Below, one piece after another: positions 1-24,000 of a DNA stretch of 24,000 nucleotides. The notes under the pieces were generated by a model, which searched no databases, had not been told where the DNA came from, and saw only the letters and a list, made by a program, of their open reading frames with translations. The position numbers and the translations under genes were made by a program. The stretch is from Pseudanabaena cinerea FACHB-1277. GTDB lineage: Bacteria > Cyanobacteriota > Cyanobacteriia > Pseudanabaenales > Pseudanabaenaceae. The stretch spans positions 87,517 to 111,516 of the forward strand of contig NZ_JACJPY010000004.1 of assembly GCF_014696345.1 (NCBI RefSeq), given 5' to 3'. Within the stretch, counting starts at the first letter, position 1; each line of letters begins with the position of its first letter.

Positions 1-49
1 GAATTGCCCCTACGCTAGGAATCAGAATTTCAAGGTCTTTTGCGTAAGC
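1..49. repeat. REP-like palindromic unit, family 2 (half copy cut by the window edge)
   Basis: 1-16 GAATTGCCCCTACGCT is the exact reverse complement of 2293-2308. GAATTG(C/T)CCCTAC plus TTTGCGTAAG recur in direct orientation at 2311-2343. The unit lies immediately 3' of the typA stop. Confidence 0.5.
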
Positions 50-57
50 CCTATGTG

Positions 58-1851
58 CTAGCGCTTGGCAAACTTTTTGTTCATCTTGCGAAGCCGAATT
101 GACTCAGGTGTCACCTCTAGCATTTCATCAGAACCAATGTATTCCAAAGCCCTTTCGAGACTCATTTCTACAGGAGCTTGCAACTGCACAATGTCATCGG
201 CTCCTGCGGCTCTCATGTTAGTAAGCTGCTTACTCTTGCATACATTCAGTTCCAAATCTTGGGGGCGATTGTTTTCACCGATAATCATACCCTTGTAAAC
301 CTTTGTGCCAGGTTTAATGAAGAAGATACCGCGATCTTCAGCATTCTTAAGGGAATATTCAGTGGCAACGCCTTCCTCAAAGGATATTAAAACACCATTA
401 CGACGGGCGCTAATTTCACCCGCCACAGGTCGATAATCAAGGAAGCTATGGTTCATGATCCCTGCACCGCGTGTTGCACGCATAAAGTCACCACGGAAAC
501 CAATCAGTCCACGGGCAGGAACCGTAAACTCTAGCTGCGATCGCCCTCCACCAGACACCTGCATATCTACCATTTCGGCACGGCGCTGTCCGAGGCGCTC
601 AATGCAGCCGCCAACGGCATCTTCGGGTACATCAATGACCAAGCACTCATAGGGTTCGCACTTTTGACCATTGATCTCACGATAAATTACCTGTGGCTGG
701 GTAACTTGAAATTCGTAACCTTCGCGACGCATGGTTTCGATCAAGATACCAAGGTGCAATTCACCACGCCCTGATACCGCAAAGCGATCTGGCGATTCAG
801 GATCTTCTTGTACACGCAGCGCCACGTTGGTTTCTAGCTCACGCATGAGGCGATCGCGCACTTGACGGGTGGTTACTAGTTTGCCTTCTTGACCCACAAA
901 TGGCGAATCATTGACGCAGAAGGTCATCTGTAGGGTGGGTTCATCAACCTTGATCATGGGCAGAGCCAGAGGCTCATTGGGGCAGGTAATCGTTTCACCG
1001 ATATTGGCATTAGCAAAACCTGATACTGCCACGATATTGCCCGCCGATGAGGTTTGCAATTCCACTCGCTTCAGGCCATCAAAGCCCAAAAGCTTAGTGA
1101 TTTTGCTCTTGGTAATGGAGCCATCTTCGGCAATTAGAGCCGCTTGCTGACCAGAGGTAATCGTCCCATTATGAATTTTGCCAATCACAATGCGTCCCAG
1201 ATATTCAGAATAGTCAAGGGTGGTTACTTGCAGTTGCAAGGGCTTCTCAGGGTTGCCAACGGGAGGAGACACATGGTGAAGAATTGACTCAAACAAAGGC
1301 TTCATATCAATGCCTTCTTCTTCTAAGGTTTCCTTAGCAAAGCCAGCCATGCCAGAGGCAAAAATGTAAGGGAAGTCGCACTGATCATCATCTGCTCCAA
1401 GCTCGATGAACAGGTCTAGCACTTTGCTAACAGCAACATGGGGATCGGCAAATTCGCGATCGATTTTATTGATGACAACAATGGGGCGCAAGCCCTTTTC
1501 TAAAGCTTTCTTCAATACAAATCGGGTTTGAGGCATGGGACCTTCGTTAGCATCGACAATCAATAGACAGCCTTCAACCATTCCTAATACCCGTTCCACT
1601 TCACCGCCAAAGTCAGCGTGTCCTGGGGTATCAACGATGTTGATTAAGGTACTTTTGTATTTGACCGCAGTATTTTTGGAAAGGATGGTGATACCCCGTT
1701 CACGCTCAAGATCGTTGGAGTCCATCACACAGTCTATAATTGCCTCTCCTTCTCGGAAAGCGCCAGACTGTTTGAGGAGTGCATCAACTAGGGTGGTTTT
1801 GCCGTGATCGACGTGGGCGATGATGGCGACGTTGCGAATGGGGAGGGACAT
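58..1851 (-). CDS. typA: translational GTPase TypA/BipA
   Basis: 597-aa ORF with G1 [10 protein letters not shown]3 DTPGHADF and G4 NKID. It shows EF-G-like domain order and a BipA-type basic C-terminus. Confidence 0.95.
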
Positions 1852-1999
1852 GGGTGATGTATCGAATTATTTGGAAAACTTATTATTTCTTTAACTATTA
1901 TGCTTGAGTTTGACCAAAAACTTTGTAGTCTAGAAACTCTGTTGCACTAACAAATAAATTTCCATAGCCATTGGCGCTGACTTAAAACTCAGAAAAATT

Positions 2000-2030
2000 T
2001 TTGAAAACGGCGCTTCGCAACGCTTTCAAA
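2000..2030 (-). terminator. imperfect hairpin TTTGAAAACGGCGC-TTC-GCAACGCTTTCAAA, possible minus-strand intrinsic terminator or small repeat
   Basis: On the minus strand the inverted repeat is followed by ATTTTTCT. A related hairpin lies at 18632-18663, downstream of another minus-strand gene. Confidence 0.3.
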
Positions 2031-2115
2031 TTAATGCCTTATACCGATTTCCAAAGGTGTGACTACACTTTTGGAAATTAAAACCCGAATCCAATGAAGA
2101 TATTCAAGTCAGGAC

Positions 2116-2220
2116 TTAGAGCCTGTTTGAATTGAAAAGTTTTGATCCCCCTAAATCCCCCTTAAAAATGGGGGCTTTTTTAATCTTTCCCCCTTTCGTA
2201 AGGGGAGCTAGTGGGGATCA
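2116..2220. repeat. MITE-like element, copy 1
   Basis: Terminal inverted repeats TGATCCCCCTA / TAGTGGGGATCA. Internal hairpins CCCCCTTAAAAATGGGGG and CCCCTTTCGTAAGGGG. A second copy with an extra insertion lies at 20019-20195. Confidence 0.6.
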
Positions 2221-2292
2221 ATCAGTATTTTTAGCGAATGTCCAGACTTTTCCAACAATCTCTTACGCAAAAATACTTGAAACCGTTATTGC

Positions 2293-2343
2293 AGCGTAGG
2301 GGCAATTCATGAATTGTCCCTACTTCTGGCTGGTTTGCGTAAG
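2293..2343. repeat. REP-like palindromic unit, family 2 (full hairpin GTAGGGGCAATTC-AT-GAATTGTCCCTAC)
   Basis: A 13-nt stem with one mismatch is read directly and starts with GTAG. It is followed by TTTGCGTAAG, as in the copy at 1-49. It sits 3' of the minus-strand ComFB gene stop. Confidence 0.55.
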
Positions 2344-2386
2344 TCTAACAAGTAAATCAATGGCCACGCCATTAATTTACTTGTTG

Positions 2387-3475
2387 TTAATTAGGATGCA
2401 CATTGGGATAGTTATGATCACTACGCTTGCGCCATACCAAATCACTATCTACGGCTTTGAATAAACATTCTTCGATGATAAAAGGCGCATTACGCCAGTT
2501 GATATCATCTCGGTACAAAATCCAATTAACCTGATCTAGGGCATCTTCTAGTTCTGCCTCAAAACGGGCAAGGGGTAAGGGCGCTCGTTCGATGCTAGGG
2601 GAATCAACACATACGGCGATCGCCTGCTTAAGTACAGCTACGACCTCCTTACCATAGACCTCACGCGCCCTTAACCGCAAAGCTTTATAGCCTTTTTCGG
2701 TGGTGGCATACATCGGCGGGAGTCGGTTGAGGACATAGGCGGTAGTCTCACCAAGATCGACAGTATCCGCGATCGCTGGGTGTAGTTTTTGGATTTGATG
2801 GTAAGCAAGGGATAAAACTAACTTTTCGAGGACATTACTAAATTGATAGTTAACATCAACCATGTAAGTATGAAAGTCCTGTGACTTTTTGGGATCTAGA
2901 TCTGGAGCGGCTGAAGATTTAACAGATCGACCTTTCCACGAAATTTCAGTGCGTCCCGATTCTGATCTTCCCTGCTCAGACGATTCCTTGCCAGCTTTTT
3001 GCCTAGCATTGGGGCTGCCTACGACCTTGTAAGTATTGCTAACTGCGCCTTTGAGCTTGACGGTGGTTAAGGCATTTTCTAGGGCATTGGGAATATCTTG
3101 CCATGAGGCATGTTCTGCGCCAAGCAGTTGTTGCAACGCCGCTAGCGATCGCGCATGGCTGGCGACCTCTTGATAGGGCAGAGGGCTAGAATCACGCAAT
3201 GCGTCAGGTTTGACCCCGACCAAAGCACGGCGCACGGCTGACTCAATCTGCATTCGCATTTCGATCGCCGCTTTTTTGCGCTGCCTGAGCCATCCCGCCT
3301 TAGATGTGGCGTACATTGGCGGCAACCGATTGAGGGCATAGGCTGCTACCTCACTTAAATTCATCTGACTGCGGCGATATTCTGGCAAGTGGGAAATCTG
3401 AAGTTCGATCTCATCAATTACCAGCTCCTCTATAGCATTTTTGCAACTTTGCATATCAAGCATTTTGCAACCCAA
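2387..3475 (-). CDS. protein with two tandem ComFB-like domains
   Basis: 362-aa ORF. Two internal repeats each carry the ComFB hallmark Y(A/V)LNRLPPMYAT (aa ~45-57 and ~245-257). They are separated by a low-complexity Ser/Lys/Gly linker. The exact start (M1/M5/M8) is uncertain. Confidence 0.7.
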   Translation of the reverse strand: MGCKMLDMQSCKNAIEELVIDEIELQISHLPEYRRSQMNLSEVAAYALNRLPPMYATSKAGWLRQRKKAAIEMRMQIESAVRRALVGVKPDALRDSSPLPYQEVASHARSLAALQQLLGAEHASWQDIPNALENALTTVKLKGAVSNTYKVVGSPNARQKAGKESSEQGRSESGRTEISWKGRSVKSSAAPDLDPKKSQDFHTYMVDVNYQFSNVLEKLVLSLAYHQIQKLHPAIADTVDLGETTAYVLNRLPPMYATTEKGYKALRLRAREVYGKEVVAVLKQAIAVCVDSPSIERAPLPLARFEAELEDALDQVNWILYRDDINWRNAPFIIEECLFKAVDSDLVWRKRSDHNYPNVHPN

Positions 3476-3507
3476 TATTGAAATAAATATTCTAAACCTA
3501 GAAGCAC

Positions 3508-3759
3508 TTATTTTTGGGAACCGCGATCAATGCGATATAACCATACCATCAATGCGATCGCGCCAAGTTGGAGGGCAAAATTGGGCAAATTAGTAGCAAT
3601 TTCGCCGTTCCCTGCAATCAGTTTGGCAAAAAATATGACCGCACCAATAAAGCCCGATCCCCCTAAACACAGGTATATAAACAGTCTCAGACTGCGATAG
3701 GGGGTTTTAGCTTCACGCCGCAAACGGGCATAGAGTTCAGGATCTTTGTTTTTGATCAT
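3508..3759 (-). CDS. small two-TM membrane protein (resembles cyanobacterial/plastid DUF3493 family)
   Basis: 83-aa ORF with a basic N-terminus followed by two hydrophobic helices. The family name is recalled from memory and was not searched. Confidence 0.5.
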   Translation of the reverse strand: MIKNKDPELYARLRREAKTPYRSLRLFIYLCLGGSGFIGAVIFFAKLIAGNGEIATNLPNFALQLGAIALMVWLYRIDRGSQK

Positions 3760-3769
3760 AAATTTGGGG

Positions 3770-4480
3770 TTATTTTTGATTCATGGCGGTGCGATCGCAT
3801 AACCAAATGGTGTTACCTGTGATCAACCGCGATGGATATTGATTGACATCACCCTTGGGCGCAAGCACGGCATGGAGAGCCTTGGCCTTGGCAGCCCCCT
3901 CGACCATAAATAAAATTTCCTGTGCTTGATTGATCAATGGCACGGTCATGGTGATGCGGGGCTGTCCATCCTTACTGCCTACAGTAATTAGGCGATCGCT
4001 TACCTTTAGCGCGGCAGTATGGGGAAATAGCGAAGCCGTATGTCCATCATCACCCATGCCCAGCAAAATCAAATCAAACTGCGGGAATACCCCTGCTGCT
4101 ACTGCAAAAAATTCTTGAATATGCTGCTCATACTCTTCGGCGGCGATCGCAGGATCATCGGCATCGGTGGGAATGCCATGAATATTTGCCGCAGGGATAT
4201 CCACATGATCGAGCCAAGCTTTGCGGGTCATGCCTTCATTGCTCTGCGGGTCGGTCACAGGCACATAGCGCTCATCACCCCAAAATATATGCACCTTCGA
4301 CCAGTCCCAATTTTTAGTGGCAAACAATTCGTATAACACCTTGGGTGTGCTGCCCCCTGCGGCAACGATTGTAAACCTGCCTGACTTAGCGATCGCCTGC
4401 TCATAGGCAATTTGCGTCAATAACAGCGCTCTCGCCGCAATTTCTGAGCGATCGTTCCAAATTTCTACCTGTCTAGCCAT
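3770..4480 (-). CDS. pgl: 6-phosphogluconolactonase
   Basis: 236-aa ORF with motifs AAGGSTPK and LLGMGDDGHTASLFP, typical of the Pgl/NagB superfamily. Confidence 0.9.
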   Translation of the reverse strand: MARQVEIWNDRSEIAARALLLTQIAYEQAIAKSGRFTIVAAGGSTPKVLYELFATKNWDWSKVHIFWGDERYVPVTDPQSNEGMTRKAWLDHVDIPAANIHGIPTDADDPAIAAEEYEQHIQEFFAVAAGVFPQFDLILLGMGDDGHTASLFPHTAALKVSDRLITVGSKDGQPRITMTVPLINQAQEILFMVEGAAKAKALHAVLAPKGDVNQYPSRLITGNTIWLCDRTAMNQK

Positions 4481-4517
4481 AGTTATATTTACCTAATTTG
4501 ATTTTTTCTAAAACTAA

Positions 4518-4554
4518 ATATTGTGGTGGCGGGCTTTGCCCACCACCACAATAT
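4518..4554. other. 17-bp stem / 3-nt loop hairpin (ATATTGTGGTGGCGGGC TTT GCCCACCACCACAATAT)
   Basis: Read directly, with one C:A mismatch. It lies 38 nt upstream of the pgl start codon, between divergent genes. Confidence 0.6.
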
Positions 4555-4640
4555 CCGTTAGTTAACTAATGCCACTTTTTGTATAGATATTTATCAATAA
4601 GACCAATGGGAGGTGTCATTTATTGCATTTTGTGTGAATT

Positions 4641-4669
4641 TTGACAATACTAACTAGTAAATGTATTAC
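4641..4669 (+). promoter_or_regulatory. sigma70-like promoter candidate for the 4713 ORF / asnS
   Basis: TTGACA (4641-4646), a 17-nt spacer, then TATTAC (4664-4669), about 45 nt upstream of the ATG at 4713. Confidence 0.3.
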
Positions 4670-4712
4670 CCTATAAATTGTTAGGGAAATATTAAGGTTA
4701 AGGTAAACAACC

Positions 4713-4922
4713 ATGACACCTGCTATAATGCGACTTTTTTGGGATTCTGTGAATCAAGCTCAGCCCAATCTGCTATTAAACCTTGATGATGATTGCTTAA
4801 TGAGTTGGTTGGTCGACCAAGTGAAACAACGCTCTAGCCTCGACCCGCATCAACAGAATGATCTTAGTCATTACATCAGCGATCGCTTACCCTTAATCAG
4901 AGAAATGGCATACGATCATTAG
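4713..4922 (+). CDS. hypothetical small protein (69 aa)
   Basis: The ORF has a promoter-like sequence upstream and lies 35 nt before asnS. It contains a HIP1 site, as core genes do. No family was recognised. Confidence 0.4.
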   Translation: MTPAIMRLFWDSVNQAQPNLLLNLDDDCLMSWLVDQVKQRSSLDPHQQNDLSHYISDRLPLIREMAYDH

Positions 4923-4957
4923 TATCGTTAGTGATTGCTCACGAATATCTTTAGCAT

Positions 4958-6379
4958 ATGGCATCTACAAGAATTATTGATTTGTTACGCGGTGATTTAA
5001 CCATTGATCCTGATCAAAATCCCGATCATCTTTGCACCGTGCGGGGTTGGGTTCGCACCAAACGGGAAGGAAAGGAAATCGCATTTTTAGAAGTCAATGA
5101 TGGATCATCGTTACAGGGTTTGCAGATAGTTTTGTCTCCCACCCTTGACGACTATGAAGCTTTAATCAAACAGATCAATACGGGGGTATCGATCGCAGCC
5201 ACTGGCAAGCTAGTTGCATCTACGGGCAAGGGGCAGAAGGTGGAGATGCAAGCAAGGGAAATCACGGTTTTTGGTACTGCCGATCCTGAAACCTATCCTT
5301 TACAAAAGAAACGTCACTCTATTGAGTTTTTACGCACGATCGCCCACTTAAGACCTCGTACCAATATGTTTGGGGCTGTTTTTCGGGTACGCAATGCCTG
5401 TGCTTTTGCCGTGCATCAATTTTTTCAAGAGCGCGGCTTTTTGTGGGTACATACGCCAATCATCACGGCTAGTGACTGTGAGGGGGCAGGCGAGATGTTT
5501 GGCGTAACGACCCTCGATCTCCAAAAATTAGGGTTGGCGGGTAAACCTGTGGATTACAGCCAAGACTTTTTTGGTAAGCCTGCTTTTTTGACCGTTAGTG
5601 GTCAGCTAGAGGCAGAAATTATGGCAACTGCCTTTTCTAATGTCTATACCTTTGGTCCCACCTTTCGCGCTGAAAATTCCAATACTTCCCGCCATCTTGC
5701 CGAGTTTTGGATGATTGAGCCAGAGGTGGCTTTTTGTGACCTCGAAGGCGATGCTGATCTAGCGGAAGATTTTCTTAAATACATCTTCAATTATGTTTTA
5801 AAAACTTGCCCCGAAGATATGGAATTTTTCCAAGAACGGGTCAATGATCAGGTGATGGTCAATGCGCGGAAGATTATCGATGAGCAGTTTGAACGCATCT
5901 CTTATACTGAGGCGATCGCCATCCTTGAGAAATGCGATAAAAAGTTTGAGTTCCCTGTTTCATGGGGGCTGGATCTGCAATCGGAGCATGAAAGATTTCT
6001 AGCCGAAGAATATTTCCGTAAGCCTGTAATCGTGATGGATTATCCCTTGGGGATCAAGGCTTTTTATATGCGGGTGAATGATGATACAGCCAGCGATCGA
6101 CAAACGGTAAGGGCGATGGATATCCTTGCCCCTGGTGTGGGTGAAATTATTGGTGGTTCACAGCGTGAGGAGCGTCTAGATCTGCTAGAAGCCCGAATCC
6201 GCAGTGTGGGGCTAAATCCTGAAGATTACTGGTGGTATCTAGATCTACGCCGCTATGGTACGGTTCCCCATGCTGGCTTTGGACTTGGTTTTGAGCGTCT
6301 GGTGCAGTTCATCACAGGCATGGGCAATATCCGCGATGTCATTCCGTTTCCGCGCTTTCCTCAAAGTGCCGAATTTTAA
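4958..6379 (+). CDS. asnS: asparagine--tRNA ligase
   Basis: 473-aa ORF with class II motif 2 [21 protein letters not shown] and motif 3 GFGLGFERL. It has an N-terminal OB-fold anticodon-binding region. Confidence 0.95.
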
Positions 6380-6381
6380 GT

Positions 6382-6457
6382 GCGATCGCCGATCCTGTAG
6401 GGTGCGTTACATTTCATTAACGCACCTCATCTGATATTCAAAATTCACGCTTTACTA
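6382..6457 (+). repeat. REP/REPIN-like element family 1, copy 0 (right half degenerate, hairpin loop flipped)
   Basis: GCGATCGCCGATCCTGTAGGGTGCGTTA-CATTTCAT-TAACGCACCTCATCTGATATTCAAAAT matches copy A (10112-10206), except that the 8-nt loop is the reverse complement. Similarity decays after ~6445. Confidence 0.75.
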
Positions 6458-6480
6458 AGATTATTTAGGATTTCTAAAGT

Positions 6481-6877
6481 TTAGGCAACAGTTAAGACTG
6501 TCGGTAAGTTGCGAGGACGCTTTGCCCTCACTGCATCAAGATTAAGCTCTAGCTCTAATACCTCTTGATACAAAAACAAAATCGCGCTCAAAGCCTGATT
6601 TTGTGTTGATGCCGCCACATTTTCATCGATTGCTAAAAGTTAAAAAAGCATTAACTTCATCGCCGCCCATTTCGCTAGGATGGCGCTTGTTATGAAATAA
6701 AATAAATCGCCGAACCCATTGCACATAGGACTTTTCAGTTTGATAGGAGTAATGCTTAACTCGAATAGCATCCCTAACGCGATCAAGTAATTTGCGAGGC
6801 GGTGGCTCAGTCTGCCCATTTGGGGTAAATACAGATATCTGATTTTTTAGTATAGGCTTGGGTATGTTACTCAACAT
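6481..6877 (-). pseudogene. intI: integron-type tyrosine recombinase (IntI) remnant: N-terminal third only, with a frameshift
   Basis: The ORF at 6623-6877 encodes YSYQTEKSYVQWVRRFILFHNKRHP. After a frameshift near the T-run at ~6635-6640, the next frame reads [27 protein letters not shown]...[13 protein letters not shown] and stops at 6481. The catalytic C-terminal two-thirds is absent. Confidence 0.75.
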
Positions 6878-7117
6878 TTTGCACGATAAAACTCCATAGA
6901 GGGATATTACCCCGCAAAAAACTGAATATTACACTTTTTAATTGCTTTATCTAGCAAGTTGTGAGATATTAGGGTCATACAAGTATATATCCTGTAATTT
7001 ACAAGATAATATGTAGTTATACGGCATTAAATCCCCTATCTGAAATTCTCTTTTTCCAAAAGGCAGCAATGTAAATCTAAATGTGTAAAATTATTGACAG
7101 TTCTCTGAGGAAAAAGG

Positions 7118-9217
7118 ATGGAAATTAGTCAACTCAAGACTCTACTGGCAGATTCAGAGAACCCCAAATTAGAATTTAAGAGTCAATGGTATTGCAATAC
7201 AGATCAGCTTGACGATAAGGGCTGGGGAGAGTTTCTAAAGGATTTAATTACACTTGCAAATGGAAATTCAGGTTTTGTAGGTCAAACTGGATATTTAATA
7301 ATCGGTGCATCTGATGAAGATCCCAGAATTGGACAGCAACGGGGAATCTCTAATGTAGCTAGAAATGGAATGTTGTCTAATCTGCAAAAGCTACGTGAAA
7401 CAACACTTCGGAAACTTCGTGAAACTTGTAGCCCATCTCCTGCTGACATCGATCTGAGTTTTGTCGAAGTAGAAGGTAAGCATCTGCTTATTATTGAAGT
7501 TCCGCCTCCAGTTGATGCTGTCAAACTCGATCGTGATTTAAACACCAGAGGAATGAGATTTAAAAAGGGCACTGTTCTAATTCGTGTTGGGCAAGACGTT
7601 AGTGTGGCTGATCCAGCAGAGATAAATAACTTAAGAAAAGGGTATCAGGATACTTGGATTCAAACTCAACGAATGGTGCATAATTTACCACAACCCGATT
7701 ATGTAAACTTTATTGGTAGACAAGATGAGCTTGAGAAGCTTCGGAATTTGCTTAATCCCAGAGATCGTATATGGACAATTGTTATTGATGGAATAGGTGG
7801 GATCGGTAAATCTGCTTTAGCTTTGGAAATAGCACATCGATACTTAAACGAATACAATTTTATTCCTGAAGAAGAGCGATTTCAGTCAATTATTTGGATT
7901 TCAGCAAAAGATTCAATTTTAACTGCTGACGGGATCAAAAAGCGTTTTCAGGTAACCAACACCCTTAATGACATTTATAGTCAGATTTCTGTGGTTTTAG
8001 GAGAACAAGAAATTAGCCGCCATAACTTTAAGGAACAAGGTTTTTTAATCAATCGTGCATTGGGGGCAAGAAGAACTCTTCTAATCATTGATAATCTTGA
8101 GACAGTTGATGATGATCGCGTTAATGCTTTTGTTCGAGAACTTCCTAATCCCACAAAATGTATTGTTACTACCCGTCATCGTATTGATGTAGCAGATCCT
8201 ATTCGACTGTCTGCAATGCCTCGAAAAGATGCACTCTCACTAATTCAGCAAGAATGCGACAAGAAAAATGTTCGATTAGATAATTCGCAAATTGAGCTTC
8301 TGTATAAAAGGACGGCAGGAGTTCCCTTAGCTGTAGTTTGGAGTATTGCTCAAATAAGTTATCACGGCTTTGGAGTAGATCAGGTATTAAAACGCTTGGG
8401 TGATGCAAAAGGCGATATAGCCCGTTTCTGCTTTGAAAACGCTGTTCATCACATTCAAGATAAACCTGCTTATAAAATATTAGCTAGTCTGGCTTTATCT
8501 CCAAGATCGATGAGCCGACAAGAAGTAGGAACTGTTGCTGATTTGTCCGAGCTTGATCAAGATGAGGGGTTAGTGATCCTAGAACGCTTATCGCTAATTA
8601 ATAAGAAAGGTGGTCAATTTAGTTTATTACCTCTAGTTCAAGAGTATATCTTAACTAAGGTTAAAGAATTCCCTTTTACTGATTTGAGGCAATTGGTTAT
8701 TCGGTTCTCAGAAAACTATGCTCCTTCAGGTGCAGACTCGCTATCTGCAATTGAGCAATATTTTGGTTCAGAATTGATTACTCCATTAAAGATTGAAGTT
8801 GCAAAGAAGATTGTTGATCAAATGTGGGAATGGGATAGTCAGTGCGATGAAATAGGCGTGAGTTATTGTATTTCAGCTTTGGAGAAGTTGGCAATTGATA
8901 CGGCAATTGATGCCATAAGAGATATTGCGATGTATTCAAATGTTGCATCTCTGGCTGCGTGGATGTACTCCGCTGCTGCTGGCATATTGATTCATGCTGG
9001 CAGGTTAAGAGATTTAATAAATTTGAGCCTTTCCTATCAAAATTTTGATAGCCTTACTGTTGAATCCTTGAAGAAATTTGAGACTGACAAAGTTGTTCAA
9101 GAAATTGACATAGTGTTGGAGATTCAAAAAGAAAATAAATCAGAAATACTACAGCAGTTAAAAGATAAGTTATTGTCTTCAGAAATATATCCATCTTCTG
9201 GCGACCATGCCGTATAA
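7118..9217 (+). CDS. Schlafen/AlbA_2-like N-terminal domain fused to an NB-ARC-type STAND P-loop NTPase
   Basis: 699-aa ORF. The N-terminus ENPKLEFKSQWY...LANGNSG...GYLIIGASDED resembles the AlbA_2/Schlafen core. Also present are Walker A GIGGIGKSALA (nt ~7787-7813), Walker B LLIIDNLE, CIVTTRHR, GVPLAV (GLPL-like) and a winged-helix-like LSLINKKGGQFSLLPLVQEYI. The ~170-aa helical C-terminus is unassigned. Confidence 0.7.
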   Translation: MEISQLKTLLADSENPKLEFKSQWYCNTDQLDDKGWGEFLKDLITLANGNSGFVGQTGYLIIGASDEDPRIGQQRGISNVARNGMLSNLQKLRETTLRKLRETCSPSPADIDLSFVEVEGKHLLIIEVPPPVDAVKLDRDLNTRGMRFKKGTVLIRVGQDVSVADPAEINNLRKGYQDTWIQTQRMVHNLPQPDYVNFIGRQDELEKLRNLLNPRDRIWTIVIDGIGGIGKSALALEIAHRYLNEYNFIPEEERFQSIIWISAKDSILTADGIKKRFQVTNTLNDIYSQISVVLGEQEISRHNFKEQGFLINRALGARRTLLIIDNLETVDDDRVNAFVRELPNPTKCIVTTRHRIDVADPIRLSAMPRKDALSLIQQECDKKNVRLDNSQIELLYKRTAGVPLAVVWSIAQISYHGFGVDQVLKRLGDAKGDIARFCFENAVHHIQDKPAYKILASLALSPRSMSRQEVGTVADLSELDQDEGLVILERLSLINKKGGQFSLLPLVQEYILTKVKEFPFTDLRQLVIRFSENYAPSGADSLSAIEQYFGSELITPLKIEVAKKIVDQMWEWDSQCDEIGVSYCISALEKLAIDTAIDAIRDIAMYSNVASLAAWMYSAAAGILIHAGRLRDLINLSLSYQNFDSLTVESLKKFETDKVVQEIDIVLEIQKENKSEILQQLKDKLLSSEIYPSSGDHAV

Positions 9218-9331
9218 CAATCCCGTTGCACGCCGACCGTATCAATTTAGTCGGTCAAATCCGAAAGGTTACTAGCGGCGGGTGAACGGAGCCGTTAGGC
9301 TACAAGTCTAGGTAACGGAGCAAAAAAACTG

Positions 9332-9763
9332 ATGCCCAATGATATTGTGAAGTATGAGCCAGATGACGCTGGAAATATTGTGACTCATGCTCTACGACAA
9401 ATTTCTGAAAACTCAGAAATAGTTTTATCTGTCAAGGCAGTTAGCAATTGGATTACTGGTTTTACTTGCTACCTTAGCAACGAGGCTGGATTGTATCGAT
9501 CTCAAGAAGTCGATTTCAAAGAAACATTCAAAGATTTTAATCAGTATATTCGCCTATTCAATGCAGGATCTGATTTTCGTGCAAGATCTACCGCAAATTT
9601 TTGTAGACGAGTTCTTCATATGGAAGATTCAAAAACTAAACGCCATTTCATTATCCAGATTGTTAGCAGTTTTCGCCGCGATATGGGTAACTCAATAGAA
9701 AGATTTTCAGAGATTGAAGGACAAATTGTTAATGGATTTCTTGAAAACCCATTTGGGCGTTAA
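9332..9763 (+). CDS. hypothetical protein (143 aa)
   Basis: Clean ORF on the same strand as, and 114 nt downstream of, the STAND gene. The region is AT-rich and lacks HIP1. No recognisable motif. Confidence 0.45.
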   Translation: MPNDIVKYEPDDAGNIVTHALRQISENSEIVLSVKAVSNWITGFTCYLSNEAGLYRSQEVDFKETFKDFNQYIRLFNAGSDFRARSTANFCRRVLHMEDSKTKRHFIIQIVSSFRRDMGNSIERFSEIEGQIVNGFLENPFGR

Positions 9764-9795
9764 AATAAAGTTAATGTTTAAAATTTACTGCTGCT

Positions 9796-10149
9796 ATGCT
9801 CACTGCCTCTCGTACCGTGTCAGTTCCCTTATCTACTAATGCCGATGGTGTGATTTTGGTTGGCAACACTCGTGTAACCATTGATACAGTTGTAGGAAAT
9901 TACAAGCAAGGATTGTCACCTGAAGAAATTGTATCTCGCTACTCATCACTTAATCTATCAGATGTTTATAGCACTATTGCTTTTTATCTAAGCTATCAAC
10001 TAGAGGTTGAAGAATACCTAAAACAACGTCAGCGCATAGCTAAAGGAATTCGAGAAGAGAATCAACTACGGTTTAATTCTCAAGATTTGCGCGATCGCCT
10101 TCTTGCAAGTACGATCGCCGATCTTGTAGGGTGCGTTAATGAAATGTAA
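9796..10149 (+). CDS. DUF433-domain protein (antitoxin-like HTH)
   Basis: 117-aa ORF. GNTRVTIDTVVGNYKQGLSPEEIVSRYSSLNLSDVYSTIAFY fits the DUF433 pattern. The last ~11 codons and the stop lie inside REP copy A. Confidence 0.6.
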   Translation: MLTASRTVSVPLSTNADGVILVGNTRVTIDTVVGNYKQGLSPEEIVSRYSSLNLSDVYSTIAFYLSYQLEVEEYLKQRQRIAKGIREENQLRFNSQDLRDRLLASTIADLVGCVNEM

Positions 10150-10206
10150 CGCACCTCATCTGATATTCAAAATGCGTGCGTTACGCTGACGCTAACACAC
10201 CCTACA
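10112..10206 (+). repeat. REP/REPIN-like element family 1, copy A (full)
   Basis: Flank CGATCGCCGATCTT plus an 80-bp core (10126-10205): GTAGGGTGCGTTA-ATGAAATG-TAACGCACC-spacer-GTGCGTTA-CGCTGACGC-TAACACACCCTAC. Confidence 0.85.
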
Positions 10207-10227
10207 ACATTTCTATATTTCCGATGA

Positions 10228-10779
10228 TTAATCATCCCAAGAGCCTTGAGGTTTGGCTATACGTTCACCACTACCCCAATCCTTGGGATAGACACCTTGA
10301 GTAATGAACCGATGAATACTCGAATATTGCCAATCTTGAGGATTCTCACATAAACCATGCCTCACTGGATTATCATGAATATAATCGCAGTGAATCGCAA
10401 AATCTTTCTCATCACGAATTAAATGTTCCCAAAATCGGCGTTGCCAAAGATTGCTTTCCCCACGCTTCTCTCTTGACTGGGAAATATCACGATTTACTTC
10501 TAATAGCTTTCCATAATGTTTTGTGACGTAAGTTTTGATTAATCTTAATCGTACTGATAAATCACGATCATCAGGCGGTAAAGTCCACAAACAATGGAAA
10601 TGATCGGGCAATAGAACAAAAGCATCAATAGTCAAAGGATACTTCACCCTCACCTTTTCAATCGATTCCCTAAGTGCTTTACGAGCCACATCACAACATA
10701 ACCAAGGTTCACGCTGATAAGTAACCTGAGTAATGAAAAAAGTACCTCCCAATACATGAGATCTTCGATAGTTAGACAT
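10228..10779 (-). CDS. REP-associated tyrosine transposase (RAYT, IS200/IS605-like Y1 HUH transposase)
   Basis: HUH motif in LLPDHFHCLW and a catalytic-Tyr motif in CDYIHDNPVRHGL. It is flanked on both sides by full REP copies A and B. The start is set at MSNYRR (10779), because the longer ORF to 10851 reads through REP B. Confidence 0.8.
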   Translation of the reverse strand: MSNYRRSHVLGGTFFITQVTYQREPWLCCDVARKALRESIEKVRVKYPLTIDAFVLLPDHFHCLWTLPPDDRDLSVRLRLIKTYVTKHYGKLLEVNRDISQSREKRGESNLWQRRFWEHLIRDEKDFAIHCDYIHDNPVRHGLCENPQDWQYSSIHRFITQGVYPKDWGSGERIAKPQGSWDD

Positions 10780-10812
10780 TTGCGTCTGAAGATAACTGAC
10801 ATAGTTAATATA

Positions 10813-10903
10813 CGCCGATCTTGTAGGGTGCGTTAATGAAATGTAACGCACCTCATCTAATGGTCAAAATTCGTGCGTTACGCTGACGCTAACACACCCT
10901 ACA
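10813..10903 (+). repeat. REP/REPIN-like element family 1, copy B (full)
   Basis: The core at 10823-10902 is nearly identical to copy A. Confidence 0.85.
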
Positions 10904-10983
10904 TTTGTTGTACCTTAAACGGGATAAGTTCTTAAGGCTACTTATTGGAACTGAATCACAGCAAAATTTGATACAATAGCTAC

Positions 10984-11256
10984 ATGAAATTTGAGTGGGA
11001 TAAGAACAAAGCGGATCGTAACTTTTCAAAGCACGGAGTTTCCTTCGATGAGGCAAAAACCGTCTTCGATGATCCCCTTTATGTTGACTTTTACGATTCA
11101 CGCCACTCGGACAAAGAAGATCGATTCCTTATTGTTGGTGAATCTAGTCAAGGACGTTTGCTGATTGTTTCGTATACTGAGAGAAGAAACTCAATTCGCA
11201 TTATTAGTACAAGAGAAGTCACAAGATCGGAGCGTGAAGCATATGAAGAAGGTTGA
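10984..11256 (+). CDS. brnT: BrnT-family (DUF497) toxin
   Basis: 90-aa ORF. MKFEWDKNKADRNFSKHGVSFDEAKTVFDDP is the BrnT/DUF497 signature. Confidence 0.8.
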   Translation: MKFEWDKNKADRNFSKHGVSFDEAKTVFDDPLYVDFYDSRHSDKEDRFLIVGESSQGRLLIVSYTERRNSIRIISTREVTRSEREAYEEG

Positions 11257-11506
11257 GTTAGAGATGGAAGACGATCTTCTAGATGAATATGATCTAAAAA
11301 AATTGCGCGTGAGAAGGCTAGGCTCAGGGCGAAAGAGTTTTGGCACTGCAATGGTACGTCTAGATCCTGATGTAGCAGAAATATTTTCTAGTGCAGATGC
11401 AGTTAATGAAGCCCTAAGATTTTTGATCAAAGTGACGCGGCAAAATCAGCCACCCATCCTCACAACGCAGCCTAACACAGCGTTGGAACCGACTACCGAA
11501 AGTTAG
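11243..11506 (+). CDS. brnA: BrnA-family antitoxin
   Basis: It overlaps the brnT stop by 14 nt. The LDPDVAEIF...VNEALRFLI motif is typical of BrnA (ex-DUF4415). The start chosen is the internal ATG at 11243. Confidence 0.65.
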   Translation: MKKVELEMEDDLLDEYDLKKLRVRRLGSGRKSFGTAMVRLDPDVAEIFSSADAVNEALRFLIKVTRQNQPPILTTQPNTALEPTTES

Positions 11507-11516
11507 TCTAAAAAAT

Positions 11517-11612
11517 GCGATCGCCGATCTTATAGGGTGCGTTAATGAAATGTAACGCGCCTTATCTAATGGTCAAAATGCGTGCGTTACGCTGACGCTA
11601 ACACACCCTACA
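11517..11612 (+). repeat. REP/REPIN-like element family 1, copy C (full; GTAG changed to ATAG)
   Basis: The core at 11532-11611 is aligned by eye to copies A, B and D. Confidence 0.85.
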
Positions 11613-11667
11613 TTTCCTAGTCGGCTATAATACTGGACAAGGCAATGATCTAGGAAAACTTATAATC

Positions 11668-11943
11668 ATGGCAGTGCGTCAACCCCGCTATAGCAAAGAA
11701 GAATTTGCCCAACGTGGCGATCTAATTTATCAAACGCAGATACGTCCACAGGTCGAATCAGGTAATCACGGCAAAATAGTTGCTATTGATATTGAGACTG
11801 GAGATTTTGAGATAGCCAATGATACAATGACCGCCACTCGCCGCCTTCGAGAACGTTTGCCCGACTCCCAAACTTGGGTAATCCGAATCGGCTATCGTGC
11901 AGTTCATCGTTTCGGTGCGCGGAGCCTGAAAGAAAAGATATGA
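11668..11943 (+). CDS. small conserved partner protein of a retropepsin-like protease
   Basis: 91-aa ORF whose stop overlaps the next start (ATGA at 11940-11943). No family name could be confirmed. Confidence 0.5.
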   Translation: MAVRQPRYSKEEFAQRGDLIYQTQIRPQVESGNHGKIVAIDIETGDFEIANDTMTATRRLRERLPDSQTWVIRIGYRAVHRFGARSLKEKI

Positions 11944-12326
11944 TGCAAGGATACGTCAATAAGAATTGTGAAGCCACGATTCTTGTAGTCGTTCGTAACA
12001 ATGCCAAACTAAAATCTATTAACACTGTCATTGATACAGGATTTACTGGTTTCCTAAGCCTCCCGAACAACATCATTACTGAACTGGGTTTGCCATGGAG
12101 TTATCGCGATCGCGGAACATTAGGAGACGGTAGTGAGGTTTTGTTTGATATCTATGACGCAGTAGCTATTTGGGATGGCAAAGCTAAAGAGATTGAAGTA
12201 AATTCAGCAGAAACAGATCCATTGATTGGGATGAGTATGCTCCGTGGGTATCGACTGCAAGTAGATACAATTGAGGGCGGATTGGTAATAATTACAGACT
12301 TGTCAGAGCGATCGCCGATCTTGTAG
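11940..12326 (+). CDS. retropepsin-like (clan AA) aspartic protease
   Basis: VIDTGFTGFLSLP contains the D-T-G catalytic triplet in the usual hydrophobic context. Start taken at MMQGYV (11940). The stop codon TAG lies inside REP copy D (cttgTAGggtg). Confidence 0.6.
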   Translation: MMQGYVNKNCEATILVVVRNNAKLKSINTVIDTGFTGFLSLPNNIITELGLPWSYRDRGTLGDGSEVLFDIYDAVAIWDGKAKEIEVNSAETDPLIGMSMLRGYRLQVDTIEGGLVIITDLSERSPIL

Positions 12327-12403
12327 GGTGCGTTAATGAAATGTAACGCACCTTATCTAATGTTCAAGATTCGTGCGTTACGCTGACGCTAACACACCCT
12401 ACA
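12308..12403 (+). repeat. REP/REPIN-like element family 1, copy D (full)
   Basis: Core at 12323-12402. Confidence 0.85.
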
Positions 12404-12423
12404 ACTATAACTAAGATTAAGCC

Positions 12424-12687
12424 ATGTTAGCTACAGAACCTTCTACAAAGATAAATGTTAAACAGACATTGATTCAAGAAATCGATCAGACTTCAGAGGC
12501 TCTTTTAAGCGAAGTTCTAGACTTCCTTTTGTTTATTAGAGCTAAACATACAGATGTTGTTGAATTAGTAGAAGATTATGATGATTCCAAGGAGAAAATC
12601 TTAGAAGATCTGAGGCATTCCTTAGAAGATGCTAAAGCAGGTAGAGTTCACGATATTTCTGAACTTTGGGATGGGATTGATGTCTAG
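12424..12687 (+). CDS. putative antitoxin (87 aa)
   Basis: Acidic small ORF whose stop overlaps the downstream toxin start (ATG 12680, TAG 12685-12687). Confidence 0.5.
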   Translation: MLATEPSTKINVKQTLIQEIDQTSEALLSEVLDFLLFIRAKHTDVVELVEDYDDSKEKILEDLRHSLEDAKAGRVHDISELWDGIDV

Positions 12688-13021
12688 CGATAATCATAAA
12701 TTGAAGATTCAGTTTACAGATGTTTTTAAGCGTCAAGTTCGAGGTTTGGCAAAGCGCTATAAAAGGATTAAATTAGATATTCAACCAGTTTTAGATCAAC
12801 TTCAGAGTGGTGACTTAGTTGGCGATCAGATCCAAGGTACTGGCTTTACAGTATTTAAGGTTCGCATCAAAAATAGCGATATTCAGAAGGGTAAAAGCGG
12901 GGGCTATAGGTTGATTTACTATATTAAAACCTCTGAGAATATTTTATGTGTTTTTTGTCAAAGCACCGAATTTTATTCAGAAAAGTCAGGTGCGTTATAT
13001 TGTATTAACGCACCCTACTGA
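12680..13021 (+). CDS. RelE/ParE-HigB-like toxin, C-terminus replaced by a REP half-element
   Basis: KGKSGGYRLIYYIKTSENI is a RelE/Gp49-type signature. From ~12969 onward the reading frame runs through REP copy E and stops at the TGA following CCCTAC. Confidence 0.6.
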   Translation: MSSDNHKLKIQFTDVFKRQVRGLAKRYKRIKLDIQPVLDQLQSGDLVGDQIQGTGFTVFKVRIKNSDIQKGKSGGYRLIYYIKTSENILCVFCQSTEFYSEKSGALYCINAPY

Positions 13022-13033
13022 ATTGGCGATCGC
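12969..13033 (-). repeat. REP family 1, copy E (half element, inverted, variant loop)
   Basis: AATTTTATTCAGAAAAGTCAGGTGCGTTA-TATTGTAT-TAACGCACCCTAC...GGCGATCGC shares its spacer with copy G. Confidence 0.7.
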
Positions 13034-13040
13034 ACTATAA

Positions 13041-13424
13041 TCATTCAGCAGTAATGTTATTAGACTTTTGAAGGTCAATCAGGTCAGCTACAGAAGCGCT
13101 GATCACAGATATCTTTCTGACTGGATTAATGCGAGCATTTAGCCATTTTTGAAATGACTTTTGACTCTCTCCCGAAGGTTGACCTAAAATCAAATTTTTA
13201 GTGCTGATATCTTCATCTAGTTGCTCCCAGTGAATTCCTTCACCTTGACTAATAGTACGCCAGTCATTACGTTCTTCTTGGGAAGCATTAAGCAGTCTTG
13301 GATACCATGCCAGTGGAACAGAAATTGTCCGTCCATCTGATAGATCGACTGATAAAGTATCGTCTGTGATGGTTACGTCTTGAATTGTTGGTATTTCAAG
13401 GAGTTCAATCGTTAAAGAAGTCAT
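13041..13424 (-). CDS. DUF2442-domain protein
   Basis: 127-aa ORF. LSVDLSDGRTISVPLAWYPRL...GIHWEQLDEDIS fits DUF2442. It overlaps the upstream DUF4160 gene by 20 nt. Confidence 0.7.
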   Translation of the reverse strand: MTSLTIELLEIPTIQDVTITDDTLSVDLSDGRTISVPLAWYPRLLNASQEERNDWRTISQGEGIHWEQLDEDISTKNLILGQPSGESQKSFQKWLNARINPVRKISVISASVADLIDLQKSNNITAE

Positions 13425-13641
13425 TCCATCCTGCCAGCAGTTGCTCTTGATGTTCTTGAATTAGTTTTTGAATATGATTAATTTCTGTGCGGCTAAATCC
13501 TTTGTTTTTCTGTAGGCGGATTGGGGTAAGCCAAAATTTAGCTTGGTCTTGATCTCGCTCAATATGTATGTGCGGTGGTTCATCGCGATCGCCTGCATAG
13601 CAGAAAAAGCGGTAAGCACCGACTCTTAATAATGTTGGCAT
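13405..13641 (-). CDS. DUF4160-domain protein
   Basis: 78-aa ORF. YRFFCYAGDRDEPPHIHIERD fits the DUF4160 signature. Confidence 0.7.
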   Translation of the reverse strand: MPTLLRVGAYRFFCYAGDRDEPPHIHIERDQDQAKFWLTPIRLQKNKGFSRTEINHIQKLIQEHQEQLLAGWNDFFND

Positions 13642-13760
13642 TTGAGGATATAGGTTTATAGCTAAACATTAGCTGATATCAATTTGACCGTCAATATCTA
13701 GTCACCCTATCATCAATAAGTTTACCATGCGCCAAAACAACTAGTTATCGTCAACTATTG

Positions 13761-13808
13761 GGTACATTCTATTTCATTAATACACCGTACATGATTGGCG
13801 AAGGTCGC
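13761..13808 (-). repeat. REP family 1, degenerate half copy
   Basis: GGTACATTCTATTTCATTAATACACCGTACATGATTGGCGAAGGTCGC aligns to the hairpin-plus-flank of the family with about 10 substitutions. Confidence 0.45.
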
Positions 13809-13822
13809 ACAGATTTTATCTA

Positions 13823-13916
13823 GTAGCGTGAGTTAGCAGAGCGTAACGCACAAGTAATTAGCATTAAATAAGGTGCGTTACATTTCATTAACGCACCCTA
13901 CAAGATCGGCGATCGC
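13823..13916 (-). repeat. REP/REPIN-like element family 1, copy F (full length, inverted, distal half diverged)
   Basis: It ends with GGTGCGTTACATTTCATTAACGCACCCTACAAGATCGGCGATCGC. The proximal part GTAGCGTGAGTTAGCAGAGCGTAACGCAC is a diverged second hairpin. Confidence 0.75.
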
Positions 13917-13940
13917 ATTTATAGTTAGTTAGATTCTTTT

Positions 13941-14189
13941 TTAAAGTCGATTATTAACATTTAAAATAGTCAGACCAATAATTTCATCATTTTGATAGCG
14001 GATTAAAATATTTTCATCGGTGAGTTCACTATCATCGGCAGCAAGGGCGGGTTGATGAAAATTGATGTATAACACATCAGCTTCGACATCATAAAATGTC
14101 CAAGTATTCTTCTTGGGTAGAGTTTTAATTGCATTAGCTAAGTTAAGATAGCTAGGAATTTTGAGGGGAGTTAAAGGGGTTGTGACCAT
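13941..14189 (-). CDS. DUF2283-domain protein (antitoxin-like)
   Basis: 82-aa ORF. FYDVEADVLYINF...ILIRYQNDEIIGLTILN fits DUF2283. Confidence 0.6.
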   Translation of the reverse strand: MVTTPLTPLKIPSYLNLANAIKTLPKKNTWTFYDVEADVLYINFHQPALAADDSELTDENILIRYQNDEIIGLTILNVNNRL

Positions 14190-14482
14190 ACTTCTTTACG
14201 TTTGTTGAGAGAATTGATACGTTTAGTAATATAGGCGGTGATGACAAACCCGTCTTCTTGTGCTTCTTTATAAATTGTAACCAAATGCTTATTATCACTT
14301 AGCAACTTGATCGCTAAAAGCTCACCATCATTGCCTTCTAAAATTCTATCAGGATTTTCTATGGTTTGGATGATTTCGGGCTGAAGGTGCAGAAGTTCGG
14401 GATGCCCTTCGGTTATGTGTTGCCATCTTTCTTCAGTTAGGCGAATGGTTAGTCCGCTTTTGGCGGATGCGATCAAGGGCAT
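14171..14482 (-). CDS. small toxin-like partner protein (103 aa), family not recognised
   Basis: It overlaps the downstream DUF2283 gene by 19 nt. This is a two-gene architecture like the neighbouring TA pairs. Confidence 0.45.
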   Translation of the reverse strand: MPLIASAKSGLTIRLTEERWQHITEGHPELLHLQPEIIQTIENPDRILEGNDGELLAIKLLSDNKHLVTIYKEAQEDGFVITAYITKRINSLNKRKEVWSQPL

Positions 14483-14570
14483 AGGGGTTGTCGAGTAAGA
14501 GGGTTGCTAAGTTATCAATCTAAATCTAAATTGCCCCCTCATCATCAAATTTACTATTCGGTAACTCATT

Positions 14571-14632
14571 CAATTTTATTCAGAAAAATAAGGTGCGTTA
14601 CATTTCATTAACGCACCCTACAAGATCGGCGG
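14571..14632 (-). repeat. REP family 1, copy G (half element, inverted)
   Basis: AATTTTATTCAGAAAAATAAGGTGCGTTACATTTCATTAACGCACCCTACAAGATCGGCGG. It abuts the stop codon of the 14633-15031 gene. Confidence 0.75.
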
Positions 14633-15031
14633 TTACTGACAAGCACCTATAATTCTTGGATCAATAACTATTCCACTAATACGCCTATTTAAAGTAAGAT
14701 AACCTTGGAAGTTACCTTCTTCATCAACAATAATTGGAGGATTTGTTGCCCTAGGGTTGCAGGCACTAACATCTGAAAACTTACTTCCCCAGTTTCCAAA
14801 TCTGTTATATATACTTGTATCAGAAAATCGGCTTCCAAAGTCACCGAATCTATTAGACAAAGAGTTATCATCAAATTTGTTGCAATTAATACATCCAAGA
14901 AAAACAATACCTCGCCTTCCATTTTCTAAAGAACCATAGATTAGTAAAGGTGATTCAGCAAAAGAATTATCTACAAGCAAGAAAAAGCTAGAAAGCAAAG
15001 AAAAAAAAGACAGTTTTTTATGTATTTTCAT
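14633..15031 (-). CDS. secreted 4-Cys protein with duplicated NRFG-x-(F/W)GS(R/K)FSD-x-S motif
   Basis: 132-aa ORF with an N-terminal signal-peptide-like MKIHKKLSFFSLLSSFFLLVDNSFA. It carries the tandem motifs NRFGDFGSRFSDTS and NRFGNWGSKFSDVS and four Cys residues. Very AT-rich. Confidence 0.55.
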   Translation of the reverse strand: MKIHKKLSFFSLLSSFFLLVDNSFAESPLLIYGSLENGRRGIVFLGCINCNKFDDNSLSNRFGDFGSRFSDTSIYNRFGNWGSKFSDVSACNPRATNPPIIVDEEGNFQGYLTLNRRISGIVIDPRIIGACQ

Positions 15032-15109
15032 ATATTTTAAATGTTAAATGTGCCTAACACCAAACAAATTCTTGATTTTGGAGCTTTTATAATGTTGAAA
15101 TATAAGAGT

Positions 15110-15736
15110 TTATTTTTTGAATTTTCTGTACTCATCCCTACGAAAGATGTAATCAGTATGACTAGGAGTAATATTCCAAATAGAAAAAATAATTTCTTCT
15201 TCGTTAAATCCCTTCGCTTCAAAGAATCTGATTTTCTTTTTTAGGTCTGTACTTGTAGAATCATTTTCTTGATAAGACTTCTCTCCTTCCTTGACTCCGC
15301 TTTCTCTAGCTTTTCTTAAGTCTTCTTTTGTTGCAGTCATTCCACTGGAAAAATAAAGTTCTGCTGCTTTCCCCATACCGTATGTCCAGCCATAAACAAA
15401 ACTAGAGCCGACTAATCCTCCTGCTCCTGGCAAACCAATTTTGAATAAAGCTAGAATTGTCTGCTGTCCAATAATACCACCGCCTATTACTGCTACGATT
15501 TCACCTACAGATTTTTCGCTAATTTTGTAGCCATAAACATTTCCAATAGCTCTAACCATAAGATACTGAACGGGCGTAATTGTAACAATATCAGCAAATG
15601 GAACAGGAGCTAATGCTAGGGTTGCACCAGCAGCACCAGCTACTACCCTAATCTGAGAACAAATCTTTTTTCTCTCATCATCATTACGGTCTGAGAAATC
15701 TCCGTTAATATATTCATATATATCGTCTAAGTTCAT
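15110..15736 (-). CDS. DUF697-like glycine-rich membrane protein
   Basis: 208-aa ORF. ALAPVPFADIVTITPVQYLMVRAIGNVYG and LPGAGGLVGSSFVYGWTYGMGKAA match the DUF697/YcjF-type pattern as I recall it. The C-terminal tail is charged. Confidence 0.55.
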   Translation of the reverse strand: MNLDDIYEYINGDFSDRNDDERKKICSQIRVVAGAAGATLALAPVPFADIVTITPVQYLMVRAIGNVYGYKISEKSVGEIVAVIGGGIIGQQTILALFKIGLPGAGGLVGSSFVYGWTYGMGKAAELYFSSGMTATKEDLRKARESGVKEGEKSYQENDSTSTDLKKKIRFFEAKGFNEEEIIFSIWNITPSHTDYIFRRDEYRKFKK

Positions 15737-15752
15737 AACGCTTTAGGTTAAG

Positions 15753-16175
15753 TTATCTCATGAGTGTACATGTGTAATAAAGTGCATTTTGAAAAAGTGA
15801 TGTAGATGGTCGGGTAAAACTGCTACTTACTTTTTCTATATTTTGTATTACTTGCCCACGTTGCCAAATCGTAGACTTAATAAGTCGGTACTCGTTTTGA
15901 TTACAATTAACTTGATAGACATTGTATTCAGCACGAATTCTGTCAAGAGATTCACCATAAATAGGTACTCGGAACTCTCGATTATCTAAATTGCTTATTT
16001 TTTGTACATCAAGAATGTTTATGTAGTAACACATATTACGTTCTTGATGAAATGAATCAACTTTAGCTGTAACAAAGTCAATCTTAGGACATACATTGTT
16101 TTGGGCATTGGTCTCAATTGGCAACGAAAAAGATAAGTTAGTGAGTAAAAAGATGTAGCCTATAATTTTTTTCAC
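15753..16175 (-). CDS. secreted 4-Cys protein (140 aa), unknown family
   Basis: Signal-peptide-like MKKIIGYIFLLTNLSFSLPIETNA and four Cys residues. It is the first gene of the AT-rich operon, with a 16-nt gap to the next gene. Confidence 0.5.
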   Translation of the reverse strand: MKKIIGYIFLLTNLSFSLPIETNAQNNVCPKIDFVTAKVDSFHQERNMCYYINILDVQKISNLDNREFRVPIYGESLDRIRAEYNVYQVNCNQNEYRLIKSTIWQRGQVIQNIEKVSSSFTRPSTSLFQNALYYTCTLMR

Positions 16176-16265
16176 TGTTTAAGTCTGTGTATTTTTTATT
16201 TGTTTGTATAAAGTATATTAAATGAATTTATTGAGATTTAAAAGCGGAAAAAGACGGAATGCTAA

Positions 16266-16393
16266 AAATTTACGCTCATATAGGAATTTGGGTGAAAGAC
16301 CTACTTTATTAAAAAGTCACACTTTGTCGCCGCAACGGTTTAAGCCAGATCGTTTAATTGGCTTCACCTGCTTACCCATATGAGCGAAAATTT
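16266..16393. repeat. 19-bp imperfect inverted repeats bracketing a ~90-bp structured segment
   Basis: AAATTTACGCTCATATAGG (16266-16284) pairs with CCCATATGAGCGAAAATTT (16375-16393) at 17/19 positions. There is an internal hairpin AAGCCA-n11-TGGCTT. Confidence 0.5.
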
Positions 16394-16400
16394 AATTTAA

Positions 16401-16434
16401 GTCGGAAAAAGGCAAAAAATACGGTTATAGTCGG
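16401..16434 (+). repeat. ~34-bp direct repeat, copy 1 (CGGAAAAAGGCAAAAAATACGGTTATAGTCGG)
   Basis: A related copy lies at 17167-17201, and a partial copy GCGGAAAAAGACGG at 16244-16257. The two long copies bracket the vapBC module. Confidence 0.5.
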
Positions 16435-16484
16435 AGCGATATGAGTTAGCTAGACAGCGAGCTGATCAGTGAATAAAACCTGAA

Positions 16485-16874
16485 TCATGGAATTGTTGCT
16501 ATATCTGCATAGCCTAAAATTTTTGTATCCATAGTTACTAAAGGGCAGTTGTAAACTTTAGCTGTCGCTATGATAATTTGATCAGCAGGATCACGATGGA
16601 AATTTACCAACTGAGTGGATGCAATGGCAATTTGAGGGGTTAGGTCTAGTAATTGTACGGCTGGGTAGGACAAAGCTTTTTCAAACCACTCTGAAATTTC
16701 ACAAGGAAGCGTCAAGCGATTGTATTCGACTAATTTTGCAATTTCCCAACAGGAAATGACGCTAATGCCAATAGTTAAAGACTCGTGGTCTTCAATGGCT
16801 ATTTTGGCAGTTTGGCTAAGTCTTGGATCGCCATGTACCCACCAAATCCAGATATGTGTGTCTAAAATAATCAT
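16485..16874 (-). CDS. vapC: VapC-family PIN-domain toxin
   Basis: MIILDTHIWIWW is a PIN N-terminus with the conserved Asp. The start overlaps the antitoxin stop (ATGA at 16871-16874). Confidence 0.8.
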   Translation of the reverse strand: MIILDTHIWIWWVHGDPRLSQTAKIAIEDHESLTIGISVISCWEIAKLVEYNRLTLPCEISEWFEKALSYPAVQLLDLTPQIAIASTQLVNFHRDPADQIIIATAKVYNCPLVTMDTKILGYADIATIP

Positions 16875-17074
16875 ACTATGACTTCCCAATCGGACATTGC
16901 TACAGGTTCCATAGGATCGATGTATTCGATTGGTAAGCCGCGCAGGGGATATTTTTTAGTTGTAGATGGCGTATGGTGGGTCAAGCCAAATACTTGCAAT
17001 AGCTTCAAGGTCTTTTCTAGCTCAGATTCAGACATCCGATTAAGTTCATCAATGAGCAACTCTTTTACAGTCAT
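16871..17074 (-). CDS. VapB-position antitoxin (67 aa)
   Basis: Small ORF immediately upstream of vapC and translationally coupled to it. Confidence 0.6.
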   Translation of the reverse strand: MTVKELLIDELNRMSESELEKTLKLLQVFGLTHHTPSTTKKYPLRGLPIEYIDPMEPVAMSDWEVIV

Positions 17075-17166
17075 GACTTAATTACCGCTTGCTTTAAGTT
17101 GTTTGAGTGAGCAATCGCTTCTAACTTAACCATTTTACAATCACTACAAGATTAAATTTAGCTAAA

Positions 17167-17201
17167 TACGGAAAAAGACAGGAAAAGACGGTTATAATCG
17201 G
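17167..17201 (+). repeat. ~34-bp direct repeat, copy 2 (CGGAAAAAGACAGGAAAAGACGGTTATAATCGG)
   Basis: See 16401-16434. It contains TATAAT at 17189-17194, about 34 nt upstream of the ATG at 17228. Confidence 0.5.
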
Positions 17202-17227
17202 GTTTGTGGATTTATGGCTTTGTAAGT

Positions 17228-17740
17228 ATGGATGTTAAAGAATTGTTGAAATTTGTTGATGAGAGTATGTTTGCGAAGACGGGGAAAAGACTTAATGATT
17301 TGCAGCGTCAGGTGATTGAGGGAGCGCTGAATCATCGGAAATATGTGGATATTGCGGAATCTTTTGAGAAAAGCGAAGGTCATGTTAAAGATACTGGTTA
17401 TGAGCTTCTACAAATACTTTCAGAGATTTTTGAAGAACCAGTTAAGAAAGGGAACCTTAAATCTGTTTTAGAGAGACAGAGAAGTAATGTAACTGTTAAT
17501 GTTGGGGATGGGAATGTCGGAAACTTTGGACATATCAATAATTGCGTGAATTTTAATAGCGATCGCCTATCACCTAAACCCAATCAAGTTCCATTAGAAA
17601 AAACTGACACTCTGCAAGAAAAGCAAATAGCGAAAATCAATAAACTGCGCGATCGCGGTTTAAATGATGAAGAAATTGCCGAACTTTTAGAGATTCCTTT
17701 AGAGTCAATTACAGCTATAAATTTAGAAGAATCGGCTTAG
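17228..17740 (+). CDS. stand-alone HTH protein resembling the N-terminal module of cyanobacterial STAND/NACHT-WD40 conflict-system proteins
   Basis: LNDLQRQVIEGALNHRKYVDIAESFEKSEGHVKDTGYELLQILSEIF is a sigma70-region-4/LuxR-like HTH. A second HTH-like KINKLRDRGLNDEEIAELLEI lies at the C-terminus. Start taken at MDVKELL (17228). Confidence 0.5.
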   Translation: MDVKELLKFVDESMFAKTGKRLNDLQRQVIEGALNHRKYVDIAESFEKSEGHVKDTGYELLQILSEIFEEPVKKGNLKSVLERQRSNVTVNVGDGNVGNFGHINNCVNFNSDRLSPKPNQVPLEKTDTLQEKQIAKINKLRDRGLNDEEIAELLEIPLESITAINLEESA

Positions 17741-17765
17741 TTCTTAAACCAATTAGCATCATGCG

Positions 17766-18197
17766 TTACACATTGCGCGATCGCCTAGGAAATATATCAA
17801 AAGCCAACTGCGAACGGTAAAAGCACACATCAAACTCAATAAAAAAGTTTAGCTGACCTAAAATAAGTGGTGGATCGTTAGATTTAGCCCAAGCAAAAGC
17901 CAAAATAACTGGTGGAAAGTCATCAATTTGCGCTATCACAGCTAACCCCTTTGCTTCCACTGGCGCAAGATTACCTGATAGGGGAATTGAGAGAGCTTTT
18001 GATCTTCCCAGACAGCCCCTAATTCTAAGCCAAGAGCATAGGGCATAACATTTAGGCTCGCTCCCGTATCTAAATAATCCAAAAACTTCCAAAGTGCGAT
18101 CGCCATAACTCAAAGCAATAGGCACGCAAGGAAAGACATTCGTTTCACCCTTTGAATTTCTTCGCTCAATAAAAGGAAATCGCTTAGGAATTGACAT
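17766..18197 (-). CDS. hypothetical protein, possibly a degenerate retropepsin-like fold
   Basis: 143-aa ORF overlapping the upstream small ORF by 14 nt. Its size and partner architecture mirror 11668-12326, but the expected D-(T/S)-G position reads R-Y-G. Confidence 0.4.
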   Translation of the reverse strand: MSIPKRFPFIERRNSKGETNVFPCVPIALSYGDRTLEVFGLFRYGSEPKCYALCSWLRIRGCLGRSKALSIPLSGNLAPVEAKGLAVIAQIDDFPPVILAFAWAKSNDPPLILGQLNFFIEFDVCFYRSQLAFDIFPRRSRNV

Positions 18198-18420
18198 TTG
18201 TTTGCGCCCTTTTTCTTTCTTCTTCAGGCTCTAACAAACTCATCAATTTCTGAGCAGCATCACCATAGTCATAGGGCGACCACAGCCGATAAGCTGCAAC
18301 ATTATCTAATGGCTTTAGCCCTTCTTCCTTGGCTAATTCTGACATTAAAAACTGTACCATCTGAAACTTTTCGGTACGCGACAATTGCTCAACTTGAGTC
18401 AGTAATTCAAGATTTGACAT
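18184..18420 (-). CDS. small antitoxin-like partner protein (78 aa)
   Basis: Helical acidic ORF immediately upstream of, and overlapping, 17766-18197. Confidence 0.45.
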   Translation of the reverse strand: MSNLELLTQVEQLSRTEKFQMVQFLMSELAKEEGLKPLDNVAAYRLWSPYDYGDAAQKLMSLLEPEEERKRAQTNVNS

Positions 18421-18465
18421 AACCCACCATTGTCATTATTTTCACATTTTAGCACGACTTCAATT

Positions 18466-18592
18466 CAATTAGCATTAAGTGCTACACCTTTCGTGATCGC
18501 CTATCACCCAAACCCAATCAAGTTCCATTAGAAAAGCCAGATTCTCAAAGAGAGAAACAAATAGCTAAAGTTAAGAAATTTCGCGATCGCGG
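18466..18592 (+). pseudogene. gene remnants: copy of the 17750-17785 segment fused at a HIP1-like site to a copy of 17559-17658
   Basis: 18493-18592 translates DRLSPKPNQVPLEKPDSQREKQIAKVKKFRDRGL, compared with DRLSPKPNQVPLEKTDTLQEKQIAKINKLRDRGL in the intact gene. There is no in-frame ATG after the upstream stop at 18450-18452. Confidence 0.6.
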
Positions 18593-18631
18593 CTTACAAC
18601 GCTTTGCGCTCAAACCCAAACCAAAAGAAAT

Positions 18632-18663
18632 TTTGAAAAGGTTGCAAAGCAACGCTTTCAAAA
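18632..18663 (-). terminator. hairpin TTTTGAAAAGGTTGC-AAA-GCAACGCTTTCAAAA, candidate intrinsic terminator of the aminotransferase gene
   Basis: On the minus strand the hairpin is followed by TTTCTTTTGGTTTGGGTTTG. It lies ~85 nt 3' of the stop at 18748 and belongs to the same family as 2000-2030. Confidence 0.45.
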
Positions 18664-18747
18664 TTTCTCTTGTAGTTCGTTCTAGCCCCTACTTATGAAA
18701 TACCATTTTAATTCACGAAAGCGTGACAACACTTCCGTGAATTGAAA

Positions 18748-19923
18748 TTAGCGGTTATGCAGCTTATCGACAAACCTATGGATGCGATCGCAGCCTTTGC
18801 GGATGGTATCGAGGTCAGTGGCATAGGATAGACGAATGCAATTATCTAAGCCAAAGGCAATTCCAGGGATTACTGCCACCTGCATTTCTTCTAAAAGCTT
18901 TTCACAAAACTCTAGGGAAGACATATTGAAGGATTTGATGCTGGGGAATAGATAAAATGCACCATCGGGCTTGGGGCAGGTGATGCCATCCATCGCTGTG
19001 AGCAAGTCATACATGACATCGCGGCGTTCGGCAAAGGCTAAGCGCATTGTCTCCACACATTCTTGAGAATCATTGAGGGCGGTGACGGCTCCATGCTGGG
19101 CAAAGGTACAGATATTGGAAGTGCTATGACCTTGGATCATGGTGGCGGCTTTGATGATCGTAGGATCACCTGCTAAGTAACCCACGCGCCAGCCTGTCAT
19201 CGAGTAAGCTTTGGCAAAACCACTGCTGATTAGGGTGCGATCGTACATGGCGGGGCTGACGGCGGCAATGCTGAGATGATCTGCGCCATCGTACAGAATT
19301 TTTTCGTAAATCTCATCGGAGACGATATAGACATGGGGGTGACGCTCCAGCACATCGGCTAAAGCTTTGATTTCCGTAGGGCTGTACACCATGCCTGTGG
19401 GATTAGAAGGGGAATTAAGTACAAATAGCTTGGTTTGGGGTGTAATCGTGGCTTCTAATTGTTCGGGGGTAATTTTGTAGCCGCTTTCTTCGGTGGTGAT
19501 GACAAATACGGGCGTGGCTGCGGCTAGTTTTGCCATTTCGGGATAGCTGACCCAGAATGGTACAGGAATAATTACTTCATCCCCAGGATCAAGGATCGCC
19601 ATCATCAAGTTATACAGGGAATGTTTACCGCCATTGGTGACGATGATCTGTTCGGGCTTGTAGGTGAGTTGGTTATCGCGCAGGAGCTTGTCAGCGATCG
19701 CTTGTTTGAGTTCAGGAATACCTGCGGCGGCGGTATAACGGGTTTTACCTTGGTCGAGGGCAGTTTTGGCGGCGGCTTTGATATGGTCAGGGGTGTCAAA
19801 GTCTGGCTCACCAGCACTAAAACTACAAATATCTATACCACTAGCCTTCATTGCTTTTGCCTTTGCGTCGATCGCTAGGGTTAAGGAAGGCAGAATATTA
19901 CTAAGTCTTTTTGCCAGTTGCAT
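18748..19923 (-). CDS. PLP-dependent class I aminotransferase (aspartate aminotransferase-like)
   Basis: 391-aa ORF with N-terminal [14 protein letters not shown] and a PLP-lysine motif in [16 protein letters not shown]. Confidence 0.9.
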
Positions 19924-20018
19924 TTTTTCTGGAGCGGAGGCGGCTTTATGGGATTAGTTGTGCATTGTATCAAAGCATACTTGCTTGTGTTTGCTAGATT
20001 TTTAACAATTTTTAGGAA

Positions 20019-20195
20019 TTAGAGTCTATTTGAAAAGTTTTGATCCCCCTCAATCCCCCTTGCAAAGGGAGACTTTGAAATCTTTCCCCCCTTTCGTAAG
20101 TCGCCCTGTACACACAAGTTATTTGCTATTGCAAACGTAGCTAGAGAGACTTGTGTGTAACACCGTAGCTTTCGTAAGGGAGGCTAGGGGGGATC
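20019..20195. repeat. MITE-like element, copy 2, carrying a nested 68-bp insertion
   Basis: Same ends and internal hairpins as 2116-2220. The extra segment 20101-20168 is flanked by a duplicated CTTTCGTAAG (20091-20100 and 20169-20178). Confidence 0.65.
20101..20168. mobile_element. 68-bp nested miniature insertion with 11-bp perfect inverted repeats
   Basis: TACACACAAGT (20109-20119) and ACTTGTGTGTA (20149-20159). A 10-bp direct duplication of the host-element sequence lies on both sides. Confidence 0.55.
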
Positions 20196-20199
20196 AGTG

Positions 20200-21135
20200 T
20201 TAATGCCGATAGGCACGAATCATTGCCTGTGTGCCTTGTTCTGCACCCAAACCGTCATCTAATTGACTTACCTTGAAGAAATTCTGTATTGCCAAGGCGA
20301 TCGCTGGTAAATCTCCAGAATCTTGATCGGGATCTTGATTAAGCTCTTGGCTGATTTCCTGCACAAGTCGCAGATCCTTGAGCATATGCTTAATCGCGAA
20401 GCCTGGTGCATAATCACCCTTTGCCACCTTCATACCCAAATTGGTCAGCGCCCAAGAGCCAGCCGCACCACTGCCACATACATCAACCACTAGCTGCGGA
20501 TCGATCCCCATTTTGGCGGCGATCTGCATGGTTTCGCAGAGGGCAAGCATATAGATAGAAACAAGGGATTGATTGCAGAGCTTCACCGCTTGACCACTGC
20601 CGATCGCCCCACAATGCTTGATGTTACTGCCCATCGCCTCAAATAAGGGCAAACATTCCTGCATATCCGCCAATTCACCACCAACCATAAAGGTTAACGT
20701 GCCATTTCTTGCCCCAACATCGCCCCCCGATATGGGTGCATCTAGGAACCGCAAGCCATCATTCATCAAGGCTTTACCGATATATTTGGCGGCATCACTG
20801 CCGATGGTACTGGTATCAATAAATAGGGTATTGGCCTTGGCAAAGCTCATAGCGCTCTTTTCGCCGATCAAGACCTCAGTGACATCAGGCACATCGCCCA
20901 AACAGGAAAATACGATATCGGCTTCACTAACTGCGGCTTCTAAGGAGTCGGCAAGTACGCCCCCTGCACTGCTAAATAGGACGATCGTGGGGCGATTTTT
21001 GGTGCGATTCCAACCAATTACGGAATGTCCGCGTTTGACTAAATTCGCCGCCATTGCGCTACCCATTACCCCTAAACCTAGAAATGCGATTTTCTGTACC
21101 ATTTGCCTTGAGTCTGTTTTTGATAAGTTCGGCAA
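20200..21135 (-). CDS. NAD(P)-dependent oxidoreductase of the 3-hydroxyisobutyrate dehydrogenase (HIBADH) family
   Basis: Rossmann motif IAFLGLGVMGSAMAANL and a HIBADH-like central and C-terminal domain. The start may instead be MVQKIAF (21102). Confidence 0.85.
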   Translation of the reverse strand: MPNLSKTDSRQMVQKIAFLGLGVMGSAMAANLVKRGHSVIGWNRTKNRPTIVLFSSAGGVLADSLEAAVSEADIVFSCLGDVPDVTEVLIGEKSAMSFAKANTLFIDTSTIGSDAAKYIGKALMNDGLRFLDAPISGGDVGARNGTLTFMVGGELADMQECLPLFEAMGSNIKHCGAIGSGQAVKLCNQSLVSIYMLALCETMQIAAKMGIDPQLVVDVCGSGAAGSWALTNLGMKVAKGDYAPGFAIKHMLKDLRLVQEISQELNQDPDQDSGDLPAIALAIQNFFKVSQLDDGLGAEQGTQAMIRAYRH

Positions 21136-21137
21136 TT

Positions 21138-22244
21138 TTACCGCGTTTTGTTGGTTGCTCTAGCTTGTGCCAACTCAACCGCAAGGACAATCGCCTCGAT
21201 CATGCTGGAGGGATCGGCGATCGCCTGTCCTGCAATGTTAAAAGCAGTGCCATGATCGGGGGAGGTGCGGACAAAGGGTAAGCCGATGGTGGTATTGACG
21301 GCGCGATCAAAAGCCAGCAATTTGACGGGGATCAAGCCCTGATCATGGTACATCGCTAGATAAGCATCATGCCCCAATGACAGACGATCACGATCTTGCC
21401 ATGCCTTAGCAGGATTGACCCACATCGTATCGGGAGGGATGGGATCGCTGAGGGTGACATCAGGGTGCTGTTGGCGATAGCGCTGAATTAGGGGTATTAA
21501 CCAATCCTGTTCTTCATTGCCGAGTTGCCCCTGTTCGCCGCTATGGGGATTGATCCCCGATAGGGCAATGCGCGGATTGGCGATCGCAAAGTCCTGTAAT
21601 AGCGATCGCCTGAGTAGTTCTAATTTCTGTTCAATTAGGGCAGGGCTAAGGGTCTGCGTAACTTGACTAAGGGGGATATGCACCGTTGCCAGCAGGGTAC
21701 GCAATACCCAATCGCTATGGGGAGATTTACCCACGAAGAGCATCCCGAAGTCATCAACCTGACTGCGATCGGCGAGTAATTCTGTTTGTCCTGCATAGTC
21801 ATGTCCCGCTTGTTTCCAAGCAGACTTGGCGATGGGGGCGGTGACGATCGCCGCAAATTCTCCCGCAAGGGTCGCCGCGATCGCTGCCTCTAGGTAGGCA
21901 AAGCTAGCTGCCCCACTTGCCTGATTGCCCAGCCCAACCATAATCTCGTTAGAAGTAGAAATATCGCATATTGCTAAGGATTCAAGGTCAGAAATAGATT
22001 GAGATGGTAGCTTTTGCGCCAAATCTTGAGCAGCATTGTGGAGATGATCGAAACTGCCAAAAACCGTGAACTCTGCGTCTAGGCTCATGATGCGGCGATC
22101 GGCAAGGGATTTAAGAATGATTTCCATACCAATGCCTGCGGGATCGCCTATAGTGATGGCTATGCGCGGTCTTGATTGCGCCTCTAAATTAGCCTCCAGA
22201 GAGTGATCTAGGGATTGATCTGGGTGATAGTGCCAATTATTCAT
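21138..22244 (-). CDS. pdxA: 4-hydroxythreonine-4-phosphate dehydrogenase
   Basis: 368-aa ORF with ITIGDPAGIGMEI, GINPHSGEQG and TSPDHGTAFNIAG motifs of the PdxA family. Confidence 0.9.
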   Translation of the reverse strand: MNNWHYHPDQSLDHSLEANLEAQSRPRIAITIGDPAGIGMEIILKSLADRRIMSLDAEFTVFGSFDHLHNAAQDLAQKLPSQSISDLESLAICDISTSNEIMVGLGNQASGAASFAYLEAAIAATLAGEFAAIVTAPIAKSAWKQAGHDYAGQTELLADRSQVDDFGMLFVGKSPHSDWVLRTLLATVHIPLSQVTQTLSPALIEQKLELLRRSLLQDFAIANPRIALSGINPHSGEQGQLGNEEQDWLIPLIQRYRQQHPDVTLSDPIPPDTMWVNPAKAWQDRDRLSLGHDAYLAMYHDQGLIPVKLLAFDRAVNTTIGLPFVRTSPDHGTAFNIAGQAIADPSSMIEAIVLAVELAQARATNKTR

Positions 22245-22341
22245 TTTTTTAGGTTGTTAATTAATTAACAGATTATTCTCCAAAAATTTATTGTCCGCGA
22301 TAAGATCGTAATCCGCCTTTAGCCCGTGATCACCACCAACG

Positions 22342-23916
22342 ATGTCAGTTGATATTTCCTTAGAAACCCTCTGGAACCAAGTCCTTGAGCTACTAGAAAG
22401 TCAGCTTAGCCGTCCAACCTACGAAGGTTGGATCAAGACGGTGGTGGCGGTCAATTTGACCGAAGATCGTTTGACGATCCGCACGCCTTCAGGTTTTGCC
22501 AAAAATTGGCTACATAAGTACTATTTCCAAAATATTACCGATGCTGTCACCGAAATCCTTGGCTATGCCGTAGAAATTCAGATTGAGGCAGCCGCCGCCC
22601 AAATTGAGCTAAATCTTGATTTTGATGGCGCTGTGGCTGCGGGCGATCGCCCATCGGCTAATCGCCTCAAAGAATCTAACGCGGAAATGTCTCCGAAAAC
22701 GCCCCTAACAATACCTCAGCATGGCGAAAGCGATCAAAAGAATGGCTCCCGTAATGGTGCGGGCATGGGTCAGGATGGGATGCTAGAAACAGCGATCGCT
22801 GCTGAAGCCGTGCAAGCAATGGTGGCGGCGATCCCCCAAAATGGTCAAGGCAATAGCACAGAGAGTCATAGCCATGCTCCCCGTACTAGCAACCTCAATC
22901 CCAAGTATAATTTCAACCGCTTTGTGGTTGGCTCCACCAATCGCATGGCGCACGCGGCCGCGTTGGCGGTGTCCGAAGCGCCTGGGCGTGAGTTTAATCC
23001 TTTGTTTTTGTGCGGTGGTGTTGGCTTAGGCAAAACGCATTTAATGCAGGCGATCGCCCATTATCGCCTAGAAATTGAACCCAAGGCGCGGATTGCCTAT
23101 GTATCAACAGAGCAGTTTACCAATGACCTGATCGCCGCCATTCGCAAGGATAGTATGCAGCGCTTTCGGGAGCAGTACCGCGAGATCGATATGCTCATTG
23201 TGGATGATATTCAGTTCATTGAGGGTAAGGAATATACCCAAGAGGAATTTTTCCATACTTTTAATACGCTCTATGAGGCGGGTAAACAAATCGTCTTGGC
23301 AAGCGATCGCCCCCCTGCCCAGATTCCTAGATTGCAGGAACGGCTATGTTCAAGGTTTTCGATGGGTTTGATCGCCGATATTCAAGTGCCAGACCTGGAA
23401 ACGCGCTTGGCGATTTTGCAAAAGAAAGCTGAATACGATCATCTCAAAATTCCTACCGATGTGCTGCATTACATCGCTGCTAGTTATACCTCTAATATCC
23501 GTGAGCTAGAGGGGGCATTGGTGCGAACTGTTGCCTATATCTCGATTTCGGGCTTGCCGATGACGGTGGAAAACGTTGCGCCCGTTCTTAACCCGCCAAA
23601 GGAGCCTGTAGAAGTTTCCGCCGAGATGGTTTTGCGAGTAGTTACAGAAGTTTTAAATATCGATCTAGCGGATCTATTGGGCAATTCACGGCGGCGGGAA
23701 ATTAGCCAAGCTCGCCAATATGTGATGTACCTCATGCGTCAGCATACGAATTTGAGTCTGCCCAAAATTGGCGAAGCCGTAGGCGGTAAGGATCACACCA
23801 CCGTCATGTATAGCTGCGAAAAGGTGGCACAGTTGCAGTCCACCGATGGCGACATTGCTCAATTATTAAGGCAACTCAGCGATCGCATTTATCTAGTTGC
23901 CCAAACCAAAACTTAG
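22342..23916 (+). CDS. dnaA: chromosomal replication initiator protein DnaA
   Basis: 524-aa ORF with AAA+ Walker [11 protein letters not shown], Walker B LIVDDIQF and domain [17 protein letters not shown]. Domain II is a long low-complexity linker (aa ~85-185). Confidence 0.95.
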
Positions 23917-23921
23917 CGTAT

Positions 23922-23968
23922 AAACCAAAAAGGCGGCGCGAAGCACCGCCTTTTTGGTTTGGTGTTTT
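23922..23968 (+). terminator. rho-independent terminator of dnaA
   Basis: A 15-bp perfect stem AAACCAAAAAGGCGG / CCGCCTTTTTGGTTT with a 9-nt loop is followed by GGTGTTTT. It begins 6 nt after the stop codon. Confidence 0.8.
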
Positions 23969-24000
23969 AACAAGACTGTCAACACTATAATAAAACTCAA

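Follow-up and report, generated by a model that had tools for sequence, protein, structure and literature searches.

Clusters of attC sites without an integrase are known as CALINs, and in Vibrio the VCR repeats proved to be attCs. Several elements insert in integron arrays, namely the IS1111-attC group, group IIC-attC introns and MITEs flanking integrons, and these have a defined target position in attC. REPs belong to a different enzyme, the REP-associated tyrosine transposase (RAYT): in Marinomonas they cluster around tnpA-REP and cleavage is at CT (PMC8266576), GTAG-tagged REP families are known in the cyanobacteria Anabaena, Nostoc and Cyanothece (PMC3733652), and Group 4 RAYTs are frequent in Cyanobacteria (PMC5581495). 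We analysed a 24,000-nt stretch of the Pseudanabaena cinerea FACHB-1277 genome (the window), which probably holds two separate single-strand-hairpin recombination systems, a REPtron inside a decayed sedentary chromosomal integron. Both components are known systems; we found no paper on the nesting of a REPtron in an integron array.

GTAG-tagged repeats and their RAYT gene

Nine copies of one GTAG-tagged palindromic element were located between 6380 and 14632, where the preliminary description had placed them, and this island holds all copies present in the window. The REPIN unit combines a pair of GTAG-tagged REP hairpins in inverted orientation with a 20-nt spacer and, on the 5' side, a conserved extension of ~20 nt that contains the HIP1 octamer; a CT dinucleotide lies immediately 5' of GTAG, and the two REPs of one unit are unlike in loop and stem (GGTGCGTTA versus GGTGTGTTA). 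Full units are copy 2 (10107–10206, +), whose left end is a rearrangement junction, copy 3 (10813–10903, +), copy 4 (11515–11612, +), with ATAG where the others have GTAG, copy 5 (12305–12403, +), and copy 8 (13823–13920, −), in which the second hairpin is degenerate. Copy 1 (6380–6460, +) comprises the flank AGTGCGATCGCCGATCC, a first hairpin with its loop flipped (CATTTCAT) relative to its own flank, and the spacer, and its second hairpin ends after the 5' arm; the orthologue in strain L121 (4180–4288) is a full unit. Copies 6 (12969–13036, −) and 9 (14571–14632, −) have the first hairpin only, with a flank (short in copy 9) and a T-rich tail, and copy 7 (13761–13808, −) is a degenerate half copy. 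The flanks of the copies at 10813 and 14632 lack the HIP1 octamer and consist of CGCCGATCTT only. At the outer edge of copy 9, strains diverge and contigs repeatedly end.

Allowing up to three mismatches, GTAGGGTGCGTTA had 27 matches, against 3.4 ± 1.8 in shuffles, none of which reached 27. The 80-nt cores of four + strand copies were 93–96% identical, with nearly all differences in the 20-nt spacer. As single-stranded DNA the repeat unit folded at −20 to −23 kcal/mol (z −4.2 to −5.8). The long hairpin closed by the 13-nt outer arms, one of the two folds foreseen earlier, is the minimum-energy form and encloses the central hairpin; the alternative fold has two hairpins side by side.

Between copies 2 and 3 lies an intact gene (10228–10779, −) encoding a 183-aa protein, whose HUH motif lies at residue 60 and whose catalytic Tyr motif lies at residue 133. 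It matched the RAYT profile NF047646 at 185 bits (cut-off 80), whereas its score with the IS200 model was 18 bits, far under the cut-off of 55. Its Pfam match was Y1_Tnp, and its structure match was E. coli TnpA-REP (4ER8, E 3.1e-36), with the HUH and Tyr motifs aligned. The gene is a RAYT of the Y1 HUH type bracketed by two full repeat copies, as the preliminary description had it.

At least 120 stretches, drawn from dozens of cyanobacterial genera, contain the core hairpin, GGTGCGTTA-N8-TAACGCACC; among the matches listed, it was often present on several contigs of one genome, and GTAG or CTAC abutted 112 of 130 hairpins. Two sites lie 300 kb apart in Tolypothrix tenuis (AP018248), and many sites are in non-integron contexts (e.g. 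L038). RAYT homologues with 62–81% amino acid identity directly adjoin such hairpins in Argonema, Dolichospermum, Kastovskya and Floridaenema. These data show a hairpin family that is scattered over the cyanobacteria and associated with RAYT genes. The REPIN/RAYT reading first made from the letters is borne out by the RAYT profile and structure, by the repeats flanking the RAYT gene, by this dispersal over genomes and contigs, and by the GTAG tag on the repeat arms, a hallmark of RAYT-associated REPs. The repeat subfamily of the window was found with attC or IntI in Microcystis, Argonema and Pseudanabaena (4 of 24 vs 1 of 96 loci, p 0.006).

Each of the nine copies turns its flank and first hairpin toward the 3' end of the neighbouring gene, which runs in the same direction, and the housekeeping gene asnS also has a repeat after it. 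This orientation bias calls for more than neutral local spread and the purging of genic insertions. The bias would be accounted for if the copies were kept mainly as terminators or mRNA-stabilising 3' hairpins that insulate toxin-antitoxin modules, a role that is compatible with a nested REPtron and that we regard as possible, if rather unlikely. Every copy comes right after the 3' end of a gene in its own orientation, two half copies have T-rich tails behind them and were called terminator-like, the arms are conserved and the spacers diverged, and a promoter-like TATAAT, read directly from the sequence, follows copy 4. However, terminator-like sites were not enriched (seven found vs 5.7 expected in shuffles), the full units have no T tract, and RAYT recognition predicts arm conservation equally well.

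The decayed integron

An intI remnant (6481–6877, −) ends at the edge of copy 1. It retains approximately the first 130 residues only and is frameshifted (6623–6877 and 6481–6639). Its best match was the integron integrase TIGR02249 (5.3e-37, model positions 1–103 of 315), with a Pfam match to Phage_int_SAM_4 (3.9e-18), so the intI remnant reported beside the repeats is real. Between the 5' end of intI and the first cassette lies, by position, the putative attI and promoter region (6878–7117), where both would be expected; it contains GTAGTTATACGG, which resembles the GTTATAC/GTTAGAT core beside intI in L092.

The first cassette encodes a 699-aa STAND NTPase (SLFN_AlbA_2 + NB-ARC; 7118–9217, +), for which PADLOC gave no match. 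Directly after this gene, the first downstream of the intI remnant, is a canonical attC (9212–9300, +) with R'' GTATAAC, R' GTTAGGC, and bulged bases in its L-box stem. It scored 72.4 bits (E 2e-20) with model R1, as expected since it is one of the eight attCs of related loci from which R1 was built (structure 93% paired, 9 of 18 pairs covarying). The 5' half of another attC (GCCTAACACAGCGTTGGAACCGAC...; 11470–11508, +) is cut off by copy 4, a junction also present in L140; by eye it nearly matches the 5' half of the L121 attC, and its R1 score of 8.7 bits was not significant. Across the window and five related loci, attCs of this integron lineage have RYYYAAC/GTTRRRY boxes, a bulged L stem, and a length of 85–89 nt, and complete IntI genes occur with the same attC type in L092 and L029 (470 bits, cut-off 265).

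The locus is therefore a genuine, decayed integron. The preliminary description had seen in it the mimicry of a cassette array by repeats that are not themselves attCs; the latter half of that view stands, but the array is a real decayed integron colonised by a REPtron, and its true attCs (those at 9212 and 11470) had been overlooked.

The remaining modules are short. Cassette 2 (9332–10109, +) encodes a 143-aa protein and DUF433; at the copy 2 junction it has lost the 3' end of DUF433 together with the DUF5615 partner gene. A BrnT toxin gene (10984–11256; BrnT_toxin, 9.4e-29) is followed by a partner gene ending at 11506 (module 10984–11506, +), which has no family match and is presumed to be BrnA. 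It is succeeded by a two-gene module (11668–12326, +) of a 91-aa protein, a homologue of which is present in the L092 integron array, and a clan AA aspartic protease (TIGR03698, 6.8e-18), and by a toxin-antitoxin-like module (12424–13021, +) with weak DUF2281 and ParE/RelE matches, whose toxin ORF extends into copy 6. On the − strand are a DUF2442/DUF4160 module (13041–13641) and a DUF2283/PBECR2 nuclease module (13941–14482). The window retains one full attC and half of another, and a REPIN takes the place of attC at most module boundaries.

That the nine repeats are themselves the attC sites of a true array with homogeneous attCs was considered and rejected as highly improbable. They adjoin the intI remnant with the divergent arrangement that is canonical for integrons, each module of one or two genes has a repeat that points the same way as its genes, and the TAAC/GTTA at the base of the central hairpin bears a faint likeness to R''/R' boxes. 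Yet with filters off, R1 found the 9212–9300 site as the one attC in the window, and none of the nine repeats scored at E up to 10. Their stems are perfect, with no extrahelical bases, and so differ from the bulged attCs of the lineage; moreover, the hairpin is dispersed outside integrons, a repeat also follows asnS, and strains exchange cassettes at the canonical R' and not at a repeat. The repeat subfamily of the window was found with attC or IntI in Microcystis, Argonema and Pseudanabaena (4 of 24 vs 1 of 96 loci, p 0.006).

Strain breakpoints and a proposed history

In a comparison of strains, the breakpoints of rearrangements fell on repeat edges and on the attC R' box. L121 and the window differ in upstream cassettes and share the downstream cassette, with the switch at R'; L121 also departs from the window within copy 1 (breakpoint ~6445), L140 at 10813, and L131 at 14631. 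The window equals L122 up to 10109 and L127 from 10105 on, so that repeat-free coding DNA is joined to an exact REPIN left end; in L127 the REPIN begins 0 nt after an attC R'. Among these loci the REPIN–attC spacing is 0, ~23, ~55, or 85–140 nt, or the REPIN replaces the attC 3' half, and no transposition footprint or target duplication was found.

Repeats break assemblies, several metagenome contigs end at 14602–14632, and the L122-like left and L127-like right are matched by contigs from one sample, all of which could suggest an artefact of chimeric joins or collapsed repeats. We consider this scarcely credible: contigs from at least five samples independently match long stretches of the window at 99.4–100% identity, one independent contig spans five consecutive repeat copies (10105–13619), and the two sides of the 10105–10109 junction share only an AG dinucleotide, so k-mer overlap could not have made it.

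The same junction is unlike the product of homologous recombination between repeat copies. Together with the other breakpoints at repeat edges, the tandem repetition of the 20-nt flank, the tandem half copies, and the uniform orientation relative to genes, it is consistent with a second, attC-free cassette shuffler, in which the RAYT would excise modules between co-oriented REPINs and re-insert them as single-stranded circles in the IS200/IS605 manner, and REPINs would have taken over the function of attCs. The ~20-nt 5' extension is also close in length to the IS608 left-end linker (cleavage site to hairpin; PMC8266576). We nevertheless judge such shuffling improbable. No module with ends set by REPINs turned up at two unrelated loci; the rest of the window does not contain the sequence lost at 10109, so that the event looks like deletion or replacement and not insertion; and the second REP of the unit is inverted, whereas inverted REPs on the same strand are not processed by E. 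coli TnpA-REP (PMC8266576). Homologous recombination between the ~100-nt repeats, 90–99% identical, accounts for most variants.

The nested REPtron that we favour would have arisen as follows. The first system is a sedentary chromosomal integron downstream of asnS in a HIP1-rich cyanobacterium, now reduced to a truncated intI, an attI-side gap, the STAND NTPase cassette with its canonical attC, and small toxin-antitoxin-type cassettes. The second is a REPtron within that array, the intact RAYT gene flanked by REPINs. By analogy with TnpA-REP of E. coli, Stenotrophomonas and Marinomonas, the RAYT may bind the folded REP strand through GTAG and the stem and cleave at the nearby CT. We know of no RAYT that has been shown to move a REPIN in vivo. 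Copies would have multiplied locally around the RAYT gene, with intergenic copies alone surviving, which in an array of very short modules would put a repeat in almost every gap. Later deletions or recombination, often from repeat copies, would have removed most attCs and half of intI, and attC loss at repeat copies may be why REPINs stand where attCs were.

Comparison with known systems

The Y1 HUH enzyme, the subterminal hairpins, the guide tetranucleotide 5' of the hairpin foot, and the similar linker length between left-end boundary and hairpin are shared with IS200/IS605 elements such as IS608. Unlike in that family, the gene scores far under the IS200 cut-off, the flanking hairpin units are REPIN dimers and not left and right ends, and the many gene-less copies have no insertion-sequence counterpart.

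As with the elements known to insert in integron arrays, a small mobile element lies within a cassette array, beside or inside attC sites. However, its distance to attC varies, site-specific targeting was not seen in the compared loci, and the associated enzyme, a RAYT, is neither a transposase of the IS110 family nor encoded by an intron.

Sedentary chromosomal integrons and CALINs resemble the locus in the intI divergent from the array, the attC with R and L boxes and bulged bases, the toxin-antitoxin and defence-type cassettes, the R' cassette exchange between strains, and intI decay. They differ from it in that the window has one full and one half attC, a 130-residue intI stump, and REPINs at most boundaries.

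With the REPIN–RAYT systems (E. coli TnpA-REP 4ER8, Pseudomonas REPINs, Marinomonas REPtrons Ma and Mb), the locus shares a HUH/Y1 RAYT gene flanked by its own REPs, a palindromic stem with GTAG immediately on its 5' side, REPs in inverted pairs that make a long hairpin, and CT just 5' of GTAG, the cleavage position of known enzymes; as in the Marinomonas REPtrons, copies are concentrated near the RAYT gene (PMC8266576). At the level of description, the repeats resemble families GTAG-12, -15 and -16 of Di Nocera et al. 2013, short GTAG-tagged stem-loops that are often dimeric and have large loops (PMC3733652), and GTAGGGTGCGTTA may belong to one of them. Unlike in the REPIN–RAYT systems, the unit in the window has a conserved ~20-nt 5' extension with the cyanobacterial HIP1 octamer, and its two REPs differ in loop and stem. 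It is 96–99% identical between P. cinerea FACHB-1277 and Microcystis, an unusual level for elements that are considered to be inherited vertically, and its REPtron sits within an integron cassette array.

The repeat units and the adjoining RAYT gene

Nine copies of one repeat had been listed in the preliminary description, and all were found where it placed them (copies 1–9, numbered from left to right). Full units lie on the + strand at 10107-10206, 10813-10903, 11515-11612 and 12305-12403 and on the − strand at 13823-13920, first-hairpin-only copies at 6380-6460 (+), 12969-13036 (−) and 14571-14632 (−), and a degenerate half copy at 13761-13808 (−). The 13-nt arm GTAGGGTGCGTTA, with up to three mismatches allowed, matched 27 times against 3.4 expected from shuffled sequences, none of which reached 27. 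Each unit runs (AGT)GCGATCGCCGATCTT, GTAG, GGTGCGTTA, ATGAAATG, TAACGCACC and a 20-nt spacer, followed by a second hairpin of GTGCGTTA, CGCTGACGC, TAACACACC and CTAC. The four + strand cores were 93–96% identical, with nearly all differences in the spacer. DNA folding paired the outer arms into the one long hairpin that had been proposed (−20 to −23 kcal/mol, z −4.2 to −5.8), as in an inverted REP pair (REPIN/BIME). GTAG stands 5' of the first hairpin in six of the nine copies, the exceptions being ATAG (copy 4), GTAC (copy 7) and CTAG before a flipped-loop hairpin (copy 1). An Rfam search of the whole window returned no family at gathering score, and a literature search by sequence string returned unrelated primer matches only.

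Several variants of the unit were observed. In copy 1, the 8-nt loop (6397-6426, CATTTCAT) is inverted relative to its own + oriented flank and spacer, while the orthologous copy on L121, a contig of a close-relative strain, carries it in the usual orientation (4199-4232, ATGGAATG), which looks like a flip of the loop inside a stem that is a perfect palindrome. Elsewhere (L140 2358-2420; L092 4000-4040 and 2520-2716; L131, reverse complement, 1400-1730), two or three tandem copies of the 20-nt left flank AGTGCGATCGCCGATCTTGT precede a REP, and half copies of the repeat stand three or four in a row; either cleavage and rejoining, many times over, or slippage during replication may have left these footprints. 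The minus-strand half copies 14588-14621 (−) and 12988-13015 (−) have in common a distinct T-rich spacer (TTATTTTTCTGAATAAAATT) and were called terminator-like, directly 3' of minus-strand gene ends.

The ORF at 10228-10779 (−) encodes, as had been suggested, a Y1 HUH transposase of the RAYT type (REP-associated tyrosine transposase; NF047646, 185 bits, cut-off 80). It aligned with the E. coli TnpA-REP structure 4ER8 (E 3e-36), with HFH as the HUH motif at residue 60 and the tyrosine motif YIHDNP at residue 133. Assignment as an IS200/IS605 insertion-sequence transposase was rejected (IS200 family model, 18.4 bits against a cut-off of 55). The gene is bracketed by the full units 10107-10206 and 10813-10903, again as described before, and a REP-flanked RAYT gene was likewise found in four other loci (L079, L089, L093 and L077). 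RAYT homologues with 62–81% amino acid identity adjoin such hairpins in Argonema, Dolichospermum, Kastovskya and Floridaenema.

The dispersal of the hairpin family was surveyed by scanning for GGTGCGTTA-N8-TAACGCACC in one genome per species, which returned at least 120 stretches. Among the matches listed, nearly all were cyanobacterial (Nostocales, Oscillatoriales, Microcystis, Pseudanabaena, Coleofasciculus, Okeania and others), with a few in Desulfococcaceae, Geobacteraceae and Thiotrichales, and several genomes had hits on three to five separate contigs each. Tolypothrix tenuis has two hairpin sites 300 kb apart; Microcystis novacekii has three copies between a TPR gene and small membrane-protein genes, in an 8-kb locus where integron features were sought and none found. 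GTAG or CTAC adjoined 112 of the 130 hairpins listed, so that the arms, in the window as in other genomes, conform to palindromic REPs with a conserved 5' GTAG, as the earlier reading had it. Copies in the window are confined to the island, and the dispersal of the family was observed in other genomes, among the matches listed. Dispersed GTAG-tagged hairpins with adjoining RAYT homologues thus show the behaviour of a REP/RAYT family, and GTAG-tagged REPs, like RAYTs, have already been reported in cyanobacteria (PMC3733652, PMC5581495).

The loci from Desulfococcaceae (L046, L097), Geobacteraceae (L068) and Thiotrichales (L091) carry an identical hairpin stem, also as inverted dimers with outer GTAG/CTAC, which suggests that the family is old or else that it has crossed from one phylum to another. 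The cyanobacterial loci L092 (4050-4085), L061 and L074 hold another GTAG-tagged REP family (GTAGGTTGGGTT ... AACCCAAC) as well, which in L092 lies within the integron array.

A decaying integron around the REPtron

The nine repeats are not attC sites. Their stems are perfect, lacking extrahelical bases, and the best candidates for RYYYAAC ... GTTRRRY boxes each carry a mismatch and span only ~43 nt. The covariance model R1 was built from eight related attC sites, whose alignment keeps the R-box and L-box pairs in 93% of cells and shows two-sided changes at 9 of 18 pairs; when R1 was run over the window with filters switched off, none of the nine repeats reached even E 10. The core of the earlier reading, REPINs with a RAYT, stood, while its framing of the locus as a mimic of a cassette array gave way to a genuine, decaying integron with an intI remnant, an attC at 9212-9300 and cassette exchange; the true attC sites had been missed.

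The intI remnant comprises the ORF 6623-6877 and continues past a frameshift to 6481. Its top family match was the integron integrase model TIGR02249 (E 5e-37, model positions 1-103 of 315), and no integron integrase reached that model's cut-off in the window (128 bits against 265). What is left is ~130 N-terminal residues, frameshifted, without the catalytic half and the IntI-specific region. Full-length IntI proteins are present in L092 (Microcystaceae; 470 bits against the same cut-off) and L029 (Microcystis aeruginosa), loci that were both fetched by the repeat pattern, and each is 49% identical to IntI1. The attCs in these two arrays consist of GTCTAAC, a bulged stem, a variable centre and GCCGTTAGAC, 85–89 nt overall.

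The attC at 9212-9300 is a site of this kind, with R''/R' boxes, a bulged L stem and a variable centre, and overlaps the stop codon of the cassette 1 gene (7118-9217, an SLFN_AlbA_2/NB-ARC STAND NTPase); its R1 score of 72 bits is that of one of the model's own eight training sites. It was the sole full R1 match in the window with filters off, beside a weak trace at 11470-11508. The latter, read by eye, is a truncated attC (GCCTAACACAGCGTTGGAACCGAC...) whose preserved 5' half closely resembles that of the L121 attC (GTCTAACACTGCGTTGGAGCCGACC); the gene after brnT ends within it, and copy 4 cuts it off. Outside the training set, R1 matched sites adjoining a repeat in Argonema (L079, 70 bits), Pseudanabaena (L105, 68 bits) and Microcystis (L120, 55 bits; L029, 46 bits). 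A scanner written by hand, which looked for both boxes together with complementary arms, gave no site under strict settings and, when loosened, the L092 and L029 sites only; it missed the window attC because of one mismatch in R'', and was replaced by the covariance model.

Other features of the array were noted. From its position, 6878-7117 is a candidate attI/Pc promoter region. In L092 (1396-1510, 5175-5244) and L029 (6800-6900, 4600-4700, 2670-2780), a module of repeated ATACGGAAA...TTTCCGTAT motifs stands between intI and cassette 1 and is met again within the arrays, ahead of other cassettes; possibly it is an attI-like or promoter/operator element that was duplicated into them. The cassette 1 STAND NTPase had no match in PADLOC, and an exact-protein look-up of the aspartic protease at 11940-12326 found nothing on record. 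A near-perfect 19-bp hairpin at 2343-2392 has attC-box-like ends (GTCTAAC ... GTTAATT), no bulges and no attC-model score, and is probably a terminator. L127, another close-relative contig, contains a run of degenerate attC-like pieces (CAGAATTTTTCTG[TC]ATAACAC...; reverse complement, 700-950) between a gene that is COG2509-like on reading its translation and the first small gene, which resembles the eroded beginning of a further attC cluster lacking an integrase.

To the right, dnaA occupies the window end (22342-23916), after pdxA, a dehydrogenase gene and an aminotransferase gene, which places the variable island (~6.4-18.7 kb) only ~4-16 kb from dnaA and possibly near the replication origin. 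CCCCC/GGGGG-rich direct repeats (1971-2220 versus 18603-18662 and 20030-20196, 70–89% identical), unrelated to the REP element, lie to either side of the stretch that holds the housekeeping gene asnS and the island. In the right arm, the 3' part of an HTH_VMAP-M9 gene (17204-17740) and the sequence following it are duplicated ~930 nt downstream as a gene fragment (17548-17662 versus 18490-18596; 17750-17787 versus 18466-18503). This arm also holds a PIN module, DUF697 and a 143-aa gene at 17766-18197 (−) that matched the PADLOC candidate defence family PDC-M52B (E 8.8e-40).

Strain differences at attC and repeat edges

Exact look-up of window proteins retrieved metagenome contigs of close relatives, and these differ from the window both at attC R' and at repeat edges. 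L121 has asnS in common with the window, then a full repeat unit, and past it a DUF2281/PIN module where the window has the intI remnant and the STAND cassette; the window leaves L121 at ~6445, within the second hairpin of copy 1 and exactly at the start of the truncated intI. L121 rejoins at the attC, where the sequence differs upstream of R' and the cassette is identical from TACAAGTCTAGG onward. This switch at R' (GTTAGGC/GTTATGC, then TACAAGTCTAGG) is the signature of integron cassette exchange. Cassette 2 (9332-10109 in the window) is intact in L121, with the 143-aa gene, DUF433 and DUF5615, then an attC, ~85 nt and a REPIN.

At the 10105-10109 breakpoint, the window is the same as L122 on the left, as far as 10109, and the same as L127 on the right, starting at 10105; the L127 REPIN begins 0 nt past R' of an attC scoring 66 bits (GCCGTTAGCC|AGTACGATCGCC). 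A simple insertion at 10109 was rejected, as the displaced DUF5615 and attC sequence is absent from the rest of the window. The Argonema locus reads attC, ~140 nt, REPIN, RAYT, REP, and part of the spacer is homologous to that of L121. L140 has an HSP70-like gene in the place of the RAYT; its match to the window begins with copy 3 (10813), and three tandem copies of the 20-nt flank stand ahead of this join. L131 leaves at the outer edge of copy 9 (14631), with four tandem repeat copies there, and several contigs end at this copy. A further breakpoint, 16399, lies away from the repeats. One inversion between a pair of repeat copies was also considered as the origin of the four minus-strand copies and rejected, since the array retains a convergent point whichever such inversion is reversed.

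By analogy with TnpA-REP biochemistry (PMC8266576), GTAG and the stem would be the features by which the RAYT recognises a folded REP strand, and it would cut at a nearby CT, one of which is present in GATCTTGTAG. Copies may multiply preferentially near the RAYT gene, as REP copies do in Marinomonas (PMC8266576), and with very short modules and purging of in-gene insertions, one copy per gap is expected. Repeats of ~100 nt at 90–99% identity would in turn supply homology for deletions and replacements, which would erode intI and attCs. This scheme leaves over that all nine copies face one way relative to the adjacent gene, that repeat-free DNA is fused to an exact REPIN left end at the 10105-10109 junction, and that the flank occurs as tandem repeats. 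All three would fit a RAYT that itself rearranges modules, a reading to which we give a low probability. A role of the copies as terminators or 3' stabilisers is compatible with the scheme and would account for their orientation, but a terminator scan showed no enrichment.

A REPtron within an integron

The identity of each part is established, and the repeats travel with RAYT genes: the locus is a REPtron, that is, a RAYT gene with its REPs and REPINs, set within a true integron that is in decay. The 120 pattern-selected loci listed include 24 with the flank-bearing subfamily, four of which have attC, against one of the other 96 (Fisher p 0.006); the attC-bearing loci are not independent, as three of the five are Microcystis-type. 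An IntI-anchored metagenome scan gave 80 loci with mostly non-cyanobacterial IntI (~60% identity), among which the non-cyanobacterial ones had no REP hairpins; repeats occurred only at the Microcystis-type L141 (the L029 contig) and at L147, which added one new locus with a partial intI, an attC and four repeat arms. In the limited literature searched, no paper linking REPINs or RAYTs with integron arrays was found.

A REPtron lies directly past an attC R', REPINs replace attC halves, and REPIN edges are breakpoints of strain-level rearrangement, in several cyanobacterial genera, which suggests that REPtron and integron interact or at least share a niche. It is conceivable, if improbable, that REPINs and RAYT form a second recombination system in cyanobacterial integrons, taking over attC boundaries and moving modules, and that cassettes ferry REPtrons between genera; cassette-borne REPtrons would then be a horizontal route for elements supposed to be inherited vertically. 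In such arrays, programs that detect cassettes by attC only would miss most module boundaries, and the REPtron within an integron offers a concrete, testable case of possible horizontal REPtron spread and of integron array decay.

REPINs and RAYTs are regarded as genome residents that are dispersed and passed on vertically, and integrons as self-contained cassette stores; both systems need hairpins folded from single-stranded DNA. Each component described here is of a known kind, and their combination occurs in at least three genera; on the available evidence, it remains a case of two known systems side by side.

Follow-up and report, generated by a model that had tools for sequence, protein, structure and literature searches.

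The window analysed here, a stretch of 24,000 nucleotides from Pseudanabaena cinerea FACHB-1277, very probably holds a decaying chromosomal integron together with a separate RAYT/REPIN system, in which a single deletion ending in a REPIN truncated the integron integrase gene (intI) and the locus is heading toward the state of a CALIN, an integrase-less cluster of attC sites. The elements are of known kinds and well documented here, not a new system, and the locus presents a neat interaction between REPINs and an integron; the interpretation in the first-pass annotation is borne out in part. The core gene asnS (asparagine--tRNA ligase, 4958..6379, plus strand, a 473-aa ORF) forms the left boundary of the island. 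Its product is 86-89% identical to the AsnS proteins of Pseudanabaena, and the synteny to its left, ComFB-DUF3493-pgl-69aa-asnS, is kept in relatives. The GC content is 0.34-0.42 in the island and 0.43-0.50 in the flanks.

The intI pseudogene lies at 6457..6877 on the minus strand and covers residues 1-143 of an integron integrase of about 343 amino acids. It is read in two minus-strand ORFs, 6877..6623 (84 aa) and then 6618..6481 (45 aa) in the other frame, and their joined translation matches the NCBIfam model TIGR02249, which bears out the first-pass annotation in its claim that the N-terminal third of an IntI-type recombinase is readable. The frameshift that had been placed near 6635-6640 is a 2-nt deletion at about 6637/6638, where relatives read ACT CAT TTG and the window reads ACT T TTA; a 6-nt in-frame deletion is found at about 6555. 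The remnant had been thought to end at 6481, but only an in-frame TAA stands there (codon 6481-6483, GAA for Glu in relatives). Translation past this stop, '...PTVLTVA*TLEILNNL', still matches relatives, e.g., P0002 and P0003, and the alignment of the DNA to the related loci L010 and L013 extends to 6456/6457. Homology stops at residue 143 (window 6457), and about 200 residues (~600 bp) are lost from the window copy. The loss includes the IntI-specific additional domain and, as had been claimed, the whole catalytic domain, so that the catalytic residues R, H-x-x-R, and Y are gone with the entire catalytic half. Judged from these lesions, the window copy is a pseudogene and is predicted to yield no functional integrase. 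The remnant is oriented away from the plus-strand genes, and a promoter scan of 6380-7200 gave nothing above shuffle expectation.

The joined ORFs match the Pfam family Phage_int_SAM_4 at 3.9e-32. On the NCBIfam model for integron integrases, TIGR02249, the remnant covers positions 1-104 of the 315 in the profile and scores 128 bits, far above the 19 bits obtained on the XerD profile and the 14 bits on the XerC profile. Because the diagnostic additional domain falls in the deleted part, the case for membership in the IntI family rests on relatives. The intact gene closest to the remnant is that of L133, which encodes 343 aa and lies on a metagenome contig; it is 85% identical to the remnant (58 identical residues among the first 60) and reaches 472 bits on TIGR02249 in one stretch over positions 1-314 of 315, against about 145 bits on the XerC/D models, which is under the cut-offs of the latter. 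Two frameshifted relatives, L001 (76% identical to the window intI) and L013, reach 423 and 409 bits on TIGR02249 after reconstruction. Both have the additional-domain motif ALxKKYPNAxxxWxWQY(V/I)FPS, of which L133 has a variant, and both have the catalytic HxxR/Y boxes (HTFRHSFATHLL...TMIYTHV). The alternative that the fragment stems from a XerC/XerD-type or phage tyrosine recombinase has next to no probability: a SAM-like N-terminal domain is common to many tyrosine recombinases, and the region diagnostic for IntI cannot be checked in the remnant itself, yet the profile scores of the remnant and of its 85% identical relative fall on the integron-integrase side, and a conserved attI and attC-bearing cassettes adjoin the gene both here and in six relatives. 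The first-pass annotation was thus right to call it an IntI-type pseudogene.

With the integrases of class 1-5 and Vibrio-type integrons (IntI1, VchIntIA), the window gene and its relatives share the domain order and the SAM-like N-terminal domain; the intact relatives also share the additional-domain motif and the HxxR...Y boxes, and the relatives have, as in those integrons, a divergent attI and, in their attC sites, bulged bases along with the R''/L''/L'/R' boxes. They differ from IntI1 and VchIntIA in forming a separate cyanobacterial clade, and the window copy differs further in lacking the entire catalytic half. The IntI relatives remain under the IntI1 equivalog cut-off (NF011946, 332 bits vs 435). 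A search of 1.8 billion proteins with P0009 found full-length IntI-like proteins to be abundant at up to 58% identity, the database being clustered at 50%, so that close relatives are hidden in it. Between the window and L133, identity is about 98% over attI and the first ~55 intI codons and about 80% beyond, a step that suggests recombination within the platform.

The 84-aa SAM-like ORF might instead be a retained DNA-binding protein, e.g., a regulator, rather than junk, which is very unlikely. The ORF still has its ATG and is identical across several assemblies, and the best 120 database homologues are all 84-231 aa long. However, these strains are 99.9-100% identical to one another, and the conservation of the ORF is therefore uninformative on selection. 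The short homologues vary in length and end point; those whose DNA was read are frameshifted full-length genes (L001, L013) or independently truncated ones (L010), and in many others the gene is cut off by the end of a contig only 1-3 kb long. Intact relatives of 343 aa exist, and the 84-aa ORF ends at the frameshift, inside the SAM-like domain.

The attI region follows the remnant at 6878..7022 on the plus strand. It is shared with L133, L134, L136, L010, L013, and L001 up to TAGTTA(T/G)(A/G)C, and all of them diverge directly after. The window and its six relatives are thus seven loci that are conserved up to a GTTRRRY crossover next to a divergent intI. As the shared sequence ends there and divergence beyond it is the signature of an attI, the crossover was placed at the box GTTATAC (7016-7022), with recombination between G7016 and T7017.

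Cassette 1 (7017..9294, plus strand) extends from the attI crossover to the R' box of an attC. Its ORF (7118-9217) encodes a 699-aa protein with AlbA_2 (Schlafen-like) and NB-ARC STAND NTPase domains by Pfam, for which PADLOC gave no match. The canonical attC occupies 9205..9304 on the plus strand, with R'' GTATAAC at 9212-9218, overlapping the stop codon of the cassette 1 ORF, and R' GTTAGGC at 9294-9300. It scores 62.3 bits (E 1.9e-12) on the covariance model R1, a score that is partly self-referential, as the 13 training sites of R1 are 11 attC sites of L001, the window site, and one site of the sister strain L002. The R1 family has R and L stems, bulges, and 6 covarying pairs. Beside the intI of L001 stands an array of 86-100-nt repeats with TAAC...GTTA ends, to which window 9208-9305 aligns, and R1 also recovers attC sites outside its training set, beside intI relatives in L013, L010, L133, L134, and L160, and likewise in L045 and L092. 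No other full attC was found in the window by R1. A simple scan for AAC...GTT inverted boxes had missed the real attC and returned only noise, and the covariance model and half-site HMMs were used instead. By its conserved attI and its attC-bounded cassette, the integron is judged to be real, and the canonical intI/cassette geometry described in the first-pass annotation belongs to a true integron platform.

Cassette 2 (9295..10109, plus strand) is truncated. It consists of a 143-aa ORF (9332-9763) and a DUF433 gene from 9796, without the DUF5615 partner and without an attC. At 10109/10110, the exact left end of REPIN 1, it diverges from L003 (99.9% identical) and from L002. In L003, the cassette runs into DUF5615 up to the contig end, and in L002 it is intact and closes with an attC at L002 6390-6487. 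The cassette upstream of the 143-aa cassette differs by strain, being the 699-aa gene in the window and DUF2281-PIN in L002; this fits past shuffling of cassettes but does not prove it.

A second attC, split in two, terminates the BrnT/113-aa module (10984-11506). Its left half (11470..11514, plus strand) has R'' GCCTAAC, L'', and part of the loop; it is similar in sequence to the L002 attC, and its half-site HMM match (11469-11494, E 9.5e-5) is better than that of the left half of the genuine attC. The right half (11613..11643, plus strand) is decayed, with an L' remnant TAGTCGG and an R' box changed from GTTAGGC to ACAAGGC (11637-11643), and the right-half HMM found no significant match in 11613-11643, this half being too decayed. 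The two halves flank REPIN 3 and are complementary across it (CCGACTACCGAAA at 11489-11501 vs TTTCCTAGTCGG at 11613-11624). When REPIN 3 is removed in silico, the flanks fold like an attC, with stems GCCT/AGGC, CAG/CTG, and CCGACTA/TAGTCGG. From this complementarity, the site at 11470-11643 is interpreted as an attC split by the insertion of REPIN 3 into its terminal loop. A by-eye likeness of the REPIN 4 flanks (12306-12403) to attC R''/L'' and R' boxes had no half-site HMM match and was rejected.

The array defined by attC sites is consequently short, with one intact and one split attC. The whole plus-strand gene run from 7118 had been taken as the array, which goes beyond these sites: with a single intact attC in the window, cassette status is unsupported, and cannot be shown, for the genes at 11.7-18 kb.

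REPs are short palindromes with a GTAG tetranucleotide at one end (PMC3733652, PMC8266576), GTAG-tagged REP families have been described in cyanobacteria (PMC3733652), the REPIN has been defined (PMC3116915), and clustering of REPs around tnpA_REP is known in Marinomonas (PMC8266576). In the window, every copy contains the REP unit T-GTAG-GGTGCGTTA-N8-TAACGCACC, and a full REPIN consists of two inverted units in about 97 nt. REPIN 1 (10110..10206, plus strand) is built of two inverted GTAG-REP units that form a long hairpin, with a DNA folding energy of -20.8 kcal/mol (z -4.3). Repeat alignment and the REP unit scan further delimited REPIN 2 (10806..10903) and REPIN 4 (12306..12403) on the plus strand and a single REP unit on the minus strand (14588..14640). 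REPIN 3, inside the attC terminal loop, occupies 11515..11612 (plus strand); REPIN 5, whose second unit is degenerate, occupies 13823..13926 (minus strand), and another single REP unit stands between convergent genes (12985..13036, minus strand). The inverted unit pairs are located at 10126/10193, 10823/10890, 11532/11599, and 12323/12390. The unit scan of the window returned 18 matches against 0.26 expected, all within 6397-14621 around the RAYT gene except for one with two mismatches at 930, which is probably a chance match. The window has about 13 REP units in total, none of them more than 8 kb from the RAYT gene, and about eight REP/REPIN copies between 6380 and 14640 beyond those that flank it.

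The RAYT (TnpA_REP) gene, which encodes 183 aa, lies between REPINs 1 and 2 at 10228..10779 on the minus strand, forming a 'REPtron'. Its product scores 185 bits on NCBIfam NF047646 (cut-off 80) and matches Pfam Y1_Tnp at 7e-6. In sequence and arrangement, the repeats and the RAYT are identified as a REPIN/RAYT system of textbook 'REPtron' layout (PMC3116915, PMC8266576). As in known REPtrons, the RAYT passes the NCBIfam equivalog, and GTAG-headed palindromes in inverted doublets flank its gene. Unlike the usual ones, this REPtron is embedded in an integron array, antisense to the cassettes, and integron parts break at its REPINs. Whereas most accounts present REPIN/RAYT systems as lineage-specific, with vertical inheritance, the REP core of the window is common to dozens of genera. 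In a scan of public genomes with one genome per species, the core was present at at least 119 loci, mostly once per locus, in dozens of cyanobacterial genera and a few other bacteria. Among the REP loci listed, 6 have attC sites or half-sites, 2 have intI fragments, and 5-6 have RAYT homologues; about 95% are without attC. The clade of this RAYT is represented in Argonema, Pseudanabaena BL-A-41, Dolichospermum FACHB-1091, and Kastovskya.

The first-pass annotation had left two origins open, that REPINs colonised the array or that the recombination sites of the array evolved into them. The latter, in which the repeats are the integron's own attC sites or are derived from them and delimit the whole plus-strand run of small genes, is extremely improbable. 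The repeats stand just past stop codons at a spacing of about 700 bp, in the orientation of the upstream gene, and fold into long imperfect hairpins, and they separate toxin-antitoxin-like modules of the kind known from chromosomal integrons. However, the canonical attC at 9205-9304 has a different sequence, and R1 scores none of the REPINs, even with filters off and E values up to 10. A GTAG head with a simple palindrome characterises RAYT substrates, the polarity of the REP arms (GTTA..TAAC) is opposite to that of attC (AAC..GTT), the cognate RAYT gene is flanked by the repeats, and their orientation flips at about 13 kb. The presence of the REP in many genera, with attC at few of the loci listed, likewise means that the repeats are neither attC nor attC-derived, and one REPIN sits inside an attC. 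Colonisation of the array by REPINs is the origin that agrees with these data: the RAYT gene lies within the array, one REPIN cuts cassette 2, and another splits an attC.

Within 5 kb, three parts of the integron, namely intI, cassette 2, and an attC, either stop at a REPIN or are broken up by one. REP copy 0 (6380..6456, plus strand) is a truncated REPIN that starts directly after the asnS stop codon (6377-6379), as had been observed. Its unit 1 is complete, with GTAG at 6397 and a hairpin at 6401-6426, although the hairpin loop is inverted relative to all other copies, which points to rearrangement within the palindrome. The spacer is retained; of unit 2, a degenerate inner arm is left, ACGCTTTAC (6447-6455), and the loop and outer arm are missing. 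Read on the intI strand, GTAAAGCGTGAATTTTGA... stands straight after the intI end and is a degenerate copy of the GTAACGCACGAATTTTGA of full repeats. A gap of about 25 nt had been described between the end of intI and copy 0; there is no spacer, and the two are in direct contact at 6457. The proposed loss of the integrase through a REP-associated deletion holds in that the truncation lies exactly at the REP copy, from which the deletion event itself is reconstructed.

The ancestral state is assumed to be a full REPIN together with a full intI at asnS. A REPIN would already have stood directly after the asnS stop codon, as it still does in L002, and one deletion would have run from the loop of its second hairpin into intI codon 143, removing the ~600 bp that encode the additional domain and the catalytic residues. 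The independent point lesions, i.e., the 2-nt deletion and the nonsense codon, show that intI was or became non-functional. REPIN-associated events also took the end of cassette 2 and broke one attC. Without an integrase, the cassettes would be frozen, and the locus would be moving toward a CALIN, a state already reached in L002. Candidate causes of deletions at REPIN ends are aberrant cleavage and joining by the RAYT, hairpin-induced slippage or stalling of replication, and illegitimate recombination.

A different route to the same junction would start with insertion of a REPIN at codon 143 of an intact intI, after which homologous recombination with the REPIN at asnS would have deleted the 3' part of intI. 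REPINs occur in direct orientation throughout the island and are 82-92% identical, which is sufficient for RecA-dependent recombination, and the attC is a further hairpin-forming site into which a REPIN did insert. Two complete REPINs that recombine should, however, leave a complete one behind, and copy 0 lacks the loop and the outer arm of unit 2, intI starting at that very point, although later decay of the arm is possible. This route is considered unlikely, and a one-step illegitimate deletion is favoured because copy 0 is incomplete.

Comparison of strains gives a second allele at the same REPIN. The same intI stump is present in contigs L003-L007, whose identity to the window is 99.9-100%. 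The sister strain L002 has an identical AsnS protein and DNA that is 99.7% identical up to 6427, and its gene order is asnS, a complete REPIN, the DUF2281-PIN cassette, the 143aa-DUF433-DUF5615 cassette, a REPIN, a TPR gene, and an amidohydrolase gene. Both cassettes of L002 are bounded by attC sites, and both intI and the 699-aa gene are absent. The asnS-proximal REPINs of the window and of L002 differ in loop orientation and spacer, and on these sequences no polarity is assignable to the change between the window-type and the L002-type allele. Two candidates from these comparisons were rejected. The L002 segment 4293-4435, from the REPIN to the first cassette, has no more than TAGGGATATT and ATAGTTA in common with attI regions, too weak a match for a residual attI. 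A break of L010 at the same nucleotide as in the window, either shared or a hot spot, was also discarded, as L010 runs about 50 nt further, is decayed, and has ahcY as its neighbour.

The first-pass annotation had regarded the locus as a sedentary chromosomal integron and had suggested a comparison with related strains that may keep an intact intI next to asnS. Neither the related contigs, nor three Pseudanabaena genomes, nor 80 metagenome loci yielded an intact intI next to asnS. In the three related Pseudanabaena genomes, no integron follows asnS, and other genes are found there (an amidohydrolase gene in one). Close relatives of the intI adjoin ahcY, phycobilisome genes, a HlyD-like gene, or R3H/LdpA genes, i.e., they lie at other loci. 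A sedentary integron is recognised by its presence at the same locus across a species or genus or by more than 19 attC sites (PMC4889954); here, the integron is absent from the three Pseudanabaena genomes, L002 is free of intI, and the window has one intact and one split attC. Since the locus is absent or varied in relatives, the integron is an insert specific to this lineage, placed in a variable island of low GC content, rather than an old sedentary one.

About one third of genomic intI genes are pseudogenes (PMC2426708), and CALINs, some of them near intI pseudogenes, have been described, with Cyanobacteria among the integron-bearing phyla (PMC4889954). The window resembles such intI pseudogenes, 'pseudo-integrons', and CALINs in combining a frameshift, a stop codon, and a large deletion with the persistence of attI and cassettes, and L002, with attC-bounded cassettes and no intI, resembles a CALIN. 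Unlike the described cases, the end of the deletion is placed at one nucleotide inside a REPIN, and a stump allele and an intI-free allele coexist in one species.

Other mobile elements are known from attC hairpins. Elements of the IS1111-attC group have attC sites as their targets. So do group IIC-attC introns (PMC3001079), and site-specific target selection has been described for IS1111/IS110-type elements in a paper that also mentions attC and REP (PMC11187229). REPIN 3 likewise is a mobile element in an attC hairpin (11515-11612 within 11470-11643), and the REPIN system, like these elements, uses folded single-stranded DNA. Unlike the attC-specific introns and IS1111-attC elements, only one split attC is present here, and at the listed loci elsewhere that have attC sites, the REPs stand beside these at 30-135 nt rather than inside them. 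No report of REPINs or RAYTs within integrons, whether a REPtron in a cassette array or a REPIN in an attC loop, was found in the searchable literature.

It is conceivable, though doubtful, that the RAYT/REPIN system is more than a bystander and inserts preferentially at the single-stranded hairpins that integrons form at attC loops and cassette boundaries. The hairpins of the REPINs would then serve as deletion ends, and invasion by REPINs would be a recurrent way in which cyanobacterial integrons lose intI and erode into CALINs. Some observations hint in this direction. The three integron parts that end at or are split by a REPIN lie within 5 kb. Argonema antarcticum (L092) has the same arrangement as the window, with an attC followed by a REPIN and then an antisense RAYT gene; this orthologous RAYT stands directly past the attC and runs opposite to the cassettes. 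At each of the six listed loci of other genomes that have attC, a REP is about 30-190 nt from an attC or half-site.

As one well-resolved case, the locus leaves the knowledge of integrons and of REPIN/RAYT systems unchanged. It gives a nucleotide-level view of the death of an integron. As one species has both a stump allele and an allele free of the integrase at this REPIN, the locus is a natural halfway stage from a complete integron to a CALIN, the origin of CALINs being an open point (PMC4889954). If this association of the REPIN/RAYT system with cassette arrays and attC sites were systematic, two systems based on folded single-stranded DNA would be linked.

The intI pseudogene (6457-6877, minus strand), an N-terminal remnant of an integron integrase that adjoins REP copy 0 downstream of asnS, was compared with the intact integron on the metagenome contig L133, which occupies another chromosomal position in a different cyanobacterium. 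The attI site and the first ~55 codons of intI are ~98% identical between the two (6701-7022 in the window, 1246-1560 in L133), whereas the remainder of intI is only ~80% identical. Because identity changes in this way between attI with the start of intI and the rest of the gene, recombination within the integron platform is suggested by the alignment. The best 120 database matches to the remnant were all 84-231 amino acids long, and those short homologs for which the DNA was checked proved to be genes with frameshifts or truncations, or genes interrupted by the end of a contig. Intact copies exist in the same cyanobacterial clade (L133, L134, and L136), and decay of intI seems to be very common there. 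In the integrase-less sister-strain contig L002, the segment separating the REPIN from the first cassette (4293-4435) contains short matches to attI regions, TAGGGATATT and ATAGTTA; they were too weak for a firm attI call, and the segment may be a residual, divergent attI.

The hairpin of REP copy 0 (6401-6426) carries the loop CATTTCAT, whereas the loop is ATGAAATG in all other copies of this GTAG-tagged palindrome that share its GTAG orientation; only the loop is inverted, and the remainder of the repeat is collinear with the other copies. Its spacer matches that of REPIN 1 and not that of the REPIN at the same site in L002. The HIP1 octamer GCGATCGC is frequent throughout the window (for example at 6382-6389 and 10091-10098) and makes up the outer left end (GCGATCGCCGATC) of every REPIN, the inverted REP doublet.

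Cassette 1, the first after attI, is unusually large (2.3 kb), and its ORF (7118-9217) encodes a 699-amino-acid protein combining an AlbA_2 (Schlafen-like) domain with an NB-ARC STAND NTPase. This architecture suggests a defense gene, and PADLOC returned no match for the protein. Further into the integron array lies a complete REPtron (10110-10903), in which the RAYT transposase gene (10228-10779, minus strand) stands between two full REPINs and opposes the strand of the cassettes. The same order of attC, REPIN and antisense RAYT was found in Argonema antarcticum (L092, 6365-7344), whose RAYT is 81% identical in amino acid sequence to that of the window. The attC at 11470-11643 has been interrupted by the insertion of a REPIN into its terminal loop, and its R' box, formerly GTTAGGC, has degenerated to ACAAGGC.

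Toxin-antitoxin-like modules follow one another at 10984-16889, comprising BrnT with a 113-amino-acid ORF, a DUF2281-like with a ParE-like protein, DUF2442, DUF2283 with PBECR2, and PIN. The first are on the plus strand and those from 13041 onward on the minus strand, and each is followed by a REP oriented as its module; the BrnT module is the only one shown to be a former cassette. Close to the right-hand border of the low-GC island, a minus-strand gene (17766-18197) encodes a 143-amino-acid protein strongly matching the candidate defense family PDC-M52B (8.8e-40). Two repeat pairs unrelated to the REPIN were also detected, one of ~100 nt near this border (17548-17662 and 18466-18596) and one of 70-90 nt with CCCCCT/GGGGG motifs, whose two copies flank the island on either side (2132-2220 and 20030-20196).

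Among the matches listed in public genomes (loci L014-L132), dozens of cyanobacterial genera (Nostoc, Anabaena, Microcystis, Coleofasciculus, Okeania, Pseudanabaena, and others) share the exact REP core TAGGGTGCGTTA-N8-TAACGCAC, which also occurs in a few records from Desulfobacterales, Geobacteraceae, Thiotrichales, Pontibacterium, and Rodentibacter. For a REP family, such a taxonomic range is unusually wide. Six of the listed loci also contain an attC or attC half-site, and in each of them a REP was located at a distance of ~30-190 nt.

Follow-up and report, generated by a model that had tools for sequence, protein, structure and literature searches.

The window, the whole 24,000-nucleotide stretch of Pseudanabaena cinerea FACHB-1277 DNA analysed here, carries a gene beside a broken integron integrase whose product had been put forward, in a sequence-only reading, as a candidate undescribed single-gene defence protein resembling NLR and Avs proteins. 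The locus raises the question of what kind of protein this is, which known systems it resembles, and whether its architecture argues for immunity or for some other role.

Domain architecture

The gene is an intact open reading frame with an ATG start, lying at exactly 7118..9217 on the forward strand in the ORF list. Pfam, the predicted structure and the repeats of the tail bear out the proposed order of effector, switch and sensor as a tripartite layout in a single gene, and also its compactness, with 699 aa in total. The gene and its parts are as follows:

7118..9217 (+), complete gene of the Schlafen-NB-ARC-helical-repeat protein (699 aa), stop codon within the coordinates
7007..7117 (+), conserved 5' region travelling with the gene, with the Shine-Dalgarno-like GAGGAAAAAGG directly 5' of the ATG
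7118..7642 (+), N-terminal Schlafen/AlbA_2 nuclease-type head (aa 1-175; PF04326), predicted effector
7157..7180 (+), putative catalytic Ex4ExK motif (E14-N-P-K-L-E19-F-K21), conserved in the family alignment
7643..7702 (+), linker between head and NTPase (aa 176-195), poorly conserved and modelled with low confidence
7703..8692 (+), NB-ARC STAND NTPase module (aa 196-525; PF00931) of nucleotide-binding domain, helical domain and winged helix
7790..7813 (+), Walker A/P-loop GIGGIGKS (aa 225-232), with G225, G227, G228, G230 and K231 invariant
8078..8101 (+), Walker B LLIIDNLE (aa 321-328), with L321, D325, N326 and E328 invariant
8693..9214 (+), C-terminal helical arm together with degenerate repeats of HEAT/PBS type, about three in number (aa 526-699), with a predicted role in sensing or autoinhibition

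All motifs quoted in the sequence-only reading are present in the 699-aa ORF. Those of the head are ENPKLEFKSQWY (aa 14-25), LANGNSG (aa 46-52), GYLIIGASDED (aa 58-68) and GKHLLIIEVPP (aa 119-129). In Pfam, SLFN_AlbA_2 matches aa 14-160 with E=1.3e-9 (39.1 bits against a curated cutoff of 25.3), the head by itself matches PF04326 with E=1.1e-10, and the same family is matched in 30 of 35 family members. Residues E14, E19, K21 and D42 are unchanged across 35 homologues, and D66 is at least 90% conserved. The sole PDB chain matched by the head sequence is the CbCash tRNase (PDB 9ylu), with E=0.011 from the single sequence and E=1.3e-4 from the family profile; the spacing of the triad is that of CbCash E17/D22/K24. 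Ex4(E/D)xK is the logo of the prokaryotic Schlafens (pSlfn, PMC13056530), and the protein combines the two attributes by which a pSlfn is recognized there, a Slfn domain with Ex4(E/D)xK and a fused putative sensor. By analogy with these nucleases, the head would be of the RNA-cutting Schlafen type, with tRNA as its most likely substrate. The linker that follows has a pLDDT below 50 at aa 179-184 and the lowest conservation apart from the tail.

NB-ARC is a molecular switch of the type found in plant and animal immune receptors; it supplies the ATPase both of Apaf-1 and of resistance proteins in plants. The complete motif series that had been read in the protein is reflected in a PF00931 match at aa 202-407 (E=9.4e-13, 48.4 bits against a curated cutoff of 23.5), and comprises GIGGIGKSALA (aa 225-235), LLIIDNLE (aa 321-328), CIVTTRHR (aa 348-355), GVPLAV (aa 401-406) and LLPLVQEYI (aa 503-511). 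The sister STAND profiles fall below their cutoffs, NACHT with E=0.1 and 12.9 bits (cutoff 26.7) and nSTAND3 with 14.9 bits, and by its profile matches the NTPase is assigned to NB-ARC (AP-ATPase clade) and not to NACHT. Sensor-1 R353 (TTR) and the GxP residues G401 and P403 (GVPLA) are invariant in the 35 homologues. The winged helix does not end in a conserved MHD-type histidine; the position in LLPLVQEY varies between P, S, H and I across homologues. Such a histidine is commonly missing in bacterial NB-ARC members, and the fold is still compatible. Foldseek comparison of the model placed the archaeal STAND-TPR protein PH0952 (6mfv) first (1.5e-12), with Apaf-1 (5e-10), CED-4, plant resistosomes, Avs3 and MalT among the other matches; the Avs structures had been suggested as a comparison, and Avs3 was indeed found. 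The matches to the NBD-HD1-WHD fold (6mfv, Apaf-1, CED-4, resistosomes, Avs3) span E=1.5e-12 to 1e-7. PH0952 is also the best profile match in the PDB (E=3.7e-11), and together with MalT and AfsR belongs to the structural or sequence matches of the NB-ARC part. The full-length model has a pTM of 0.46, and its geometry between domains is uncertain.

The C-terminus of ~170 aa, already described as helical, contains ten helices in a tail model with a pLDDT of 86.6 and a pTM of 0.81, which arranges them as a solenoid with a relationship to HEAT/PBS repeats. HEAT_2 or HEAT_PBS is matched in four of the 35 family members, and a PDB fold search with the tail gave no specific match. The tail profile matches just 29 proteins among the 1.84 billion representatives searched; weaker matches are HEAT-repeat proteins, NACHT-HEAT proteins included. 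The chassis of NB-ARC and tail also occurs without the Schlafen head. A match to TENA/THI-4 in the tail is sub-threshold (E=0.017-0.18) and finds no support in the fold search, and was rejected. About three repeats are a small number for a protein-recognition sensor, which counts against an immune-sensor reading.

Conservation and selection

The family comprises about 50 full-length homologues, 690-715 aa in length, all with the same architecture and all from cyanobacteria. No full-length family member was found on a plasmid, and no relative among 50,697 phage records, a result that is neutral as evidence. The protein is under purifying selection, with a dN/dS of the gene of ~0.12 (range 0.10-0.17) in all domains against three homologues, and its sequence recurs unchanged in several metagenome samples on contigs that keep the same neighbours. 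The median identity of the tail to the query is 38%, compared with ~65% for the other regions, a twofold faster divergence. No positive selection was detected in the tail at the gene-average level (dN/dS 0.10-0.17, close relatives), so that at the depth of close relatives there is no arms-race signature of excess non-synonymous change. A DNA block 86% identical to the Lusitaniella locus begins in the 5' region at 7007..7117. A scan for terminators and consensus promoters gave no signal beyond chance.

The island, the integrase remnant and the repeats

The island around the window copy is low in GC, poor in HIP1 and rich in toxin-antitoxin genes. The GC content is ~0.38 over 6.5-18.5 kb, compared with 0.45-0.50 in the flanks. 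The window contains 37 HIP1 sites (GCGATCGC) against 0.36 expected by chance; none falls between 6390 and 10090, the gap of ~3.7 kb that the sequence-only reading had noted. Three features accompany this gap:

6397..6426 (+), REP-like singlet of GTAG and a palindrome, left boundary of the HIP1-free 3.7 kb
6484..6877 (-), N-terminal remnant of an integron integrase (IntI) with a frameshift near 6623, ending after ~130 aa (PF13495 E=3.9e-18)
10126..10205 (+), first REPIN-like doublet (80 nt), right boundary of the HIP1-free 3.7 kb

The identity of the integrase remnant is confirmed by the joined fragment, which matches TIGR02249 with E=2e-33 (positions 1-104 of its 315), and XerD with 3e-4; its second piece is read in a shifted frame. 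The remnant is divergent to the gene, 241 bp upstream of it on the minus strand, and is context with no part in the mechanism of the protein. The locus documents cyanobacterial cargo, probably of the defence or conflict type, adjoining an integron-integrase remnant. The Lusitaniella homologue has a diverged counterpart of the remnant upstream, the two fragments being ~56% identical, and no integron integrase is present at the other homologue loci examined (L002-L014, L016-L021). With a dS of ~0.55 between the window gene and the Lusitaniella gene, ~56% integrase identity is what would be expected from the neutral decay of a co-inherited pseudogene. Independent attI insertion in the two genomes and co-inheritance cannot be separated by this identity.

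The island repeats of 80-107 nt were considered as attC sites of a cassette array and ruled out, being without RYYYAAC/GTTRRRY cores. The repeat unit is GTAG followed by a palindrome, arranged in head-to-head pairs as 80-nt doublets, and a Y1 (RAYT-like) transposase gene sits between two of the doublets. This is the signature of REP/REPIN elements, and the attC-array reading was rejected because of it. The 80-nt doublet folds much better than shuffled sequences (z ~ -5.4). A candidate attC 3' of the gene (GTATAAC...GTTAGGC, 9212-9300) shows no folding advantage over shuffled sequence (z -1.4 to -1.7), nor does its Lusitaniella counterpart (z ~0); conserved sequence islands are common to both loci.

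Genomic contexts of the homologues

The gene is organized as a stand-alone unit. About nine homologue contexts each differ, often in mobile surroundings, and no partner gene is conserved among them. One homologue (L005) lies in a clear defence-type island with HerA-like, methylase, PAPS reductase, HNH, DO-GTPase, WD40 and AAA_5 genes, and others adjoin BrnT, a Uma2/helicase/GIY-YIG group, an FtsK/Phd mobile region or transposases. The neighbourhoods are variable and often mobile, but an obvious defence island appears in just one of about nine, and two homologues are found among housekeeping genes. No CRISPR association was seen at the homologue contexts examined. No PADLOC v2.0.0 family matches the protein (0 at E up to 1), its AVAST, Avs and NLR-like HMMs included; the defence role is still a prediction. 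Schlafen-NB-ARC would be a further family overlooked by PADLOC v2.0.0. On the island of the window itself, PADLOC reports no known defence gene and one marginal PDC-S29 match. The PADLOC blanks, the housekeeping neighbours of two homologues, the variable MHD-type histidine, the missing arms-race signature of the tail and the uncertain geometry between domains in the model were counted against an immune reading.

Comparison with known systems

The statement that a Schlafen-like head is not known as an Avs effector proved to be out of date, since AlbA_2 occurs in Avs9 (PMC12680541) and bNACHT34 carries a Schlafen RNase head (Kibby et al. preprint). Because Schlafen-STAND fusions have been published (bNACHT34, Avs9 and 'Cluster 5', a type III CRISPR-associated Schlafen-NACHT; PMC13462974), the label 'undescribed' is only partly right. 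What stands of it is the NB-ARC core: no description of a bacterial Schlafen paired with NB-ARC and a short HEAT-like tail was found in the literature searched. Most likely the 699-aa protein is a new, compact form of a type of system that has only recently been described, and does not represent a type of its own.

Avs9 (Pseudomonas fluorescens A0A7T4VS34), a bacterial analogue of human SAMD9/9L, has the order AlbA_2-SIR2-P-loop-TPR-OB and kills E. coli in dependence on its AlbA_2 active site, E14/D19/D45/E65 (PMC12680541). It has in common with the protein an N-terminal AlbA_2 effector, a STAND NTPase and a helical-repeat C-terminus in one gene, and its acidic residues are nearly co-positioned with E14/E19/D42/D66. 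However, Avs9 has about double the length (~1,400 residues are covered by its structural similarity to SAMD9 alone) and carries SIR2, OB, a long TPR array and a SAMD9-type P-loop, whereas the protein has an NB-ARC core and about three HEAT-like repeats, and no Pfam match to SIR2, TPR or OB domains at E up to 1; the distinction from Avs9 is drawn from the published description. In bNACHT34 and 'Cluster 5', as in the protein, a Schlafen RNase head sits on a STAND NTPase and activation is predicted to come about through oligomerization, but their NTPase is NACHT and the one here NB-ARC (E=9e-13, with NACHT at E=0.1). CbCash (Csx15-Schlafen, Cash) is a tRNase in which filament formation aligns the catalytic interfaces to activate it, and RorSlfn5 (Schlafen-Ig-like) is a phage-activated tRNase that forms a higher-order oligomer. 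Both share the homologous nuclease head with its E-x4-(E/D)-x-K triad, and in both a fused sensor governs activation via oligomerization; that sensor is a cA4-binding Rossmann-like or an Ig-like domain, without an NTPase switch.

The closest NB-ARC relatives are 55-60% identical in the NTPase, have EAD7, EAD10 or DUF4062 in the head position and end in TPR tails. Together with PH0952, these NB-ARC-TPR 'conflict system' STANDs (Kaur/Aravind class) have the same order of head, NB-ARC and helical repeats. Their heads are adaptor-like and their TPR arrays ~340 aa long, whereas the protein has an enzyme-type Schlafen head and a short HEAT-like array. Such head swapping, judged from the domain assignments, is as would be expected for conflict-system STANDs. 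The 853-aa protein WP_040140559.1 of Rhizobium etli plasmid pRetIE4771b, labelled 'RNA-binding domain-containing protein', has collinear SLFN_AlbA_2 and NB-ARC with an E-x4-D-x-K motif, and is 22% identical over aa 28-518. It differs in its TPR tail and in being proteobacterial and borne on a conjugative plasmid, and it shows that the Schlafen and NB-ARC architecture is more widespread, while being silent on function.

Proposed mechanism and alternative explanations

The protein is probably a single-chain, three-module STAND (NLR-like) conflict or immune protein that acts by abortive infection via a Schlafen tRNase; its trigger, oligomeric state, RNA substrate and anti-phage phenotype we infer. 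In favour of this reading are the two domain assignments, the invariant catalytic and NTPase motifs, the likeness of the fold to Apaf-1, CED-4, plant NLRs, Avs3 and PH0952, the known behaviour of CbCash, RorSlfn5 and Avs9, the swapped heads of the closest NB-ARC relatives, the headless NB-ARC and tail chassis, the fast divergence of the tail, the purifying selection on the gene, its variable and often mobile contexts, and the low-GC, toxin-antitoxin-rich island of the window copy. The resting state would probably be a monomer with ADP in the NB-ARC, kept closed by the helical arm and the HEAT-like repeats. A trigger, for which a cyanophage protein or a change brought about by infection is the most likely candidate, would be recognized by the tail or would release it, upon which the NB-ARC may exchange nucleotide and oligomerize in the manner of apoptosomes, resistosomes and Avs tetramers, gathering the N-terminal Schlafen heads together. 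The active, tRNA-binding sites of Schlafen nucleases are built across subunit interfaces, so that clustering of the heads would turn on RNA cleavage. Cleavage, most likely of tRNA, would stop translation and leave the infected cell arrested or dead. More tentatively, and with somewhat greater doubt than confidence, the protein may be a 'minimal NLR', in which an arm of ~170 aa with about three HEAT-like repeats suffices to gate an NB-ARC switch of the plant R-protein type, whose oligomer directly builds a tRNase of the human SLFN/SAMD9 type, the first NB-ARC-driven Schlafen effector. Since the tail is under purifying selection, the cue might then be a conserved endogenous or translation-linked one and not a fast-evolving phage protein. 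If so, a plant NLR ATPase and an animal Schlafen effector would be joined in one bacterial protein small enough for full structural dissection.

That Schlafen tRNases act as immune effectors in bacteria was reportedly established only in 2025-2026. The Schlafen-STAND fusions described to date are, to our knowledge, large and equipped with NACHT or SAMD9-type NTPases. With an NB-ARC core and a Schlafen head in only 699 residues, the protein could serve as a tractable model of how STAND oligomerization activates a Schlafen nuclease, a question that bears on human SAMD9/9L and SLFN11. It adds no new principle, as effector swapping on STAND scaffolds is already well established.

The same domain logic would equally suit a module for programmed cell death, kin conflict or addiction, in which an endogenous cue triggers killing or arrest with no sensing of phage, and the two readings are therefore hard to separate by sequence. 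Candidate cues are stress, the state of translation, the loss of a partner or contact with non-self in filamentous or colonial cyanobacteria, and such a module would also stabilize its mobile island. The window copy does lie among toxin-antitoxin genes without recognized defence systems, its closest NB-ARC relatives are EAD/DUF4062 'conflict system' proteins enriched in multicellular bacteria, the family is limited to cyanobacteria, and purifying selection on the tail would suit a conserved endogenous ligand. Nevertheless, the characterized bacterial Schlafens and STANDs are phage-responsive and the L005 homologue lies within a classic defence island, and we consider this explanation rather unlikely.

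It is quite improbable that the protein works like MalT, GutR or AfsR as a signal-transducing regulator, with AlbA_2 as a nucleic-acid-binding output and the NB-ARC-tail part as a metabolite sensor. Many NB-ARC relatives are annotated as 'LuxR family glucitol operon transcriptional activator', AlbA_2 proteins are routinely labelled DNA- or RNA-binding, the fold or sequence matches include MalT, AfsR and PH0952, and two homologues have housekeeping neighbours; however, Pfam detects no DNA-binding output domain, HTH or otherwise, the heads of the relatives are EADs and DUF4062 without HTH domains, and no operon or target gene is conserved over about nine contexts. Moreover, the full nuclease triad is invariant in 35 homologues, which counts against a regulator because a pure binding domain would not need it. 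A frameshifted, truncated integrase next to the gene and a low-GC island invaded by REPINs would also fit a decaying passenger of a dead mobile element with no present function, a reading that is scarcely credible. The 699-codon ORF is intact, the functional motifs are invariant in 35 homologues and several metagenome samples contain an identical copy of the protein, and the selection analysis, with a dN/dS of ~0.12 in all domains against three homologues, largely refutes it.

Domain architecture and structure

The Schlafen-NB-ARC protein consists of a Schlafen head (aa 1-175), an NB-ARC module (aa 196-525) and a helical tail (aa 526-699), encoded as follows:

7118..9217, + strand: intact ORF, ATG start, 699 codons
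aa 14-160: SLFN_AlbA_2 (Pfam E=1.3e-9, 39.1 bits; curated cutoff 25.3)
aa 202-407: NB-ARC (Pfam E=9.4e-13, 48.4 bits; cutoff 23.5)

The sequence-only reading had called a Schlafen/AlbA_2 head and an NB-ARC domain; both exceeded the Pfam curated cutoffs, and the head on its own matched SLFN_AlbA_2 at E=1.1e-10. NACHT and nSTAND profiles remained below threshold in the Pfam search. All motif strings listed in that reading were present, each where expected, and the observation is confirmed in full. Across 35 aligned full-length homologues (identities of 43-87%), E14, E19 and K21, which constitute the E-x4-E-x-K Schlafen catalytic motif, are invariant, as are D42, Walker A residues G225, G227, G228, G230 and K231, Walker B D325, the sensor-1 arginine R353 of the TTR motif and G401/P403 of the GxP motif. 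D66 is conserved in at least 90% of these homologues, and an MHD-type histidine shows no conservation across the alignment.

An AlphaFold2 model built on the same 35-homologue alignment had a mean pLDDT of 82 and a pTM of 0.46, so that the relative placement of the domains is uncertain. Foldseek comparison with the PDB retrieved the archaeal STAND-TPR protein PH0952 (6mfv; E=1.5e-12), together with Apaf-1, CED-4, several plant resistosomes, Avs3 and MalT. PH0952 was also matched by the family profile among PDB sequences (3.7e-11), where the head matched the CRISPR-associated Schlafen tRNase CbCash (1.3e-4 with the family profile; E=0.011 with the single sequence).

Modelled on its own, the C-terminal stretch of 185 aa folds into ten helices (pLDDT 86.6, pTM 0.81) without a specific structural relative, the best Foldseek matches (E 0.02) being designed helical repeats and 14-3-3 proteins. 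HEAT_2/HEAT_PBS matches fell within the tail region of 4 of the 35 homologues. An exhaustive search of 1.84 billion representatives with a tail profile returned only 29 proteins at E<=1e-3: (i) Schlafen-NB-ARC family members; (ii) four NB-ARC proteins, 560-620 aa long, that share this tail and lack a Schlafen head; (iii) bona fide HEAT-repeat proteins, including NACHT-HEAT, with weaker E and several matching stretches per protein. From these three groups it follows that the tail comprises a helical arm and, after it, ~3 degenerate HEAT-type repeats. No other region of the protein diverges faster, median identity to the query being 38% in the tail versus ~65% for the head and NTPase. The four headless proteins (P0079, P0097, P0128 and P0142; metagenomic, P0097 labelled Anaerolineae) have short unannotated N-termini (~60-130 aa) where the window protein has its Schlafen head, and may represent head-less or alternative-head forms of the same chassis.

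Distribution and related architectures

The full architecture is common to ~50 clusters in a 5.8-billion-protein collection, and all named ones are cyanobacterial. Among 185,579 species-representative genomes the family was found in only five cyanobacteria (Lusitaniella, Rivularia, Scytolyngbya, Limnoraphis and Richelia), a lower bound, as the scan used two short Schlafen-head peptide patterns; it also returned one distant Chloroflexus head. Taken by itself, the NB-ARC module shares 55-60% identity with hundreds of ~860-aa NB-ARC-TPR proteins from Chloroflexi and other phyla. Since those sampled carry EAD10, EAD7 (Effector-Associated Domains) or DUF4062 at the Schlafen position, heads have been swapped on a shared switch, as is typical for conflict-type STANDs.

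A Rhizobium etli protein (WP_040140559.1, 853 aa, 22% identity) shows a collinear SLFN_AlbA_2, NB-ARC and TPR arrangement with an E-x4-D-x-K motif. The architecture thus extends beyond the Schlafen-NB-ARC family, though unstudied, and such fusions occur unrecognised in Proteobacteria. The gene (L025 5830-8391) lies on conjugative plasmid pRetIE4771b, adjoining a thermonuclease-family gene, and is annotated only as 'RNA-binding domain-containing protein'; a comparable match was found on a Phaeobacter inhibens plasmid.

Richelia sinica FACHB-800 encodes a 1,216-aa in-frame 'double STAND' (P0044; L019 10001-13651), in which a homologue of the window protein's Schlafen-NB-ARC unit, with most of the HEAT-like tail gone, precedes NACHT + NCH2; two NLR-like genes may have genuinely fused here, or the product may result from read-through. 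The most distant head relative (31% identity), from a Chloroflexus sp. MAG (L020 9030-13080), is a stand-alone Schlafen of 235 aa whose tail is a coiled coil. It is flanked by a RAMP-like gene with the motif GTSLKGCIRS and a CARF-nuclease-resembling gene; these neighbours, read by eye from sequence, would point to an accessory locus of type III CRISPR, resembling that of Cash.

Proposed mechanism and known systems

The best-supported model, which is probably correct, is a single-chain NLR-like switch ending in tRNA cleavage. The tail and arm would keep the NB-ARC module closed until a trigger frees it; nucleotide exchange would then lead to oligomerisation, clustered Schlafen heads would form active nuclease sites, and the assembled heads would cut tRNA, causing translation arrest. 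Domain identity, intact motifs, selection and modularity are direct results of the analysis; trigger, oligomeric state, substrate and phenotype are predicted here by analogy. CbCash has the same triad (E17/D22/K24), and filament formation aligning its catalytic interfaces switches on the nuclease (PMC13462974); RorSlfn5 is a phage-triggered tRNase forming a higher-order oligomer (PMC13056530); and Avs9, whose catalytic residues occupy nearly the same positions as in the window protein, kills E. coli via its AlbA_2 site (PMC12680541).

A cell-death or addiction role driven by an endogenous cue would share the domain content and is unlikely. Less likely still is a MalT/GutR-like regulator using AlbA_2 as a binding output; MalT is among the structural matches, and the catalytic motif is invariant. 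Selection is evident in every domain (dN/dS 0.10-0.17 versus three homologues), and positive selection in the tail was not apparent at gene-average level in that comparison. The gene is real, functional and well conserved, and a dead passenger is highly improbable.

The predicted working of this NLR-like switch is Avs/bNLR-like, yet outside the definitions of the named families. No PADLOC model matches the protein; its NTPase is not the NACHT of the bNACHT family, and unlike Avs9 it has no SIR2, SAMD9-type P-loop, long TPR or OB. Three earlier reports describe Schlafen heads joined to STAND NTPases, in bNACHT34, Avs9 (PMC12680541) and the Schlafen-NACHT 'Cluster 5' (PMC13462974). The earlier description of the protein as undescribed therefore fails for the Schlafen-STAND fusion and holds only for an NB-ARC core joined to a HEAT-like tail in a compact protein, a combination absent from the literature searched, supplementary architecture tables of two 2026 Schlafen papers aside. 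The protein belongs with Schlafen-effector STAND immune-type proteins and is conceptually expected; its small size makes it a good experimental candidate.

Genomic setting

The asparaginyl-tRNA synthetase gene (asnS), a REP-like repeat, a divergent integron-integrase (IntI) remnant and the Schlafen-NB-ARC gene follow one another in this order.

6484-6877, - strand: IntI remnant, N-terminal third, in two pieces (6623-6877, then 6484-6624 past a frameshift near 6623)

The joined pieces matched the 'integron integrase' model TIGR02249 with E=2e-33, covering positions 1-104 of its 315, bearing out the integrase remnant proposed upstream of the gene, and end where the REP-like element and asnS begin. 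In Lusitaniella coriacea, the nearest named relative (87% identical), a diverged IntI fragment (L001 9652-9909; ~56% aa identity) occupies the same position just upstream. The DNA block common to both loci begins 111 bp before the start codon and ends 11 bp beyond the stop codon, and the wider neighbours are wholly different. Sedentary chromosomal integrons store streamlined defence cassettes (bioRxiv 10.1101/2024.07.02.601686); this gene is at most a candidate integron cassette.

HIP1 (GCGATCGC) occurs 37 times in the window versus 0.36 expected, and the HIP1-free stretch of ~3.7 kb noted earlier was recovered as a gap from 6390 to 10090 spanning the gene. GC is ~0.38 over 6.5-18.5 kb versus 0.45-0.50 in the flanks. 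Downstream of the gene lie a 143-aa ORF, a DUF433 gene and a run of small genes reaching the aminotransferase gene; from 9332 to 18200, toxin-antitoxin-type and orphan genes are densely packed between housekeeping asnS and aminotransferase. PADLOC recognised none of ten island proteins apart from one marginal match.

From 9332: orf143 + DUF433, start of the small-gene run
10228-10851, - strand: Y1/IS200-like (RAYT-like) transposase gene, between two doublets
10984-11506: BrnT + partner
11668-12326: orf91 + clan AA aspartic protease (TIGR03698 E=1e-17)
12629: ParE/RelE-like (weak, sub-threshold match)
13041, - strand: DUF2442
14171, - strand: PBECR2 nuclease
15110, - strand: DUF697
16485, - strand: PIN
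17204: sigma-70 region 4-like protein (weak, sub-threshold match)
6397-14621: REP/REPIN-like family of singlets and doublets
10126-10205, 10823-10902, 11532-11611, 12323-12402: REPIN-like doublets
13823-13901: degenerate REPIN-like doublet
6397, 12985-13018, 14588-14621: REP-like singlets

The repeat unit comprises (T)GTAG and the palindrome GGTG(C/T)GTTA-loop-TAACGCAC; units pair head-to-head as 80-nt doublets with very stable folds (z ~-5.4), and a HIP1 site (GCGATCGCCGATC) precedes most of them. They occur only in the low-GC island, separating its small ORFs, except for a weak match with two mismatches at 930. The repeats at the edges of the HIP1-free stretch were rejected as attC sites, being REPIN-like doublets associated with the RAYT-like transposase.

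No conserved partner gene was found across the homologue contexts compared, which therefore indicates a stand-alone, often relocated gene, and none of 50,697 phage records contained a relative. A 93%-identical metagenomic relative has a context unlike both the window and Lusitaniella. Other homologues adjoin BrnT, lie near Uma2, a Schlafen-group-3-like helicase and GIY-YIG, are inside an FtsK/Phd mobile region, or are found among transposases; some are among housekeeping genes. One is located in an island clearly of defence type, whose genes encode a HerA-like ATPase, a methylase, a PAPS reductase, HNH, a DO-GTPase, WD40 and AAA_5. This gene-dense metagenomic contig (L005 1-22124, carrying P0038) pairs a HerA-like DUF87 ATPase with a methylase-like gene, PAPS reductase with HNH, and DO-GTPase with a WD40 propeller. 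It also encodes an AAA_5 (McrB-like) protein of 966 aa that has a large partner; among these gene sets, several may themselves be defence or conflict systems.

What the first reader, a model, noticed from the sequence alone, without database searches (positions are those of the whole stretch)
14633..16175. Very AT-rich, HIP1-free three-gene operon: two 4-Cys secreted proteins flanking a DUF697-like membrane protein
Three co-oriented minus-strand genes (gaps of 16 and 78 nt) are visibly far more AT-rich than the rest of the window. The first (140 aa) and third (132 aa) genes both start with signal-peptide-like segments, and each contains exactly four cysteines. The third carries a tandem duplicated motif: NRFGDFGSRFSDTS / NRFGNWGSKFSDVS. 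The middle protein has the glycine-rich hydrophobic core I associate with DUF697/YcjF-type membrane proteins (PVPFADIVTITPVQYLMVRAIGNVYG; LPGAGGLVGSSFVYGWTYGMG). It lacks the GTPase or ATPase partner those domains usually accompany. I know of no described system with this composition. It could be an exported toxin/immunity set, an envelope-acting defence module, or a phage-derived cassette.
Basis: partly seen in the sequence, partly recalled or inferred. Interest (0 to 1): 0.7.

Follow-up and report, generated by a model that had tools for sequence, protein, structure and literature searches.

The report
Three separable accessory genes, not a system
Three real, AT-rich, co-oriented genes of Pseudanabaena cinerea (two exported four-cysteine proteins around a small DUF697 membrane protein) are each found alone or deleted in close relatives, so they are not a fixed three-part system; the third gene does belong to a very large family of exported-protein domains that the Pfam and NCBIfam copies searched do not describe.

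Summary
Three minus-strand genes (140, 208 and 132 aa; gaps of 16 and 78 nt) have GC3 of 20-25%, against 45-52% in core genes. They lie in a 3.6-kb HIP1-free stretch. Both outer proteins have signal-peptide-like N-termini and four conserved cysteines. The middle protein passes Pfam DUF697. All three are under purifying selection (dN/dS 0.09-0.14).

The proposed three-gene system is not supported. The trio occurs only in close Pseudanabaena relatives, as collinear DNA about 79% identical. Elsewhere each gene occurs alone. Relatives also carry decay variants: the DUF697 gene reduced to a 32-aa remnant between intact neighbours, the second and third genes deleted, or the first gene stopped early. 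I found no phage relatives and no convincing defence-model match, and only the third gene's domain has relatives on plasmid records.

The window is a low-GC island full of toxin-antitoxin pairs, with a REP-associated transposase. The trio's terminator hairpin is one of that transposase's REP copies.

One by-product is worth noting. The third protein is a stand-alone copy of a roughly 95-aa domain, usually C-terminal, found in at least 3,242 protein clusters across many phyla. It has no Pfam or NCBIfam model. AlphaFold2 predicts it confidently (pLDDT 95), and the model has no match in PDB.

The parts
15753..16175 (-). gA: a 140-aa exported protein with four cysteines, from a rare family restricted to the lineage
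   Evidence: ORF with GTG start. The N-terminus MKK[IL]IGY is conserved. Only 5 homologous clusters were found among 5.8 billion proteins, and the 4 Cys are invariant. There is no significant Pfam, NCBIfam or PDB-sequence match: Adhesin_E reaches E=0.04, below its cut-off. dN/dS is 0.14.
15110..15736 (-). gB: a stand-alone short DUF697/YcjF-family protein (208 aa) with two Gly/Ala-rich hydrophobic segments and a variable C-terminal tail
   Evidence: Pfam PF05128 at 34.7 bits, above the 27.7-bit cut-off. Hydrophobic stretches lie at about residues 25-62 and 76-115. The core, residues 28-150, is conserved in 62 clusters while the tail varies. GenBank names it 'DUF697 domain-containing protein', WP_190349340.1. 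dN/dS is 0.09.
14633..15031 (-). gC: a 132-aa exported protein consisting of a signal peptide plus one copy of a widespread domain that Pfam and NCBIfam do not describe (beta-hairpin, two and a half 16-residue repeats, beta-hairpin, C-terminal Cys)
   Evidence: The close family has 14 clusters. A profile search finds 3,242 clusters at E<=1e-3. The domain is C-terminal in 154 of 163 proteins. None of 46 members matches Pfam or NCBIfam. The AlphaFold2 model has pLDDT 95.1. Foldseek finds no PDB or BFVD match, and there is no PDB sequence match. dN/dS is 0.11.
14572..14640 (-). REP-type hairpin repeat that overlaps the gC stop codon and is the only terminator-like site of the unit
   Evidence: Terminator-like hairpin at 14621-14588 followed by a T-run. 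It belongs to a repeat family with at least 9 copies in the island, which also occurs after the gC homologue in L002. The family flanks a REP-associated tyrosine transposase at 10228-10851 (NF047646, 184.6 bits).
16176..16272 (-). Conserved upstream (leader/promoter) region of gA
   Evidence: The blastn alignment of window 14547-16257 to L002 5926-7640 continues upstream of gA. Window 16194-16272 also matches L002 5473-5550. No promoter was demonstrated: the consensus scan found no more sites than in shuffled sequence.
16485..17074 (-). VapBC-type toxin-antitoxin pair (PIN toxin 16485-16889, small antitoxin 16871-17074), present here but absent at this position in relatives
   Evidence: PIN domain at E=1.1e-16. 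At this position L002, L070 and L072 instead carry a 71-aa glycine-zipper-like ORF that is absent from the window.
17204..17740 (+). Divergently oriented 178-aa HTH protein (Sigma70_r4-like here; its homologues are labelled HTH_VMAP-M9). It neighbours gA in relatives.
   Evidence: 81% identical to the L002 protein that carries PF26355. The window protein's own Pfam hits are Sigma70_r4, below the cut-off. It is linked to gA in L002, L070 and L072 but not in L017.

Best explanation
This is an operon-like run of three unrelated, individually separable accessory genes. It lies in a low-GC, HIP1-poor island of Pseudanabaena cinerea FACHB-1277 that is rich in toxin-antitoxin pairs and REP elements.

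**Inferred workings.**
- Transcription starts upstream of gA and ends at the REP-type hairpin that overlaps the gC stop codon.
- gA and gC are exported through Sec, their signal peptides are cleaved, and their cysteines form disulfides outside the cytoplasm.
- In gC the likely disulfide pairs are C47-C50 and C91-C131.
- gC is a free-standing copy of a roughly 95-aa module that other bacteria attach to the C-terminus of secreted enzymes and Ig-like proteins. It most likely acts as a binding or anchoring module in the envelope or cell surface.
- gB is a small DUF697 protein held at a membrane by two Gly/Ala-rich hydrophobic hairpins. It works without a dedicated NTPase, as many cyanobacterial stand-alone DUF697 proteins appear to do.

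**Shown here.** The genes are real and under purifying selection. The family assignments, the separability of the genes and the layout of the island are established.

**Inferred only.** Export, disulfide pairing, co-transcription, a binding role for gC and a membrane role for gB.
For: - **Gene reality.** dN/dS is 0.09-0.14, and each protein has a conserved family.
- **Separability.** gB stands alone in L011, L013 and L015. gA stands alone in L017 and L018. gC stands alone in L001 and L007-L010.
- **Decay variants.** In L072, gA and gC are intact around a 32-aa remnant of gB. In L070/L071, gB is gone and gC is reduced to a C-terminal fragment with an internal stop. In L073-L075, gA has a premature stop.
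- **The trio is confined to close relatives,** where the DNA is collinear at 79% identity.
- **gC is a modular extracytoplasmic domain.**
  - There are 3,242 clusters, and the domain is C-terminal in 154 of 163 proteins.
  - It is fused to a metallo-beta-lactamase, Ig-like and PKD domains, a T9SS tail, a protein annotated DUF3298/DUF4163, and Bflower.
  - Across 48 loci in Acidobacteriota, Gemmatimonadota, Nitrospirota, Burkholderiales and others there are no recurrent neighbours.
- **Cysteine pattern.** All four Cys are present in 102 of 164 sequences, none in 25, and only the first two in 12.
- **Single terminator-like site,** located after gC.
- **Island context.** It holds a REP-associated transposase with its REP copies, TA pairs and a Schlafen/NB-ARC NTPase. 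These genes are AT-richer than their flanks in five of the six other loci compared, the exception being gB in L015.
Against: - The tight spacing (16 and 78 nt) and shared strand are what a functional operon looks like.
- gA and gC stay adjacent and intact in three lineages (the window, L002 and L072), so a gA-gC partnership is not excluded.
- The island's content (a STAND NTPase, TA pairs and an HTH_VMAP-M9 neighbour) fits a conflict or defence setting.
- gB gives a weak PADLOC PDC-S29 match (E=5e-4).
- No expression data, SignalP prediction, topology prediction or complex modelling could be obtained.
- No structure could be predicted for gA or gB.
- The binding role proposed for gC rests only on its domain architecture.
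Confidence: 0.62

Rival explanations
1. The two exported four-cysteine proteins, gA and gC, form a functional pair: a secreted or envelope two-protein module, possibly controlled by the upstream HTH protein. On this view gB is a dispensable passenger between them.
For: gA and gC are both intact and adjacent in the window, in L002-L006 and in L072, where gB has decayed to a remnant. Both have signal peptides and 4 conserved Cys. The HTH_VMAP-M9 gene and a 71-aa glycine-rich ORF accompany gA in L002, L070 and L072.
Against: gA persists intact where gC is a pseudogene fragment (L070/L071), and it stands alone in L017. gC homologues at 69% identity have other neighbours. All lineages with gA and gC adjacent are close relatives, so shared ancestry explains the linkage. 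hhalign finds no relationship between gA and gC.
Confidence: 0.15
2. The trio is an exported toxin/immunity set or an envelope-acting anti-phage or competition module. gB would be the membrane immunity or effector protein, and gA and gC the secreted components.
For: The trio sits in an accessory island that holds TA pairs and a Schlafen/NB-ARC STAND NTPase. gB gives a weak PADLOC PDC-S29 match. The locus varies between strains, as is typical of conflict loci. A gC-type domain is fused to a Bflower domain in one plasmid protein, and a Bflower protein, Cernunnos, is reported as an anti-phage cassette (bioRxiv 10.1101/2024.07.02.601686).
Against: In L072, gB is lost while gA and gC stay intact, which argues against gB being a required immunity protein. 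Each gene occurs alone elsewhere. There is no convincing PADLOC hit and no meaningful PHROG hit, and no phage or viral-contig relatives. No toxin-like domain was detected. The gC domain is not Bflower: hhalign gives 3% probability.
Confidence: 0.1
3. The ORFs are spurious products of AT-rich sequence or decaying pseudogenes without function.
For: The composition is extreme (GC3 20-25%). Relatives show deletions and premature stops. gA has very few homologues.
Against: dN/dS is 0.09-0.14 at dS of about 1 for all three genes. Cysteines and motifs are invariant. gB passes a curated Pfam cut-off. gC belongs to a family of thousands with a confident predicted fold.
Confidence: 0.03

Closest known systems
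DUF697 / YcjF family (Pfam PF05128; E. coli YcjF, UPF0283)
   Same: gB matches the Pfam model above its cut-off and has the Gly/Ala-rich hydrophobic core. GenBank already names it a DUF697 domain-containing protein.
   Different: E. coli ycjF is nearly always adjacent to the P-loop gene ycjX, belongs to a sigma-32 transcription unit, and is sometimes linked to psp genes (PMC3041696). gB is much shorter than the TIGR01620 DUF697 profile (208 aa against 329 positions). It has no NTPase neighbour here or in L011, L013 or L015, and it carries a variable C-terminal tail. It belongs to a cyanobacterial set of stand-alone DUF697 proteins of 164-243 aa.
4-fold beta flower domain (Pfam PF21784, Bflower)
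   Same: One plasmid protein (Aquabacterium olei pTB101) has Bflower at its N-terminus and a gC-type domain at its C-terminus. The terminal hairpin of gC (VVDxxGxFxGYLTxN) resembles the Bflower hairpin motif locally.
   Different: Neither gC nor any of 46 family members matches PF21784 even at E<=1. The profile comparison gives 3% probability. The centre of the gC domain is a pair of 16-residue N-x-[FY]-G-x-[FYW]-G-S repeats, not hairpins.
C-terminal binding or sorting modules of secreted bacterial proteins (carbohydrate-binding modules, cell-wall-binding domains, T9SS C-terminal domains)
   Same: The gC-type domain is about 95 aa and C-terminal in 94% of carriers. It follows varied secreted N-terminal parts: a metallo-beta-lactamase, Ig-like and PKD domains, and a protein annotated DUF3298/DUF4163.
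   Different: It has no sequence or fold match to any such module. One protein carries both this domain and a T9SS tail, so it is not the T9SS signal. Its ligand is unknown.
REP elements with a REP-associated tyrosine transposase (RAYT)
   Same: The hairpin after gC belongs to a repeat family with at least 9 copies. Copies of it flank a gene that matches NCBIfam NF047646 at 184.6 bits.
   Different: This concerns only the 3' end and the island context, not the three proteins. Whether this REP copy terminates transcription has not been tested.

Membership tests
DUF697 / YcjF (PF05128) | Match to the family profile above the curated gathering score | tested here: met
   34.7 bits against a 27.7-bit cut-off, E=1.8e-8, covering residues 29-132. 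The precomputed PF05128 label is present on nearly all of 62 homologous clusters.
DUF697 / YcjF (PF05128) | Hydrophobic membrane-associated core | tested here: inconclusive
   Two hydrophobic stretches reach 19-residue Kyte-Doolittle means of 1.58 and 1.87. No dedicated topology predictor or structure model was available.
YcjX-YcjF pair (proteobacterial type) | Adjacent YcjX-type P-loop NTPase gene | tested here: not met
   No NTPase gene lies next to gB in the window or next to its homologues in L011, L013 and L015. For the ycjX-ycjF adjacency see PMC3041696.
Sec-exported proteins (gA, gC) | N-terminal signal peptide with n, h and c regions and a small-x-small cleavage site | tested here: inconclusive
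   The pattern is present and conserved: the gC family has A-x-A|E, and gA has T-N-A|Q or S-x-S|Q. Each has one N-terminal hydrophobic segment. SignalP was not available.
4-fold beta flower (PF21784) | Profile match or profile-profile similarity | tested here: not met
   No hit in gC or in 46 relatives at E<=1. hhalign probability is 3%. In the one fused protein, Bflower covers a different region, residues 5-95.
Toxin/immunity or multi-gene defence system | Components co-occur and are retained together across lineages | tested here: not met
   Each gene occurs alone. gB is lost between intact gA and gC in L072. 48 distant gC-domain loci lack gA and DUF697.
Known or candidate anti-phage systems (PADLOC-DB v2) | Match to a defence-system protein model | tested here: not met
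   gA and gC have no hit. gB gets only PDC-S29 at 17.7 bits, E=5e-4, with no matched stretch passing the threshold on its own.
Phage- or plasmid-borne cassette | Relatives on phage genomes, viral contigs or plasmids | tested here: not met
   None of the three genes has a relative on phage genomes or IMG/VR contigs. gA and gB have none on plasmids. Only distant gC-domain proteins occur, on 10 plasmid or chromid records.
Adhesin_E (PF16747), for gA | Profile match above the cut-off | tested here: not met
   E=0.04, 14.6 bits against a 23.7-bit cut-off.
REP / RAYT element (3' hairpin) | A repeated palindromic element associated with a REP-associated tyrosine transposase | tested here: met
   At least 9 copies, including 14572-14640, with two flanking the ORF at 10228-10851. 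That ORF matches NF047646 at 184.6 bits, above the 80-bit cut-off.

The most novel reading that the evidence does not exclude
The cluster is a strain-variable envelope conflict module. It would comprise gA, gB and gC, together with the upstream HTH_VMAP-M9 regulator and, in relatives, a 71-aa glycine-zipper protein. The exported proteins would act on the cell surface or on competitors or phage. The gC domain would serve as the targeting part: a fold with no match in PDB, no Pfam or NCBIfam model, and present in thousands of secreted bacterial proteins.
Probability: 0.1. Interest if true: 0.65.

Novelty: new member of a known kind. Interest (0 to 1): 0.3.

Why it matters
As a "system", the cluster matters little. 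It is a lineage-restricted juxtaposition of accessory genes already annotated as a DUF697 protein plus hypothetical proteins. Showing that it is separable prevents a false new-system call.

Two by-products have some value:
- **The gC-type domain.** It forms a large family (at least 3,242 clusters at 50% identity) spread across many phyla. It is extracytoplasmic and mostly C-terminal, has no Pfam or NCBIfam model, and has a confident predicted structure with no PDB match. It is a good candidate for a new domain definition and for ligand-binding experiments.
- **Stand-alone short DUF697 proteins.** These are common in cyanobacteria, so DUF697 function does not depend on a fused or adjacent NTPase.

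Tried and rejected
- **First gC model.** AlphaFold2 on gC with only its 15 close relatives gave an unusable model (pLDDT 47.5). Repeating it with 46 diverse domain sequences gave pLDDT 95.1.
- **Genome scan.** A 7-sequence sub-alignment, A4, worked.
- **Rfam.** There were no matches in the window at gathering thresholds, so the repeat is not a described RNA family.
- **gB tail.** I considered that the C-terminal tail of gB shares an HTH-like motif with the neighbouring HTH protein. BLASTP gave E=0.052 over 15 residues, so I rejected this. The Pex14_N hit (E=0.012, below cut-off) is likewise not accepted.
- **gA and gC as homologues.** Rejected.
- **gC domain as Bflower.** Rejected.
- **Integron attC sites.** I considered this for the repeats, because cassette-sized units lie 700-800 nt apart. 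REP elements with a RAYT are the better explanation. I did not search for an integron integrase or test an attC model.
- **Look-up of a representative-library protein (P0091).** This returned only a 947-bp contig without DNA. Cluster look-ups of 10 distant gC-domain proteins gave no organism names.
Full report
**1.

- The three minus-strand ORFs are gA 15753-16175 (140 aa, GTG start), gB 15110-15736 (208 aa) and gC 14633-15031 (132 aa). The gaps are 16 and 78 nt.
- GC is 32-37% and GC3 is 20-25%. The window's housekeeping genes have GC3 of 45-52%; these include TypA, an Asx-tRNA synthetase and an aminotransferase.
- HIP1 (GCGATCGC) occurs 37 times in the window, against 0.36 expected. None lies between 13916 and 17559.
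- Two qualifications apply. The whole segment from about 6.4 to 18.6 kb is low-GC and HIP1-poor, and a second HIP1 gap lies at 6389-10091. Several of the island's HIP1 copies also sit inside a repeated element.
- The cysteine counts and positions, the tandem motif and the quoted gB peptides are all present.
- An exact protein look-up places the window in Pseudanabaena cinerea FACHB-1277. There gB is annotated 'DUF697 domain-containing protein' and gC 'hypothetical protein'.

**2. The genes are real**

- Against the orthologous trio in metagenomic locus L002, dN/dS is 0.14 (gA), 0.09 (gB) and 0.11 (gC), at dS of about 0.9-1.1.
- The four cysteines are invariant in both the gA and the gC close families.
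- gB passes Pfam DUF697 at 34.7 bits, above the 27.7-bit cut-off.
- The only terminator-like hairpin in 14400-16600 follows gC, at 14621-14588. That is compatible with one transcription unit. The promoter scan was uninformative.

**3. The trio is not a conserved system**

The full 140-208-132 arrangement appears only in close relatives.
- L002-L006 carry it as collinear DNA 79% identical over window 14547-16257.
- L068 is near-identical to the window.
- L069 carries gA followed by the start of gB before the contig ends.

Outside those relatives each gene occurs alone.
- gB at 82% identity in Pantanalinema rosaneae has no gA or gC within 5 kb.
- gB at 67% identity (Pseudanabaena FACHB-1998) and at 56% identity likewise stands alone.
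- gA at 76% identity stands alone in L017 and L018.
- gC at 68-69% identity has different neighbours in Lyngbya confervoides and in L007-L010.

Close relatives also show decay of the locus.
- In L072, gA and gC are intact, but gB is a 32-aa remnant (residues 56-87).
- In L070 and L071, gA is intact, gB is absent, and gC is reduced to residues 85-132 with an internal stop.
- In L073-L075, gA has a premature stop at codon 122 and is followed by a PIN toxin-antitoxin pair.

Loss of gB between intact gA and gC argues against gB being a required immunity partner.

In relatives, an HTH_VMAP-M9 gene and a 71-aa glycine-rich ORF lie upstream of gA. In the window the 71-aa ORF is missing and a VapBC pair (16485-17074) lies there instead.

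**4. No mobile-element or defence signature**

- gA and gB have no relatives on phage genomes, IMG/VR contigs or plasmids.
- gC has no relatives on phage genomes or viral contigs.
- PHROGs gives nothing meaningful. PADLOC gives only a 17.7-bit match of gB to the unvalidated candidate PDC-S29.

**5. What each protein is**

*gB.*
- It is one of many stand-alone short DUF697 proteins: 62 clusters of 164-243 aa.
- The core, residues 28-150, is strongly conserved and the tail varies.
- It has two hydrophobic Gly/Ala-rich segments.
- Proteobacterial ycjF is paired with ycjX, belongs to a sigma-32 unit, and is loosely linked to psp genes (PMC3041696). No such partner exists here.

*gA.*
- It is a rare exported protein with only 5 clusters.
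- It has no significant Pfam, NCBIfam or PDB-sequence match.
- It is unrelated to gC.

*gC.*
- It is the unexpected part. A profile of its family finds 3,242 clusters at E<=1e-3 and 1,934 at E<=1e-10, among 1.84 billion representatives.
- The homologous region is about 95 aa and is C-terminal in 154 of 163 proteins. It sometimes occurs in two copies.
- It follows signal peptides or lipoprotein signals.
- It is fused to a metallo-beta-lactamase, Ig-like and PKD domains, a T9SS tail, a protein annotated as containing DUF3298 and DUF4163, and, on an Aquabacterium plasmid, an N-terminal Bflower domain.
- Carriers include Acidobacteriota, Gemmatimonadota, Nitrospirota, Burkholderiales, Patescibacteria, Calditrichaceae and Methylomirabilota.
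- None of 46 diverse members matches any Pfam or NCBIfam model.
- With a 46-sequence alignment, AlphaFold2 gives pLDDT 95.1 and pTM 0.87. The model has an N-terminal hairpin, a long non-regular centre made of the 16-residue repeats, a C-terminal hairpin and a short helix.
- Foldseek finds nothing in PDB or BFVD, and a profile search of PDB sequences finds nothing.
- The domain is not Bflower: hhalign gives 3% probability.
- The cysteine patterns suggest two pairs, C47-C50 and C91-C131: all four are present in 102 of 164 sequences, none in 25, and only the first two in 12.
- In 48 loci from other phyla there is no DUF697 or gA neighbour and no recurrent neighbour at all.

**6. Context**

- The island lies between the tRNA synthetase gene (4958-6379) and the aminotransferase gene (18748-19923).
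- It carries a Schlafen/AlbA_2 + NB-ARC NTPase at 7118-9217.
- It carries several toxin-antitoxin pairs: DUF433, ParE/RelE-like, DUF4160/DUF2442, PBECR2/DUF2283 and PIN.
- It carries a REP-associated tyrosine transposase at 10228-10851 (NF047646, 184.6 bits).
- A hairpin repeat (GGTGCGTTA-N8-TAACGCACC followed by a T-run) occurs at least 9 times, mostly just after gene 3' ends. One copy overlaps the gC stop codon.
- In five of the six other loci compared, homologues of these genes are also AT-richer than their flanks. The exception is gB in L015.

**7. Verdict**

- The best explanation is an operon-like juxtaposition of separable accessory genes in a variable island (confidence about 0.6).
- A gA-gC partnership (about 0.15) and a conflict module (about 0.1) remain possible.
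- The gC-type domain deserves its own follow-up as a large domain family that the Pfam and NCBIfam copies searched do not describe.

Noticed in passing
window 6373-6479, 10102-10208, 10799-10905, 11508-11614, 12299-12405 (+ orientation); 12969-13036, 13741-13800, 13852-13920, 14572-14640 (- orientation); also L002 7551-7602 and 8347-8397: A REP-like hairpin repeat (core CGCCGATCTTGTAGGGTGCGTTAATGAAATGTAACGCACCTTAT) lies just after gene 3' ends, 700-800 nt apart, often next to a HIP1 site. It delimits small, mostly toxin-antitoxin cassettes. Two copies flank the transposase gene. Rfam has no match.
   Followed up: partly
window 10228-10851 (-): A 207-aa REP-associated tyrosine transposase (NCBIfam NF047646 at 184.6 bits; Pfam Y1_Tnp), probably the enzyme that spreads the hairpin repeat. 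This exact protein sequence is not in the 15-billion-protein collection.
   Followed up: partly
window 7118-9217 (+): A 699-aa protein with an N-terminal Schlafen/AlbA_2 domain and an NB-ARC/STAND NTPase domain. It looks like a candidate defence NTPase but matched no PADLOC model. The adjacent 143-aa ORF at 9332-9763 has no family match.
   Followed up: partly
L002 5575-5790; also L070 1028-1243 and L072 730-945; absent from the window: A conserved 71-aa glycine-zipper-like small membrane ORF (…AAVGAGVVGVALIAPIGMAGVVGMGLIGVAASW…) lies between the HTH_VMAP-M9 gene and gA in relatives. In the window a VapBC pair (16485-17074) lies between those two genes instead. In L002 the ORF appears to be flanked by a direct repeat (5473-5550 and about 5926-5990).
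   Followed up: partly
L067 (Aquabacterium olei plasmid pTB101) 2599-3273: [quoted passage not shown] It lies between IS110 transposases and next to a YoeB/Phd toxin-antitoxin pair. A Bflower protein (Cernunnos) is reported as an anti-phage integron cassette (bioRxiv 10.1101/2024.07.02.601686).
   Followed up: partly
window 17561-17662 and 18495-18596; 17750-17787 and 18466-18503: A second pair of direct repeats (102 nt at 81% identity, and 38 nt at 82%) brackets the region downstream of the HTH gene. The second 102-nt copy (18495-18596) gives a weak protein-level match to residues 106-145 of the HTH protein, which suggests a partial duplication.
   Followed up: no
L007 3562-7167 (also L008-L010): In another cyanobacterial lineage the gC homologue (129 aa) lies between a 591-aa protein with a faint DUF900 hit and a 306-aa protein with no family. 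This arrangement recurs on four contigs and may be a different conserved context for gC.
   Followed up: no
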